Made by a program: the position numbers and the translations under genes. A stretch of 63,166 nucleotides of DNA, counting the filler. It is 5 parts of 5 records of this genome, joined end to end, with 100 filler letters (N's around TTAATTAATTAA, not from the genome) between each part and the next. Parts side by side here need not be neighbours in the genome. Positions count along the whole stretch, not along the records: positions 1 to 21,182 come from DRR723986_8937; 4 more parts are not named here. One strand, 5' to 3'. Within the stretch, counting starts at the first letter, position 1; each line of letters begins with the position of its first letter. The notes beneath the pieces are model-generated. The model had not been told where the DNA came from, did no database searches, and worked only from the letters and a program-made list of their open reading frames with translations. Of the stretch, positions 1 through 63,166 are shown one piece after another.

Positions 1-104
1 CCATGGCTCGACCATGGCATCCACGCCGTTTCCCTGCCCCAGATACGACCTTGGAACCCAGCCCGGTCGTGGCATGGATTGCTCGGGACAAGCCCGGCAA
101 TGAC
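1..104. repeat. REP-like palindromic element of the alphaproteobacterial type (truncated at window start)
   Basis: CCATGG-CTCGA-CCATGG-CATCCA at the left, TGGATTGCTCGGGACAAGCCCGGCAATGAC at the right. Two palindromic arms flanking a spacer, just downstream of the 132..902 stop. Confidence 0.6.
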
Positions 105-131
105 GCGGTGAGTGATTGGTGCTGATGCGGC

Positions 132-902
132 TCAGTTCCGGGTCATTTTTCCCGGCAGGCTGAGATCGCCGGAGGCAACGTCGAAGACGTCGACGACGCA
201 CAGCAGTGGGGCGTGGACGTTCTGGTTCACCCGCAGGGCCGACGTGACGCCGTCATACGACAGGGTCTCAACAGTGCTTTCATCGGCAAAGGCCACGTTG
301 AGGGTAATTTCCTCTGCCTCCAACACGGGTGAAAATCCAGGGCTGTCGATGTAGATCGGCAGGCCCGGCCAGGTAGCCGGCATCTTCGGGTTGGTACCAT
401 CGGGAATATCCTGCACGGAGAGTGCGCCGGCACCGCAGGCCTCGTTCGGTGTCAGCACCACCCAGTGCGAGTGCCATTTCGCACCGTCGTTCAGAAGGTC
501 ACCGTCGCCATCTTCATCAAAAAGCGGTGTGTCGTCGAAATCCGGATGGCTGGTGGCCACCAGCGCAAGTATGCCGTTCCCCCCTTCAAACCCGACCGTT
601 TCCGGTTTCAATGACGTTGGCCAGACATAGGACTGCACCGGCGCCCCTGCGAGCGCACCGTTTGCCTCCGGCACGCTCGCACCGGCCGTTCCCTTCAGTG
701 TCATGTGGAAGGTTACGACACGCCCCTTGCGGTGCACATGGGCGGCCAGGATGTCGTAGTTCGGGTCAATCTCCTGGTTTTCCGGCGACAGGATTGCTCC
801 CGTCTGGTGAACCGCGTGACTGCCGCCTGCAGATGCCACAGTCGGCAGGACGATCGTTGACATACCTGCGATCAAAACAGCTTGGGAAATGGATTTGTAC
901 AT
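132..902 (-). CDS. Secreted conserved hypothetical protein (256 aa), probably metal/Ca-binding
   Basis: N-terminal signal peptide ending ASA; HPDFDDTPL, DEDGDGD (DxDxDG) and WHSHW motifs; RBS AAGGAGA upstream. Confidence 0.75.
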   Translation of the reverse strand: MYKSISQAVLIAGMSTIVLPTVASAGGSHAVHQTGAILSPENQEIDPNYDILAAHVHRKGRVVTFHMTLKGTAGASVPEANGALAGAPVQSYVWPTSLKPETVGFEGGNGILALVATSHPDFDDTPLFDEDGDGDLLNDGAKWHSHWVVLTPNEACGAGALSVQDIPDGTNPKMPATWPGLPIYIDSPGFSPVLEAEEITLNVAFADESTVETLSYDGVTSALRVNQNVHAPLLCVVDVFDVASGDLSLPGKMTRN

Positions 903-935
903 CGGCTTTCTCCTTGATTGAGGACGCAGCCTTAT

Positions 936-982
936 TAGTAGCGACTCGAAACTATTGCAAGTTTAATTTCGACTCGCTACAT
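936..982. promoter_or_regulatory. Pair of imperfect 19-bp palindromes, putative MarR operators
   Basis: TAGTAGCGACTCGAAACTA (936-954) and TAATTTCGACTCGCTACAT (964-982) are near reverse complements of each other, in an 87-bp divergent intergenic gap. Confidence 0.65.
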
Positions 983-989
983 AGAGAGC

Positions 990-1556
990 ATGTTTGCTCC
1001 AACCGACACACAGACCATTCGCGACCTGATCGACCGGTTGACGCGTCTTGCCGCTGCCGAGGAGTGGAACGGGCCTTTGAACCCGTCACAGTTTGCTGCG
1101 CTCAACTATCTTGCCCGGGCAAACCGCTTTTCACGCGCGCCCTCGCACGTGGCCGATTTTCTGGCAACGACACGCGGCACGGCTTCGCAAACCCTCAAGG
1201 CGCTTTCCCGCAAGGAGCTGATTGCCGAAACGCGCTCGGACGAAGACAAGCGCAGCATTCGTTATGACGTCACCCGGGCAGGCCGGGATCTCTTGCAGGA
1301 CCCTTCGTCTCTGGAGAATGTCATCGACGCCTTGCCGCCGGACGTCGCTGCGTCGCTGGCCTCGTCCCTGAAAGCACTTGTCCTGACGATGCTGCACGAG
1401 CGGGGTGGCCGCTCGTTCGGTCTCTGCAGCACCTGCCGCCATCACGAGGCAAGGGAAACGGGGGGCTATTGCAAGCTTCTCAACGTGCCGCTCTCGCCTG
1501 TCGATGCCGCACAGCTCTGCCACGAACACACACCAGCCGAAAGCCATCAGCCATGA
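990..1556 (+). CDS. MarR-family regulator with C-terminal Cys/His cluster
   Basis: wHTH with TRGTASQTLKAL and DKRS wing; C-terminal CSTCRHH...C...CHEH. Confidence 0.85.
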   Translation: MFAPTDTQTIRDLIDRLTRLAAAEEWNGPLNPSQFAALNYLARANRFSRAPSHVADFLATTRGTASQTLKALSRKELIAETRSDEDKRSIRYDVTRAGRDLLQDPSSLENVIDALPPDVAASLASSLKALVLTMLHERGGRSFGLCSTCRHHEARETGGYCKLLNVPLSPVDAAQLCHEHTPAESHQP

Positions 1557-2239
1557 CCGCCAAAGCCCGCATTGTCTCCCTCTTCACCGGAGAGCCAGAA
1601 CACCGTTGGGAGGGCAAGGAGCCGTCTGCCATCCGCAAGACCCGCGCAGATGGTATCCTCCAGGTCAGCTCCACCGGCATCACCACCGACCGTCAGGCGG
1701 ATCTTTCCGTGCATGGTGGACCGGAAAAGGCACTGCATATCTATCCTTCGGAGCATTATGCCCACTGGCGGGACGCCTTTCCGGAAAAGGCGGAAATCTA
1801 TCAGCCAGGCGGTTTCGGCGAGAACATCGCTTCAGAAGGCTTTACCGAGGAAGACCTGTGCATCGGCGACATCCTGTCGGCGGGCACGGTCCGCATGCAG
1901 ATTTCCCAGGGCCGCCAGCCCTGCTGGAAGCTGAACATGCACACAGACAACCCCACGCAGGCAGCCCATTTCCAGAAGACAGGCCGAACCGGCTGGTATT
2001 TCCGCGTGCTGCAGGAAGGGTCGTTTCAGGCAGGCGACGAGTTGACCGTCGTTGAACGCCCCTGCCCGGACTGGAACCTGCGCGAGGTCATCCACGCCCG
2101 GTTCAACCCACGGCTGGATCCGGCGGTGGCAAAGGCCCTGTCAGAACTTGAAGAGCTGGCTGAACCCTGGCGTGTCTCCTTCGCCAAAAAAGCCGATCCG
2201 GCCTTTCAGGAAGACACATCGAAAAGGCTCAACGGATAG
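1553..2239 (+). CDS. MOSC domain protein (YiiM-like, with 3-alpha tail)
   Basis: HGGPEKA, GGFGENI, SQGRQPCWKL and GRTGWYFRVL motifs; ATG overlaps the MarR stop (ATGA). Confidence 0.9.
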   Translation: MTAKARIVSLFTGEPEHRWEGKEPSAIRKTRADGILQVSSTGITTDRQADLSVHGGPEKALHIYPSEHYAHWRDAFPEKAEIYQPGGFGENIASEGFTEEDLCIGDILSAGTVRMQISQGRQPCWKLNMHTDNPTQAAHFQKTGRTGWYFRVLQEGSFQAGDELTVVERPCPDWNLREVIHARFNPRLDPAVAKALSELEELAEPWRVSFAKKADPAFQEDTSKRLNG

Positions 2240-2240
2240 G

Positions 2241-2588
2241 TCAGGCACCTTTGGGCGGCAGTGTCAAAGCATTGGCGATGGCAAAATCCAGCCAGTTTTG
2301 CAGAACTTCGTCGGTGCAATCGTCTTCACCGACGAAGAACATGCCACTCAACATGCGCCCGCCCTGAACGATCGGTTCAGCACCCGGCAGTGCCAGCCCG
2401 GCAGCATGGCTGGACTTGCCAAGACGGAAGATGAAACGTCGTTCGCCTTCCCTGGTGCGGTCGGCACCCGCGATCATATGGCCATGCAGCAGAAAGCACA
2501 TCGCGCCCATCATCCTTTTTTCGCTGATGCCTGCCCTGTTTCCAAGCGCCTCGCGCAAACGGTCGTTGAGGTCTTCATCGATGGCCAT
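2241..2588 (-). CDS. TfoX/Sxy N-terminal domain family protein
   Basis: EKRMMGAMCFLLHGHMIAG and C-terminal W...A...LPPK pattern. Confidence 0.8.
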   Translation of the reverse strand: MAIDEDLNDRLREALGNRAGISEKRMMGAMCFLLHGHMIAGADRTREGERRFIFRLGKSSHAAGLALPGAEPIVQGGRMLSGMFFVGEDDCTDEVLQNWLDFAIANALTLPPKGA

Positions 2589-2788
2589 AGGGTCGATTCT
2601 TTCAGACAGGGAAGGTCAGGAAAACGATTTCGGACAGCGGGAGACATACCCGCACAGAGGACCGCAGCCTCTGCCGGACGAGCCATTCGGTCAACCGGAA
2701 GGTTCAGCAAATCTGTGTTACAGACCGGTTTGCAGGTGACCAGCTTGAAATTTCCGCGGTTCCCTGCGACAAACGAGCGACTGCGGAC

Positions 2789-2817
2789 TTGCACTTTCCT
2801 TGCGCTTTGGGTATATC
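2789..2817 (+). promoter_or_regulatory. Putative sigma70 promoter of rplY
   Basis: TTGCAC-N17-TATATC, about 115 nt upstream of the rplY start. Confidence 0.55.
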
Positions 2818-2932
2818 CGCGCTCGCGCCTGCACCCCTGGAGGAGGCGCTTCTGGACCGATCCCGGACAACATGAGTCTTCTGGCACGGTGGTTCGCCGG
2901 TCCGTTACCTATACACTCGAAGGAGTTTTGCC

Positions 2933-3556
2933 ATGGCTGCCAGCTATGAGCTGAAGGCGTCGGCACGGGACCGGGTGGGCAAGGGGGCCGCACGGGCACT
3001 GCGTCGCGAAGGCCTTCTCCCTGCCGTGATCTACGGCGACAAGAAACAGGCACTGCCGATCACCATTCCGGTGAAAGAAACCACCATTACCCTGCACAAG
3101 GGTGGTTTCCTTACACACATCGGTATCATCGATGTGGACGGCGAAAAGCATCAGGTTATTGCCAAGGATTTCCAGCTGCACCCGGTACGCGACGACGTCA
3201 TGCACGTCGACTTCCTGCGCGTTGCCAAGGGCTCCACGCTGACGGTTGAAGTTCCGGTTCACTTCCTGAACGAAGAAACCTGCCCCGGCATCAAGAAGGG
3301 TGGCGTCCTGAACATTGTTCGCCACACCGTCGAAATGACCGTTCCGGCCGACAACATTCCGGAAGCTCTCGAAATCGACCTGGCCAAGGCACAGCCGGGC
3401 GACAGCCTGCACATTTCCGCAGTGAAGCTGCCGGAAGGCTGCCAGCCGACCATCACCGATCGCGATTTCACCATCGCCACGATCGCTGCTCCGGCCGGCA
3501 TGAAAGAGACCGACGACGAAGCTGAAGCAGAAGAAGGTGAAGGCGAAGCTGAATAA
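2933..3556 (+). CDS. rplY: 50S ribosomal protein L25/general stress protein Ctc
   Basis: [27 protein letters not shown], acidic tail; GAAGGAG RBS. Confidence 0.97.
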
Positions 3557-3579
3557 GCTGCAGCCTTGCTTTAAAAATC

Positions 3580-3649
3580 GGGAGGCGGTCTCCGCCTCCC
3601 TTCCCCTTGCGGGAAAACTTGCAGAGCAGCCGCCATCGGCTGCTTTTTT
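3580..3649 (+). terminator. Two hairpins after rplY; the second is an intrinsic terminator
   Basis: GGGAGGCGG-TCT-CCGCCTCCC (3580-3600); AGCAGCCG-CCAT-CGGCTGCT followed by a T run (3625-3649). Confidence 0.65.
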
Positions 3650-3716
3650 GTTTCAGGATTAGCCAGCCTGTCTGCATTGCGCTAAATGCAGCACGCTCTA
3701 CCTTGAAAGGCACACC

Positions 3717-4505
3717 ATGAAATTGATCGTCGGCCTGGGCAATCCGGGCGCCAAATACGAAGGCAATCGGCACAATATCGGTTTCATGGCCGTTGATGAG
3801 ATCCATCGCCGCCACTCCGGCTTCCAGCCCTGGAAAGCCCGTTTTCAAGGTCAGGTTTCCGAAGGCCGCCTCGGCTCGGAAAAGGTCCTGCTGCTGAAAC
3901 CCAGCACCTACATGAACGAATCCGGCCGCTCTGTCGGCGAAGCCATGCGGTTCTACAAGATCGAGCCCGCAGACATTGTCGTCATCTACGACGAACTCGA
4001 CCTGCCGCCCGCGAAATTCCGCATGAAAATCGGCGGCGGCCACGGCGGCCACAACGGTCTGAGATCAATCACGGCGCATATCGGCGAAAGCTACCGCCGG
4101 CTGCGCCTCGGCATCGGTCATCCGGGCGACAAGAAGCTGGTGTCCAACTACGTGCTGGGTGATTTCGCAAAGGCCGATCGGGACTGGCTCGAGCCGCTCC
4201 TGACGGAAGTCGCCGATCAGGCTGGACTGTTGGCCGAAGGCAAGGACAGCCAGTTTGCCAACAAGTTGACCCTGGCCCTGGAGCCCGAAAAGGCACAGCG
4301 CAAGGGCAAGAGCCAGGACGGCAAGGCGAAGGATGCCACGACTGGAGCCGCCAAGGCCGTTGCTCCCGGACAGGGCACCCCCGCACCAGCCAAACCCAAG
4401 GGCCAGAGCCATATCCGCCAGGCCCGGCAAGGCAAGTCAGTCAATTTGCCCAAGTCAGGACCCATGGCTGACATGCTGAAGAAGCTGCTCGGCGGCGGCG
4501 ACTGA
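3717..4505 (+). CDS. pth: Peptidyl-tRNA hydrolase with low-complexity C-terminal extension
   Basis: [25 protein letters not shown] and GGHNGL motifs; follows rplY. Confidence 0.97.
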
Positions 4506-4556
4506 GGCCGGTCCCTTCAAGAACACCAGCGCAACGGGGCTGCCTGCCTTTGGCGG

Positions 4557-5162
4557 TCAGGACAGCGGCTGAACGTTGATGATCTCCACCCGCCTGTTGC
4601 GGCCGCTGGCCGGATCGCCCGGATCGACAGGACGGCTTTCGCCGTACCCCACCGGCACAAGCCGTTCACGGGGGATCGTATAGAACGCTGCCAGAAACTC
4701 CGCGACCATGAAGGCCCTTCGTTTCGACAGGTCCAGATTATAGGCCGACGTGCCGCGCAGGTCCGTGTGCCCGGCGATCTGGAAACGCATGTTCCTGAGC
4801 CGTGGATCCTGCAAGGCCTGTCCGAGCGCCTGCAACGTCAGAATGCCGTCGTTGGTCAGTGAGGCGGAATCGAACTCGAAATTGACCGTCAGATTGATGC
4901 GCGGCAGCTCCACTTCCGGCGGCAACTGGCCCTCGATGCTGATCCCGCGAAACGGGTGCGGTTCCTGCTTTCGCATGGACCGGGATTTCGGCGCGCCGGC
5001 GTCTGGCAACAACGCGCTGATGATCTGATCCGGCGTGACGGACTGAGCGGAGACGCCGGCTGGCAGCATCAAGGGGACCAGCAGCGCCAGAACGGGTGCC
5101 AATGCCAGGCGGGCGGTCGCAAATTCGATAAGAAAGCGCATGTCGAAACCTTTGAGTGTCAC
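4557..5162 (-). CDS. OmpA-family C-terminal (peptidoglycan-binding) domain protein, exported
   Basis: Signal peptide; FEFDSASL, IAGHTD, YNLDLSKRRA, GYGESRP, NRRVEI. Start could be 5141. Confidence 0.9.
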   Translation of the reverse strand: MTLKGFDMRFLIEFATARLALAPVLALLVPLMLPAGVSAQSVTPDQIISALLPDAGAPKSRSMRKQEPHPFRGISIEGQLPPEVELPRINLTVNFEFDSASLTNDGILTLQALGQALQDPRLRNMRFQIAGHTDLRGTSAYNLDLSKRRAFMVAEFLAAFYTIPRERLVPVGYGESRPVDPGDPASGRNRRVEIINVQPLS

Positions 5163-6853
5163 TCTTCCCGGATCGTCAAATGAAGGACGGCTGCTGAAAT
5201 CTCACGTGGCAGGCTCATTTCGTCCGGCCGGTCCGCCATCCCTGCCCGCAATGCCGTCAGGAAATATCTGTCGTCCGCGGTACCGGCGCCGCCTTCAGCG
5301 CTCACAGGCATGGAGAATTGCCCGGATCCGCCGTTTTCCAGTTCTTCCAGTTGGATGACGGGGCTATGAGCTGCAATCACGATAATGGCTTCCGATCCAG
5401 CAGGTGGCTGCACGGTGAACTTCTGACGCCCCTGCCGGCCATCGCCATAGACGAAACGGTCGCCGAATTGCACCTGCTGGCGTACCGGACCGCGACGCGG
5501 CAAGAGGTTCACCACAGTGCCGTCGGCCTGCAGATAGACGATGTAGAGAAACGAGGCGAAATCCGGCGCAGTCACCTCAAAGGCCAGCGAATCTCCGTAG
5601 CGCAGATCCGCGCTGCCTCCCAGGAGCCGAATGCGCGGTCGCGAAGGTTCCGCCAGTGGCCGGGCTAGGGTCTTCAGGGCTTCGCACACGGGCCAGGGCC
5701 TGACATCGATTTTCTGAAGCTGCTCGGGCGGAAACTCCGCTTCCAGTTTCCGGAGTGCTTCCTGTGTGCTCACGAAACCGGCGAGCAGCGGCATGCCGTC
5801 CGGCGTATCTTCGCTCACGTAAAGGCTGCTGCAGCTATCCCCCGCAAAGGCCACCTCATTGTCCCGGTCGGTTCTGGTCAGCCCTGGCACCGGACGCGGA
5901 GGCACGATGGACGTGCGCATGATCGACGCGTTGTGCATGTCGGCCTTCGTTGCCTCGTAGCTGATCCAGCCATACCCGTCTCCGGACCAGTATGGCCCCC
6001 AGGAGTTCTGGACGAGGAATGCCTGACGCCGTTCATCGTACCCGACGAACACCATCTGGTGGCCTCCGGCGGCCCCGCTGTGACGCCCGAGCGATCCCTG
6101 GTAGATCTCTCCCGATTTCAGATATTGCAGCGTCACCCCGTCCGGCGTCTGGGAGGACGGCACCACGCCGACCATCAGGAACCCGGTTGCCACGGGGTTC
6201 CCCGCCGCCAGCTGCTGCTTGATCGCATCCAGATCCCGGTCCGTCGCGTTACGGCGCTGGCGGCCCTTGTCGAACACGAACAGGAAGTCTCGAATGCGGA
6301 ACCTGTCGGGGGCCATCGTTGCGGTTTCCACCCGTTCCGAGCACATGGCAGCGTCCGGAATGTCGTCCTGGTCGGGAGAGCCGTTGCCCTTGAAATAGGC
6401 CATCGCCAGAAGCGCATGACTTCCGGCGGTTTCACACGCCTCCTGCCGGTTGCGGATCTGCGAATGGAGAAACGCCGGACTTGGCGTGAAGGTGCGGTTG
6501 CCGGGTTCCACGTTGTTTTCAAGCGCAGCGTAATATCCGCGCATGGCATACCCGATGGCATAGGAAACACAGCTGCCATATGTCTGCAGCAGGGGTGGTG
6601 GCATCATTGGCGACAGGTCGATCGCGTCGGGGATATAGGCCCGTGTGACATTTACCTGTCCGACGCCTTCCAGCAGCGCAGGATCGATCGGCGCATCGCC
6701 CAAAAGGCCCGTCAGATCACGCGGATTGAAGCTTTGAGCCGATGCCGGACTTACCGAGAAGGCAGTGGCACAAGTGGTGACGGCAGCCAGAGTGGCAAAC
6801 AGGCCGCCGGAAAATGCACACAGAAACCCGTGTTTCTTGCGACTGAAAATCAT
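5159..6853 (-). CDS. Exported papain-like (C1) cysteine peptidase with C-terminal DUF4384-like domain
   Basis: QTYGSCVSYA (oxyanion Gln and catalytic Cys), GGHQMVFVGYD (His), QNSWG (Asn); C-terminal FLYIVYLQADGTVVNLLP. Start reassigned to MIFSRKK because the longer ORF overlaps ychF. Confidence 0.85.
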   Translation of the reverse strand: MIFSRKKHGFLCAFSGGLFATLAAVTTCATAFSVSPASAQSFNPRDLTGLLGDAPIDPALLEGVGQVNVTRAYIPDAIDLSPMMPPPLLQTYGSCVSYAIGYAMRGYYAALENNVEPGNRTFTPSPAFLHSQIRNRQEACETAGSHALLAMAYFKGNGSPDQDDIPDAAMCSERVETATMAPDRFRIRDFLFVFDKGRQRRNATDRDLDAIKQQLAAGNPVATGFLMVGVVPSSQTPDGVTLQYLKSGEIYQGSLGRHSGAAGGHQMVFVGYDERRQAFLVQNSWGPYWSGDGYGWISYEATKADMHNASIMRTSIVPPRPVPGLTRTDRDNEVAFAGDSCSSLYVSEDTPDGMPLLAGFVSTQEALRKLEAEFPPEQLQKIDVRPWPVCEALKTLARPLAEPSRPRIRLLGGSADLRYGDSLAFEVTAPDFASFLYIVYLQADGTVVNLLPRRGPVRQQVQFGDRFVYGDGRQGRQKFTVQPPAGSEAIIVIAAHSPVIQLEELENGGSGQFSMPVSAEGGAGTADDRYFLTALRAGMADRPDEMSLPREISAAVLHLTIREE

Positions 6854-7085
6854 CGCGTCCCAATTCCCAAAACAATCGCCCAAAACACCCACACGACTAT
6901 AACCGATAAACAACCGGAGGGAAGCTTTCAGCCGGATCACATCGCCGGACGCCTTTCCTTTTGCCGCTTCATCCTGACATGCTCTTGACAAACACCCGCC
7001 CGCAGTCCGCCAAAGCCTTGACCTCTTGACCCGGCTCGGGCATTTAGCGCTGCAAAGTCTCAAGACCAACCGAAAGCGAACTCCC

Positions 7086-8186
7086 ATGGGTTTCCAGTGC
7101 GGCATTGTCGGACTGCCGAATGTCGGCAAGTCCACACTCTTCAACGCGCTCACCAAGACGGCAGCTGCACAGGCTGCCAACTATCCGTTCTGCACCATCG
7201 AGCCGAATACGGGCGAAGTTGCCGTTCCGGATCCGCGCCTCTACGCGATCCGTCAAGTTGCAGGGTCCAAGGAAGTCATTCCGACGCGCATCACCTTTGT
7301 CGACATCGCCGGCCTCGTGCGCGGCGCTTCCAAGGGCGAAGGCCTCGGCAACCAGTTCCTGGCCAACATTCGCGAAGTCGATGCCATCGCACACGTGCTG
7401 CGCTGTTTTGAAGACGACGACATCACCCATGTGGAAGGCACCGTCGACCCGATCGCCGATGCCGAAACGGTCGAGACCGAACTCATGGTCGCCGACATGG
7501 AAAGCCTTGAGCGCCGCATTGCACCGCTGAAGAAAAAGGCCTCCGGCGGCGACAAGGAAGCCAAGGCTGTGCTGCCCGTCATGGAAGCCGCCCTGGCCCT
7601 GCTGCAGGACGGCAAGCCGGCACGCGCTCTGGAAGTCTCCGGTCCGGATGAAGAGAAAATCCTGAAGGGTCTGAACCTCCTGACTGCAAAGCCGGTTCTC
7701 TACGTCTGCAACGTCGACGAGGCATCCGCAGGCGAAGGCAATGCCCTCTCCGCCAAGGTCGCCGAAAAGGCGAAGGCGGAAGGCGCTGCCGCCGTCGTGA
7801 TTTCCGCGGCCATCGAGGCGGAAATCTCCCAGCTCGACAAGGAAGAACAGGAAGAGTTCCTGGAAACCATCGGGCTTGAAGAGCCGGGCCTCGACCGGCT
7901 GATCCGCGCGGGCTACGGCCTGCTGGGCCTGATCACCTATTTCACGGCAGGCCCGAAGGAAACCCGCGCCTGGACCATCACCGAAGGCACCAAGGCCCCG
8001 GGCGCAGCCGGCGTCATCCATACGGATTTCGAACGCGGCTTCATCCGCGCGCAGACCATTGCCTACGACGATTACGTCGGCCTCGGCGGCGAAACCGCAG
8101 CCAAGGAAGCGGGCAAGGCACGCGACGAAGGCAAGGAATATGTCGTCAAGGACGGCGACGTCCTGCTCTTCAAATTCAACACCTGA
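7086..8186 (+). CDS. ychF: Redox-regulated ribosome-binding ATPase YchF
   Basis: GIVGLPNVGKSTLFNALT, ANYPFCTIEPN, DIAGLVRGASKGEGLGNQFL. Confidence 0.98.
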   Translation: MGFQCGIVGLPNVGKSTLFNALTKTAAAQAANYPFCTIEPNTGEVAVPDPRLYAIRQVAGSKEVIPTRITFVDIAGLVRGASKGEGLGNQFLANIREVDAIAHVLRCFEDDDITHVEGTVDPIADAETVETELMVADMESLERRIAPLKKKASGGDKEAKAVLPVMEAALALLQDGKPARALEVSGPDEEKILKGLNLLTAKPVLYVCNVDEASAGEGNALSAKVAEKAKAEGAAAVVISAAIEAEISQLDKEEQEEFLETIGLEEPGLDRLIRAGYGLLGLITYFTAGPKETRAWTITEGTKAPGAAGVIHTDFERGFIRAQTIAYDDYVGLGGETAAKEAGKARDEGKEYVVKDGDVLLFKFNT

Positions 8187-8346
8187 CGAAATCCCGCGCA
8201 GGCAGCCAGGCGCCGCCTGCGCGTTTCCCGTCCACTTCCACCTCCCGGTCAGCCGCCTTCCTCAGAACGCACGGAAACGGAAGATAAAGACATCCCCTCT
8301 AGGGTTACCCGGACAAACGGGAATTCGACCTGCAGGAGGGGCCAAT

Positions 8347-9645
8347 ATGGCGGGACGAAGCGACACCAGGATCCGCAAGATCATTGCGGGAACTGTGGGG
8401 AACACGCTGGAATGGTACGATTTCGCCGTCTACGGCTATCTTGCCCCCATCCTTGCGCAACAGTTTTTCCCGAGTGACGATCCGACCGTCAGCCTGATCA
8501 GCACCTTCGGTGTCTTTGCGGCAGGCTTCCTCATGCGTCCCATCGGCAGTCTGCTGCTCGGCCATATTGCCGACAAGACCGGTCGCAGCCGGGCCCTTCT
8601 GTTGTCCGTCGCCCTGATGGCCATTCCGACGACGCTGATCGCCTTCTTGCCGACCTACGATCAGATTGGCATTGCCGCACCCGTGCTGCTGACGCTGCTG
8701 CGGTTGCTGCAGGGACTTTCCGTCGGCGGCGAATACACCGGCTCGACCGTCTATCTTTACGAGATCGCCCCGCCCAAGCGTCGGTGTTTCACGGTTTCCT
8801 GGGCCCTGGTCGGGGCAACATTCGGCATTCTGCTCGGTTCCGGCGTGGCGGCACTGGCAACCGGCCTCCTGCCGGCGGACGATCTGGGAAGTTGGGGATG
8901 GCGCATTCCCTTCGCCTTCGGTCTGCTGGTCGGCCTGACCGGTTTCATGATCCGAAGCGGCACCAAGGCAGAAGAAAGGGATCAACCGCCCTCCTCGCAC
9001 GATCCTGTCAGTGCTCCGGTTGGCGAGGTCCTGCGCAACCACCGGCCCGCCCTGCTGCGGACGATAGCGTGCAACATCCTCAACGGCGTCGGCTTCTATC
9101 TGACGTTCGTCTATCTCACGTCCTACCTGGTCGACTACGTCAAGTTCACGGAAAGTCGGGCCCTGACGATCAACACCAGCGTGATGGTCGTCTTCATGCT
9201 GCTGTTGCCTATTGTCGGCTATCTCGCCGACAGGATCGACCGAAGAACCATACTGCTGTTCGGATCGGGCGGTGTTGCCCTCTTCGCCCTGCCGATGTTC
9301 TGGCTGGTGCATCATCCGGATCCGGTCATGGTCATTCTGGGCCAGCTCGGCATGGCCGTTATTCTCACCGCCTTCTTTGCCCCGCTCATGGCCGCCATGG
9401 TCGGCCAGTTCCCTGTGTCCGTGCGCGTGACCGGCTATTCCATCGGCTACAACATCCCGCTGGCGCTCTTTGGCGGCACGGCACCGCTGTTTGCCACCTA
9501 TCTGATCGACAAGACCCACCTGCAGCTTGCGCCGGCGTTCTACATGATCGCTGCCGGCCTGCTGGCCTTCGTGGTCATCTGGTTCATGCCTTCGGAGGAC
9601 GGTAGCATCAGTCAGGACGAAGAAGCGGAGCCGGCTCCAACGTAG
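8347..9645 (+). CDS. MFS transporter, metabolite:H+ symporter (ProP/CitA-like) family
   Basis: GNTLEWYDFAVYG, RLLQGLSVGGEY, WGWRIPF motifs; ~12 hydrophobic segments; GGAGG RBS before 8347. Confidence 0.9.
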   Translation: MAGRSDTRIRKIIAGTVGNTLEWYDFAVYGYLAPILAQQFFPSDDPTVSLISTFGVFAAGFLMRPIGSLLLGHIADKTGRSRALLLSVALMAIPTTLIAFLPTYDQIGIAAPVLLTLLRLLQGLSVGGEYTGSTVYLYEIAPPKRRCFTVSWALVGATFGILLGSGVAALATGLLPADDLGSWGWRIPFAFGLLVGLTGFMIRSGTKAEERDQPPSSHDPVSAPVGEVLRNHRPALLRTIACNILNGVGFYLTFVYLTSYLVDYVKFTESRALTINTSVMVVFMLLLPIVGYLADRIDRRTILLFGSGGVALFALPMFWLVHHPDPVMVILGQLGMAVILTAFFAPLMAAMVGQFPVSVRVTGYSIGYNIPLALFGGTAPLFATYLIDKTHLQLAPAFYMIAAGLLAFVVIWFMPSEDGSISQDEEAEPAPT

Positions 9646-9810
9646 TCCGGGGCAACAGGACCACCTGTATTCCGGCCTGAACGCCTCTGGTGTGCCCAAC
9701 AAACCGCGCGGCATAGGCTGGCTCCACCGGGGCGTGCATAACTCCCGCTCGACAGGATGCTGCCGAACCCGGTACAAGCAGGCTTTCGTCAATTCTCGAA
9801 AGTGTCTGCG

Positions 9811-10494
9811 ATGTCGACCGTCATTCCGGCTCCCTTCCCCACGATCCTGCCCGTCAGCGAAAGCCAGAAGGGTTTTCCAGTCCGCCGGGTCTATTGCGTC
9901 GGTCGAAACTATGCCGCTCATGCCGTGGAAATGGGCCACGATCCGAACAGGGAAGCGCCGTTCTTCTTCCAGAAGAACCCGGACAACCTCGATCCTTCCG
10001 GCGAGTTTCCCTATCCGCCCCTGTCCAGCGACGTGCATCACGAGGTCGAACTCGCGGTCGTTCTGAAGTCCGGCAAGCGCAGCATCCCGGCAGCCAATGC
10101 ACTTGAACATGTTTACGGCTACGCCGTTGCCCTCGACATGACCCGCCGCGACCTGCAGGCGGAGGCCAAGAAGGCGGGGCGCCCGTGGGAAGCCGCCAAG
10201 GCTTTTGAACGCTCTGCCCCTATCGGACGGATCATGCCGGCGGCAGACAGCGGCTTCCTCGACCAGGGCCGGATTGCACTCAGCGTGAACGGAGAGCTTC
10301 GCCAGGAAGGCGACCTCAATCAGTTGATCTGGAAAATACCGGAAATCATCGCCAAGCTGTCCGAGCTGTTCCAGCTTGGTGCGGGCGACGTCATCCTGAC
10401 CGGAACCCCCGCTGGTGTCGGTTCCGTCCAGCGCGGCGACCTCATGCTGGCGACCATCGACGGCTTGCCGGAGCTGACCGTCAGGGTCATTTGA
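9811..10494 (+). CDS. Fumarylacetoacetate hydrolase family protein
   Basis: RVYCVGRNYAAHA, HHEVELAV, LDMTRRDLQ, GDVILTGTPAGVG. Confidence 0.92.
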   Translation: MSTVIPAPFPTILPVSESQKGFPVRRVYCVGRNYAAHAVEMGHDPNREAPFFFQKNPDNLDPSGEFPYPPLSSDVHHEVELAVVLKSGKRSIPAANALEHVYGYAVALDMTRRDLQAEAKKAGRPWEAAKAFERSAPIGRIMPAADSGFLDQGRIALSVNGELRQEGDLNQLIWKIPEIIAKLSELFQLGAGDVILTGTPAGVGSVQRGDLMLATIDGLPELTVRVI

Positions 10495-10805
10495 CAGGCC
10501 CGGGTGGGCGTGTGCGCGCTCGCGTTGAGATCCCCGGTATTGCCGCATTGCAAGGGCCTGGAAAGCAGCCGCTTTCCGGGCCTGGTCTTATTGGCCTTCT
10601 CAAGCCCTTGAAAGCTGCGGAACCTTTTGGTGGCAATCCGTGTTTAGAAGTCGTGGTCCCGGATTCTCCGACAACGGCGCTGACCAGCTCCGTTCGACCG
10701 GAAATGCAAAGGAAGACGGACCAAGTCCTTTAAGTGGTCTTGAGATTGCGGGTCGGCCATGTTCAGGTCGAACCCGGATTTTGAAGTCGTTGCCGGAGCC
10801 TGTTC

Positions 10806-12581
10806 GTGACCTTTGACCAGATTGCCCTGTTCGTCCTCTTCGGCACTGTCTTCGCACTGCTGGTCTGGGGCCGTATCCGCTTCGATCTCATTGCCTTTGG
10901 CGCGTTGATCCTGGGTGCGTTCCTGGGTCTCGTCCCTTCCGAGGAAATCTTCTCCGGCTTCGGCCATTCCGCCGTCATGATTATTGCCCTCGTGCTGATC
11001 GTCTCGCGCGGGCTGATGAACTCAGGCGCTGTGGAATTGATTGCAGGTGTGGTGATATCCGCTTCCAGAGGCCTGTCGCGGCATATCGGTCTCATGGCCA
11101 TCGTCGGCGCCAGTCTGTCGGCAATCATCAATAACGTGGCTGCGCTGGCATTGCTCATGCCGCTCGATATGGAGGCAGCCAAGAAGGCGGAACGTTCGCC
11201 CGGCCTCTCCCTGATGCCCCTGTCTTTCGCAACCATCCTTGGCGGCATGATCACCCTGATCGGAACACCGCCAAACATCGTGATTGCGCAGTATCGTTCG
11301 GATGCCTTTGGTGCGCCCTTTTCCATGTTCGATTTTGCCCCTGTCGGCCTCGTGGTCGCAGTGACAGGCATTGCCTTTGTTGCCCTGTTCGGCTGGCGCC
11401 TGCTGCCCCGCCATTTCCGGGACAAGCCGAAACAGGAGGGCTTTGCCGAAAGCCTTTATGCGGCCGAACTGAAGGTCGGGGAAATCTCGGAAGAAAAGCC
11501 GCTTACCGTCGGCGATCTTTACCCCGTTGCCGACGAGAAGGATGTCGCCATCATCGGCCTCATCCGCAATGGCCGGCGAGTACGCGGGTTTGCCCGCCGC
11601 GAGGCGATCAAGTCCGGAGATTACCTGTTCGTGGAAGGCGACCCCAAGGCTATCGAGGCCTTCATGGGCGCCGCCAAGCTGGAATTCGCCGGCTCAGAAC
11701 AGCACAAGGGCGGCCTGAACAACGACGCCCTGTCACTGATCGAGGCAATCGCGCCGGACAATGCCAGGATCATCGGCCGGTCGAGTTTCGACATGCGTCT
11801 TCTTTACGGCCACAGCGTTACCTTGCTCGGCATTTCCAGGCAGGGTCGCCGCGTTCAGAAACGCGTTCGCCACGAAGAGATACGCCCGGGTGATGTGCTT
11901 CTGCTGCTGGGTACCCCGGAGCGGCTGGAAAGCGCCTGCGCCTGGCTTGGTGTTCTGCCTCTGGAAGGACGCAAGACGGGCGTCATGCAGCGCAACAAGG
12001 CCTGGCTGGCCATCGCAGGCTTTGCCCTTGCGATTGCAGCAGCCGTTGCCGGCCTTGCCTATCTCCCGGTGGCCCTGGCTGCCTGTGTGATTTTTTATGC
12101 CGCCGCCGGCCTGATCAGTGGGTCGGAGGTTTATCAGTCCGTGGAGTGGAAGGTGATCGTGCTGCTCGGCTCGTTAATCCCCCTTGGACAAGCATTTGAG
12201 GAAGCAGGCAACGCACAGCTGATCGCCGACGGTATTCTCGCCCTCACCTCGACGGCTCCGGCATGGGTCACCCTCGCCATCCTGATGGTGGTGACGATGA
12301 CCCTTTCCGACTTCCTGAACAACGTTGCCACCTGCCTGATCGCAGCGCCCATCTCGGTCCAGATCGCCAATTCCCTTCAGGTGAACTCTGACCCGTTCCT
12401 GATGGCGGTAGCGGTTGCATCGTCCTGTGCGTTCCTGACGCCGATCGGCCACAAGAACAACACCATCATCATGGGCCCGGGCGGCTATCGCTTTGGCGAC
12501 TACTGGCGTATGGGCCTGCCGCTCGAGATCCTCGTCCTGACCGTCAGCATCCCGGCAATCCTGCTGTTCTGGCCGCTCTGA
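10806..12581 (+). CDS. SLC13/DASS family permease with TrkA-C domains
   Basis: TLIGTPPN, INNVA/LNNVA and FLTPIGHKNN...GPGGYRFGDY motifs; central soluble domains. Confidence 0.9.
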   Translation: MTFDQIALFVLFGTVFALLVWGRIRFDLIAFGALILGAFLGLVPSEEIFSGFGHSAVMIIALVLIVSRGLMNSGAVELIAGVVISASRGLSRHIGLMAIVGASLSAIINNVAALALLMPLDMEAAKKAERSPGLSLMPLSFATILGGMITLIGTPPNIVIAQYRSDAFGAPFSMFDFAPVGLVVAVTGIAFVALFGWRLLPRHFRDKPKQEGFAESLYAAELKVGEISEEKPLTVGDLYPVADEKDVAIIGLIRNGRRVRGFARREAIKSGDYLFVEGDPKAIEAFMGAAKLEFAGSEQHKGGLNNDALSLIEAIAPDNARIIGRSSFDMRLLYGHSVTLLGISRQGRRVQKRVRHEEIRPGDVLLLLGTPERLESACAWLGVLPLEGRKTGVMQRNKAWLAIAGFALAIAAAVAGLAYLPVALAACVIFYAAAGLISGSEVYQSVEWKVIVLLGSLIPLGQAFEEAGNAQLIADGILALTSTAPAWVTLAILMVVTMTLSDFLNNVATCLIAAPISVQIANSLQVNSDPFLMAVAVASSCAFLTPIGHKNNTIIMGPGGYRFGDYWRMGLPLEILVLTVSIPAILLFWPL

Positions 12582-12589
12582 AACAGAGC

Positions 12590-13489
12590 TCAGGCAGCAG
12601 GCTTCAGAGGCAGGCAGATGTCGGTTAGCAGATCGGCCGGCGCCGTGTCGCGCGGGTTGTTGAGATAGACTTCGAGACAGGGCGCATCGTCCGGTTCACG
12701 GCCAGACTGCGTCAGCCACTCGCCGTAAAGCCACTCGTAGGCCCATTTCATGTCGGCGTAGGGTCCCTTGTAACGCAGCACCGCGTAGTCACCGGCACGC
12801 GTTTCCCGCTTTTCGAGCGGAGCATCGACCGGGAAGCTATCGTTTATGACCGCTCCGGCAGCCGACTGCAGATCATCTTCGGCAACATGGGTCGGGTCGG
12901 AATAATAGAGCGCCTTCATCGCACCGATCCGGTCGACCAGCTGACGGCTCACCAGAATGCCGAAAAGTGTCTCAAACGCCTTGCCGATCTCCATGTAGGC
13001 GCCTCGGTGAGGCAGCACGGCCAGGGTTTCGGACGGAAGGGTTTTGACGGAAACGTCATGCATTGGAGCTGGTCCTTTCTGTTTGGGAAGTGGTGCACCA
13101 CCGTTGGCCGGCTGAACCCGGCGCGAGGAAACGGAGGAGCGGTAGGCGGTGGGGGTCTGGCCGTAAGCCTGTTTGAAGCTGCGTGAAAAAGCCTCCAGAC
13201 TGCCGTAACCGGCCCGTTTTGCGACGACGGGCAAGGCCAGGTCCGTATAGGCAAGGTCTCCCGCGGCACGATGAAGGCGCAGACGCTTGACCGTCGCGAA
13301 GATGGATTCGCCATAGGTCGACTGCCAGACCCTGTGCCAGTGTGAGGGAGAAAGGGCCGCCACCTCGGCAAGCGTCGCCAGATCAGGATCCTCGTCGAGG
13401 TTGGCGTAGATATATTCGATCACCCTTGTGAAACGGCGGACATAGCCGTTGTCTCGCGGTGAGAGTGTGAGCTTTTCGTGATTGGTCAT
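12590..13489 (-). CDS. AraC-family regulator with GyrI-like effector domain
   Basis: N-terminal double HTH (RLRLHRAA, FSRSFK); C-terminal YKGPY...EVYLNNP...TDICLPL. Confidence 0.92.
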   Translation of the reverse strand: MTNHEKLTLSPRDNGYVRRFTRVIEYIYANLDEDPDLATLAEVAALSPSHWHRVWQSTYGESIFATVKRLRLHRAAGDLAYTDLALPVVAKRAGYGSLEAFSRSFKQAYGQTPTAYRSSVSSRRVQPANGGAPLPKQKGPAPMHDVSVKTLPSETLAVLPHRGAYMEIGKAFETLFGILVSRQLVDRIGAMKALYYSDPTHVAEDDLQSAAGAVINDSFPVDAPLEKRETRAGDYAVLRYKGPYADMKWAYEWLYGEWLTQSGREPDDAPCLEVYLNNPRDTAPADLLTDICLPLKPAA

Positions 13490-13678
13490 GGACTTGGCCC
13501 CGTTCGATTGATGGGACCCTAGCACCATGCTTTTTGATAAATCTTGCTGACTTCCACCCTCTCACGCCGGCACATTCCGGAAGAACAAGGTCTTTCTTCC
13601 AGAAAGACAAAACAGGCACTGGCTTCCGGCGTCGGAATGGCCATGATGTACGCAACTCAAAAACAGGGGAGTTGAACC

Positions 13679-14578
13679 ATGACCACCCAGAAACGCATTC
13701 TGTTCACCGGCGGTTCCGGCAAGGCCGGACGGCACGTCGTTCCCTATCTGCTGGCGCAGGGACATCGCGTCGTCAACGTCGACCTGAAACCGCTTGATCA
13801 TCCAGGTGTCGACAACCTCATCGCCGACATCACCTCATCGGGTGAAATGTTCAACGTCATGACCAGCTACGCCAATTTCGATGAACTGGAACCGGGCAAC
13901 GGGGTGCCAACTTTCGATGCGGTGGTCCATTTTGCCGCTGTGCCGCGCATTCTCATTCATCCGGACAACAGAACCTTCGAAGTCAATACGATCGGCACAT
14001 ACAACGTCATTGAAGCCGCCGTGAAGCTCGGCATCCGCAAGATCGTGCTCGCCTCTTCGGAAACCACCTACGGCGTCTGTTTCGCCGATGGCGTGGTCGA
14101 CCCGAAGGTGCTACCCGTCGAAGAAGATTATGACGTCGACCCGATGGACAGTTACGGGCTTTCCAAGGTGGTCAACGAACAGACCGCCCGCGCCTTCCAG
14201 CGCCGGTCCGGCTTCGATATCTATGCGCTGCGGATCGGCAATGTCATCGAGCCGCACGAATACGACCGGTTCCCGGATTTCTTCGCCAATCCTGCGCAAC
14301 GCCGCAGAAACATCTTCTGCTATATCGATGCGCGCGACCTCGGTCAGATCGTCGACCGCTGCCTTGAAAAGGACGGGCTCGGCTACCAGGTCTTCAACGC
14401 CGGCAACGACACGAATTCCGTCGATATTCCGAATGCGGAAATCCTCAAGCGCTTCTTCCCCGATGTGCCGCTGAGCCGGGAACTCGGCGAGCACGAGGCC
14501 CTGTTCTCGAACCGCAAGATCCGCGAGGTTCTGGGCTTCCAAGAAGAGCACAACTGGCGCAAATACGTGACCGTATAA
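13679..14578 (+). CDS. NAD(P)-dependent epimerase/dehydratase (extended SDR)
   Basis: TGGSGKAG Rossmann motif; YGLSK (YxxxK). Confidence 0.9.
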   Translation: MTTQKRILFTGGSGKAGRHVVPYLLAQGHRVVNVDLKPLDHPGVDNLIADITSSGEMFNVMTSYANFDELEPGNGVPTFDAVVHFAAVPRILIHPDNRTFEVNTIGTYNVIEAAVKLGIRKIVLASSETTYGVCFADGVVDPKVLPVEEDYDVDPMDSYGLSKVVNEQTARAFQRRSGFDIYALRIGNVIEPHEYDRFPDFFANPAQRRRNIFCYIDARDLGQIVDRCLEKDGLGYQVFNAGNDTNSVDIPNAEILKRFFPDVPLSRELGEHEALFSNRKIREVLGFQEEHNWRKYVTV

Positions 14579-14696
14579 CCGGCGATCCAGGCAAGAACGA
14601 AGGCTGGCGGATTTAGTTTTACTTCCGATACGGCTGGGACTAGCTTCTGAACGCAACACTGTCGGGCAGCAAGGCTGCCCACCTGGGAAACGTGCC

Positions 14697-15059
14697 ATGA
14701 AGCTACTGAAATCTGCCACTCTCGGCCTTGCCCTCCTGGCGTCTGCGACTGCAGCCGTCGCACAGGGAACCGGCTCGCAAGGGTACTTCCAGATCTACAA
14801 CAACACCGAAGACAACGTCGTCGTCGGCTTCTACACCAATGACGGCGACGGCTGGTCGGACAACTGGCTGTCCGGACCGCTTTCGCCGGGTGAAAGCGCG
14901 AAAGCCGAGTTCGCCGCCGACACCGGCAATTGCGCGCAGACCTTCCAGGTCGGCTGGCTGGCCGACGACGATACCGAAGTTCTCGACGATCCGATCGACA
15001 TCGATATCTGCGAAGCCAGCAACGTCTACATGGATGATAACGAGATCTATTACGACTGA
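14697..15059 (+). CDS. Small secreted acidic hypothetical protein
   Basis: Signal peptide ending AVA; very Asp/Glu-rich mature part with two Cys; GC-biased codon usage. Confidence 0.75.
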   Translation: MKLLKSATLGLALLASATAAVAQGTGSQGYFQIYNNTEDNVVVGFYTNDGDGWSDNWLSGPLSPGESAKAEFAADTGNCAQTFQVGWLADDDTEVLDDPIDIDICEASNVYMDDNEIYYD

Positions 15060-15079
15060 TCTTTTCTTCCAATCTCAAG

Positions 15080-15107
15080 GCGGAAACGCGGACCATCGCG
15101 TTTCCGC
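15080..15107 (+). terminator. Hairpin after the small secreted protein gene
   Basis: GCGGAAACGCG-GACCAT-CGCGTTTCCGC, perfect 11-bp stem; no clear T tract. Confidence 0.5.
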
Positions 15108-15131
15108 GGACTGCCAACACCACCGGAATTC

Positions 15132-15590
15132 ATGACCGATCTCCTTTATTTTGAAGACTTCGAACCTGGTCAGGTCTTCGAGCTGGGCTCCCTCACCGTC
15201 AGCAGGGACGAAATCATCGATTTCGCTGCCGAGTTCGACCCGCAGCCTTTCCACCTCGACGAAGAGGCCGGCACGGCATCCATCCTCGGCGGGCTCGCCG
15301 CCTCCGGCTGGCATACAGGTTCGATGGTGATGCGCCTGCTTGCCGAAAATTTCCTGACCAGGACAAGCGGCTGTGGTTCGCCGGGTATCACCAAGCTGCA
15401 GTGGAAGCGTCCCGTTCATCCAGGTGACTGCCTAACGGCCCGGGTCGAAATACTCGACACAAGAGACTTGCGGTCGAAACCGGACCTTGGCCTTGTCAAC
15501 ATTCGCGTGACGGCCAAGAACCAGAAGGGCATTGAAGTGCTCGTCTGGGAAAACCCGAACCTGTTCGCAAGACGGGAGGTCGCCCGGTGA
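15132..15590 (+). CDS. MaoC-family (hotdog) dehydratase
   Basis: YFEDF, FDPQPFHLDEEA, ASGWHT. Confidence 0.9.
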   Translation: MTDLLYFEDFEPGQVFELGSLTVSRDEIIDFAAEFDPQPFHLDEEAGTASILGGLAASGWHTGSMVMRLLAENFLTRTSGCGSPGITKLQWKRPVHPGDCLTARVEILDTRDLRSKPDLGLVNIRVTAKNQKGIEVLVWENPNLFARREVAR

Positions 15591-16066
15591 GTGCCTTTTT
15601 CGAAGATATTGAAGTCGGTGACACGCTTGACCTTGGCGAACACACCTTCACCCGGGAAGACATCGTGCGTTTTGCGGAAAAATACGATCCGCAGGCTTTT
15701 CATCTCAGCGAGGAGGCCGCCGCGCAGACCCATTTCGGGCGCCTGTGCGCTTCCGGTTGGCACACGGCAGCGGTTTTCATGAAGCTCTGGGTCGCAAGGC
15801 ACAAGGCACTTCAGGAAGAAGCGCTGGCGGCAGGGCAAACACCAGCCAATATCGGCCCCTCGCCCGGGTTTGAGGATCTCAAGTGGATCAGGCCGGTCTT
15901 TGTTGGTGACACGCTGCGATACCGGCGTGTGGTCACCGGCAAGACCGAAAGCCGGACCCGCCCGGACTGGGGTCTCGTTCATTCCGACATGCAGGCCTTC
16001 AATCAGGACGGCACGCTGGTGTTCTCCTTCAAGGGCACGGTGTTCGTCGAACGCCGCAAGCGCTAA
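15587..16066 (+). CDS. MaoC-family dehydratase, tandem paralogue
   Basis: FFEDI, YDPQAFHL, ASGWHT; GTGA overlap with the previous gene. Confidence 0.9.
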   Translation: MSAFFEDIEVGDTLDLGEHTFTREDIVRFAEKYDPQAFHLSEEAAAQTHFGRLCASGWHTAAVFMKLWVARHKALQEEALAAGQTPANIGPSPGFEDLKWIRPVFVGDTLRYRRVVTGKTESRTRPDWGLVHSDMQAFNQDGTLVFSFKGTVFVERRKR

Positions 16067-16093
16067 CCGGACAATCAGTCGGCCCTGTTAAAA

Positions 16094-16136
16094 CGCAAAA
16101 GCGCGCTGCGTCCTCAAGACGGCAGCACGCTTTGCG
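16094..16136. terminator. Bidirectional terminator-like hairpin between convergent genes
   Basis: CGCAAAAGCGCGCTGCGTC-CTCAA-GACGGCAGCACGCTTTGCG. Confidence 0.55.
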
Positions 16137-16179
16137 GTTGGCAATCCTGACTTGCCGTGTCTCGCATGCGAGCTGTGCC

Positions 16180-16422
16180 TCAGCGGCAGACGTCCAGGAT
16201 CCACAAGAAGGCCATCGGCACCATGGTCAGCGCCGGCAGGATGATCGCCGGGTATCCGAAGGCATAGATCGACACCGCCCAGATCATCGCGAGATTGGCG
16301 ATGAACCAGTATTTGGCATCTTCCGCGCCATAAAGCGCTTCCTTGAGAAACAGGTTCAAGACGGGCACAGCCAGAAGCAGCCGTAGCACCAGGACTTCCT
16401 TGGGGGCAGATGAAGCAGACAT
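16180..16422 (-). CDS. Small membrane hypothetical protein (~80 aa)
   Basis: Three hydrophobic stretches; GGAGAAGAG RBS before ATG at 16422. Confidence 0.65.
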   Translation of the reverse strand: MSASSAPKEVLVLRLLLAVPVLNLFLKEALYGAEDAKYWFIANLAMIWAVSIYAFGYPAIILPALTMVPMAFLWILDVCR

Positions 16423-16486
16423 CTCTTCTCCGGATCTTAGGGAAAACACGTAGAGTTTGTCCCTAATCCGTTTGCCTGTTCCAGGC

Positions 16487-16523
16487 ACTGCGGCAAACGG
16501 ACATCATGCCCATTTGCCGCAGT
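16487..16523 (-). terminator. Hairpin just downstream of the dsyB stop
   Basis: ACTGCGGCAAA (16487-16497) / TTTGCCGCAGT (16513-16523), perfect 11-bp arms; no T tract. Confidence 0.5.
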
Positions 16524-16536
16524 TTGCCGCGTGATG

Positions 16537-17559
16537 CTATTCCGGCTTGCGGCCGTGCACCAGCATCGTCATGCCCGGGATCATCACTTCAACTGCGATA
16601 TCGGTGAAGCCGGCGGCTTCCATCAAGCCGGCAACGTAGGAACTCGTGATCGAACGGGCTTCCGGGTTGAAGGCGGTGTGCTGAAGCTGCCAGAGCGCGG
16701 CCAGCTTCGGCCCCTCGCGGTTTTCGTCGACCATGAAATCATGCACCATGAAGTCACTACCCGGTGTCAGAACCTCGAAGGCCTTGCGCACAAGCCCGGG
16801 AATGGCCGTGCCCGGGACACCGGAAAAGAGATAGGACATCAGCACTGCGTCCGCACTGTCCGGCCATGTGTCCTTCAGGGCATTGCCCGGCGCGTAGCGG
16901 ATGCGGTCCTGCAGGCCTTCTTCGGCAATGAACTCTTCGCCCACCTTGGCGACATTCGGAAAATCCAGAACGGTTGATCGCAGTCCCGGATACGCCTTGC
17001 AAAGCGAAATCGAGAAGGCCCCGGTGCCACCGCCAACGTCCAGCAACTGCTTGGCAGCGGACAGATCCACGAGCTTGGCAAGTCCCCGCCCGGGCCCAAG
17101 CGAGCCTGCATGCTGAGACCGGGAATAAAGCCGTGCTTCTTCCGGGTCGCTGAACCACGTCTCGTAGGAAGCAACCTGGTCGTCCTCCAGACTGTCCGTC
17201 AGGGCGTCGTTGAGCTGGGTCATGAAGGGGTACATCTGCTTGTCGATCTGAAACCGCAGATAGTCGCCGAAATCATACTTCCGTCCTTTCACCAGAAACG
17301 CCTCCGCTGCGGGCGAATTGGTGAAGCCTGCTCCCTCCCGGCGCACCAGCCCGAGGCTCGTAAGCGCGGTCAACAGTGTTGTGGCGCGATCAAGATCAAG
17401 CTCGCTTTCTTCAGCAACTTGCTGTGGCGTCAAGGTCTTTTCGGAAAGCAGTGAAAACAAATCTACATGAAGTGCAGAAAAAAGAGCCTTGGAGCCCATA
17501 AATCCGAAAGCAATATCTGAAATTTCCTCAGCCGTTTCCAAGGACCTGGCGACGGGCAT
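16537..17559 (-). CDS. dsyB: MTHB (4-methylthio-2-hydroxybutyrate) S-methyltransferase of DMSP biosynthesis
   Basis: 340 aa; dimerisation domain plus class I SAM domain (LLDVGGGTG). Family-specific blocks AFGFMGSKALF, YDFGDYLRFQ, YSRSQHAGSLGP, LMSYLFSGVPG, AALWQLQHTAF. Strong GAGGAGG RBS. Recognised from memory of the family, not from a search. Confidence 0.92.
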   Translation of the reverse strand: MPVARSLETAEEISDIAFGFMGSKALFSALHVDLFSLLSEKTLTPQQVAEESELDLDRATTLLTALTSLGLVRREGAGFTNSPAAEAFLVKGRKYDFGDYLRFQIDKQMYPFMTQLNDALTDSLEDDQVASYETWFSDPEEARLYSRSQHAGSLGPGRGLAKLVDLSAAKQLLDVGGGTGAFSISLCKAYPGLRSTVLDFPNVAKVGEEFIAEEGLQDRIRYAPGNALKDTWPDSADAVLMSYLFSGVPGTAIPGLVRKAFEVLTPGSDFMVHDFMVDENREGPKLAALWQLQHTAFNPEARSITSSYVAGLMEAAGFTDIAVEVMIPGMTMLVHGRKPE

Positions 17560-17637
17560 AAATTATCCTCCTCAGGAATTCTGAGCACAAATGTGCGGAA
17601 TTTTTCCGTTCAGGAAAAATGAACTTGGGAATGAGCA

Positions 17638-17665
17638 AGTATAACTATTGTGCGCCGCAATGCAA
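17638..17665 (-). promoter_or_regulatory. Putative sigma70 promoter of dsyB
   Basis: Minus strand reads TTGCAT-N16-TATACT in an AT-rich patch about 80 nt upstream of the ATG. Confidence 0.55.
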
Positions 17666-17847
17666 ATTCCGCTCCCCATCCGGCAAGAGCTGACGCGGGA
17701 GCCGGTTTTTGTCCTTGAACTTTGGCAGATCCCGGTCTTCGATTAAGCTGAGGTCGATGCTGTCAGGCATCGAAAGCGTTCTCAAACGCCTGGTAATTTG
17801 CCTTTCTGCAGTATACCGCCCGCAAGAAACCGAACAGGACCGACCGA

Positions 17848-18744
17848 GTGCCTTTTCTCGACTTTCCCGCACAGCTTCCGGAAAACCGGACACCACGTGC
17901 CGTGATCTTCGGTGCCGGACACGGCAGCACTTACCCTGGCAAGGACAGCAGCGGGTACACCGGAGCAGCCGATGCCATTCGCGCAGCCAGTCAGGAAGAT
18001 GCCGGTCTCGTCGGCCACTGGGACTTCGATCTCGGCGGACCGCTTTTCGAAGGTCATCCGGTATGCTGCACCGACATCGGCAATATCGACACCCGGCTGC
18101 ACGACAACGCAGGCAACCGGGCACGGATCGAGGCACAAACACGCTCGATCCTGGCACTGCCAGCCGTTCCGATCCTGCTTGGCGGTGATGATTCCCTACC
18201 GATCCCCTTCCTCGCCGCCTTCGCTGATCAGGGGCCCCTGTGGGTGCTGCAGATAGATGCCCATATCGACTGGCGCGATGAGATCGATGGCGAGCGCTAC
18301 GGCTACTCCAGCCCGATGCGCCGCATCAGCGAGATGCCGCATGTTGCGGGCCTCGTTCAGGTTGGCCTGCGTGCCGTCGGCAGCGCCGGCAAAACCGAAA
18401 TCGAGGCTGCACAAACCTATGGTAGCCGCTTTGTCACAGCGCGCGAGGTCCACGCAGAAGGCATCTCGGCCGCGTTGAAGCATATTCCACAAGGCGCGCG
18501 CTGCGTCGTCACGCTGGACTGTGACGGCCTTGACCCGGCCATCATGCCCGGCGTTGCCGCGCGCACGCCCGGCGGGCTCACCTACACGCAGGTGATCGAT
18601 CTGATTGCGGGTCTGGGCAGACGCGCAAGGATCGTTGGGTTTGACCTTGTCGAATTCTACCCGCCGAACGATATCGACGGCCTCAGCGCGCTGACCGCCT
18701 CAAGACTTTTGGTCAACGCCGTCGGCGCGATCGTCCGGCAATAA
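17848..18744 (+). CDS. Arginase/agmatinase (ureohydrolase) family protein
   Basis: GGDDS, DAHIDWRD, YGYSSPMRR, DCDGLDP, PGGL motifs; start codon uncertain (GTG). Confidence 0.88.
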   Translation: MPFLDFPAQLPENRTPRAVIFGAGHGSTYPGKDSSGYTGAADAIRAASQEDAGLVGHWDFDLGGPLFEGHPVCCTDIGNIDTRLHDNAGNRARIEAQTRSILALPAVPILLGGDDSLPIPFLAAFADQGPLWVLQIDAHIDWRDEIDGERYGYSSPMRRISEMPHVAGLVQVGLRAVGSAGKTEIEAAQTYGSRFVTAREVHAEGISAALKHIPQGARCVVTLDCDGLDPAIMPGVAARTPGGLTYTQVIDLIAGLGRRARIVGFDLVEFYPPNDIDGLSALTASRLLVNAVGAIVRQ

Positions 18745-18822
18745 CAGGATGCTCGGACAGGTATTCGGGCTGGCAAGACCGATGCAGAAAAGGTGGGAAA
18801 GAAAGGGGATGTCGCCAACACC

Positions 18823-19302
18823 TCAAAGGCTGCGGGCAAACAGGACTTCGTCGCGGATTTCGATACCGTAGTCGCCACGCAGCGGGATTTCCGGCTTCTT
18901 CTCGCGCTCGGCGTCGATGACACCTTGCGCGATCCGCTCCAGACGGAAGCCGCGCCGTTGATAGAAGCGGAAGGCGTCGAGGTTGTCGTTGGACGTACGG
19001 ACGGTCAGCCGGTTGATGCCGGACGCCTTTGCTTCATCGACCACCGCGTTCAGCAGCAGTGTTCCGGTGCCACCCCAGCGGCTGAGCGAGTCGAGCGTGA
19101 GGATTTCCCATTCGCTTTCCCGCTTGATCAGCGTGACGAGCCCCACAAGATCGTCGCCTGCGTAGGCAACATAACCCGGCAGGCTCGACGCATCGACGAT
19201 CTCGCCGTCCAGTAGCATTTCGGGGCCTGCCCATCGGTCTGCCAGAAGCTGGAACACAGCTTCCTTGTCTTCCTCGTTGATCCGTCGGATGATCACGCTC
19301 AT
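18823..19302 (-). CDS. GNAT-family N-acetyltransferase
   Basis: RWGGTGTLLL acetyl-CoA motif; NDNLDAFRFYQRRGF. Confidence 0.9.
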   Translation of the reverse strand: MSVIIRRINEEDKEAVFQLLADRWAGPEMLLDGEIVDASSLPGYVAYAGDDLVGLVTLIKRESEWEILTLDSLSRWGGTGTLLLNAVVDEAKASGINRLTVRTSNDNLDAFRFYQRRGFRLERIAQGVIDAEREKKPEIPLRGDYGIEIRDEVLFARSL

Positions 19303-19419
19303 GGTCTGCCCTGCCTCCAGATCAGCGGCCCTTCAATCGTCGCCAATTGAACAACCATTTGCCGATCGCTTCCATAATTTGCGAGCACCCTTTCTGCGGT
19401 CGTCTGGCCGCAGGATGCC

Positions 19420-20082
19420 CTATCGGTGAATGACGCGGGATGCCAGAGGCGTGCGCGCCTGCCAACGCGCTCGCTCCAGCTCCGGGTCGATATGCTCTTC
19501 TTCCGGATAACCGACGCATAGATAAGCCACGAGGCGCCAACCGGCGTCAACCTGCAGCGCCTCTGTCACCGCGTCCGGATCAAGGATCGACACCCAGCCA
19601 ACCCCGACACCCTCGGCACGAGCCGCCAGCCAGAATGTGTGGATCATGCTTACCGTGGAATAGGCCAGCGTTTCCGGCATGGTCAGCCGGCCCAGTCCGT
19701 GGCCCTGTTCCGGGTCGTCGTCGCAGAAAATCGCCAGATGCACGGGGGCTTCCTTCAGCCCCGCCAGTTTGAGCTGGCGATAGGCGAGCGCCTTGTCGTC
19801 ACTGTAGGTCCTGGCGGCTTCTTCGTTTTCCGCTTCGAAGCTCGCGATGATCCGCCCACGCGCCTCGGCGCTGTCGACAACAACAATTCGCCAGGGTTGA
19901 CTGTTGCCAACAGAGGGGGCGAGGTCTGCCAGTTGCAGAAGATGGTCGAGAGCGCCTGCCGGCAACGGCTCCTGCTTGAAACGGCGCACGTCCCGTCGCC
20001 ATTTCAGAAGGGTCTCGAAATCCTTCTGAAATTTCGCTGAAAAGTCCGGTATCACGTCTCTGCCCTCGGCTCCTCCCGCCAT
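19420..20082 (-). CDS. bluB: 5,6-dimethylbenzimidazole synthase
   Basis: WRRDVRRF, APSVGNSQPWR, LAGLKEAP, GHGLGR..MPE, GVGWVSILDP. Confidence 0.93.
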   Translation of the reverse strand: MAGGAEGRDVIPDFSAKFQKDFETLLKWRRDVRRFKQEPLPAGALDHLLQLADLAPSVGNSQPWRIVVVDSAEARGRIIASFEAENEEAARTYSDDKALAYRQLKLAGLKEAPVHLAIFCDDDPEQGHGLGRLTMPETLAYSTVSMIHTFWLAARAEGVGVGWVSILDPDAVTEALQVDAGWRLVAYLCVGYPEEEHIDPELERARWQARTPLASRVIHR

Positions 20083-20089
20083 GACAGAC

Positions 20090-20638
20090 CTAGTGACCCG
20101 GAAATTCCACGAGGGTGCGCACTGGAACGTTCATCGCTTCCAGTTTCTTGCGCCCGCCGAGATCTGGCAGATCGACGATAAAGCACGCCGACTCGATGTT
20201 AGCGCCCATCGACCGCAACAATTTGCAGGCAGCCTCTGCCGTTCCACCGGTAGCAATAAGGTCGTCAACCAGGATGACACGGTCACCCGGTTTGATCGCA
20301 TCCTTGTGCATTTCCATCTCATCCAGGCCATATTCCAGGGAATAGGCGATACGGACGGTTTCGTGCGGGAGCTTGCCCTTCTTCCTGATCGGCACGAAGC
20401 CGGCGGACAGCTGGTGCGCGACCGCGCCCCCGAGAATGAAACCGCGCGCCTCAATGCCCGCAATCTGATCGACCTTGGAGCCGGCCCAGGGCTGCACCAG
20501 GGCATCGACCGCCCGGCGGAAGGCACGGGCATCGCCGAGCAGCGTCGTGATATCCCGGAACAGGATGCCCTCTTTCGGATAGTCCTTGATCGTGCGGATT
20601 GCACTGACAAGCTCATCCTGAATGGTCTGTGCGGTCAT
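20090..20638 (-). CDS. apt: Adenine phosphoribosyltransferase
   Basis: [38 protein letters not shown]. Confidence 0.97.
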
Positions 20639-20773
20639 CGGGATATCTCTCTGTTAAAATAGTTCCAGGCATCTGCCCCGGCCGGTGGTTATAGCAAGTT
20701 TGACCTGCCGGTCGAAGCAATTTCGCTTTGTCTCAAGGGGTTATGCCGGCCACACTTTCAACCGGCAATCCGG

Positions 20774-21182
20774 TTAGGTCCGGTTCAGGATCCGTCCTGC
20801 GACAGCGTCGAGCTTCGCCACCAGCGCCGGGTCGCGCTTGTCCGGTGCGGTCATCATGGCAAACTCCAGCGCAGTATCGGACCCGGCCGGGCAGGACTGA
20901 TGTTCGCGCGGCAGATCCCTTGCGACACGGGCAACAAGCCTCTGGGCGTTTTCCGCGTTCTCGTGAAGAACCTTGATGATAGCCTGAATATCGACTTCGC
21001 CGTGGTCCGGGTGCCAGCTGTCATAGTCGGTGACCATCGCGATGGTGGCGTAGGAAATCTCAGCCTCACGGGCAAGCTTTGCTTCCGGCATGTTGGTCAT
21101 GCCGATGACGTCGCAGCCCCAGGACCGGTAGAGCTGGCTTTCAGCTAGAGAAGAGAACTGCGGGCCTTCCATGGCCAGATAG
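20774..21182 (-). CDS. mtnP: S-methyl-5'-thioadenosine phosphorylase, 3' part (truncated by contig end)
   Basis: MEGPQFSS.AES, VIGMTNMPEAKLAREAE, MVTDYDSW. Confidence 0.92.
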
Positions 21183-21282
21183 NNNNNNNNNNNNNNNNNN
21201 NNNNNNNNNNNNNNNNNNNNNNNNNNTTAATTAATTAANNNNNNNNNNNNNNNNNNNNNNNNNNNNNNNNNNNNNNNNNNNN
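21183..21282. other. Artificial contig spacer
   Basis: N44-TTAATTAATTAA-N44; base composition changes sharply across it. Confidence 0.99.
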
Positions 21283-21311
21283 GTCAGGGATTTCGAAATC
21301 CCTGACCTTTT
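21283..21311. terminator. Intrinsic terminator hairpin
   Basis: GTCAGGGATTT-CG-AAATCCCTGAC then CTTTTT, next to the stop of 21316..22644. Confidence 0.7.
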
Positions 21312-21315
21312 TGCA

Positions 21316-22644
21316 TTAATAAGGGGAAACCTTATACAATGGAATTTTCAAGCCTACATATACATCAGCACTTTTGGAGGAGCTGGAAATTAGATTTGTC
21401 AAAATTGATCCTGAACCTATGGTTACAGGACCAGCCCGGAAACCAAAGCCCCAAGCCACGCTTGAATCGTATTGTCTTACACTAATAGGGCTGTAAACAC
21501 TTATCCATCTCATCTCAAATCGAGGAGTGACTGAGAATGAATTGATAATGTTGCTGACAGGAATATCAGACACTTTTTTTACAGAGAGTGCTCCTTGAGC
21601 ACTTACAAAAAACCTATTGGTGATGCTATAATCAGCAAAAACTTGAATAGCTGTTGGTAGGCCAAACTTAGTTTTTTCTAACGTTTCTGACCCTGGGTAA
21701 TTGTCCGCAAGAACTTCCTCTAGGTCTTTTTCGTCAAATTCATTAGCATCAATTGTGGCATTCATGTCATATCTGAAATTACTTGTGCCGCTGTAATTAA
21801 TAGCCCCGATATCCGTGACAGATAGCCCAACTCTTAATCTGTAAGGGTTTTCATCCCAATTATCTGAATCTCTAAATTCATACACCACTCCCAGATCTGC
21901 TCCAAAACCACCCGTGATATCTGCAAAATCAATTTCCTCTGAGTCAAAACCAGAAGTGTAACCATAATTCAGATTACCTGCCGTAGTAAGTGCTTCGTTT
22001 GTAGAATTGTAATTAGCTGATAAATTTGGGCTAAATCCAAAAACTCCACCCGCACCAGCTAGGTATTTGATTGTGGCGCCGGCTTTCAAGAAATGCTTAT
22101 CCTGCTCCCAGACTACCCGGGCATAGGTTACTCCGAATTCTGCCCAAGCGTGGACGACTCCTGAAAGATCATCCATTGAGACATTGAAATTATCTACATC
22201 CTCATCGCCAGAGGTGACTTCGTAAAGCTCGCCGCCAATATTATGGATGTTGAAAAATGCTCTCGCACGCGTAGTGATTCCTATACTACTTTTTTCATTG
22301 AGATTGAAAAGGGCAGAGGGGCCTAGAATGTCCACATTACCAAAGAAATTATTGTTATCCAATGGGTTTTTCTCAGCATCAGTATCGAAATCAAAACCAT
22401 CACTAAAGTTTTTAAGATTGCTTAAATCTATACTGATGAAATCGTTTCCCACAAAAGCGCTGGCAGATAAAAGGTTGATGTCCAGCTTCATTCTAGAATC
22501 TGCCGCATTTGCTGGATTGATCAAGAGAGAATGTACTCCTGCATAATTGTCAATGGTACTACCTACAAAAGACTGTGCAGAAGTAAGGTTTGTGGCATTG
22601 TAAATAAGCAGAATGATAAGGAGATTTAAGTAAAATTTTTTCAT
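21316..22644 (-). CDS. DUF5723-like outer-membrane beta-barrel protein
   Basis: Signal peptide; NYAGVHSLLINPA, GFGADLGVVYEF, GLSVTDIG.I.Y, LPT motifs; C-terminal beta strands. Confidence 0.75.
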   Translation of the reverse strand: MKKFYLNLLIILLIYNATNLTSAQSFVGSTIDNYAGVHSLLINPANAADSRMKLDINLLSASAFVGNDFISIDLSNLKNFSDGFDFDTDAEKNPLDNNNFFGNVDILGPSALFNLNEKSSIGITTRARAFFNIHNIGGELYEVTSGDEDVDNFNVSMDDLSGVVHAWAEFGVTYARVVWEQDKHFLKAGATIKYLAGAGGVFGFSPNLSANYNSTNEALTTAGNLNYGYTSGFDSEEIDFADITGGFGADLGVVYEFRDSDNWDENPYRLRVGLSVTDIGAINYSGTSNFRYDMNATIDANEFDEKDLEEVLADNYPGSETLEKTKFGLPTAIQVFADYSITNRFFVSAQGALSVKKVSDIPVSNIINSFSVTPRFEMRWISVYSPISVRQYDSSVAWGFGFRAGPVTIGSGSILTNLISSSSKSADVYVGLKIPLYKVSPY

Positions 22645-22834
22645 GACGTAGTTATTAAAAATTAAGTTTAAAATTGAAAAAGAGTCTATTGCAAGCAGAT
22701 AAATATAATATATCCGCTGTTATTAACTGGAAATGAAATCCAAAATTCCAATTTCAATTGTTTTATACAAATTGGAAGTAGTTTACGGTTACTTTGAGTT
22801 AGAATGTGGAATTGGATAGGTTAAGTAGATTGAC

Positions 22835-24835
22835 TTAGAATTTTGATAAATAGTCCAATTTAGCTTTAAATCGCTCCACCGGCAGAAATTGCTTTTCTAG
22901 ATTTGGTGCAAAAGGCACCGGCGTATCCAAGCTTCCTTCCCGCATCACGGGAGCATCCAAGTACTCAAAACAATTTTCGGAAATCCAAGCGCAGATTTCA
23001 GCTCCAATTCCACCCGTCAGGCAATCTTCCTGTAAGAAAATCACTTTTCCAGTCTTTTTTAATGTGGCTTTCACAGCTTCTTTATCCCAAGGTAATAGCG
23101 TTCTCAAATCTAAAATATCGGCTGACAAATTTAGTTCTTCCACTGCTTTCAATGCCCAATGAACTCCCATTCCATAGGTGATGATGGAGATTTCGCTTCC
23201 TTCATTTACCAAATATGCCTTGCCAATTTCAACGGTATAATATACATCAGGAATTTCCGCCGATATCGAGCGATACATTCCCTTATGCTCAAAGTAGAGG
23301 TAAGGATTTGGATCTTCGAAAGCCGCATTCAGCAGGCCTTTCGCATCGTAAGGGTTGGATGGATAGATAATTTTAAGTCCTGGAGTATGGAAAAACCAAG
23401 CTTCGTTGGATTGGGAATGGAAAGGTCCGGCAGCCATTCCAGCGCCAGTTGGCATGCGAATTACCACATCAGCTTGCTGTCCCCAGCGGTAATGGATTTT
23501 TGCCAGATTATTGACTATTTGATTAAAGCCTACAGAAACAAAATCAGCGAATTGCATTTCAACCATGGCTTTGTAGCCCCTGATGGAAAGTCCAAGTCCA
23601 GTTCCTATGATCGCGCTCTCGCAAAGTGGTGTATTGCGAACTCTATCCGCTCCAAATTCTGCCTTGAAACCATCTGTGATTTTGAAAACTCCTCCGTATT
23701 CTCCTATGTCTTGACCCATTAAAATGAGATTAGGGTATTTTTCCATGGATTGACGGAGCCCATCTGAGATTGCGTCAACTAGTCGCTTTTCGGATTTTGG
23801 CGAGTTTGGAGAAGGTGAAATAACTTCCTGCGAAAATGGCGCATAAACATCCCTTAGTTCAGTTTCTAGGTTAGGGGAAATGGCTTCCTCAGCGAAGGCA
23901 ATATCCAACCCATCATTTATGGCTTTTTTGACTTTTTTATTAATCCGTTCTTTTGACTTCCCATCTAGCACGCCTAATTCTTCCAAGAAGTGCTCGTAGT
24001 TTTCCACGGGATCCAGTTTGCTCCAATCCTCCATCAGTTGCTTGGGTACGTACTTGGTTCCTGAAGCTTCCTCGTGTCCTCTCATCCGAAAAGTGATGGC
24101 TTCTACCAAAACAGGGCGTGGGTTTTGACGGATATCTTCAGCTAGGTTTTTGATGGCAGTATATACCTCGAGTACATTATTTCCTTGGATTCGAATAGCT
24201 TCCATTCCATATCCAGGACCTTTGTCTGTGAAGTGTTTGAAGGCGAATTGCTCTTCACTCGGTGTAGAAAGCCCGTAGCCATTGTGCTCCACTACAAAGA
24301 TCACCGGCAATTTCCAGACTGCTGCTACATTCAAACCCTCGTGAAAATCGCCTTCTGAACTTGCACCATCTCCCGAAAAAACAACCGTTACTTTCTTTTC
24401 TTGCGAAAGCTTATCCGCTAAAGCGATTCCATCTGCGATTGCTAATTGAGGGCCAAGATGAGAGATCATTCCTACGATATGATGCTCGATTGAGCCAAAG
24501 TGAAAGGAGCGATCCCGGCCTTTGGTGAAACCCGAAAGCTTTCCCTGAAACTGCGCGAAAAGCCGCTCCAAAGGCATATTTCTCCCAGTGAAAATTCCTA
24601 AATTTCTATGCATGGGAAGGATGAATTCGTCTTCATTCAGAGCATTTACTACCCCAATAGAAATTGCTTCCTGACCCCAGCCACTAAACCATTTGGATAT
24701 TTTGCCTTGGCGTAATAGAATCAGCATTTTTTCCTCGATCCTGCGAGGTATGATGAGCGATTCGTAGAGTTCTATCAGTTTTTGATCAGTTAGATTCTTT
24801 CGGTCGAAAGCTAAAGTTGCGGTAGTGATTTCCAT
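22835..24835 (-). CDS. 2-oxoacid dehydrogenase E1, fused alpha/beta (branched-chain type)
   Basis: GDGASSEGDFHEGLN TPP motif; RMRGHEE; beta part GQDIGEYGGVFK, EMQFADF, GPFHSQ. Confidence 0.93.
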   Translation of the reverse strand: MEITTATLAFDRKNLTDQKLIELYESLIIPRRIEEKMLILLRQGKISKWFSGWGQEAISIGVVNALNEDEFILPMHRNLGIFTGRNMPLERLFAQFQGKLSGFTKGRDRSFHFGSIEHHIVGMISHLGPQLAIADGIALADKLSQEKKVTVVFSGDGASSEGDFHEGLNVAAVWKLPVIFVVEHNGYGLSTPSEEQFAFKHFTDKGPGYGMEAIRIQGNNVLEVYTAIKNLAEDIRQNPRPVLVEAITFRMRGHEEASGTKYVPKQLMEDWSKLDPVENYEHFLEELGVLDGKSKERINKKVKKAINDGLDIAFAEEAISPNLETELRDVYAPFSQEVISPSPNSPKSEKRLVDAISDGLRQSMEKYPNLILMGQDIGEYGGVFKITDGFKAEFGADRVRNTPLCESAIIGTGLGLSIRGYKAMVEMQFADFVSVGFNQIVNNLAKIHYRWGQQADVVIRMPTGAGMAAGPFHSQSNEAWFFHTPGLKIIYPSNPYDAKGLLNAAFEDPNPYLYFEHKGMYRSISAEIPDVYYTVEIGKAYLVNEGSEISIITYGMGVHWALKAVEELNLSADILDLRTLLPWDKEAVKATLKKTGKVIFLQEDCLTGGIGAEICAWISENCFEYLDAPVMREGSLDTPVPFAPNLEKQFLPVERFKAKLDYLSKF

Positions 24836-25155
24836 GGAATGGCGATTTCCATCCTAAGTTACAGGAAGGAAGCAAAAAGGCAAAGGAAGAATCCGCGCCC
24901 TGCAAAAGGGCCCCGACGTGAATCGGGGCGAAAAATAAATGCAAGGAGTTAAAAAGTTTGCTGTACGTCTCAAAAGTAGAAAAAAGGGGTTGCTCCAACT
25001 CAGAAAGCGAGTTAAGCTTAGTTTAAGATTATGTAGTTGGAAATGATCTTTAGATAATATTGGCTTAAGAAAGCAAAAAAATCATCTGGTAATAGGCTGA
25101 TGTCCAAAAGAAAATGGAAATTGAGAACATAACTTTAACCCAAAATCTAGCACCT

Positions 25156-26250
25156 ATGAAAATCAAATCACTCGGCTTTTTAGTCAGTATTTATTGTTTT
25201 ACTGCCCTTGCTGTATTCTCCCAAACTCCACGCAAAACTTTAGTCAGCATTTCTTCAGATAAATTTTATATCAATAATGAATTGACTTATGCTGGTCAAA
25301 TATGGAGTGGACATACTATTGAAGGTTTATTGATGAATTCAAGAATGGTGCAAGGAGTATTTGATGATCTAAATGCGGAAACTGTTAAAAATTGGGAATA
25401 TCCAGACACTAAGAAATGGGATGCAGATCGGAATACGGATGAATTTGTAAGCCATATGGCTAAATGGAAGTCTTACGGCTTGTTATCCTTTACGATTAAC
25501 CTGCAGGGTGGAAGTCCGTACGGCTATTCTCAAAGTCAGCCTTGGATCAATTCTGCCTACATTGAAAATGGAGAGCTTCGGCCTGCTTATTTCAATCGTT
25601 TGGAGAGGATATTGGATAAAGCAGATGAATTGGGAATGGCGCCTATGCTTGGACTGTTTTATTTTGGGCAGGATGAAAACCTTGCTGATGAAAAAGCTGT
25701 GGTAAATGCTGTGAGCAATGTAATTGACTGGTTGCACAGCAAAGATTATAGAAATGTGCTAATCGAAGTAAACAATGAATGTAATATTCGCTATGATCAT
25801 CCAATTCTTCAGCCTGAGCGAGTTCATGAATTGATAGATCTGGTGAGAAGCAAGGAGAAAAATGGCTATCGATTTCTTGTCAGCACTAGCTATGGTGGGG
25901 GAGAAGTGCCAAAGGAAAATGTCGTGCGAGCTTCCGATTTTATTTTGCTTCATGGCAATGGTGTGAAAGATCCGAGAAAGATTATTGAGCAGGTGGAAGC
26001 GACTCGTAAGGTGAATGGATATATGGATAAACCTATCGTTTACAATGAAGACGATCATTTCAATTTTGATCAGGATTTAAACAATTTTACCGCTGCGGTT
26101 TCCGCCTACGCTTCCTGGGGTTATTTTGATTTCCGCATGAAGGATGAGGGATTTGAAGAAGGGTATCAAAGTGTGCCAGTTGATTGGGGAATCAACTCTG
26201 AGCGGAAGAAGGGTTTTTTCGAGTTGTTGAAGGAGATAACGGGGTATTGA
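25156..26250 (+). CDS. Secreted putative glycoside hydrolase, clan GH-A-like
   Basis: Signal peptide; RLERILDKADELGM, IEVNNE (candidate acid/base), PIVYNED (candidate nucleophile). Alternative start at 25114. Confidence 0.6.
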   Translation: MKIKSLGFLVSIYCFTALAVFSQTPRKTLVSISSDKFYINNELTYAGQIWSGHTIEGLLMNSRMVQGVFDDLNAETVKNWEYPDTKKWDADRNTDEFVSHMAKWKSYGLLSFTINLQGGSPYGYSQSQPWINSAYIENGELRPAYFNRLERILDKADELGMAPMLGLFYFGQDENLADEKAVVNAVSNVIDWLHSKDYRNVLIEVNNECNIRYDHPILQPERVHELIDLVRSKEKNGYRFLVSTSYGGGEVPKENVVRASDFILLHGNGVKDPRKIIEQVEATRKVNGYMDKPIVYNEDDHFNFDQDLNNFTAAVSAYASWGYFDFRMKDEGFEEGYQSVPVDWGINSERKKGFFELLKEITGY

Positions 26251-26308
26251 AGAATTTAAAATGAAGAATTTAAAATTTTGAAACTCGCATAAACTCTATC
26301 AGAGAAGC

Positions 26309-26342
26309 AAAACCTTTGAGGTTTTACAAACCTCGGAAGTTT
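26309..26342. repeat. Bacteroidota REP-like palindromic doublet
   Basis: AAAACCTTTGAGGTTTT-ACAAACCTCGGAAGTTT, two nested imperfect palindromes, intergenic. Confidence 0.5.
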
Positions 26343-26548
26343 AGTTAAAATTAATCCCAATCCTGAAAGTTTTCACTTGCAAGAATAGAAAGAGCTGCCT
26401 TTTTAATAGAGGCAGTCTGAAGACTGCAAATTGGTAAGCACAAGTCATGAGACTTGGGCTAGGTGGTTTATGTTTAGAGATTAGGCTCATTTTAAATTTC
26501 AAATTCTCAAATTTTAAATTCAAAAAAGTGTGAAGCTACTTTTTTGTC

Positions 26549-26556
26549 TACCTTTG
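26549..26556 (+). promoter_or_regulatory. Bacteroidota -7 promoter element for rimO
   Basis: TACCTTTG matches TAnnTTTG, 23 nt upstream of the GTG. Confidence 0.7.
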
Positions 26557-26579
26557 CAGCCTCAAAAAGTAGGAAAACT

Positions 26580-27893
26580 GTGAAAGCGAGAACGTTAAAA
26601 AAAGACAAAGTCAATATTGTAACCATGGGTTGCTCCAAGAATCTTGTTGATTCGGAGGTGCTACTTACCCAGCTTCGAGGCAATGGCATCAACGCTACCC
26701 ACGAGTCGGGCACGGATGACAATAACATCATCATTATCAATACTTGCGGGTTTATCGACAATGCAAAGCAGGAGTCTATCGACACCATTTTGCAATATGT
26801 GGATGCCAAAGAGCAAGGTTTGGTGGACAAAGTCTATGTGACAGGGTGTCTTTCGCAGCGCTACAAAGACGATCTGGAGAAGGAAATTCCTCAGGTCGAT
26901 GCATTTTTTGGTACTAGGGATTTGCCTGCGATTTTGAAGAAATTCAAAGCAGACTACAAGCATGAGTTGGTAGGAGAGCGTTTGTTGACGCACTCTTCGC
27001 ACTATGCTTATATGAAGATTTCCGAAGGCTGTGATAGACCTTGTTCCTTCTGCGCTATTCCTATAATGCGTGGCGGACATATCTCCAGACCCATTGAAGA
27101 ATTGGTGAAGGAAGCTGAGCATAAAGCCGCTGGCGGAACGAAGGAGTTGCTTTTGATCGCTCAGGACTCTACTTACTATGGATTAGATATCTATAAAAAG
27201 AGAAATCTTGCTGAACTGATGCGCAGACTTTCGGATGTGAATGGAATTGATTGGATTCGTCTACATTATGCCTACCCAACAGGTTTTCCGATGGACGTTA
27301 TTGAGGTGATGAAGGAGCGGGAGAATATCTGTAATTACCTGGATATTCCGTTGCAACACGGCTCTACAGATGTGCTGAAGGCAATGCGCCGCGGAACTAC
27401 CCGTGAAAAACAAGAAAACCTAATTCACAGTATCCGTGACATTTTACCGGACATCGCGATCCGTACTACACTAATCGCTGGTCATCCAGGTGAAGGAGAA
27501 AAGGAATACCAGGAGATGGTAGACTTCGTGGAGCGAATGAAATTTGAGCGTCTGGGTGTGTTTACCTATTCTCATGAGGAAAACACGCATGCTTATTCTA
27601 TGGAAGATAACATTCCGCAGGAAGTGAAGCAGGAGCGTGCAAACAACTTGATGGAGATTCAGGAACAGATTTCTTACGATTTGAACCAAGAGAAAATCGG
27701 CAAGTCATTCAAAGTCCTAATTGATAAAAAAGAAGGCGGTCACTTCGTAGGCCGTACCGAGTACGATTCTGTTGAAGTTGATAATGAAGTACTGATTGAT
27801 GCTTCAAAATTCTATTGCCGAGTTGGAGATTTTGTAAATGCGAAAGTAACTGATGCTACAGAGTTTGATCTGTATGCGGATGTGGAGGAGTAA
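26580..27893 (+). CDS. rimO: Ribosomal protein S12 methylthiotransferase
   Basis: MGCSKNLVDSE, NTCGFI..AKQES, CDRPCSFC radical-SAM motif, C-terminal TRAM domain. Confidence 0.96.
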   Translation: MKARTLKKDKVNIVTMGCSKNLVDSEVLLTQLRGNGINATHESGTDDNNIIIINTCGFIDNAKQESIDTILQYVDAKEQGLVDKVYVTGCLSQRYKDDLEKEIPQVDAFFGTRDLPAILKKFKADYKHELVGERLLTHSSHYAYMKISEGCDRPCSFCAIPIMRGGHISRPIEELVKEAEHKAAGGTKELLLIAQDSTYYGLDIYKKRNLAELMRRLSDVNGIDWIRLHYAYPTGFPMDVIEVMKERENICNYLDIPLQHGSTDVLKAMRRGTTREKQENLIHSIRDILPDIAIRTTLIAGHPGEGEKEYQEMVDFVERMKFERLGVFTYSHEENTHAYSMEDNIPQEVKQERANNLMEIQEQISYDLNQEKIGKSFKVLIDKKEGGHFVGRTEYDSVEVDNEVLIDASKFYCRVGDFVNAKVTDATEFDLYADVEE

Positions 27894-27972
27894 TTGGAAT
27901 TTGTTTTTGAAATAACAGAAAAAGCTAAATCAACGTATTAGTGAGAGTATTTCAAAATTATTATCTTTCATC

Positions 27973-28182
27973 ATGCTGACAATCAATCCAAAGTATATTA
28001 CTGATCAAGTTGGAAATAAAATTTCCGTGGTTCTTTCAGTGAAGGAATTTGAAACGATGGTGGAAATGCTTGAGGATTTGGATGATGTTCGTCTTTATGA
28101 TCAAGTCAAAAATTCAAAAGATCCTTCCATTCCAATTGAGGAGGCATTTGAAATGATAGATGCTCTTAGAAAAGGGGAATAA
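27973..28182 (+). CDS. Putative type II antitoxin (RelB/Phd-like)
   Basis: 69 aa, acidic (EMLEDLDDVRLYD); stop overlaps the toxin start. Confidence 0.75.
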   Translation: MLTINPKYITDQVGNKISVVLSVKEFETMVEMLEDLDDVRLYDQVKNSKDPSIPIEEAFEMIDALRKGE

Positions 28183-28436
28183 TGGCTTATCAGATCGTCA
28201 TTAAGAAGACAGCGATTAAGTCTCTATCTAAGATACCCGAGCCCTATTTTTCTACTATAAAATCAGCAATTTTTAATTTGACTGACGACCCAAGACCGAA
28301 TGGTTGTAAGAAATTGAAAGGTCGAGAAGCCTATCGAATTCGCATTGCTGATTATAGAATCATCTATGAAATTGCAGATAAAATTCTTTTGATAGAGGTA
28401 ATTGCAATTGGTCACCGAAAGGATATCTATGAGTGA
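28182..28436 (+). CDS. RelE/ParE-family toxin
   Basis: DPRPNGCKKLKG, YRIRIADYRIIYEI, IGHRKDIYE. Confidence 0.92.
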   Translation: MAYQIVIKKTAIKSLSKIPEPYFSTIKSAIFNLTDDPRPNGCKKLKGREAYRIRIADYRIIYEIADKILLIEVIAIGHRKDIYE

Positions 28437-28488
28437 TATCATGTCTAAGCCTTATTAAATGGCTTAAGAATTTAAAGATATAAAGTGC

Positions 28489-28536
28489 CTTCATCTCTAA
28501 AATTCCTTGTTCGTCTGGAGATTTGCTGTGTTCATA
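28489..28536 (+). promoter_or_regulatory. Three direct repeats at 20-21 bp spacing, putative LytTR sites
   Basis: TTCATC (28490), TTCGTC (28510), TTCATA (28531) upstream of the lipoprotein-LytS-LytTR operon. Confidence 0.5.
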
Positions 28537-28603
28537 GAGATTTTTTTCTCGACCTTAGTTAATTAGCCAATTTGAGCCTGTCAACAACTCAAATATTCTA
28601 ATT

Positions 28604-29203
28604 ATGCAAAAAGCAAAATCAATTCTCGCAATAGGACTTTTGGTAGTCTTATTGAATTCCTGTGTGTATTCACTTTTTCCTATTTACACAGATGATACGC
28701 TAGTATATTTCCCGGAATTATTAGGTCGGTGGGAAATGGATGATGTAGACTATATAGAATTTAGTAATACTTCTTCCGGACCCAGTTTTTTTGGTTCATC
28801 AGAATCTACAGACTTATCTAAAAATAAAGAATACGCTATTGAGATTATGGAAGGTGGGGATTTAATTAAATTCAAAGGCCATATTGCCAAAATAGGGGAC
28901 GACTTATTTCTAGACTTGTATCCTGACGATCCTTATTCAGCTGAGGGTTTAGGTTCTAACATGATTCCAGTTCATACTTTTGCTAAATTGAAATTCAGCG
29001 GTATGCAACTATACCTGACTTCATTTGATTTGGAAAAATTGAACAAGCTTTTTGAAAGCAATCTGATCCGATTGAGACATGAAAATGTGGACGGAACGAT
29101 CCTAATTACTGCTCAGCCTAAGGAAATTCAGAAATTTATCGACAAATATTCTGAGGACGAGTCGGTGTTTGAGGATACGGAGACTTACAAGAAAGCCAGC
29201 TAA
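28604..29203 (+). CDS. Hypothetical lipoprotein
   Basis: Lipobox LLNS-C after a hydrophobic leader; first gene of a three-gene operon. Confidence 0.75.
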   Translation: MQKAKSILAIGLLVVLLNSCVYSLFPIYTDDTLVYFPELLGRWEMDDVDYIEFSNTSSGPSFFGSSESTDLSKNKEYAIEIMEGGDLIKFKGHIAKIGDDLFLDLYPDDPYSAEGLGSNMIPVHTFAKLKFSGMQLYLTSFDLEKLNKLFESNLIRLRHENVDGTILITAQPKEIQKFIDKYSEDESVFEDTETYKKAS

Positions 29204-29212
29204 TCAGTATTT

Positions 29213-30214
29213 ATGATCAAGCTCATCAACTCAAAATGGTTTCAGCATCCGGTTTTTTGGATGCTTTCCATTTATGCGATCGGAAATTATTTTTCGATAT
29301 CGAGTGTCTTCAAGTTCATAGATGTTTTTTATGCCTTGCTTTTCCATGTTCCTCTGTTCTTTCTAGTTTATTACAATTTAAGAGTACTGATTCCTAGGTT
29401 TCTCGACCAAGGAAAATACCTGCTTTACTTTTTGAGCATTCCGTTGCTTTTATTGGCGACGTATGTGATTCATGAACTCACGTTTGAGGTAATGTTTCCG
29501 CTTTTAGATTCTGAGTTCTATATGGTTTCCTTCACAGAGTGGCAGGTTTTAGTGAGTATTTTCTTGATTTATCTGATCTTGACTACGCTTATCAAATTGT
29601 CAAAATCCTGGTACACACTGCAGCAAGTTGAAAAGGAGAAATTGTCTCTTGAACTCAATTCGCTGAAAACTCAGATTAACCCTCACTTTCTGTTTAATAG
29701 CCTGAATAGCATTTATTCTCAGGCTTTAGCCAAAAGCGATCAGACTTCTGAAACAGTTTTGGAGCTTTCAAATTTGCTTCGATACATGCTTTATGAAGTG
29801 GAGGAGGATAAAGTGCCTTTGGTGAAAGAAGTGGAAATGCTGGAAAATTACATCGAGTTGCAAAAACTCAGATTGGAAGAGGGATCCAAAGTCGGGTTTA
29901 CAATTGAAGGTGATTTGGACCGTGTGATGATTGCACCGCTGTTGTTATTTCCTTTAGTGGAAAATGCTTTCAAACATGGAATGAAAGATGATTCTGAACA
30001 GGCATTTATAGAAATCAAGCTGAAGGTAAATACAGGTATCTCTTTTTCGATCAGGAATAAATTGGGTCTGATCGATGATATGGAGAAAGGGAAATATGGA
30101 GGAATTGGTCTTGAAAATGTGAAAAGAAGGTTAGAGCTTATTTATCCAAAATCTCATGAGTTTGAGATTTTAAAAACCAAATCCGAATTTCGAGTTAATT
30201 TGACACTTATATGA
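29213..30214 (+). CDS. LytS/YehU-type sensor histidine kinase
   Basis: N-terminal TM segments; LKTQINPHFLFNSLNSIY, LVENAFKHG, GIGLENVKRRL. Confidence 0.95.
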   Translation: MIKLINSKWFQHPVFWMLSIYAIGNYFSISSVFKFIDVFYALLFHVPLFFLVYYNLRVLIPRFLDQGKYLLYFLSIPLLLLATYVIHELTFEVMFPLLDSEFYMVSFTEWQVLVSIFLIYLILTTLIKLSKSWYTLQQVEKEKLSLELNSLKTQINPHFLFNSLNSIYSQALAKSDQTSETVLELSNLLRYMLYEVEEDKVPLVKEVEMLENYIELQKLRLEEGSKVGFTIEGDLDRVMIAPLLLFPLVENAFKHGMKDDSEQAFIEIKLKVNTGISFSIRNKLGLIDDMEKGKYGGIGLENVKRRLELIYPKSHEFEILKTKSEFRVNLTLI

Positions 30215-30885
30215 TCCGATGTGCAATCATAGATGACGAACCGCTCAGCCGGGATGTTTTGAGACAATTCATTTCTGATCATCCAGATCTAATCCTTGCT
30301 GGGGAGTACAAAGATGCATTGGAGTCAATCTCAGGAATTGAGTCAAATCCCGTTGACTTGCTCCTGCTGGATATCAATCTTCCTAAGCTTTCTGGTATCA
30401 ATTTTTATAAAAGCTTATCGCTTAAGCCTCTGGTGATATTTACTACAGCATATCCGGAATTTGCATTGAATGGCTTTGAGCTTAATGCTGTCGATTACCT
30501 AATGAAGCCAATTCCTTTTGATCGCTTTTTACAAGCTATTCAGAAAGTAAAAGAAAGACTGAAGACTCAGCAGGATTCTCCAGAGTTTATTATGCTGAAG
30601 GTGGATAAGAAGCTCTACCGAACCGCTTTTGAGGATATATTATTTTTTGAGGCTTTTGGAGATTATGCTAAAGTGTATTTGGAAAATCAGGTGTTGATCA
30701 TTACTTCGACGATGAAGAAAATGGAGGCTGAATTACCTAAGGAGCTTTTCGTTCGAACACACAAATCCTTTATCATTAACACTTCCAAAGTGGAATTTAT
30801 CGAAGGGAATCAGATAAAAATTGGGAGTAAAATGATACCTATTGGTATGCGGTACCGTGAGAATCTGCTGAAGCAATTGAATTGA
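30211..30885 (+). CDS. LytTR-family response regulator
   Basis: IDDEP, LLDINLP, DYLMKP receiver motifs; FVRTHKSFIIN LytTR motif; ATGA overlap. Confidence 0.95.
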   Translation: MIRCAIIDDEPLSRDVLRQFISDHPDLILAGEYKDALESISGIESNPVDLLLLDINLPKLSGINFYKSLSLKPLVIFTTAYPEFALNGFELNAVDYLMKPIPFDRFLQAIQKVKERLKTQQDSPEFIMLKVDKKLYRTAFEDILFFEAFGDYAKVYLENQVLIITSTMKKMEAELPKELFVRTHKSFIINTSKVEFIEGNQIKIGSKMIPIGMRYRENLLKQLN

Positions 30886-30904
30886 GGTATACATAATCAC
30901 TGTT

Positions 30905-30928
30905 ATGCTGCTTCTCCAGAAGCAGCAT
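30905..30928. terminator. Perfect hairpin after the LytTR gene
   Basis: ATGCTGCTTCT-CC-AGAAGCAGCAT followed by TT. Confidence 0.5.
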
Positions 30929-31251
30929 TTAAAAAATAATCCTATTTGAAATAGGTGTTTATTTATACCGAAAGGTTATTGTTCCTGACAAAGTTGGTCT
31001 TCACAAATTCAATTACGAATACAAATTCCGGAGAAATGCTTTGATCTACTTCTTAATGATAGGAGGTGTTATTATGGTAGTGAGAGAATTGATCTTATGG
31101 ATTTGGTTTTAGTTTAATGTTCAATTTATGCGATATTTTGCCTTTACTTCGCGCTTTCTTCGCGGTCTTAGCGGCTAAAAACAATCCATCCTCAAACTCA
31201 TTTTTGCCCTTTCAGCCTATCTACCTAATTTAGCATTCTAAAATCACCCGA

Positions 31252-32415
31252 ATGCAATTGATCGAAGTCACCACGCCAGCCCATCAAAAAGAGTTTATCG
31301 AGATGGCTGTGAGGTTATATAAAAATGAAAAAAACTGGATTAGGCCGCTGGATGCTGATATCGAAGGACTTTTTCATCCCGAAACCAATAAGCTTTTTCG
31401 GAATGGAGCCAAAGCCAAGCGCTGGCTTTTGCAGAATGATAAAGGAGAAACCATCGGTCGCGTAGCTGCATTCATCAATCCTAAGATGAAGGAAAAACAA
31501 CCTACAGGAGGTTTGGGCTTCTTTGAATGTATTGACGATCAGGAAGCTGCATTTTTACTTTTTGATACGGCAAAAGCCTGGCTGGAAAGCGAAGGAATGG
31601 AAGCCATGGATGGACCTATCAATTTTGGAGAGCGCGACAAATGGTGGGGATTGCTCGTGGATGGATTCACAGAGCCGAATTACAATATGCCGTGGAACTT
31701 CAAATACTACCAAAAGTTCTTCGAGGATTACGGTTTCCAGATTTACTTCAAGCAGTTTACCTACGCGAGAAATGTTCAGGGCTTAGGCTTTGATGAGAAA
31801 ATGATAGCCAGAGCGAAGGTGGTCATGGATAATCCTGACTATGAATTCCATTACCTGAAAGGAAAGGAGCTGACGGAAAAGGCGCCGGAATACTTTATGA
31901 CCGTCTATAATAAGGCTTGGGCTAGGCACATGGGGAAATCACTTGCGCTAAAAGAAGCACAAATGATGTTTGCCAAGATGAAACCGATCATTGACGAAAA
32001 GCTGATTTACTTTGGGTTTTATAAAGGCGAGCCCGTTTCCTTCTTTATTCAGATTCCGGAAATCAACCAGATCTTCAAGCATGTGAATGGCAAAATGGAC
32101 TTGATCGGTAAACTCAAATTCCTTTGGTACAAAACCTTCTCACCTCCCAACAAAATGCTTGGTCTGGTGTTTGGAGTAGTGCCTGAGCATCAGGGAAAAG
32201 GGGTGGAGAGTGCGATGATCATCACCTACGACAAGATGAGCGGCAAGCCTGATTTTCAATACAAAACTATTGAGATGAACTGGATTGGCGATTTCAATCC
32301 AAAGATGATGCGTGTTTGCGAACAGCTTTTGGCAGATATTTACAAGACTCATCATACCTACCGATACTTATTTGATCGAGAAAAGCCATTTGAAAGACAC
32401 CGGATATTTGATTGA
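31252..32415 (+). CDS. YghO-like GNAT-fold protein (family including bacterial ceramide synthase)
   Basis: LY....NWIRPL, GRVAAFI, GFFECIDD, GPINF...GLLVDGF, GVVPEHQGKGV motifs. Confidence 0.65.
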   Translation: MQLIEVTTPAHQKEFIEMAVRLYKNEKNWIRPLDADIEGLFHPETNKLFRNGAKAKRWLLQNDKGETIGRVAAFINPKMKEKQPTGGLGFFECIDDQEAAFLLFDTAKAWLESEGMEAMDGPINFGERDKWWGLLVDGFTEPNYNMPWNFKYYQKFFEDYGFQIYFKQFTYARNVQGLGFDEKMIARAKVVMDNPDYEFHYLKGKELTEKAPEYFMTVYNKAWARHMGKSLALKEAQMMFAKMKPIIDEKLIYFGFYKGEPVSFFIQIPEINQIFKHVNGKMDLIGKLKFLWYKTFSPPNKMLGLVFGVVPEHQGKGVESAMIITYDKMSGKPDFQYKTIEMNWIGDFNPKMMRVCEQLLADIYKTHHTYRYLFDREKPFERHRIFD

Positions 32416-32622
32416 CCTTTGCCATTTACGATTTGAGATTTATGATTTACGAGATCTTTTTATGCTATTGAGATATTCTCCCAATTAGCCTTTGAAGTCT
32501 CTTTAAGCCTAATCTTTTAACAGTAATTTCGAATGAAGAATGTTGAATATCGAAGTATCGATAACCACTGAAATCAATTTTCCAATATTTCAATTTTAAA
32601 ATTTTCCAATACAGAATAAAAA

Positions 32623-33618
32623 ATGAAAAAATACGACGTAACAGGCATAGGGAATGCCTTAGTAGATATAGAATTCAAAGTAAAAGATCAGTTTTTTGCT
32701 GACAATGGCGTGGAGAAAGGGCTCATGACTTTGGTGGATGAGGATCGTCAAAATGCTCTCATGGCGGTGATCAACACCGAAGAAGCAAAGAAGCAATGTG
32801 GAGGTTCAGCAGGAAATACAGTAATCGCTATTTCTCAGTTTGGAGGTAAATCCTACTATTCCTGTAAAGTTGCAAATGATGAACTTGGCCACTTCTATAT
32901 GAATGACATGAAGGATGCGGGTGTCTCTCACAACTTGAATGAAAGCAGTTTGGCGGAAGGTATCACAGGTAAATGCCTAGTAATGGTAACTGAAGACGCT
33001 GAACGTACGATGAATACATTTTTGGGAATCACACAAACCTATTCCACAGGAGATGTAGATGAGTCCGCGATCAAAGATTCTCAATATTTATATATCGAGG
33101 GCTACCTGATCACTTCTGAGAATGGTAAGCAAGCGATGAAGCATGCAAAGAAAATCGCTGAAGATAATGGGGTAAAAGTAGCCTTGACTTTCTCCGATCC
33201 TGCTATGGTGAAGTACTTCAAAGACCCCATGACTGAGGTGATCGGTGCAAGTGTGGATTTACTCTTTGCTAATGAGGAAGAAGCGATGACTTTCACAGGA
33301 AAGGATAATTTGCTTGAAGCCCGTGAGGAATTGAAGAAAGTAGCTAAGCACTTTGTAATCACGCAGGGGAAAAACGGTGCCATGATCTTCGATGGAGATA
33401 CCTTTATTGATATCGAACCTTATGCAACAACCGCGATCGATTCGAACGGAGCAGGAGATATGTTTGCGGGAGCCTTTATGTATGGTATTACAAACGGGCA
33501 CAGTTATGCCTCAAGCGGGAAGCTTGCATCCATGGCGAGTTCGAAAATTGTAAGTCAATTTGGTCCTAGGCTTCAATGGCATGAAGCAAAAGATATTTTA
33601 GCAAGACTAAATCCATAA
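32623..33618 (+). CDS. PfkB-family kinase (adenosine/inosine kinase-like)
   Basis: GIGNALVD, GGSAGNT, FANEEEA, DSNGAGDMFAG. Confidence 0.92.
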   Translation: MKKYDVTGIGNALVDIEFKVKDQFFADNGVEKGLMTLVDEDRQNALMAVINTEEAKKQCGGSAGNTVIAISQFGGKSYYSCKVANDELGHFYMNDMKDAGVSHNLNESSLAEGITGKCLVMVTEDAERTMNTFLGITQTYSTGDVDESAIKDSQYLYIEGYLITSENGKQAMKHAKKIAEDNGVKVALTFSDPAMVKYFKDPMTEVIGASVDLLFANEEEAMTFTGKDNLLEAREELKKVAKHFVITQGKNGAMIFDGDTFIDIEPYATTAIDSNGAGDMFAGAFMYGITNGHSYASSGKLASMASSKIVSQFGPRLQWHEAKDILARLNP

Positions 33619-33659
33619 AATAAGGCCCTGAAAAATGATTATTCAGGGCCTTATTTTTT
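33617..33659 (+). terminator. Intrinsic terminator
   Basis: AAAATAAGGCCCTGAA...TTCAGGGCCTTATTTTTT. Confidence 0.8.
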
Positions 33660-33806
33660 ATTAATATATCTTCCTAAATTTTTAGATTAGAGTTAAATGT
33701 TATTTTTTTAGGGAAATTTAGGATGAATGGTAAACAATAAGTTTGAATTTGTCTTTTAAAGTTACCATTCAAAGATTTTATCAATGAGAATATAATCCAA
33801 CATACA

Positions 33807-35138
33807 ATGATGAGAAAACTTACTGCTTTGGGGTTAGTAGCAGGAATGCTGAGTATTCCTGCTTTTGCTCAAACCAAAATTGAGTTCAAGGAATTTGACT
33901 TGGACAATGGGCTGCATGTGATCATGCACCAGGACAATACCACGCCAATCGTCGTGACATCGGTTCTTTACCATGTAGGATCTAAGAATGAGCAACCGGA
34001 TAGAACTGGATTTGCACACTTTTTTGAGCACTTGATGTTTGAAGGGTCGGAGAATATCGAAAGGGGAGAATACATGAATATTATCCAGTCGCACGGAGGT
34101 ACTTTGAATGCTTACACTTCAAATGACATTACCTATTACTACGAGTCTCTGCCTTCTAATGAGTTAGAGCTGGCGCTTTATATGGAAAGTGAGCGCATGC
34201 TTCATTCCAAAGTAGATCAAACTGGAGTAGAGACGCAGCGTGAGGTAGTAAAAGAGGAGAAACGCCAGAGTTACGACAACAGACCTTATGGTAGTATTTT
34301 AATCGAAACGTTGAAAAGAGCCTATTCTGTTCACCCGTATCGCTGGGCTCCAATAGGTTCGCTTGATGATTTGAATGCGGCTTCTATTGAGGAGTTTCAG
34401 CAGTTTTATAAGGATTTCTATGTACCAAACAATGCTACGTTGACAATAGCTGGAGATATAGACTATGCGAAGACAGAAGAATGGGTGAAGAAATATTTCT
34501 CCGAAATCCCAAAAGGAACTAAGGAGATCTACAGACCTGATATTACAGAACCTAAGAAAACTGCCGAAATCAGGGATATAGTATATGACAATATTCAGAT
34601 TCCAGCAGTGATTCAGGCTTACAATCTTCCACCTAAAACTCACAAGGATTCCTATGCAATGTCTATGCTTTCTACGTATTTGACAGGAGGGAATTCTTCC
34701 TTGATGACCAAGGAGTTGGTAGATAAGCAACAAAAAGCGTTGGCACTTGCTGCAATTCCTCTTGACTTAGAAGATGGAGGTATTTTTATCATGTATGGCA
34801 TCACAAATATGGGAGTAGAACCAAAGGATCTGGAGACAGAAATCGATAAACTGGTGAAACAGGTTCAGGAAGAAGGCATTTCTGACCGAGATTTTGAAAA
34901 GCTACAAAACATCATGGAAAACAATATTGTGAGTGGAAATTCCTCCATGGCGGGTGTAGCAGAGAATCTTGCTGAAGCTCATGTGATCTATGGCAATACG
35001 AATTATGTCAATAAGGTAATGGACGCCTATGGTCAAGTCACCAAGGAAGACCTTCAGAGAGTAGCCAAAGAATATTTGACGTTGGATGGCCGTGTGGTAT
35101 TGTATTATTTACCAAAATCTGCCGAAGCAGCTCAGTAA
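33807..35138 (+). CDS. M16B zinc metallopeptidase, catalytic subunit
   Basis: Signal peptide; inverted zincin HFFEH; NAYTS; ESERM. Confidence 0.95.
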   Translation: MMRKLTALGLVAGMLSIPAFAQTKIEFKEFDLDNGLHVIMHQDNTTPIVVTSVLYHVGSKNEQPDRTGFAHFFEHLMFEGSENIERGEYMNIIQSHGGTLNAYTSNDITYYYESLPSNELELALYMESERMLHSKVDQTGVETQREVVKEEKRQSYDNRPYGSILIETLKRAYSVHPYRWAPIGSLDDLNAASIEEFQQFYKDFYVPNNATLTIAGDIDYAKTEEWVKKYFSEIPKGTKEIYRPDITEPKKTAEIRDIVYDNIQIPAVIQAYNLPPKTHKDSYAMSMLSTYLTGGNSSLMTKELVDKQQKALALAAIPLDLEDGGIFIMYGITNMGVEPKDLETEIDKLVKQVQEEGISDRDFEKLQNIMENNIVSGNSSMAGVAENLAEAHVIYGNTNYVNKVMDAYGQVTKEDLQRVAKEYLTLDGRVVLYYLPKSAEAAQ

Positions 35139-35164
35139 TTGAATCACCTTAAAATCGAAATGAC

Positions 35165-37213
35165 ATGAAGAAAATAACAATATCCTTTGTATTGAGCCTT
35201 TTGGTGTCTATCGTGAGCTTTGCTCAGGTGGACAGAAGCCAGTTTCCAAAAGCAGGGCCAGCACCGGTAATAAAAATTGGCGAAGCAGAGACTTTTACCC
35301 TAGAGAATGGCTTGAAAGTTTTTGTAGTAGAGAATGATAAACTGCCTAGAGTATCCTTCACACTTGTATTTGAAAGAGACCCGATCATGGAAGGAGATAA
35401 AGCTGGGATGACAGGTTTTGTAGGTGAAATGCTTACAGCTGGTACAGCTAACCGTACAAAAGATGAGCTGGATGAGGAAATCGATTTTATCGGTGCATCT
35501 CTAGGGGCATCTTCTACATCTGTTTCTGCTTCTTCTTTGAAAAAACATCAGGACAAAGTTCTTGATTTGATGACTGATGTCCTGTTCAATCCGGTTTTTC
35601 CTCAAGAGGAATTGGATAAGTTGAAGAAGCAATCGATCACTGCTTTGGCAACCAGCAAAGATGAGCCAGGTGCTATTTCCAGCAGACTATCAAATGCGAT
35701 GGTGTATGGAAAAGACCATCCATATGGCGAAGTCCAAACTGAAGAGTCTTTGACAAATGTGACGGTGGAAGATATCAAAACGTATTACGAGACATTTTTC
35801 AAACCAAATGTAGCTTACCTGGCAATTGTCGGAGATATGAGTAAAGCAGAAGCGGAGAAAGTGGTGAAGTCTTATTTCAGTGACTGGGAGCAGGGTGATG
35901 TGCCATCATTTACGTATGCTAAGCCTGCGCCAGCAGATAAGAATATGGTAGCCTTGGTGGATAGAAGTTCATCAGTACAGACGGTAATAGATATTGCCCA
36001 GCCGATTGAGTTGAAAGTTGGCGATGAAGATTATATTCCAAGTAGAGTGCTAAATCAAATTTTTGGTGGAGGTTCTTCTTCCCGCCTTTTCATGAATCTC
36101 CGTGAGGACAAAGGTTATACTTATGGAGCCTATTCCTCTTTTGCTCCAGACAAATTGGTAGGTCAATTCTCTGCCAATGCGTCGGTACGTACAGAAGTGA
36201 CGGATTCTGCAGTGTATGAATTCATCTATGAAATCAATAGACTGGTAAAAGATGGAGTAACGCAGGAAGAATTGGATAAAGCGAAAGCCAACTTGGCAGG
36301 TTCATTTGGAAGATCGCTTGAGAGTCCTTCTACCATAGCAAGTTTTGCATTGAATATCGAGCGTTATGGTCTTCCTAAAGATTACTATGAAACTTACTTG
36401 CAGAAAATGAATGCCCTGACTGTAGCTGATATTAACAAAACAGCTGATGACCTAATTGATCCTTCAAAACTTTACATCACAGCAGTAGGTAATGCCACAG
36501 AGATCAAAGACAAACTGGCGCAGTTTGGAGAGGTGATGATGTTTGACAACATGGGCTTTCCAGCCAAAGAAATGGCTGCTGTGGATGCAGACATGACTTC
36601 TGAAAAAGTGATTGAAAACTACATAGCTGCAATTGGCGGAAAAGCTAAAGCAATTGCTATCAAAGCGGCAAAATTAGAAATGGTGGCCGAAGTGATGGGT
36701 ACTCAGTTAACCATTGAGTTGATTCATGATGATGCCAATATGAGATTTGCCCAAAAGACCCTAGTAGGAGGGAATGTAATGCAGACTTCCGTCGTCAAGG
36801 ATGGTAAAGGTACGGCAAGTGTTCAAGGTCAATCCATGGCTATGACCGATGAGCAAGTTGATGCTGCTAAACTTGGAACCTACTTTATACCAGAATTATA
36901 TTTTGGAACAATGGGGTATACCTTGACGCTAGATGGCATTAAGGATGTAGAAGGAACTCCAGCATATAAGGTAATCGTGGCAACTCCATTAGGGTCATCG
37001 GTAACCAATTACTACTCAGTAGAATCTGGATTGAAAATCAAAAATGAAAACCCAGTTTCAGGAGATACATTTTACAGTGATTATCAAGAGAAAAATGGGG
37101 TCTTGATTCCAATGACCCAAACGATTAAATCAGCAATGATTCCTGTGCCTTTGGAGGCAAAAATCACTAATCTTGAAATTAATCCAGAATTGACTGAAGC
37201 AGATTTTAACTAA
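35165..37213 (+). CDS. M16B peptidase non-catalytic subunit with an extra C-terminal domain
   Basis: No HxxEH; SRLFMNLREDKGYTYG motif; extra ~210-aa C-terminal domain starting VIENYIAAIGG. Confidence 0.9.
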   Translation: MKKITISFVLSLLVSIVSFAQVDRSQFPKAGPAPVIKIGEAETFTLENGLKVFVVENDKLPRVSFTLVFERDPIMEGDKAGMTGFVGEMLTAGTANRTKDELDEEIDFIGASLGASSTSVSASSLKKHQDKVLDLMTDVLFNPVFPQEELDKLKKQSITALATSKDEPGAISSRLSNAMVYGKDHPYGEVQTEESLTNVTVEDIKTYYETFFKPNVAYLAIVGDMSKAEAEKVVKSYFSDWEQGDVPSFTYAKPAPADKNMVALVDRSSSVQTVIDIAQPIELKVGDEDYIPSRVLNQIFGGGSSSRLFMNLREDKGYTYGAYSSFAPDKLVGQFSANASVRTEVTDSAVYEFIYEINRLVKDGVTQEELDKAKANLAGSFGRSLESPSTIASFALNIERYGLPKDYYETYLQKMNALTVADINKTADDLIDPSKLYITAVGNATEIKDKLAQFGEVMMFDNMGFPAKEMAAVDADMTSEKVIENYIAAIGGKAKAIAIKAAKLEMVAEVMGTQLTIELIHDDANMRFAQKTLVGGNVMQTSVVKDGKGTASVQGQSMAMTDEQVDAAKLGTYFIPELYFGTMGYTLTLDGIKDVEGTPAYKVIVATPLGSSVTNYYSVESGLKIKNENPVSGDTFYSDYQEKNGVLIPMTQTIKSAMIPVPLEAKITNLEINPELTEADFN

Positions 37214-37222
37214 ATAAATCAA

Positions 37223-37951
37223 ATGAAAAAGACGATAATAATACTGGCATTTAGCCTATTGGTAGCTCCAATGGCGTCAGAAGCTCATGTGGTAGCCGAA
37301 GAAGGTTCAATCATAGTCAAAGATGAGAATTCGGTCAAAGAAGTGATCGATAACTACATCAAAGCCACAGGTGGAGAATCCAAGATGAAGGCGATTTATA
37401 ACGTGGAAATGAACATGGAAGCCGAAATTCAAGGCATGAAATTGCTCATCCAGGGAATAACTGATCAGAAAAATGAGCGCATGCTAAACGTCACGGAGGT
37501 GAATGGTAATGTAATGTCAAAGACTGTCGTCAAAGACGGAGCTGGTACTGTTTCTGCAATGGGGCAGGAGCAAACGTTGACTGATGAGCAAGTTGCAGCA
37601 GTATTGAAAAACCAGATTTATGCTTTCCGTGAGTTGTATCTAGATGATTTAGGAATCGCTGTTACATTTGAAGGAACGGCTGAAGTGGAAGGTGAGCAAG
37701 CCTATAAGCTGGCGTTTGATGCTGGTGGAGATGGAAACACTACGGAATATTATAGCGTTGCTTCTGGTTTAAAGCTTCAGACTGAATCTCCCGCTGCTGG
37801 GAAAATTGTGTACAAAGATTACAAAGAAGTAGATGGTTTGATGATGCCGATGACAATGGTCATCACCAACAGCATGTTGCCTATGCCTCTTAAAGCTAAT
37901 ATCACATCTATAGAGTTCAACCAAGATTTGGATGACTCGGTGTTCAATTAA
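37223..37951 (+). CDS. Secreted LolA-like fold protein, paralogous to the C-terminal domain of the upstream gene
   Basis: VIDNYIKATGG, VEGEQAYK, YYSVASGLK, YKDYKEVDGLMMP align by eye with the upstream C-terminus. Confidence 0.75.
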   Translation: MKKTIIILAFSLLVAPMASEAHVVAEEGSIIVKDENSVKEVIDNYIKATGGESKMKAIYNVEMNMEAEIQGMKLLIQGITDQKNERMLNVTEVNGNVMSKTVVKDGAGTVSAMGQEQTLTDEQVAAVLKNQIYAFRELYLDDLGIAVTFEGTAEVEGEQAYKLAFDAGGDGNTTEYYSVASGLKLQTESPAAGKIVYKDYKEVDGLMMPMTMVITNSMLPMPLKANITSIEFNQDLDDSVFN

Positions 37952-37972
37952 GAATTGAAATAGTTAGTTAAG

Positions 37973-38001
37973 AAAGGGCTGTCATTGCTGACAGCCCTTT
38001 T
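37973..38001. terminator. Bidirectional intrinsic terminator
   Basis: AAAGGGCTGTCA-TTGC-TGACAGCCCTTTT between convergent genes. Confidence 0.8.
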
Positions 38002-38004
38002 GCT

Positions 38005-39648
38005 TTATCTACCAATCCAAACAACTCTTTTAGGGTTGTTTTTTTTGTCTAAAATCTGATAGTCTTTAAACAGAAATTCGCTGGATTTAGTTAGGACCAC
38101 TTCTATTTTTCTCCCGAATCTATCGAGGGATAACTTAATAGTTGATTCAGATATTTCTTGCTTCTTGATGATATCTCCAATTTGGAGTTTGGAATACGCT
38201 TCGCTTTTTGGATGAACCTTCGCAACCTTACCATCCTCTGATTTGATGATTCCAAAATCTGAGGCTAAGCTATCTTCTTTACATTTTTTCGTGAGATCAA
38301 AACCAAGCGATGATAAGTGTTTCTCCACCAATGGGAAAATATCTTCTTTTCCTGCGATAAAGTCGTCGTAGAACTGATTGAAATAGATAGGATGGCTAGT
38401 CTGTGAAAGCACCACTTCCCATACTTCTTCCAGCGTATAGCCAATTTTCGTTTTGCCAAATTTCTTCCAAAGCATCTTCAGCACCTGATGAAGAGATGAA
38501 TTCTCATCCAAAAGCATTGCATCTAGACAAAACGCTATCAAAGCACCATGGGTGTAGATACTCACTTTTTTATCAGGTATTCCGGCCACATAGCCATCTA
38601 TCCAGAGATCAAAGCTGGACTCTAAGATGGATTGATTTTGCCAGCCGAAATTCACTGCTTCACGGTTCAGGACTTTTTCAAATGTTTGGAAATATTCCTC
38701 AAGGGAGAAGTATCCTGATCTCAACAAGAAAATATCTCCCATGTAAGTTGTGACTCCTTCTACCATCCATCCGGCTTCATGATAGGCTTCTTTGGAGAAA
38801 TCGTAAGGCATAATTTCGATAGGCCTGATCTGGCACACATTCCAGGCGTGATACAATTCGTGACAACTCACACCCATGAGTTCATTCCTATGCTTTCTTT
38901 CTGCCAAACTCTCAGCAGGGCCAAATGTAATCACCGTTCCGCGCTGATGCTCGACACCATGATAATGTGAATAGGGCAGAAGTTGATAGATGAAGTGGTA
39001 TTCCTCTACCGGAAACTCCCCGAAAGCCTCGATAAGCTTTTCTGCGAATCCCCTCACATCGGTTTTGAATTTTGAAAGGTCAAAGTGAATTTCTCCATTA
39101 AACCATAAATGGAATTTGACTTCATCGATTTCAAATGACTGGTGAGTTAAGCTTTGCGAAGCTAGAAAGGAGCTATCCGCTAAATGCTGAAAATTGGAGG
39201 CAAAATATTCATTGTTTTCGCTTTGTAGGGTAGTACAAGACTGAAAGTGCTGCCGGTGATTTATTTCTACTGTAATCCTTTCTTCGGAACGACCTTCCAC
39301 CTCAAAACAGCAATTAACAAAGTTCAGGTAAAGTTGCTCGTCATCGACCCAGCAAGAGCCCGCATCCATCTTAGCGCAGTAATATTCATAACGAATCTGG
39401 TACTCTCCCACATGGTCGGGACTGAATTCCCATAGATCTTTAGTCAACTTGGAATGAGAAATTGTGTCTCCATTTGGTGAGATAACTTGGAGACCTCGAA
39501 TATTTTGAACGTAATTTGAAAGCTGATAACGTCCTGCTCTCCAAGCGGGCAGCTGTAGTCGCACCTGTGAAAGATGCCTTACAGGAATGTATAGCGTGAT
39601 TTGTATGAATTGAGATACTGGATTTTGGGATTCTATTAGGAATTTCAT
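38005..39648 (-). CDS. M61 family metallopeptidase (glycyl aminopeptidase-like)
   Basis: LPAWRAGRY, HGVEH, HELYHAWN (HExxH), W.VEGVTTY, SIYTHGAL. Confidence 0.92.
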   Translation of the reverse strand: MKFLIESQNPVSQFIQITLYIPVRHLSQVRLQLPAWRAGRYQLSNYVQNIRGLQVISPNGDTISHSKLTKDLWEFSPDHVGEYQIRYEYYCAKMDAGSCWVDDEQLYLNFVNCCFEVEGRSEERITVEINHRQHFQSCTTLQSENNEYFASNFQHLADSSFLASQSLTHQSFEIDEVKFHLWFNGEIHFDLSKFKTDVRGFAEKLIEAFGEFPVEEYHFIYQLLPYSHYHGVEHQRGTVITFGPAESLAERKHRNELMGVSCHELYHAWNVCQIRPIEIMPYDFSKEAYHEAGWMVEGVTTYMGDIFLLRSGYFSLEEYFQTFEKVLNREAVNFGWQNQSILESSFDLWIDGYVAGIPDKKVSIYTHGALIAFCLDAMLLDENSSLHQVLKMLWKKFGKTKIGYTLEEVWEVVLSQTSHPIYFNQFYDDFIAGKEDIFPLVEKHLSSLGFDLTKKCKEDSLASDFGIIKSEDGKVAKVHPKSEAYSKLQIGDIIKKQEISESTIKLSLDRFGRKIEVVLTKSSEFLFKDYQILDKKNNPKRVVWIGR

Positions 39649-39691
39649 TGTGGTTAAGTTGAATGAATTCAAACAAATGTTATTTGGCTTG

Positions 39692-39722
39692 TTTGCATTT
39701 AAGGAAATGGTACTTATCTTTG
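39692..39722 (+). promoter_or_regulatory. Bacteroidota promoter for rpmH
   Basis: TTTG-N19-TATCTTTG (-33/-7 consensus). Confidence 0.7.
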
Positions 39723-39789
39723 CATTCCTTTTTGGGAGGCAAACCAAGGAGACTTAATCAAGCAAGCAATTAGATAAAGATATTCGATC

Positions 39790-39948
39790 ATGAAAAGAAC
39801 ATTTCAACCTTCTCGTAGAAAAAGAAAAAATAAGCACGGCTTTAAAGAAAGAATGTCTTCTGCTAACGGTAGAAGAGTACTGAAAGCTAGAAGAGCAAAA
39901 GGAAGACACAAGTTGACTGTTTCTTCTGAAAAGACATTGAAGAAGTAA
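39790..39948 (+). CDS. rpmH: 50S ribosomal protein L34 (52 aa; absent from the ORF track)
   Basis: Hand translation [52 protein letters not shown]; directly upstream of rnpA. Confidence 0.98.
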
Positions 39949-39996
39949 TTCTTAGCACTGATTTTCGTATGTTCACGTACGATTATAGTCCTTGTG

Positions 39997-40386
39997 ATGA
40001 ATTACAGACTCCCAAAAAGTGAGCGGCTTCATGCCGACAAACTTATCAAGGAACTTTTTAACGAAGGTTCCTCTTTTTTTTTGTACCCCTTTAAAGTCCA
40101 ATTTTTTGTTAAAAAGGACCTGGGTAGTGGAACCTCTCAGGTGCTTTTCTCCGTTTCGAAGAAGAAGATCAAAAAGGCTGTCGGGCGAAACTTCGTAAAA
40201 CGAAGGATGCGCGAGGCCTATAGGCTTAACAAAGCGTTGATTCCTCCCACAGCCCCAGCTATGTCGATTGGCTTAATTTATGTAAGTTCCGATCTGATGG
40301 AATTTTCAGAAATTCAGACTAAAATTATCCTGGCTTTAAAGAAACTTGCCACTATTGTAAGCGAAAACCAAAAACAGCATGCATAA
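39997..40386 (+). CDS. rnpA: Ribonuclease P protein component
   Basis: LPKSERL, SVSKKKIKKAVGRNFVKRRMREAYRLNK. Confidence 0.95.
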   Translation: MNYRLPKSERLHADKLIKELFNEGSSFFLYPFKVQFFVKKDLGSGTSQVLFSVSKKKIKKAVGRNFVKRRMREAYRLNKALIPPTAPAMSIGLIYVSSDLMEFSEIQTKIILALKKLATIVSENQKQHA

Positions 40387-42040
40387 ATCATTGAAAAAAT
40401 CCCTGCTGATCTTCCTACTGGGAGCAATTGCACTTACCGGATTTTTTGCATTCAATCCTAAGAACGACAAGCTATTTGCGATAGCTAAGAACATTGATAT
40501 TTTCGCTACACTCATACGTGAACTAGACTCCTACTATGTGGATGATATTGATCCAGATGAATTAGTGACCATCGGTATCAATGCGATGTTGGAGGAATTG
40601 GATCCTTATACGACTTATGTTCCTGAGGAGGATTCGGATGATTATCGAATGATGACGACTGGGGAATATGCTGGGATTGGTGCTTTGATAGGAAATCGGG
40701 GAGAAGGAAGCATGGTAATCATGCCTTATACGGGGTTTCCTGCGCAAACGGTCGGCCTGAAGATAGCTGATTATATATTGAAAATAGACTCTACTGACGT
40801 GACGACCTTGGGAACGTCAGATGTTTCTACACTTCTTAAAGGCCCTGCTAATACGCCTGTGCATCTTCAAATTAAAAGAGATCAGGATACGCTTGAGTTT
40901 GATGTGATTCGTAAGAAAATAGCGATCAAGAATGTTCCTTATTACGGAAAATTGAACGACAATACAGGTTATATTAAGTTAGCCGAGTTCACTACCAATG
41001 CTTCTACGGAAGTAAGAAATGCGCTTGTTGATTTGAAAAGCCAGGGAATAGATAGGCTGGTGCTGGATGTAAGAGATAATCCAGGTGGATTAGTCAACGA
41101 AGCTGTTGAGATTATTAATCTTTTTATTCCTAAAGGAAAAGAAGTAGTCAAAACTATCGGCAAGCTTGAAAATGTGAATTACACCTATAAGACAAGTAAA
41201 ACTCCCGTCGATAAGGATATTCCTATGGTTGTTTTGCTCAATGAGCACAGTGCTTCTGCATCAGAAATCGTAGCTGGCACGCTTCAGGATTACGATCGTG
41301 CTGTGTTGATCGGGAGAAAGTCATTTGGCAAAGGCTTGGTGCAGACTACTGTTCCTTTAACTTATAATGCTCAGATGAAAGTCACTACGGCTAAGTATTA
41401 TATTCCAAGTGGTCGCTGTATTCAAGCCATTGACTATTTGCAAAGTAGAGAAAGCAACGAGTTGGTGACTGTTCCAGATTCATTGAGAAAGGCATTTCAA
41501 ACCAAAAACGGGAGAACAGTATTGGATGGGGCAGGAATTGAGCCTGATGAGAGCGTAGAACAAAAAAGCTATGCGCCGATTTCATATAGTTTGGTTGCGA
41601 GAAATCATGTGTTTGATTATGGTACGAAGTATTTCTATGATCATCCTCAGATTGCAGATGCAGCCACTTTTGAGATTTCAGATTCAGACTATGCTGATTT
41701 CGTGAGTTGGCTAGAAGGAAAAGAGTACGATTACACCACCTACTTAGAGAAATCTGTGGAGGACATGCGCAAGAATGCTGAAAAGGTAGATTACTACGAT
41801 GAGATCAAGGCGCAGATTGATTCTCTCGAAAAGAGAGTTAATCACAGTAAAGAGCAAGATTTGGTGACTAATAAAGAAGAGATAAAGAAAATTCTTTCTC
41901 AGGAGATAGTTTCCAGGTATTATTTTCAAGAAGGAATGATTGAATCAGGATTGCAGGATGACCAGGATGTAATGTTGGCGAAAGAGTATTTGAAGGATCT
42001 TGAGAAAGTAAAAATGGTTTTAACAGCCTCATCAAAATAA
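40379..42040 (+). CDS. S41A carboxyl-terminal processing protease
   Basis: LDPYT, GIGA (PDZ), LDVRDNPGGL, SASASEIVAG, FGKGLVQ. Confidence 0.95.
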   Translation: MHKSLKKSLLIFLLGAIALTGFFAFNPKNDKLFAIAKNIDIFATLIRELDSYYVDDIDPDELVTIGINAMLEELDPYTTYVPEEDSDDYRMMTTGEYAGIGALIGNRGEGSMVIMPYTGFPAQTVGLKIADYILKIDSTDVTTLGTSDVSTLLKGPANTPVHLQIKRDQDTLEFDVIRKKIAIKNVPYYGKLNDNTGYIKLAEFTTNASTEVRNALVDLKSQGIDRLVLDVRDNPGGLVNEAVEIINLFIPKGKEVVKTIGKLENVNYTYKTSKTPVDKDIPMVVLLNEHSASASEIVAGTLQDYDRAVLIGRKSFGKGLVQTTVPLTYNAQMKVTTAKYYIPSGRCIQAIDYLQSRESNELVTVPDSLRKAFQTKNGRTVLDGAGIEPDESVEQKSYAPISYSLVARNHVFDYGTKYFYDHPQIADAATFEISDSDYADFVSWLEGKEYDYTTYLEKSVEDMRKNAEKVDYYDEIKAQIDSLEKRVNHSKEQDLVTNKEEIKKILSQEIVSRYYFQEGMIESGLQDDQDVMLAKEYLKDLEKVKMVLTASSK

Positions 42041-42045
42041 AGAGT

Positions 42046-42735
42046 ATGGCAGTTATTCTTTCTTTGGAGACTTCTACACCGATATGTTCTATAGCACTAC
42101 ATGAAAGTGGAACATTGATAAGAGAGAAGTCACTTGATCTCCCGGGAGCTCATTCAGAAAAGCTCATGGGGATGATAGATACTCTTTTGGACGAATGTCA
42201 ATTTACCGTAGAAGATGTAGAGGCTGTTGCTGTATCTGAAGGACCTGGATCCTACACAGGATTGAGAATTGGAGTTTCGGTTGCCAAAGGATTGGCGTTT
42301 GCCAGAGAAATTCCTTTGATAGCAATCAGTACCTTGAAAGCAATGGCTTATGGTACGAAATCTTATGTAAATGACAATGGGCTGATCGTGGCAATGCTCG
42401 ATGCGAGACGGATGGAAGTTTATCGGGAAGTTTTCGATCAGGAATTACACTCAGTTAACAAACTTGACTCTGAAATCATCGACGAGGAATCATTCACTTG
42501 TTTGCTTGATAGGGGTAAGGTGTATTTTGTAGGGGATGCTGTAAAAAAAGTGTCGGAGGTTATCCTGCACCCAAATGCTGTTTTTTTAGATATTCCAATT
42601 TCAGCGAATTATGTAGGGGCATTGGGTTATGAGAAGTTTCAAAGAGAAGAATTTGCCGACTTGGCTTATTTCGTCCCAAATTACCTGAAAGAGTTTAAAG
42701 CTCTTCAATCAAAAAAGAATCCATTGCTAATATGA
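42046..42735 (+). CDS. tsaB: tRNA t6A37 biosynthesis protein TsaB
   Basis: LETST, HSEKL, GPGSYTGLRIG, LDARRMEVY. Confidence 0.96.
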   Translation: MAVILSLETSTPICSIALHESGTLIREKSLDLPGAHSEKLMGMIDTLLDECQFTVEDVEAVAVSEGPGSYTGLRIGVSVAKGLAFAREIPLIAISTLKAMAYGTKSYVNDNGLIVAMLDARRMEVYREVFDQELHSVNKLDSEIIDEESFTCLLDRGKVYFVGDAVKKVSEVILHPNAVFLDIPISANYVGALGYEKFQREEFADLAYFVPNYLKEFKALQSKKNPLLI

Positions 42736-43241
42736 GCGAGATAGTTAATAGAGTAGCGAGTAGCCCGCTTATCACGATCAATCTGGAAGAAATCTATCCT
42801 CGGGAAGAGCGAGTGGTTTTTGACCTGAAGCCATTTCTATTTCAGGAATTGATCTTAAGAGAAAAAGACTTTCGTGCCGCTCTGAAGGAAATTAATTGGA
42901 CTCAGTATGAAAAAAAATGGGTCGCGATTACCTGTACAGTAGATGCTATAGTACCAAATTGGGCTTTTATGTTAGTAGCTACCTATCTCAATTCCATTGC
43001 CCGTGGCTTTGCTATTGGTGATTTAAAGGAGCTTGAAGTGATGATTTCCGAAGATTGTCTAAGAAAATTAGATTTAGAATCTTTCGTAGATAGGCCAGTT
43101 GTGGTCAAAGGGTGCAGTGATTTCCCTATTCCTTTATTCGCCTACGGCAAAATAATTTCTCTTATACAGAGCCGTGCAAAATCCATAATGTTCGGAGAGC
43201 CTTGTAGTACTGTACCACTCTACAAAAAACAAAAGTCCTGA
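42732..43241 (+). CDS. DUF2480 family protein
   Basis: EIVNRVASS.L, ILREKDFR, DAIVP.WA.ML, KSIMFGEPCSTVPLYKK. Confidence 0.85.
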   Translation: MSEIVNRVASSPLITINLEEIYPREERVVFDLKPFLFQELILREKDFRAALKEINWTQYEKKWVAITCTVDAIVPNWAFMLVATYLNSIARGFAIGDLKELEVMISEDCLRKLDLESFVDRPVVVKGCSDFPIPLFAYGKIISLIQSRAKSIMFGEPCSTVPLYKKQKS

Positions 43242-43326
43242 TAATTAAAGCACTGCGAAAATCCATCTAATTTTTTGCGATTTTCTTTGTTATGATTCTT
43301 GCCGATAAATAAAAAAGGTAGATATT

Positions 43327-43426
43327 NNNNNNNNNNNNNNNNNNNNNNNNNNNNNNNNNNNNNNNNNNNNTTAATTAATTAANNNNNNNNNNNNNNNNNN
43401 NNNNNNNNNNNNNNNNNNNNNNNNNN
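43327..43426. other. Artificial contig spacer
   Basis: N44-TTAATTAATTAA-N44. Confidence 0.99.
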
Positions 43427-44147
43427 GCAGGAACTTGGCGTAGGTCCAGCCCTTGTCGACCTCGCCGATCAGCGCGTCCTCGGGGATCTCGACGCCGTCG
43501 AGGAAGACCGTGTTCACCGAATGCGCCCCGTCGATCGAGATCACCGGATGCACGGTGATGCCCGGCGCATCCATCGGCACGACGAACAGCGACAGCCCCG
43601 CCTGCGGCTTTACCTCCGGGTTGGTGCGCGCCAGAAGGATCATGTGGTCGGCGAATTGGCCCTCGGTGGTCCATGCCTTCTGACCGTTCACGACCCAGCC
43701 CGTGTCTGTACGCTTCGCCGTGGTCTTCAGGCGGGCGAGGTCGGAGCCGGCCTCGGGTTCCGAATAGCCCTGACACCAGAAGTCCGCGCCCGACAGGATG
43801 CCCGGCAGGTAGCGCGCCTTCTGCGCCTCGGAGCCGAAGGCGTTCAGCGTCGGCCCCACGAGGTAGACGCCGAAGACCGAGAGCGGCGGCGCATCGGCCC
43901 GCGCCAGTTCCGCCTCGAAGAGAAAGCGGCGGATCGGCGTCCAGCCGGTCCCGCCGGCCTCCTCGGGCCAGTGGTGCGCGGACCAGCCCTCGGCCCCGAG
44001 GATGGCGTTCCACTCGGCCATGGTCTCGCGTGTCATGTGCAGATGCGTGCGCGTCTCGCGCTTCAGATGCTCCGGCAGGATCTCGGCCAGTCGGGCGCGG
44101 ACGTGATCGCGGAACGCAAGGTCTTCTGCGGTGAAGAGATGATCCAT
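43427..44147 (-). CDS. Acyl-CoA dehydrogenase, 5' part (truncated)
   Basis: FWCQGYSEPEAGSDLA, VNGQKAWTT; GGGAGG RBS before ATG at 44147. Confidence 0.93.
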
Positions 44148-44212
44148 CTCGGCCTCCCATGCTTGGGCGTCAGTTGAGGCGCGCGCGCGCCGGGGAACAA
44201 GGCGGGGGCTGG

Positions 44213-44635
44213 CTACGCGTCCAGACCACTTGCCGCGAAGGGCGCCAGCGCGGCACGGTGGCTCTCGGCCAGCGGCGCCGACCGCCGAGCGGCGCGGTCG
44301 GCCATGACGGTGACGGATGTCGAGGTGCAGCACAGCGTCTCGCCCCGCCACAACTCCTGCCGCATGGCGATGGAGGACCGGCCCAGCCGCGTCACCCCGG
44401 TGGCCACGCGCGGGCGGTCGAACATGACGATCTCGGCGCGGAAGCCGATGTTCAGATCGACCAGCGCAAAATACAGCCCCGGCCCGCAGAGCGGAAAGAG
44501 ATGCTCGCGCAGCAGCATGTAGCGGGCGTCGTCGAACCACGCGCAGATCACCGAATTGGTGACGTGATCGTTGGGGTCTAGGTCGGCGTGGCGGACCATG
44601 ACCTCTGTCCAGTGGGGCAGCGTGCTGTCGCTCAC
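44213..44635 (-). CDS. Acyl-CoA thioesterase (4HBT/YbgC-like hotdog)
   Basis: VRHADLDPNDHVTNS, RLGRSS. Confidence 0.88.
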   Translation of the reverse strand: MSDSTLPHWTEVMVRHADLDPNDHVTNSVICAWFDDARYMLLREHLFPLCGPGLYFALVDLNIGFRAEIVMFDRPRVATGVTRLGRSSIAMRQELWRGETLCCTSTSVTVMADRAARRSAPLAESHRAALAPFAASGLDA

Positions 44636-45615
44636 GGGATCAGCACCAGCGCGCCGGTGGTCTGGCCGGATTCCAGTGCCCGATGCGCCACGCCGATCTC
44701 GGCCAGCGGGTAGGTCCGGCCGATCACGGGTTTGACCGCGCCACTGGCGACCATGGCAAAGACCTCATCGGCGGCGCGCTGCAAATCGGGGTGGGTGCGG
44801 ATATAGGCGAAGACCCCCGGCACAGAGACGGTCAGCGACTTCTGCGGCCCAAGGTCGGCCAGCTTCACCGCGTCCAGCGGCTGCCCCACCTGCCCGAGGT
44901 TGATGGCATGGCCGAAGGGCGCGAGGCAGGTCAGCGAGCGGGTCAGGATATCGCCGCCCAAGCCCTCGTAGACCACATCCGCGCCGCGACCATCGGTCAG
45001 GCGCAGGGTCTCTTCGGCGAAGTCATTCTCCTTATAAAGGATCACCGAGTCGCAGCCCTGCGCGCGGGCCAGCTTTGCCTTGGCCTCTGATCCCACGGTG
45101 CCGATCACCCGCGCGCCAAGCGCCTTGGCCCATTGCGAAAGAAGGCTGCCGAGGCCCCCGGCGGCGGCATGGATCAGCACCGTGTCGCCCTCGGCCAGGG
45201 GCCGCACCCGCGTCATCAGCATGTGCACGGTCAGGCCCTTTAGCATCAGCGTGGCGGCGACCTCGTCCGATATGTGGTCCGGCAGGCGGACCAGCGCGGC
45301 GGCGGGCATCACCCGGTGGCTGACCGCGCTGCCCACCGGCGGGCCGGCATAGGCCACGCGACAGCCTTCGGCAAAGCCGGTCACGCCCTCGCCCATCGAC
45401 AGGACCGTGCCCGCCGCCTCGACCCCCACAGATCCCGGCAGCGCGGGGATCGGGAAGACGCCCTTGCGGTGGTAGACGTCGATGAAGTTCACCCCCACGG
45501 CGGTCTGGCGCAGCAACACCTGCCCGGGGCCGGGGTCGGGCAGATCCGCGGCCACGCGGGCGAATTCCTCGGCCCCGCCATGGCGGGCGATCTGCATCTC
45601 GTAGGGGTCGGTCAT
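44632..45615 (-). CDS. NADPH:quinone oxidoreductase (zeta-crystallin MDR)
   Basis: GVNFID.Y.R.G, GVEAAG, LKGLT, HAAAGGLG. Confidence 0.92.
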   Translation of the reverse strand: MTDPYEMQIARHGGAEEFARVAADLPDPGPGQVLLRQTAVGVNFIDVYHRKGVFPIPALPGSVGVEAAGTVLSMGEGVTGFAEGCRVAYAGPPVGSAVSHRVMPAAALVRLPDHISDEVAATLMLKGLTVHMLMTRVRPLAEGDTVLIHAAAGGLGSLLSQWAKALGARVIGTVGSEAKAKLARAQGCDSVILYKENDFAEETLRLTDGRGADVVYEGLGGDILTRSLTCLAPFGHAINLGQVGQPLDAVKLADLGPQKSLTVSVPGVFAYIRTHPDLQRAADEVFAMVASGAVKPVIGRTYPLAEIGVAHRALESGQTTGALVLIP

Positions 45616-45768
45616 GGCGGCTGTCCTCTTTCGGTCGCCCCTCTTGTCGGGCGCTGAGGGGCCGACCGACAACCCGACTGGTGGTCCTGCGGAAAGACCA
45701 AACCCGCCCTGATACAGGGCGCCGACATGCGTCAGGATGGGCCCCAACGAACGACACGGAGCGCCCCG

Positions 45769-47349
45769 ATGACACCCCAGCCCGACCTACTGACCCTGAC
45801 GGTGCCCGCCCTGCTGAGACACCGCGCCGCCACCGCGCCCGAGGTGACGGCGCTGTCGGTGCGCTCTCACGCCGGGTGGCGCGACCGGCTGAGCTATGCG
45901 CAGCTTGAGGACCGGATGGACCGCATGGCCGCGGGGCTACATGCGGAGGGCCTGCGGCCCGGCGACCGGCTGGCGGTCTTCCTCGACAACTGGGCCGGGC
46001 GCGAGGCGGTGCTGAGCGCGCTGGGGGCGCTGCGGCTGGGCGCCGCCGTCAGCCCGATCAACACGCGCTATGCCGACGCGGCGCTGACCCATGCGCTGGG
46101 GCTGGTGGCGCCGCAGATCGTGGTCTGTCCGCCCGACGCGGCCGAGCGCCTTGCGCGGCTCTGCCCCGGCGCGCGGCTGCTGGTGGTGGGGGCGGACTGC
46201 GCCGACCGCTGGCCCGACCCGGCGGAACAGGCCACCGTTGCCCCGCCCCTGCCCGACCCCACGGACCCCGCGACGCCGGGTCCCTTGTTGTTCACATCCG
46301 GCACCACGGCGCTGCCCAAGGCGGTGATCCACACCCATGGCTCGATGATCGCGGCGGGGCTGGCCTGCGGCACGGCGCTGGGGCTGCGGCCCGGCGACCT
46401 CTATCACGGCGGCTGGCCCTTCTCGACCAGTTCGGGGCTGAACCTCGGCTGCGCCTCGGCATGGGCCACCGGCGGCGGGCTGGTGCTGGAGGAACCGCTC
46501 GACAACGTCGGGCGTCTCGCGCTGATCGCGTCCGAGCGGTCGACCTTCTACCACGGCGTTCCCTCGGTGGTGCATTTCCTCGTCGAGGAAACCGCGCGCG
46601 GCAGCCACGACCTGTCCTCGCTGAGGCGCGTGGGCTACGGCGGCTCTGCCATGCCGCGCCGCGTGGTCGAGCGGCTGGATGCGCTCTGGCCACATGTCGA
46701 GCAGGTGCAGATCTACGGCATGACCGAAAGCGGTCCCTCGGGCACGGTCCTGGCCCCCGAAGAGCGCTACAGCCGCTTCGGCTCCGTCGGGCGGGCGATG
46801 CCGCATTGCGCCGTGCGGGTGGTGGATGCCGAAGGCCGCGACCGCGCCCCCGGCGAGGACGGCGAGATCGTGCTCTGCGGTCCCGCCGTCGCGCAGGGCT
46901 ACCTGTCGAACCCCGAGGCCACGGCCAAGGCCTTTGCCTGCGGCGGCATCCGCACCGGCGACGTGGGCCATCTGGACGAGGACGGCTATCTCTATTTCAC
47001 CGACCGGCTGAAGGACATCATCAACCGGGGCGGCATGAAGATCGCCTCCATCGCCGTCGAAGAGGCGCTTTATGCACATCCGGCGATCCGCGAGGCCGCC
47101 GCCGTGGCGGTCCCGCATGACGCGCTTGGCGAGGACATCGGCGCCTGTCTGGTGGCGGAACCGGGCATGGCTTTGGACCTCGACGAGATCGCGCGCTTCT
47201 GCCGCGAGAGGCTGGCGGATTACGAGGTGCCGCGCCACTGGCGCGTGCTGGACGCGCTGCCCAAGAACGCCATGGGCAAGGTGCTGAAGGCAGACCTGCG
47301 CGGGCGGTTCCTGAAGACCCCGGCAGAGGTGGGTGGTCCCGCCGCCTAG
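45769..47349 (+). CDS. Acyl-CoA ligase (class I adenylate-forming, CaiC/MenE-like)
   Basis: FTSGTTALPK, YGMTE, RTGD, LPKNAMGKVLK. Confidence 0.92.
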   Translation: MTPQPDLLTLTVPALLRHRAATAPEVTALSVRSHAGWRDRLSYAQLEDRMDRMAAGLHAEGLRPGDRLAVFLDNWAGREAVLSALGALRLGAAVSPINTRYADAALTHALGLVAPQIVVCPPDAAERLARLCPGARLLVVGADCADRWPDPAEQATVAPPLPDPTDPATPGPLLFTSGTTALPKAVIHTHGSMIAAGLACGTALGLRPGDLYHGGWPFSTSSGLNLGCASAWATGGGLVLEEPLDNVGRLALIASERSTFYHGVPSVVHFLVEETARGSHDLSSLRRVGYGGSAMPRRVVERLDALWPHVEQVQIYGMTESGPSGTVLAPEERYSRFGSVGRAMPHCAVRVVDAEGRDRAPGEDGEIVLCGPAVAQGYLSNPEATAKAFACGGIRTGDVGHLDEDGYLYFTDRLKDIINRGGMKIASIAVEEALYAHPAIREAAAVAVPHDALGEDIGACLVAEPGMALDLDEIARFCRERLADYEVPRHWRVLDALPKNAMGKVLKADLRGRFLKTPAEVGGPAA

Positions 47350-47398
47350 CGCCGGGCAGCATCGGCCCGACGCTGCGAGGCTCGGGCGGAGTCCGAGG

Positions 47399-48160
47399 TC
47401 AGGCCAGCCCCGCCTCGACCGGCAGGCAGGTGCCGGTGATGCCCGCCGCCAGCGGCGAGGCGAGGAAACAGGCGGCATGGGCCACGTCTGCCTCCGTCGC
47501 CAGCCGCCCCAGCGCGGTCTCGGCCTCGAGGGCCGCGATGGCCTGTTCCACCGGCGTTCCGCCCTGCGCCGCGCGCGTCTCGATCCGGCCGCGCAGGGCG
47601 TCGGTCAGGATCGGCCCCGGCGCGATGGCGTTCACCCGCACCCCGTCGCGGCCCATGTCCAGCGCCGCGGCCCGCATCAGGCCCAGCACCGCGTGTTTCG
47701 TCGCGGTATAAAGCGCCTGATCCGGATGCGCCGCGTAGGCATTGATCGAGGCCGTCACGACCGCCGAACCCTGCGCCTCTGCCAGCCGGGGGGCCGCGCA
47801 TTTCAGCGACAGCGCCACGCCGCGCACGTTCAGCGCAAAGACGCGGTCCCATTCCGCCATGTCCAGCGCCGCGATCCGGCGCCACGGCGGCACCATGCCC
47901 GCATTGGCCACCAGCACGTCGAGCCGGTTCAGCCCGGCCACGGCTTCGCTGAACCGTGCCTCTGCATCCGCTGCCAGCAGGTCCATGGGCCACGCCTGCC
48001 AGCCCTCGGGCAGGGGCGCGTCCTCCAGCACAGCAGCGAGGTCCAGCACCACGACAGAGGCCCCCGCCCCGGCCAGCGCCGCGGCGATGGCCCGACCAAG
48101 GCCCCGCGCGCCGCCGGTCACGAGGGCGGTCTTGCCGGTAAAGTCGATCATGTCGCCCAC
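47399..48160 (-). CDS. Short-chain dehydrogenase/reductase
   Basis: TGGARGLG, VANAG, YTATK, VRVNAIAPG. Alternative start at 48151. Confidence 0.93.
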   Translation of the reverse strand: MGDMIDFTGKTALVTGGARGLGRAIAAALAGAGASVVVLDLAAVLEDAPLPEGWQAWPMDLLAADAEARFSEAVAGLNRLDVLVANAGMVPPWRRIAALDMAEWDRVFALNVRGVALSLKCAAPRLAEAQGSAVVTASINAYAAHPDQALYTATKHAVLGLMRAAALDMGRDGVRVNAIAPGPILTDALRGRIETRAAQGGTPVEQAIAALEAETALGRLATEADVAHAACFLASPLAAGITGTCLPVEAGLA

Positions 48161-48212
48161 CTTCGATTCAGCCCAAAGCGCGCGCCCCTCTCCCGGAGGG
48201 GCGCGCTGCCGT

Positions 48213-49361
48213 TCACTCGATGACGATCAGCTCTTGAAAGCCCGAGGTCAGGGCCTCGCCGCCGCCCGGACGGGCGACGATGCAATCCTCGACACGGGCA
48301 CTGAAATCCCTGTCGCGGAAGATCGACGGCTCGATGGTGAAGATCATGCCCTCGCGCACCTCGGTCGTGTCGCCCTTGGTCAGGAAGGGCGGCTCGTGCA
48401 CATCCCAGCCGATGCCGTGGCCCAGACGGTGGCGGAAATCCTTGCCGTAGCCCGCGTCCTCGAGCACGTCGCGCGCAGCCTTGTCGACCTGCTCGCAGGT
48501 CACCTCGCCCGCCTTCAGCGCCGCGATGCCCGCCGCCTGGCTTTCCATGACCAGCTTGTGCACCAGACGCTGCTCCTCGGTCGGGGCGCCGAAAGCCACG
48601 GTCCGCCCGAAGTCATAGCACATGCCGTCCAGCACCGCGCCGAAGTCGAAGTTCACCGAAACCGGCTTGTCCAGCTTGCGCGGCCATGTCGCCAGCTTGT
48701 CGCCGAAGATCAGCGGATGATCGGGGCCGGAGTTGTAAAGCGAGGTCGTGAAGGACGGCCCCAAGGACCCATGCGCCTTCATCTGGTAGTCGATCTCGGC
48801 GCTGATCTCCAACTCGGTCATGCCGAACTTGAGGTTCGCGACCGTCGCGGCAAAGGCCTTTTCGGTGATCTCTCCGGCGCGGCGCAGAAGGTCGATCTCA
48901 TCCTGATCCTTGATCACACGAATGGGCCGCAACAGCTTGGTCCCGTTCGAGAACTTGACCCCCGGCAGCAGCGACTGAAGCATCATCAGCGCCTCGGCCT
49001 CGCCATCCTCGGAAACCGCGACGGTGGCGCCCTCGCCGACGCCGAGGTCCTTGAGGATGCCGCGCGCCATCTCGACCGGATCGTCCCAGTCGCCCAGCAC
49101 GCGCAGGTCGACGCCGGTGATCTTGCCGGCAGAGCCGAATTCGGCGGTCATGCGCGGCAGCGTCAGGATGGGCTCGCGGCCTGGGGCGATCCACATGCCC
49201 TCGATCCAGTGGCCGGGGTGCAGGTTGCGCCCGTAGTTGGGAATGTCGCGGTGGATGCCGGTGAGATAGTCGAGGTCCGTGCCGATCGGGAAGAAGATCA
49301 GGTCGGCCTTCCCCTCGATCGAGTTGCGGAATCGCGTCATCCGGTCTGCATAGCTGGCCAC
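48213..49361 (-). CDS. M24B Xaa-Pro peptidase family metallohydrolase
   Basis: IKDQDEI; metal ligands D (FDFG), D (YDFGRT), H (GHGIG..HE), E (IEP), E (RVED). Confidence 0.9.
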
Positions 49362-50174
49362 TTGGGCTCTCCTTCCTTGGATGGTGTCTCGGGATGGTGG
49401 CAGGCGGCGCTTTGGCCGTCCGCAAGGCGGCGCAGCGCGGGGCGTTCCGCGCGGCAGATGTCGGTTGCCTTGGGGCAGCGCGGGTGAAAGGCGCAGCCCG
49501 ACGGCGGGTTCAGCGGAGAGGGAATGTCGCCGGTGATCGGCGCATAGACGGTGCGACGGCGGTCCAGCCGTGGCACCCCCTCGATCAGCGCGCGGGTGTA
49601 GGGATGGGCGGGCGCGTCGAAGATCGCGGCGGTGGTGCCCTCCTCGACCACGCGGCCAAGGTACATGACCAACACCCGGTCAGAGATATGTTCGACCACG
49701 CCCAGATCATGGCTGATGAACAGGTAGGTCAGGTCGAATTCGTCGCGCAGGTCCATGAAAAGGTTGACGATCTGCGCCTGTATCGAGACGTCGAGCGCAG
49801 AGACCGCCTCGTCGCAGACGAGGATCTCGGGCTGCACCGCAAGCGCGCGGGCGATGCCGACGCGCTGTCTTTGGCCGCCGGAAAAGGCGTGTGGGAAGCG
49901 GTCGGCATAGCTGGGGTCGATGCCGCAGCGCTCCATCAGGTCGGCGACATAGGTTTCGGCCTCGGCTGGCGAGGTCAGGCGGTGGACGCGCGGCGCCTCT
50001 CCGATCAATGCCCTCACGCGTTTGCGCGGGTTCAGCGACGAGAACGGGTCCTGAAAGATCATCTGCATGGGCAGGGCCCTGCCGTCGGCGTCGGGGCGGG
50101 TGATGGTGCCGGATGTCGGCTCCAACAGACCCGCCACCATGCGCCCCAGCGTGGACTTGCCGCAGCCGGATTCG
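49337..50174 (-). CDS. Oligopeptide/dipeptide ABC transporter ATPase, truncated at the 5' end
   Basis: ESGCGKST at the contig edge; [34 protein letters not shown]. Confidence 0.94.
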
Positions 50175-50274
50175 NNNNNNNNNNNNNNNNNNNNNNNNNN
50201 NNNNNNNNNNNNNNNNNNTTAATTAATTAANNNNNNNNNNNNNNNNNNNNNNNNNNNNNNNNNNNNNNNNNNNN
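50175..50274. other. Artificial contig spacer
   Basis: N44-TTAATTAATTAA-N44. Confidence 0.99.
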
Positions 50275-50730
50275 TTTCCACGAGTTTTGCGCCATGCCCA
50301 CCAGGATTCACCTGCACGGCCCACACCCGGTATGCGCGCCGTACACCACAAGTTTAATGCTTTTGTCAACACCTTTATTTGCTAATTTCATCAACGGCGT
50401 CATTTCGTAGGTAAGCGGCCTGTAATCAGCTTTAAGCGGACACAACTTGTGAACCAGATTTAGCGGCGCAGCACAATTTTTTCAGCGCTAAACCTCACCA
50501 GTCTGTCTAAACCATAGATGTCGGCGCCTGGCAAACCAGCATTCCCCCGGCTCTTTTGAGGCATTCCTGAGCGCTTTGAGCTTCGCGCTCCGCGGCTCTG
50601 CTCAGGCTTTTTTGAGGGTTTTGTTTGTCACCGGGTTTAGAATTAGAAGTGACGTAGCCGGCCGTCAAAATTTAGAGTACTTAACACTTCAGTTTTGGAA
50701 ATTGTTCTTGAAATTGTGGTGAATGTTAAG

Positions 50731-50776
50731 CAAAATGGCCGAGCGTCATCCTTTTTGTTGGAGCGACACTCGGCCA
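50731..50776 (-). terminator. Terminator-like hairpin downstream of 50821..51768
   Basis: TGGCCGAG...CTCGGCCA arms, followed on the minus strand by TTTTG. Confidence 0.55.
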
Positions 50777-50820
50777 ATTCTATGAGGCATGAGGCTTAAT
50801 GACTAAGGGACTCAGCGAAT

Positions 50821-51768
50821 TTAACGAACCAGAGGAATACTGATATCCTCATCCGATTGTGGCGTCACTATACGAAGTAAATAGGCACCGGGCGCCAAAT
50901 CCGCGGTAGCTATTGCGATTGAATGTTCGCCGGCTGAGCGCCTGCCACTGGTGATACTGCGCACGCGCCGCCCCAGCGTGTTAAACAACTCAACCGTTAA
51001 TCGTGTATCTGCTGCCAGAATGAACGAAAGCGTTGGAGTCTCACCTGCCGTCAGCGGCATTGGATGCACTTTGGGGGCGCCGTTCTCAGTGAAAATCTCA
51101 CCGATGCTCGTGGTAATCCGATTGTCGTCAAAGTCAATGCGGCTTGATGACTCCAGTTTGGTTATATGCTGGTGGTGCCCATCTGGTACTCCTTCAGGGG
51201 TGCCGGCATCAGTTAAAATTTTGATAGACTTCATCGCCGCCAGCAGTTCTTCATTGTCAATGCCCGTGCCGATGCAAATGTCAAACATAATTTTAACCGG
51301 AACGTTGGGTGGAATGTAGCCGTTGACTTCCGAGAAAAAGCCCGACCAATCGCCGGCTTCAATCTTTTCAACTGCGTCGGAAACGCGCTGGTCCTTGCCA
51401 AATTTGAAGTTTTCATCCCAACGTCCAAGTATCTCAAAAAGTGGAATATCCTGCCCCCATATTTCATAGATTGCGGCCGTATCCGGCACTATTTCAACTG
51501 ATTTGATCTCAGTAATTTCTATGCCGAGGTCATCAAAACCCAGAGCACACAGGCAGAGGTTGTTCCCTTCTGAGCCAAACGATGTGAATCCACAAATTGT
51601 TAACCAGACATGAGTTTCCGAGTGTCGCTCAATGTGGATTGTGGGTGGCTCCTTGGGCGGCATTATGCAGGCGTGCAGCGTAGACCACAGTCCTGCAGTT
51701 GCCAGCAGTGCGCAGGTAAGTAGTACTTTTAAAATCTTAGTCTTAAAACTTGGTAAAAGTTTGATCAC
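50821..51768 (-). CDS. Secreted hypothetical protein with T9SS (Por) C-terminal sorting domain
   Basis: Signal peptide ending LHA; tail KVHPMP...VELFNTLGRRV...DLAPGAYLLRI; AGGAG RBS before GTG. Confidence 0.75.
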   Translation of the reverse strand: MIKLLPSFKTKILKVLLTCALLATAGLWSTLHACIMPPKEPPTIHIERHSETHVWLTICGFTSFGSEGNNLCLCALGFDDLGIEITEIKSVEIVPDTAAIYEIWGQDIPLFEILGRWDENFKFGKDQRVSDAVEKIEAGDWSGFFSEVNGYIPPNVPVKIMFDICIGTGIDNEELLAAMKSIKILTDAGTPEGVPDGHHQHITKLESSSRIDFDDNRITTSIGEIFTENGAPKVHPMPLTAGETPTLSFILAADTRLTVELFNTLGRRVRSITSGRRSAGEHSIAIATADLAPGAYLLRIVTPQSDEDISIPLVR

Positions 51769-52450
51769 AATTCGCTCCTAAAAAGGTAGAATGGAAATGT
51801 TGGAATATGTAGTTGAAGAGCGATTGCCCGCCGCGTCAACGGCAATCTCTGAGTTAGTCCTTGAGTCAGTCCTTGGTCTAGGACTTGGGTAGAGCCGCAG
51901 TCGAATTCCCGAGGCTGACCCCGCACTAACTCAGTTTGTTATCCACCAGTTGTCGCGCAGGTGAATGAATGACGCGGGCATTTGAGCAGCAAGACAAGGC
52001 CTGGAGCAAAAGGGTCTCAGATTTTGTGCCATGAAGTGAAAGGGACAACACTACACCAGAAATCAAGCATTCGCAGAACGTGTGTTATGTGGTCGATTCT
52101 AGCCTGTAAAGCAAATACTATCGTGAAGTGACAGTAATTTCGAGGTGCTTCAGTTCTTGCTGAATGCATTCATCTGAAAAGCAGCATTAAATATGGGGGA
52201 CGTTGAGTCTCAAGTACTAAACTTCAGGTGTTGTACATTAAAAATTGCGCAGAATACAGGGATGGTCACTGCTGCAGATACAAGTAATTCGATCAATGGC
52301 ACGCGCACTGAGGCAGCTACATGGCTTATGAATACGTGCTCACCAACTAACAAAAGAATCAAAAAGCCTGAGGCCAAGTAAACACCGCAGGTGGAACGCC
52401 GGACTCAAAGCGATCAATAATGGCTGTTTAACGCGAAATCAATGGTCACT

Positions 52451-55400
52451 CTAGCGTACGATCAATAACTTGCGTGCCGCTTCAAAGATGCCGGCCTGTA
52501 AAACGGTATAATACACTCCGGGCGGCAGGCTTGAGATATCGGCGTCGATCGTGTATTCACCACCTTTTAAGGTGTGCTCACCGTTGAGAACGCTGCCGAC
52601 GCGATCGCCATTAATGTTGTAGATGTTAATGAACACCGGCACGGTCTCGCGCATAGCAAATTCAAAGGTAATCTGCTTGTGAGCCGGATTAGGGCTATGC
52701 TGAAAAATTTCGGCGCCGCCCTGCGGAAAACGCAGGAAGGAGACATTACAAAAGCCATCAGTTGAGTATGAATCTTCGGTGACTTCCGGCAAGAGGTTGA
52801 GAAACATGAGCGAATCAGTCTGGATATTTTCAGCCTGGATAAACATGCCTGAGTTGACTGTATCGGGGACCACAACTTCAACCAGGATTTCGGCCAGCAG
52901 GCCGGCTTGCACAGTGTCCATTCCGCTGAATTGCATGTTGATCGTGCCGCGTCTGGGCTCATCAAAGCTGAAGTTCGCGGCGTACGGTGAGACAACGTCC
53001 ATTACGCGCAGCATCAGGAAGTTAAAATCAAATCGCACGTCAAAACTGATGTCCTGCAGCCAGTACTGTGTGCCATTGTACTCTGTGCCGAGTTCATCGA
53101 TCAAAAATATCGGAATTGTGTCCAGCTCGCCCAATTGACGCCGATAGTTGACAGGCGTGGGATAGTCCATTGAAAAGCCAAGGCGTACAGGGTAATCCGG
53201 TGCAAAACCAACACCCGTGATTTGTGTTGGATCAGTAATTGTACATGGGAAAGTCGTTAAAACTTGTGCCGTAGCATCAATCGGCTGATCACTTTGGGGG
53301 CAGAACTCCAGAGTCAGAATTGAACGCTCACCGGGTTCAATTTCGCCACCAGGCCCGAGAGGAGGCTGTGCATCAACCAAAACTGCATCGGCCGGCAAAC
53401 CGGGAATGTCATCGATTGTTATGGTCGTGTCACCGCTGTTAACAACCAGAATCTCTTCGCGCATACAATCCAGAATACGCACCTGGCCAAAGTCAACCAG
53501 TGGTGTTTCAACGGTCATGTCAGCACGCACGATTTGAACATCGGCCTCGGCGCCGCCTGCACCGACAATGTCAAAGAGAAGAACATCCTGGGAGTCAAAA
53601 CGGATTTCGTCCAGTTTAACATCGGCAGTCGTCGTAGCTCCTGTGACTGCCGCAAAGCGTGCAATTAAAAAGCTGTCAAACTCACCGACACCACAAAAGT
53701 TAACAACCTCGATGTCAGTTCCAAGGAGTGTGCCGGTGCTCGAACGTTTTTCGCGCGATGTTAACATCGGCTCAAATGGCGCACAGCTGTCGGGCGAGAC
53801 TATAAAACGCGACTGAACATCGATAAACTCAAGGAGCGAAGAATCGTAGAGGAGAGAAAGATCAATGTCCACAACTTTGGCGGGAATGGCTCCCGAGGAA
53901 ACTATGGGAATTTCGACCGTACCACAGGTTGTCATATGATAAAGTGGCCTGTAGTCAGGCGGTGGCACGCGCAGGGTGTCCAGCAGGAAACTTAAGGATG
54001 CCACGTCGGCATCGCCGCAGCCCACTACCAGGACGGTTGTGTCCCGATCCACACAGGGAGAACTCGTATGCACAACCATGCGTGCTTCGTAACGCTCGTC
54101 TTCACAACGTGGCGCGCGGGGCACAAAATCGATTTCAATTTCGAGCACATCATCCGGCGGATTGATCGTTATCGGGAAGGGCCTGCCGCTGGCCTCTCGT
54201 GCTGTAAAGACACGCTCATCCGGAATAAATGTAATCGAATCCACAGTAATTGCAGCCTGTTGCGGATTAAGCGAGACATCCGGAATGTTAAACTGCACCG
54301 TACGAACGCCGAGCGAGGTGTCTACAGTTGTAATCGGAAACTCTACGAAAGCTGTGTTGGGCCGGTATGGAATTGAACGTAGACCGGATAGGAACACTTG
54401 ATGGGTTATACTCCAGCCACCTGCCCCACTGCCGTCAATTTCCAGTAAAGCCGTGTTTTGTACAAATTCGGCTTCTGCAGGAGTCCGCGGACAAAACAGA
54501 ACTGTGACGGTGTCTGTTGAGTCTGGCGGAATTGTATATGGCAAGGTGCCGTCCGGCGAATACCTTGATGTCCAACTAAACACCTCCGGGCGCGCTGCCG
54601 GGTCTCCGCCATCAATAATTCTGATATCATCAACCTGCATGTTAAGTGATTCAGAAGTGTTAAAGACCGGGACGACGTCTTTGGCGCATTCACAGGGAGA
54701 GGCATAACCAAAAGGTATGGTTTTGCGGCGTACGTCCAGCAGACGTATAACACCTTCGCCACGAATTGTTCCGGTCGCTTCTACGCCGGGACAAGGGCTG
54801 TCGGAAAAGGCCGTCATTTGATTATCGCCACCATAAATCTGTTCGGCTGTGGGCGTAAAGACCACGTTGAGCCTGATCGTGTCGCGCGCGTCAAGCGTGG
54901 TCGGCAAGCGACCGGGATTTTGCAAGGAAAACCCAGGCGGCAGTCTAAGCCCGGCCAGGTCCATTGTAATCGACGAGGCATTTTCTACGACAATTATTCT
55001 GGTGTCTGTTGCACCAACTTCAACTTGTCCGTAAACGTTAAGTGGTGTTACAAAGATTCGTGGCGATGCAGACGCTCCAATCATGGGAGCCTCCCAAATT
55101 TCACCATCACCTTCGTACTGCAGGAACACACGATCGACACGGTCTGGTCCCCCGCCGGGCACATAATCAAATATGAAGCTGCGACGTGCACCATTGGCGA
55201 GTGTAAAGGGCCCGGCCGGATAAGCGGCCGGATCGACGGGCACAAATGTGCCGGGATTACCTATCAGGCGAATATTCGAAAGCGTTTGAGACACCCCCGA
55301 AATGTTAACTATGTCAATTGTGTCACGCTGTGAGCGACAGGAAATCACGTTTTCAGTTCGCATTATGATTGGGTCAAAGCGGAAACGCTCCACCTGACCG

Positions 55401-57556
55401 CAGCCGACCAGCCTGATTTCATCGGTCCTGAAACAAGTTTGTTCAAAGACGTGCAGTTTATCAAAGTAACAGGAGTCCTGCAGCGGCCTGAAGTCGAGGT
55501 CAACAGTCCGTGACTGCCCCGGATTCAGGTTAAACACTGAGGGCCCAACAATGAAGAATTGCTCGCCGATTTCAAGGTTAAGTGAAACGCGAATCTGATC
55601 ATCGCCGGCGTTGCGCACATTGACCGTGTTGGCGCCAACCTGCCCGACAATGATATTGCCGAAGTCAGCCGGCGCGGGCGAAGTGAATTCGACTTCGCTG
55701 GATATGCCTTTGCCACTCACATAAACTTTGCGTTCGATCCTGCAGCCTGAAACTGTAGCGTGAATAATAACCGAGTCCAAAAACGGTCCTGAAGTCGGCG
55801 GACGAAATCGGAAGAAGTTGGCTCGGTAGGCAAAGTTGTTCTGCAGCACAAATGGAAAGTTGCGAATCGCAGGTATCATTCGAATGAAGTTGGGCAGCGT
55901 GATGCTGTCAACCGGAAATGGAAATGTCATTTCATTTGACCAAAGCCAGGCCTGCGGATTGCTGAGTAAGAGCGGGCAAACATCCTCGAATGCGATTGTG
56001 TCCAGCCGCGACAGGTTGCCGGCATTCCGGATCGACAGTGCTTCCTGTTCGATCCCCTCCAGAAATATCAATGCCAAAGGCGAACAGTCATCGGATACAA
56101 TTTGGATTGTATCGCGATAGATGCCGGTCGAATCGTTGGAAAGGAATCTGACGCGAAAGCTGAATTCTTCATCGGCAGGGATTGTTGCCGGCAAAGGACG
56201 TTCAGGGGTAATCTGAAAAACGCGCGGCATGGAGGTGTTGATTGATTCAATCCGAATTGGACGAGTTGTGCCAATTGATCGGCTGTTATTGCTAATGGTT
56301 ATGACTGTGTCGCGAAACGGTACATCACGGCAGCCTGCAAGCAGTGTGTCATAAACTACGATCGATTCCGAGAATTCCAGTTCTGTTACGCGGTCAACGA
56401 TGAGGTTTATGCGCTGAGTGCGGCCGCATTGATTACCAAATTCCAGGACGCGATCAATTTGTACACGCGCGTTCGGCAGTCGTCCCACAAGGTCGGTATT
56501 TACGGTTAAAGTGAACGTGCGCGGAACACCGGGTTCAAAGTCCTGCTGACCTCCCGGGGTAATAGTGTAAAAGCCGCGGCCGCCGCCGGCGGGAATTACG
56601 CGATAGCGTCCACCACATTCAGAATTATCGGTAACAGTAAAGGTCCAGGAACGTGTGTTAACACATTGCAAGGTTTCGCGGAGCGGGTTTGGCAGGCCAT
56701 CAATTTGAATTGTATTTTCAACAGTTCTGTCGCTCTCCTCACAGCGTCCATTACTGACAATCCTGCCGATGTTGCCGTTGCCGGTTGCATCACACAGCTC
56801 GCGCGCATCGGCATTCTCATTACAGCGATAGTAAATCACCAGGCCATCTTCGTCGCCGCGCCGGGCGCGTTCGCGCTCACAGCGCAATTCACTTTGGCTG
56901 AGAACGCGAGACCAGACTCTAAATTCATCGATTTGACCGCGAAAAGTGCGGTAGAAGTCACTGCCGGTTCTGTCGTTGGTGCTCCCCAGGCGCATGAGCA
57001 GATCACTTGCGGCGGGAGTCTGTAGCCGTGTGGCCGGAAAGGCGGCATTGCGGTCACTGCCGCGCGCCACGCCGTCAACTATCAGTGATATAGTTTCGGT
57101 AGTGCCGTCAAAAAGTGCGGCTACGTGCGTCCAGACGCCGTAATGGGGTGTGAAGCCATAACGCACGACTGTGTTGTTGGCCGCTCCCTGATCGCCGCCG
57201 GGGCCATCGATCTCAAAGACCAGTTCATCATTGTTGTTGATGTAGAGAGTCCATGCATCGTTTTGATCATCGGCTGGACGGTTGCGTGGTCCCCAAAGAC
57301 CTGCAATGTACTGTCTAAGATCTGCCTGTCGTTCGGTTTTGATCCACATCTCGACAGTCATGGCATCGCGCAAAGCATCCTGGCTGGGAGTGCGCAGGAT
57401 ATTGACGTATTGCGCACCACGACCTGTGTGCACATCCTGAGTATAGGCATTGCCAATACAGACCGGATTAGTACATGAAGGCTGACTGTAGAGCGCAAGT
57501 GGGAGAAGAAAGAACAGCACCAGGCTGCCGGCTGAAAGAAGGGGCGTCTTTTGCAC
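52451..57556 (-). CDS. Giant secreted protein: LamG domain, repeated ASH/HYDIN-like Ig domains, cohesin-like domains, T9SS tail
   Basis: Signal-like N-terminus from GTG 57556 (ATG 57619 also possible); LamG (TVEMWIK, WTHVAALFD, FRGQIDEFRVWSRVLS); DFG.V.....I.V.N.G repeats; tail HSPNPA...IYNINGDRV...SLPPGVYY. Confidence 0.8.
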   Translation of the reverse strand: MQKTPLLSAGSLVLFFLLPLALYSQPSCTNPVCIGNAYTQDVHTGRGAQYVNILRTPSQDALRDAMTVEMWIKTERQADLRQYIAGLWGPRNRPADDQNDAWTLYINNNDELVFEIDGPGGDQGAANNTVVRYGFTPHYGVWTHVAALFDGTTETISLIVDGVARGSDRNAAFPATRLQTPAASDLLMRLGSTNDRTGSDFYRTFRGQIDEFRVWSRVLSQSELRCERERARRGDEDGLVIYYRCNENADARELCDATGNGNIGRIVSNGRCEESDRTVENTIQIDGLPNPLRETLQCVNTRSWTFTVTDNSECGGRYRVIPAGGGRGFYTITPGGQQDFEPGVPRTFTLTVNTDLVGRLPNARVQIDRVLEFGNQCGRTQRINLIVDRVTELEFSESIVVYDTLLAGCRDVPFRDTVITISNNSRSIGTTRPIRIESINTSMPRVFQITPERPLPATIPADEEFSFRVRFLSNDSTGIYRDTIQIVSDDCSPLALIFLEGIEQEALSIRNAGNLSRLDTIAFEDVCPLLLSNPQAWLWSNEMTFPFPVDSITLPNFIRMIPAIRNFPFVLQNNFAYRANFFRFRPPTSGPFLDSVIIHATVSGCRIERKVYVSGKGISSEVEFTSPAPADFGNIIVGQVGANTVNVRNAGDDQIRVSLNLEIGEQFFIVGPSVFNLNPGQSRTVDLDFRPLQDSCYFDKLHVFEQTCFRTDEIRLVGCGQVERFRFDPIIMRTENVISCRSQRDTIDIVNISGVSQTLSNIRLIGNPGTFVPVDPAAYPAGPFTLANGARRSFIFDYVPGGGPDRVDRVFLQYEGDGEIWEAPMIGASASPRIFVTPLNVYGQVEVGATDTRIIVVENASSITMDLAGLRLPPGFSLQNPGRLPTTLDARDTIRLNVVFTPTAEQIYGGDNQMTAFSDSPCPGVEATGTIRGEGVIRLLDVRRKTIPFGYASPCECAKDVVPVFNTSESLNMQVDDIRIIDGGDPAARPEVFSWTSRYSPDGTLPYTIPPDSTDTVTVLFCPRTPAEAEFVQNTALLEIDGSGAGGWSITHQVFLSGLRSIPYRPNTAFVEFPITTVDTSLGVRTVQFNIPDVSLNPQQAAITVDSITFIPDERVFTAREASGRPFPITINPPDDVLEIEIDFVPRAPRCEDERYEARMVVHTSSPCVDRDTTVLVVGCGDADVASLSFLLDTLRVPPPDYRPLYHMTTCGTVEIPIVSSGAIPAKVVDIDLSLLYDSSLLEFIDVQSRFIVSPDSCAPFEPMLTSREKRSSTGTLLGTDIEVVNFCGVGEFDSFLIARFAAVTGATTTADVKLDEIRFDSQDVLLFDIVGAGGAEADVQIVRADMTVETPLVDFGQVRILDCMREEILVVNSGDTTITIDDIPGLPADAVLVDAQPPLGPGGEIEPGERSILTLEFCPQSDQPIDATAQVLTTFPCTITDPTQITGVGFAPDYPVRLGFSMDYPTPVNYRRQLGELDTIPIFLIDELGTEYNGTQYWLQDISFDVRFDFNFLMLRVMDVVSPYAANFSFDEPRRGTINMQFSGMDTVQAGLLAEILVEVVVPDTVNSGMFIQAENIQTDSLMFLNLLPEVTEDSYSTDGFCNVSFLRFPQGGAEIFQHSPNPAHKQITFEFAMRETVPVFINIYNINGDRVGSVLNGEHTLKGGEYTIDADISSLPPGVYYTVLQAGIFEAARKLLIVR

Positions 57557-57960
57557 GCTTGCATCCCGAGGGTTCAGGGTTTTCGGCTGTAACTTGGGAG
57601 GAGACCCAAGGCAAGCCATAAAATAGGGTATCCACCGTTCATTGCAAGCTATTTCTTCCAAAGTATACCGACCATTTATTCAAAGTTACAGGATCTGCAG
57701 GGCTTCTCGTTCCGATCGCGTAACTCCTGCGAAGAGGCCAAACGGCGGAAGAGCATGTGGGCAATTAGGCCAGATGAGTTCTAATTGGCAAGCGCAAACA
57801 ATTAAACGGCCAGTAATTGGGGCTAAACGTAGAGTAATAACGTGTTAAGTGGTCGGTCTTGCAGCCTAATCAATTGAGGATTGGTGATGTGTTACGTGCA
57901 AAGAGAAATGAATAACAAATGTTGCGATAATGATGTAAATGTACGTGGGGAAATTGCGGG

Positions 57961-58060
57961 NNNNNNNNNNNNNNNNNNNNNNNNNNNNNNNNNNNNNNNN
58001 NNNNTTAATTAATTAANNNNNNNNNNNNNNNNNNNNNNNNNNNNNNNNNNNNNNNNNNNN
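57961..58060. other. Artificial contig spacer
   Basis: N44-TTAATTAATTAA-N44. Confidence 0.99.
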
Positions 58061-59665
58061 ATAGGCGATGTTGTTGCGTTCGGCCCAGTTGCCCACCGCC
58101 GAAAGGTCGATGTTCAGGAAGGCACAGCAGCGGTCGCGGCCCGCGCCAAAGACCACGGCCTCGAGGATGTTGGGGTAGAACTTCAGCTTGTTCTCGACGT
58201 ATTTCGGCGCGAACAGCGCACCATCCGCCATCTTGCCCACGTCCTTGGCGCGGTCGATGATTCGCAGGTGGCCAGAGTCTTCCTCGATGAAGCCCGCGTC
58301 GCCTGTTGCCACCCAGCCCTCCGGATCCTTGGTGTCCGCCGTGCTCTCGGGGTTCTTGTAGTATTCCACGAAGGTTCCGGGCGAGCGGTAGAAGACCTCT
58401 CCGCTGTCGCCGATGCGGATCTCGACCCCCGGCGCGGGCACGCCCACGGTGTCCGAGCGCACCTCGCCGTCCGGCTGCACGGTGATGAAGACACTGGCCT
58501 CGGTCTGCCCGTAAAGCTGCTTCAGATTGATCCCAAGCGAGCGGTAGAAATCGAAGATCTCCGGCCCGATGGCCTCTCCGGCGGTATAGCCCACGCGCAC
58601 CCGGCTGAAGCCCATGGCGTTCTTGAGCGGCCCGTAGACGAGGAACTCACCCAGCCGGTACTTCAGCCGATCCATGGCGCCGACCGGCTTGCCGTCGAGG
58701 ATACGCGGCCCGACCTTGCGGGCGTGGGCCATGAAGTGCTTGAACATCCGCTGCTTCAGCGGCGACGCATCCTCCATCCGGATCATGATTTGCGTCAGTT
58801 GCGTCTCGAAGATCCGGGGCGGGGCAAAGTAATAGGACGGCGCGATCTCGCGCAGGTCGGTCATCAGCGTGTCGGCGCTTTCGGGGCAGTTGACGCAGAA
58901 GCCCTTCCAGTAGGCCTGCCCGATGGAAAAGATGAAGTCCCCGACCCATGCCATGGGCAGATAGGCCAGCACCTCGTCGGTGCGCTTGAGGTGGTCGAAC
59001 TCGGCAGAGGACTTGGCGGCCTCGACGATGTTGCGGTTGGACAGCACGACGCCCTTGGGCTTGCCCGTGGTGCCCGAGGTATAAAGCATCACGCAGGTGT
59101 CGTCGTAGCCCAGTCCGCCACGGCGCCGGTCCAGTTCGGCCAGCATCGCATCGCGGGCGGCGCGGCCCTGCGCCTGAACGCTGTCGAAGGGGTGCAGGTG
59201 GCTGTGGTCGTATTTCCGCAGGCCGCGCGGATCGACGTAGATCATGTGCTCGAACTGGTGCAGGTCGTCCTGAATCTCGATGACCTTGTCGACCTGCTCT
59301 TGGTCGGCGGCGATGACGAAGCGCGCGCCGCAATGGTCGAGGACGTATTCCATCTCTTCGGCCACCGCGTCCTGATAGAGCGGCACGGGCACGGCCCCGA
59401 CCATCTGCGCCGCGACCATGGACCAGTAGAGATAGGGACGGTTGCGCCCGATGATGGCGATGAAGTCGCCCTCGTTCACGCCGAGGGTCAGCAGGCCGAG
59501 GGCCAGCGCCTCGATCTCCTCCGAGGTCTCGGCCCAGGTCCAGCTTTGCCAGATCCCGTATTCCTTCTCGCGGTACGCGGGCGCATCGCCGAACTCGGCG
59601 ACGTTGCGCTTCAGCAAATCCGGGATGGAGCGCAGCCCCGCCACGCCCTCGACCATGTGAGCCAA
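58061..59665 (-). CDS. Long-chain acyl-CoA synthetase (AMP-binding), truncated at the 3' end
   Basis: YTSGTTGKPKGV, YGQTE, ATGDAG, IIDRAKD. GGGAGG RBS precedes TTG at 59665 (ATG 59656 is an alternative). Confidence 0.93.
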
Positions 59666-60137
59666 TCCGTATCCTCCCTGCGCCGGTCCTTCCGGCCTCC
59701 GCCGAACCCGTTGACCGGGCCCTTCTCCATGGCGGACGATTCTGCACCCACTGTGGGGTTTGCTCAGGCTCACGGTCAACTTTTTCCTGATGTTTTCCCA
59801 ATTCTTACGAATTGTAACAGGCTGCCGCCCGCCTGGTCCTGCGATGGCCCGCCAGCAAGACGGTCCACGCCCGGAAAAGTCCGAAGGCCGCGACTTTCCG
59901 AGCGGCCAGATTTCCGACCCGATTTCGCCCGGCCCGGGCCGGGCGACCGGCCGGGGGCCCTGCCCCTGGACCCCCGAGGTATTTCAAGGACCAAAGAAGG
60001 GACGGCGACCGTGCCCGGGGCGGACCACCATCACGGGGACGGCCGGGCCAGGTGGGGCGATATTGCCTTGGCACCAAGCGACGCCCGCCCCCGGCAAGCC
60101 TCTGGCGCGGCTGGTTCGGCGGCGATAGCCTGCGCCC

Positions 60138-62036
60138 ATGTCCTCGCGCGCATCCCTCACCCAGGCCGGGCTCAACCTGATCCAGCAGGCGCTGACGATC
60201 TACGACAGCGACCTGAACCTTGCGGTCTGCAACGCCCGCTTTGCCGAGATGTTCGACCTGCCCGCCCGGCTCACGACCCCCGGCGCGACCTTCGAAGAGA
60301 CCATCCGCCATCTCGCCACGCGGGGCGAATACGGACCCGTGGACGACATAGACGGCTTCGTCCGCGACCGGGTCATCATCGCGCGCGCCTTCGAGCCGCA
60401 TTACATGGAACGGACTCGCGCCAACGGCCGGACGATCAGCGTCGAAGGCGCGCCGCTGCCGCAGGGCGGCTGGGTCACGGTCTATACAGACATCACGCAG
60501 GTGAAGGCGCAGGAACAGCTCTTGCGAACCCGGTCGGAGTTGCTCTCCGAAGAGGTCCTCAGCCGCTCCGAGGAACTGGCCGCCACCAACCGCCGCCTTG
60601 CCGCGGCCAATGCCGCGCTGGAAGAGGCCCGGCGCGAGTTGACCGAGATCGAGGCCCGCACGCGCACCACCGCCGAGATGACGCCCGCCCATATCGCCCG
60701 CGTCGGCGCCGACCGCCGCTATACCTTTTCCAACAACCGCCTGCCCGACATGATGCCGGGGCGGCCCTCGTCCATCATCGGCCTTCATATCGCCGACACG
60801 CTGGGCGCGCAGGCCTACGAGCGTGTGCGCCCGCATCTGGATGCGGCGCTGCAGGGGCGTGCCAGCACCTTCGAGTTCACCGACGAGATGTCCTCGCGCC
60901 GGATCCGCGCCAGCTTCACCCCCGACCCGCTGGAGCCGGGGGCCTATATCCTCAGTCAGGACGTCACCGAGGAAACCCAGACCCGCGCCGCCCTGCAACA
61001 GACCCGGCGGCGCGAGATGGCGGCGCAGTTGACCTCGGGCATGGCGCATGACTTCTCCAACCTGCTGACGATCATCCTCGGGATGCAGTCGAAACTTTCG
61101 CGGTTGACCCGCGATCCCGAGGCGCAGCGGCTGGTCTCTGCGACGCTTCAGGCGGCGCGGCGGGGCGGTGACCTGCTGGGCCGGATCGCCGACATCACCG
61201 ACCAGCGCCGCTGGCAGCCGCGCCCGCTGCGGCTGGGGGCGCTGCTGTCGGACCTGCACACGCTGGCCAGCCCGATCCTGCCCGAGGGCATCGCGCTGGA
61301 CATCCGCGACGAGACCACCGGGCCGCTGCTGCTGGACGCCGGACAGGTGCAGGACGCGCTCTTGAACCTCGTGCTGAACGCCCGCGACGCGGTGGCGCCC
61401 GCAGGCACCATCCGCATCGTTGCGCGCGAGGTGCAGGACACATGGTTGGAGATCGCGGTTTCCGACGACGGGCCCGGCTTTTCACCCCGCGCGCTGACAG
61501 AGGGGCTGGCCCCCTTCTTCACCACGAAGGGCGAGGCGGGCACGGGCCTTGGCCTTGCCATGGTCTACGACATGACCAAGCTGGCGGGCGGGTCCGTCCG
61601 GCTGGCCAACCCCGGGACCGGCGCACGCGTCACGCTGCGCCTGCCGCTGCGGCGCGGCGGCCCCCTGCCCGAGGCCAGCCTCGTCCTGCTGGTCGAGGAC
61701 AGCCCCGACCTGCGCGAACCGATCCGCGAGATGCTGACCGGCATGGGGCACGCGGTGGTCGAAGCGGCCTCTGTCGCAGAGGCGCGCGCGCTGGCAGAGG
61801 GGCTGCCCGACGTGGCGCTGGTGCTCTCGGACCTTTCGCTGGAAGGCGAGGCGCCGGGCACCGACCTCGCGCAGGCCCTGCCCGGGCTGCCCCTCGTGCT
61901 GATGACCGCGCTGCCCGCCGACCACCCGCTGCATCTGCGCGCCACGGCGCTGGCGCCGGTGCTGGCAAAGCCCTTCGGGCCAGAAGCCCTTGCCCGCGCA
62001 TTGGCCCATGCCGCGCAGGGGGCGCAGGCGCCGTGA
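60138..62036 (+). CDS. Cytoplasmic PAS-domain hybrid sensor histidine kinase
   Basis: PAS-7-like N-terminus; AHDFSNLL (H box), NLVLNARDA, DDGPG, FFTTK, GTGLGL; C-terminal receiver; no TM segments. Confidence 0.93.
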   Translation: MSSRASLTQAGLNLIQQALTIYDSDLNLAVCNARFAEMFDLPARLTTPGATFEETIRHLATRGEYGPVDDIDGFVRDRVIIARAFEPHYMERTRANGRTISVEGAPLPQGGWVTVYTDITQVKAQEQLLRTRSELLSEEVLSRSEELAATNRRLAAANAALEEARRELTEIEARTRTTAEMTPAHIARVGADRRYTFSNNRLPDMMPGRPSSIIGLHIADTLGAQAYERVRPHLDAALQGRASTFEFTDEMSSRRIRASFTPDPLEPGAYILSQDVTEETQTRAALQQTRRREMAAQLTSGMAHDFSNLLTIILGMQSKLSRLTRDPEAQRLVSATLQAARRGGDLLGRIADITDQRRWQPRPLRLGALLSDLHTLASPILPEGIALDIRDETTGPLLLDAGQVQDALLNLVLNARDAVAPAGTIRIVAREVQDTWLEIAVSDDGPGFSPRALTEGLAPFFTTKGEAGTGLGLAMVYDMTKLAGGSVRLANPGTGARVTLRLPLRRGGPLPEASLVLLVEDSPDLREPIREMLTGMGHAVVEAASVAEARALAEGLPDVALVLSDLSLEGEAPGTDLAQALPGLPLVLMTALPADHPLHLRATALAPVLAKPFGPEALARALAHAAQGAQAP

Positions 62037-62115
62037 CGCCGCGTCCCCGCCATCCCTGCAGCACCGGCACGCCTTCGCGGTTTCCCCGGACCCGCGCGCG
62101 CAGTATCCAGTCCCC

Positions 62116-62811
62116 ATGACAGCCCTGATCTCCATCCTCGACGACGAACCCGCGATCCGGGCGCTTCTGTCCGAAACGCTGACGGAGGCGGGCTTTCGCT
62201 GTCAGGCCTTCGCGCGGGCAACGGAGTTCGAGGCCTCGCTGCGCCGGACCACCCCGGATGTCTGCCTCGTCGATCTCGGCCTGCCGGACCGCGACGGGCT
62301 GTCGGTCGTGCATCGGCTTGCGCTGGAACAGGGGGCGACGATCATCATCATCTCGGGGCGCGCGCAGGTGCAGGACCGGGTCACGGGTCTGGAACTGGGC
62401 GCCGACGACTACATCATCAAACCCTTCGACCCCGCCGAGGTGGTGGCCCGCATCCGCGCCCGGCTGCGCGGCCCGCGCCGCTCCGCCACCGGCGACACCG
62501 CCCGGTTCGAGGGCCGGACCGCGCATTTCGACCGTTACGCGCTGGTGGATTCGCAGGGCGAGGAGACGCCCTTTTCCCATGCCGAGGGCGAGGTCCTGCG
62601 GTTGTTCCTCGAAAGCCCCAAGCGGCTGATCACCCGCGCGCAGATGCAGGAAAGCCTAGGCGGCGCGGCGGGCGAGAGCTTCGACCGGGCGATGGACGTG
62701 CGGATTTCGCGCCTGCGCACGAAGCTGCGCGAGGACCCGCGCAACCCGCGCCTGATCAAGACGATCTACGGTGCGGGCTACATCTTTCTGGGCGAGGTGG
62801 TCTGGGAATAG
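62116..62811 (+). CDS. OmpR-family response regulator
   Basis: LDDE, VDLGLPD, GADDYIIKPF; DRAMDVRISRLRTKL, IKTIYGAGY. Confidence 0.95.
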   Translation: MTALISILDDEPAIRALLSETLTEAGFRCQAFARATEFEASLRRTTPDVCLVDLGLPDRDGLSVVHRLALEQGATIIIISGRAQVQDRVTGLELGADDYIIKPFDPAEVVARIRARLRGPRRSATGDTARFEGRTAHFDRYALVDSQGEETPFSHAEGEVLRLFLESPKRLITRAQMQESLGGAAGESFDRAMDVRISRLRTKLREDPRNPRLIKTIYGAGYIFLGEVVWE

Positions 62812-63084
62812 CCGCGCGGATCGGAGCGCAGGATCGCGCGCCGACATGCATCACGGTGACGGGCGCGTGGGCTTGGAACCCGGCGGGCCAAGACCACGCG
62901 CGGGCGGGACTGCGGGCGCGTCCTGACCGCCTCCGGGTGCGCGCGGCAGAGGTTGGCCATCCCGGCCTGCTCCTGCCTGCCTTGTGCCTGCGGGACGGCA
63001 GACGCGCCGCCACCCGAGGGATCGCGCAACAGGGGCCGAGCCCACGCGGGGACATGCCCCCCGGTTCCCGAGCAGCCGCCCCTG

Positions 63085-63165
63085 TCAGGGTTGGAGCGTC
63101 GTACAAACCTCGGCCAATCCCAGCAGCGCCTTGATCTGCGGCAGGATCGCCACCGCGACGACGCC
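63085..63165 (-). CDS. 3' end of an unidentified gene running in from the window edge
   Basis: Minus strand reads GVVAVAILPQIKALLGLAEVCTTLQP-stop with GC-rich codon usage; too short to assign. Confidence 0.4.
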   Translation of the reverse strand, partial: GVVAVAILPQIKALLGLAEVCTTLQP

Positions 63166-63166
63166 C

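Follow-up and report, generated by a model that had tools for sequence, protein, structure and literature searches.

An orthologue of Roseibium aggregatum dsyB on the first contig of a five-contig stretch of DNA

The stretch of DNA analyzed here (the window, 63,166 nucleotides) carries a methyltransferase gene, dsyB, on its first contig (Table 1). The ORF list bears out the intact 340-aa gene that the first-pass annotation had described at this position; that annotation had omitted the strand, which is minus. The gene is preceded by a ribosome-binding site and a predicted sigma-70-type promoter, and is followed by a stem-loop and a small ORF. An arginase-family gene is divergent from dsyB, and apt is located close to the end of the contig, where it adjoins a truncated phosphorylase-superfamily ORF.

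Table 1. Features of the dsyB locus and of the contig that carries it, in coordinates of the window.
Feature	Coordinates	Strand	Description and basis
Contig 1, the only part belonging to the dsyB organism	1..21182		60.1% GC; linker map; colinear with IAM 12614
Small ORF directly downstream of dsyB	16180-16488	-	Probable true start ATG 16422; no Pfam family
Stem-loop	16487..16523	-	17 pairs (2 G-U), 3-nt loop; 13 nt past the stop codon; a 5-bp hairpin then follows
dsyB CDS, 340 aa	16537..17559	-	ATG start, intact ORF; Pfam, PDB, and IAM 12614 matches
Shine-Dalgarno GGAGGA	17566-17571	-	6 nt ahead of the ATG; read from the sequence
Sigma-70-type promoter (predicted)	17638..17666	-	-35 TTTGCA (17666-17661), 17-nt spacer, -10 TATACT (17643-17638); about 78 nt upstream of the ATG; consensus scan
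Arginase-family gene, divergent from dsyB	17848-18744	+	In this position in 4 of 80 loci (L002, L009, L010, L011)
Phosphorylase-superfamily ORF	20774-21172	-	Matches PNP_UDP_1 (profile positions 150-232 of 233); truncated where contig 1 ends; adjoins apt
Artificial joint, 100 nt	21183..21282		N44 + TTAATTAATTAA + N44; sequence read

The window is made up of five contigs, and the joint that closes the first of them (N44 + TTAATTAATTAA + N44) recurs at 43327-43426, 50175-50274, and 57961-58060. The five segments have GC contents of 60.1, 39.8, 69.7, 50.6, and 68.6%, in order, and this spread of 40-70% indicates that the contigs come from different organisms. Because the window consists of five contigs, statements about "this heterotroph" are limited to positions 1-21182. 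The earlier ranking of dsyB as the most significant system in the window thus compares genes of different organisms. The second segment (21283-43326, 40% GC) encodes a fused E1 dehydrogenase, a MiaB-like radical-SAM enzyme, a LytTR two-component pair, and a PfkB kinase, together with M16, M61, and S41 peptidases, the RNase P protein, a TsaB-like protein, DUF5723, and DUF2480, and it clearly derives from an organism other than that of the dsyB contig. In view of DUF5723 and DUF2480, this segment resembles a piece of a Bacteroidota genome. The low-GC block at 21-43 kb is a separate contig behind an N linker, and the possibility that it is an island acquired horizontally beside dsyB was rejected on that ground.

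The product of the gene has the two-domain layout of a family-2 methyltransferase that is expected of DsyB, with an N-terminal dimerisation domain (PF08100, Dimerisation, residues 8-90, E 1.9e-14) and a C-terminal SAM-binding domain (PF00891, Methyltransf_2, residues 131-318, E 3.9e-21). In a phmmer search of all PDB chains, the best matches were 7wdq_A ("SAM-dependent MTHB methyltransferase") and 7wdw_A ("DSYB") at 434.7 bits (E 1.8e-129), and the alignment to 7wdq_A runs without gaps from residues 7 to 340 of the query and 4 to 337 of the chain. The next PDB sequence, RedM, scored 98.5 bits, which places the full-length similarity to solved DsyB more than 330 bits above that to any other methyltransferase. 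The hydroxyindole O-methyltransferase 4a6d_A (ASMT) was sixth in the PDB list at 73 bits (E 2.3e-19), more than 360 bits under DsyB. No NCBIfam model reached its cut-off for the protein; the best, TIGR02716 for the C-20 methyltransferase BchU (BchU/CrtF type), scored 74.4 bits against a cut-off of 276.1. The sequence blocks FMGSKALF, YDFGDYL, SQHAGSLGP, and LWQLQH, which had been quoted as characteristic of DsyB, are all found, at residues 20, 95, 148, and 289, respectively. The generic annotation that had been expected for such a gene is also seen among its relatives, as no source name among the 120 matches listed mentions DsyB or DMSP.

The gapless alignment to 7wdq_A gives a constant offset of +3 to the Nisaea numbering. 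The offset given in the first-pass annotation is therefore exact, and all 11 of the residues it listed (Y100, Q104, Y132, Y145, Q149, H294, S153, G176, D199, A227, and S242) match. In Nisaea DsyB, MTHB is reported to be bound by Y97, Q101, Y129, Y142, Q146, and H291, and any substitution of these residues severely lowers activity (PMC10989797); the corresponding Y100, Q104, Y132, Y145, Q149, and H294 of the window protein are identical at all six positions. The SAM-binding residues reported for the same enzyme are S150, G173, D196, D223, A224, and S239 (PMC10989797), and the window protein is identical at five of the six (S153, G176, D199, N226, A227, and S242). The exception is the twelfth published residue, D223, which was missing from the earlier list and corresponds to N226. 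Of 21 aligned family members, at least 90% have Asn here, among them an R. aggregatum protein and two Nisaea proteins, and N226 is therefore regarded as the usual state of the family and not as a defect.

In the account of the Nisaea enzyme, dimerisation is assigned to the N-terminal domain and SAM binding to the Rossmann-type domain at the C-terminus, with MTHB between the two; methyl transfer is proposed to occur via proximity and desolvation, with no catalytic base or metal (PMC10989797). The window enzyme would be predicted, as a DsyB, to convert MTHB to 4-dimethylsulfonio-2-hydroxybutyrate (DMSHB) by SAM-dependent S-methylation. On the transamination route from methionine to DMSP, this would be the committed step. 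The cloned dsyB of L. aggregata IAM12614 is functional according to Curson et al. and complements dsyB mutants (PMC7494906), and an L. aggregata dsyB mutant is reported to make no DMSP (PMC10989797). The Nisaea enzyme, which is just 59% identical to L. aggregata DsyB, is active and complements its dsyB mutant (PMC10989797).

Of the 8000 candidates scored in a word-indexed protein search, 1484 had E ≤ 1e-10. Among the matches listed, the highest-ranking named relatives belong to Roseibium sp. LAB1 and Stappia sp. BW2 (96%), and many Roseibium and Labrenzia species come next (77-89%). The protein of Roseibium aggregatum IAM 12614 (locus L002) is identical to the window protein at 323 of 340 positions (95%) without gaps. 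With 95% identity over 100% of the length, the window protein exceeds the threshold used in PMC11306096, which asks for ≥40% identity to a ratified sequence at 70% coverage or more. A scan of genomes yielded 600 pattern matches and 501 confirmed relatives, out of which 80 loci (L001 on) were taken for comparison, and the ORF has the same length of 340 aa in 25 of the first 26 Stappiaceae loci (L001-L026).

The boundary of the family was examined with an exhaustive search of 50%-identity representatives, which gave 9429 matches at E ≤ 0.001 and 235 at E ≤ 1e-30. The identity of these representatives to the window protein declines smoothly from 57% to about 27%, and for this reason a cut-off alone does not define the DsyB family. 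An alignment of 129 rows was built from the window protein, 31 of the 80 loci, and those 97 of the 150 listed representatives that have 300-410 aa, the other 53 being fragments or fusions that were excluded. The maximum-likelihood tree was obtained with a quick method (LG+G4, support by SH-aLRT only) and rooted at the midpoint. All 32 rows that represent the window protein and the loci have the full MTHB-binding hexad Y-Q-Y-Y-Q-H, as do 14 of the 97 near-full-length representatives; those at about 30% identity mostly have x-gap-x-F-M-M at the hexad positions.

In this tree, the window protein groups with those of Stappia sp. BW2 and IAM 12614 (SH-aLRT 99), and this group is nested in a Roseibium clade of 13 rows (support 97), which lies within a clade of 28 rows that also contains Nisaea, Thalassobaculum, and Paracoccaceae proteins (support 97) and, with these, within a bacterial clade of 35 rows (support 99). 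Across the midpoint root from the DsyB side are 66 rows, each with at most three of the six hexad residues. The phylogeny that had been proposed as a check on the first-pass annotation hence places the protein inside the bacterial DsyB clade, with cluster representatives, other than the published non-functional relatives, serving as outgroups. Its identification as DsyB is well founded on the PDB match, the full MTHB hexad, the 95% identity to the IAM 12614 protein, and the position in the tree. The annotation was likewise right to call the system described rather than new, as this is a routine orthologue of the founding DsyB. The identity of the window gene as dsyB is correct; the gene is already known, and knowledge of the enzyme is not extended by it.

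Two further groups of relatives were seen near the edge of the family. A separate clade (P0127, P0130, P0131, P0132, P0135, P0137, P0139, P0155, P0158, and P0170), at 34-45% identity to the window protein, is without H294, and its hexad is further altered by Tyr-to-Phe substitutions or in other ways. Members of this clade that exceed 40% identity could pass as DsyB under an identity threshold. In addition, P0129 (544 aa), P0138 (568 aa), P0140 (619 aa), P0184 (692 aa), and P0237 (724 aa), all outside the tree, may be fusions because the DsyB-like domain makes up only part of the chain.

The chromosomal neighborhood was compared by tblastn of the neighboring proteins of the window against the 80 loci. 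In Stappiaceae, dsyB is flanked on one side by apt, a nitroreductase gene, and a GNAT gene and on the opposite side by two MaoC-type hydratase genes. Among the 80 loci, 29 have apt near dsyB and 28 have the MaoC pair, for which there are two further, weaker matches; these neighbors are common to Stappiaceae only and are not shared by loci outside the family. In about half of the Stappiaceae loci, dsyB is on the opposite side of the MaoC pair, the order differing between L013, L016, L018, L021-L024, L026-L030, and L035 on the one hand and L001-L010, L014, L015, L017, L019, and L020 on the other. Since apt, nitroreductase, and GNAT stay fixed while dsyB is either upstream or downstream of the MaoC pair, this difference points to a local rearrangement. 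The arginase-family gene is, to judge from its few occurrences, a variable insertion between GNAT and dsyB. The small downstream ORF, hydrophobic by eye, is present only in the closest relatives L001, L002, and L009 (3 of 80 loci). A functional link of dsyB to its neighbors was rejected, as synteny is confined to Stappiaceae and both the arginase-family gene and the small ORF are variable. The context of dsyB reads as a conserved position maintained by vertical inheritance of a chromosomal gene, and neither as an operon nor as an island.

No other DMSP gene was recognisable on contig 1 (1-21182). The truncated phosphorylase ORF next to apt may encode a methylthioadenosine phosphorylase of methionine salvage. 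At the other end of the contig, positions 1-122 match many dispersed short repeats of the IAM 12614 genome (G002), with cores of about 28-30 nt at 96-100% identity and units of about 105-120 nt at 71-83%.

Upstream of dsyB, the first-pass annotation had noted an RBS of its own and a promoter-like element, and both are present. The RBS is the GGAGGA listed in Table 1, and GAGGAGG is retained in most of the aligned Roseibium upstream regions. The promoter scan alone is at chance level, with one site found against 0.6 ± 0.8 in shuffles. The site is phylogenetically conserved: among 18 aligned Roseibium upstream regions with a mean column identity of 40%, the invariant positions are TTGC of the -35 element, TAT..T of the -10 element, and one GC pair in the spacer, and the pattern TTGC-N17-19-TAYnnT occurs in 28 of 33 upstream regions and in 50 of 2000 shuffled sequences. 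There is thus good comparative evidence that TTTGCA-17-TATACT is a real promoter. Conservation extends to much of the 17-nt spacer (consensus TTGCAyTGCnnnGCACAATAG-TATAAT), and the flanks have diverged past alignment. With up to two mismatches, the fuller promoter block was found once per genome, at dsyB, in two relatives, with no matches in the control. A regulon with a common promoter block was rejected, as dsyB is the sole match in the genomes of these two relatives. Because the spacer is conserved and the block occurs once per genome, at dsyB only, it is conceivable, if rather doubtful, that the block holds the operator of a putative regulator by which DMSP synthesis would be tied to salinity or nitrogen supply.

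Sequence near-identical to dsyB is present in 14 RNA-library runs from six studies (≥59% of sampled words), and contigs that are 95-99% or more alike span dsyB in all four runs compared. These contigs are no proof of transcription because DNA can occur in such libraries. RNA-library contigs from two studies end at 17619 (X5) and 17597 (X12), and those of X1 and X2 run through; the two ends give a weak hint of a transcript start just downstream of the -10 element. The 5′ leader gave no support for a riboswitch or a conserved hairpin, as the mean z of 22 leaders was only -0.73 against dinucleotide shuffles. Among these leaders, 16 had z below 0 and one below -2, with stem-loops of different sequence visible by eye in several species, and Rfam gave no match at E ≤ 1 within 16300-17900. 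The leader also contains, at 17590-17620 on the minus strand, two small palindromes, TTTTTCC-N5-GGAAAAA and GCACA-TT-TGTGC, and L001 and L002, the nearest relatives, retain both, with TC at the center of the second.

The hairpin that had been reported downstream of dsyB is real, though it is no canonical terminator. The 106-nt stretch around it (16440-16545) has a minimum free energy of -46.6 kcal/mol (z -4.88), and none of 200 shuffles folds as well. A reading as a canonical intrinsic terminator was rejected: the stem lacks a U tract, and the site went unflagged in the terminator scan. Two terminator-like matches of that scan inside the dsyB ORF are at chance level (2.4 expected). The same hairpin lies 3′ of dsyB in the closest relatives L001 and L002, and several other loci, among them L013, L016, L018, L027, and L028, have a GC-rich stem and then a T run after dsyB. 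From the conserved sigma-70-type promoter and the strong stem-loop after the stop codon, we infer that dsyB looks like a single-gene unit.

Roseibium (Labrenzia) is the genus in which dsyB was discovered, and R. aggregatum IAM 12614 provides the closest point of comparison. Its dsyB has the same length of 340 aa, the same promoter block, and the same downstream hairpin, and the gene order is also that of the window (apt, nitroreductase, GNAT, arginase-family gene, dsyB, small ORF, MaoC pair, epimerase). The -10 element differs, being TATAAT in IAM 12614 and TATACT in the window. Positions 1-20000 of the window are colinear with IAM 12614 at 86-87% nucleotide identity, and such a low value over the surrounding 20 kb means that the host is a different species or a distant strain. 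We infer from this comparison that the host of contig 1 is probably a Roseibium species other than IAM 12614. The comparisons presented here identify the window gene, on sequence grounds, as an orthologue of Roseibium (formerly Labrenzia) aggregata DsyB at the ancestral chromosomal position.

The DsyB of Nisaea denitrificans (PDB 7WDQ and 7WDW) shares with the window protein a gapless full-length alignment and the two-domain architecture, at an identity of about 60% as judged from other Nisaea proteins (59-62%). In contrast, the window protein has three extra N-terminal residues and N226 in place of D223, and the Nisaea loci (L037, L042, L068, and L076) have none of the neighboring genes of the window. 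Eukaryotic DSYB from haptophytes and dinoflagellates is reported to catalyze the same reaction at about 33% identity to DsyB, probably by the same mechanism (PMC10989797). A clade of 10 rows with 34-42% identity is sister to the bacterial clade, carries the hexad Y-Q-Y-Y-Q-H in nine of its rows, and may represent the eukaryotic DSYB group; the window protein is far from this clade and lies within the bacterial Stappiaceae branch. Other S-methyltransferases serving DMSP synthesis, DsyG/DsyGD, DSYE, MmtN, and BurB, are described as separate enzyme families. According to the literature, DsyG and DSYE perform the same MTHB methylation as DsyB, and MmtN and BurB belong to the methylation pathway and act on methionine.

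The explanation that best accounts for these observations is that the window protein is a DsyB converting MTHB to DMSHB, encoded by an orthologue in the ancestral position that forms a single-gene unit, in a host that makes DMSP. As read from the comparisons above, this explanation is very probably correct as a whole, and its last part, taken separately, is likely. Among the alternatives, the one that survives best is that the protein is a true DsyB in a host that does not accumulate DMSP, either through a missing pathway step or through expression that is conditional on high salinity or nitrogen limitation. The lack of another recognisable DMSP gene on contig 1 would fit, as would the dependence of dsyB transcription and DMSP production on salinity and nitrogen that is reported for Nisaea (PMC10989797). 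This alternative is nevertheless improbable, as the presence of dsyB is described as reporting the ability to make DMSP (PMC10989797) and as a robust indicator of DMSP synthesis, the closest relative IAM 12614 has a functional dsyB in the same context (PMC7494906), and dsyB sequence occurs in the RNA libraries of several studies.

A protein of the DsyB clade that is inactive or has a shifted substrate is a still slimmer prospect. It would draw on the 17 of 340 residues that differ from the IAM 12614 protein and on the fragility of DsyB activity, none being detectable on expression in E. coli according to PMC10989797. However, none of the 17 differences falls on a published binding residue, the ORF keeps the length of 340 aa seen in 25 of the 26 loci L001-L026, and enzymes that are just 59% identical are reported to be active (PMC10989797). 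The chance that the gene encodes a generic family-2 O-methyltransferase (ASMT-like, natural-product, or BchU/CrtF type) with a fortuitous resemblance to DsyB is negligible: Pfam gives only Methyltransf_2 and Dimerisation, the relatives carry generic source names, and the top NCBIfam match is BchU, but the BchU model (74.4 bits against a cut-off of 276.1), ASMT (4a6d, 73 bits against 434.7 for DsyB), and the methyltransferases of about 30% identity, which are without the MTHB hexad and on the other side of the tree, refute such a reading as far as PDB scores, hexad, and tree can.

DMSP serves as a major osmolyte in the sea and gives rise to DMS, a climate-active gas; DsyB marks bacteria that are able to make DMSP. 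Recognition of DsyB is of value to annotation, since its relatives bear generic public names among the 120 matches listed and no NCBIfam model names DsyB. The hexad Y-Q-Y-Y-Q-H offers a simple discriminator and flags relatives of 38-45% identity, which might be taken for DsyB at a 40% threshold. Caution is needed in that the window mixes contigs of unrelated organisms. The conserved promoter could be used for the study of dsyB regulation, and the copy in the window adds a further Roseibium orthologue to the founding DsyB, in a host that is likely to make DMSP.
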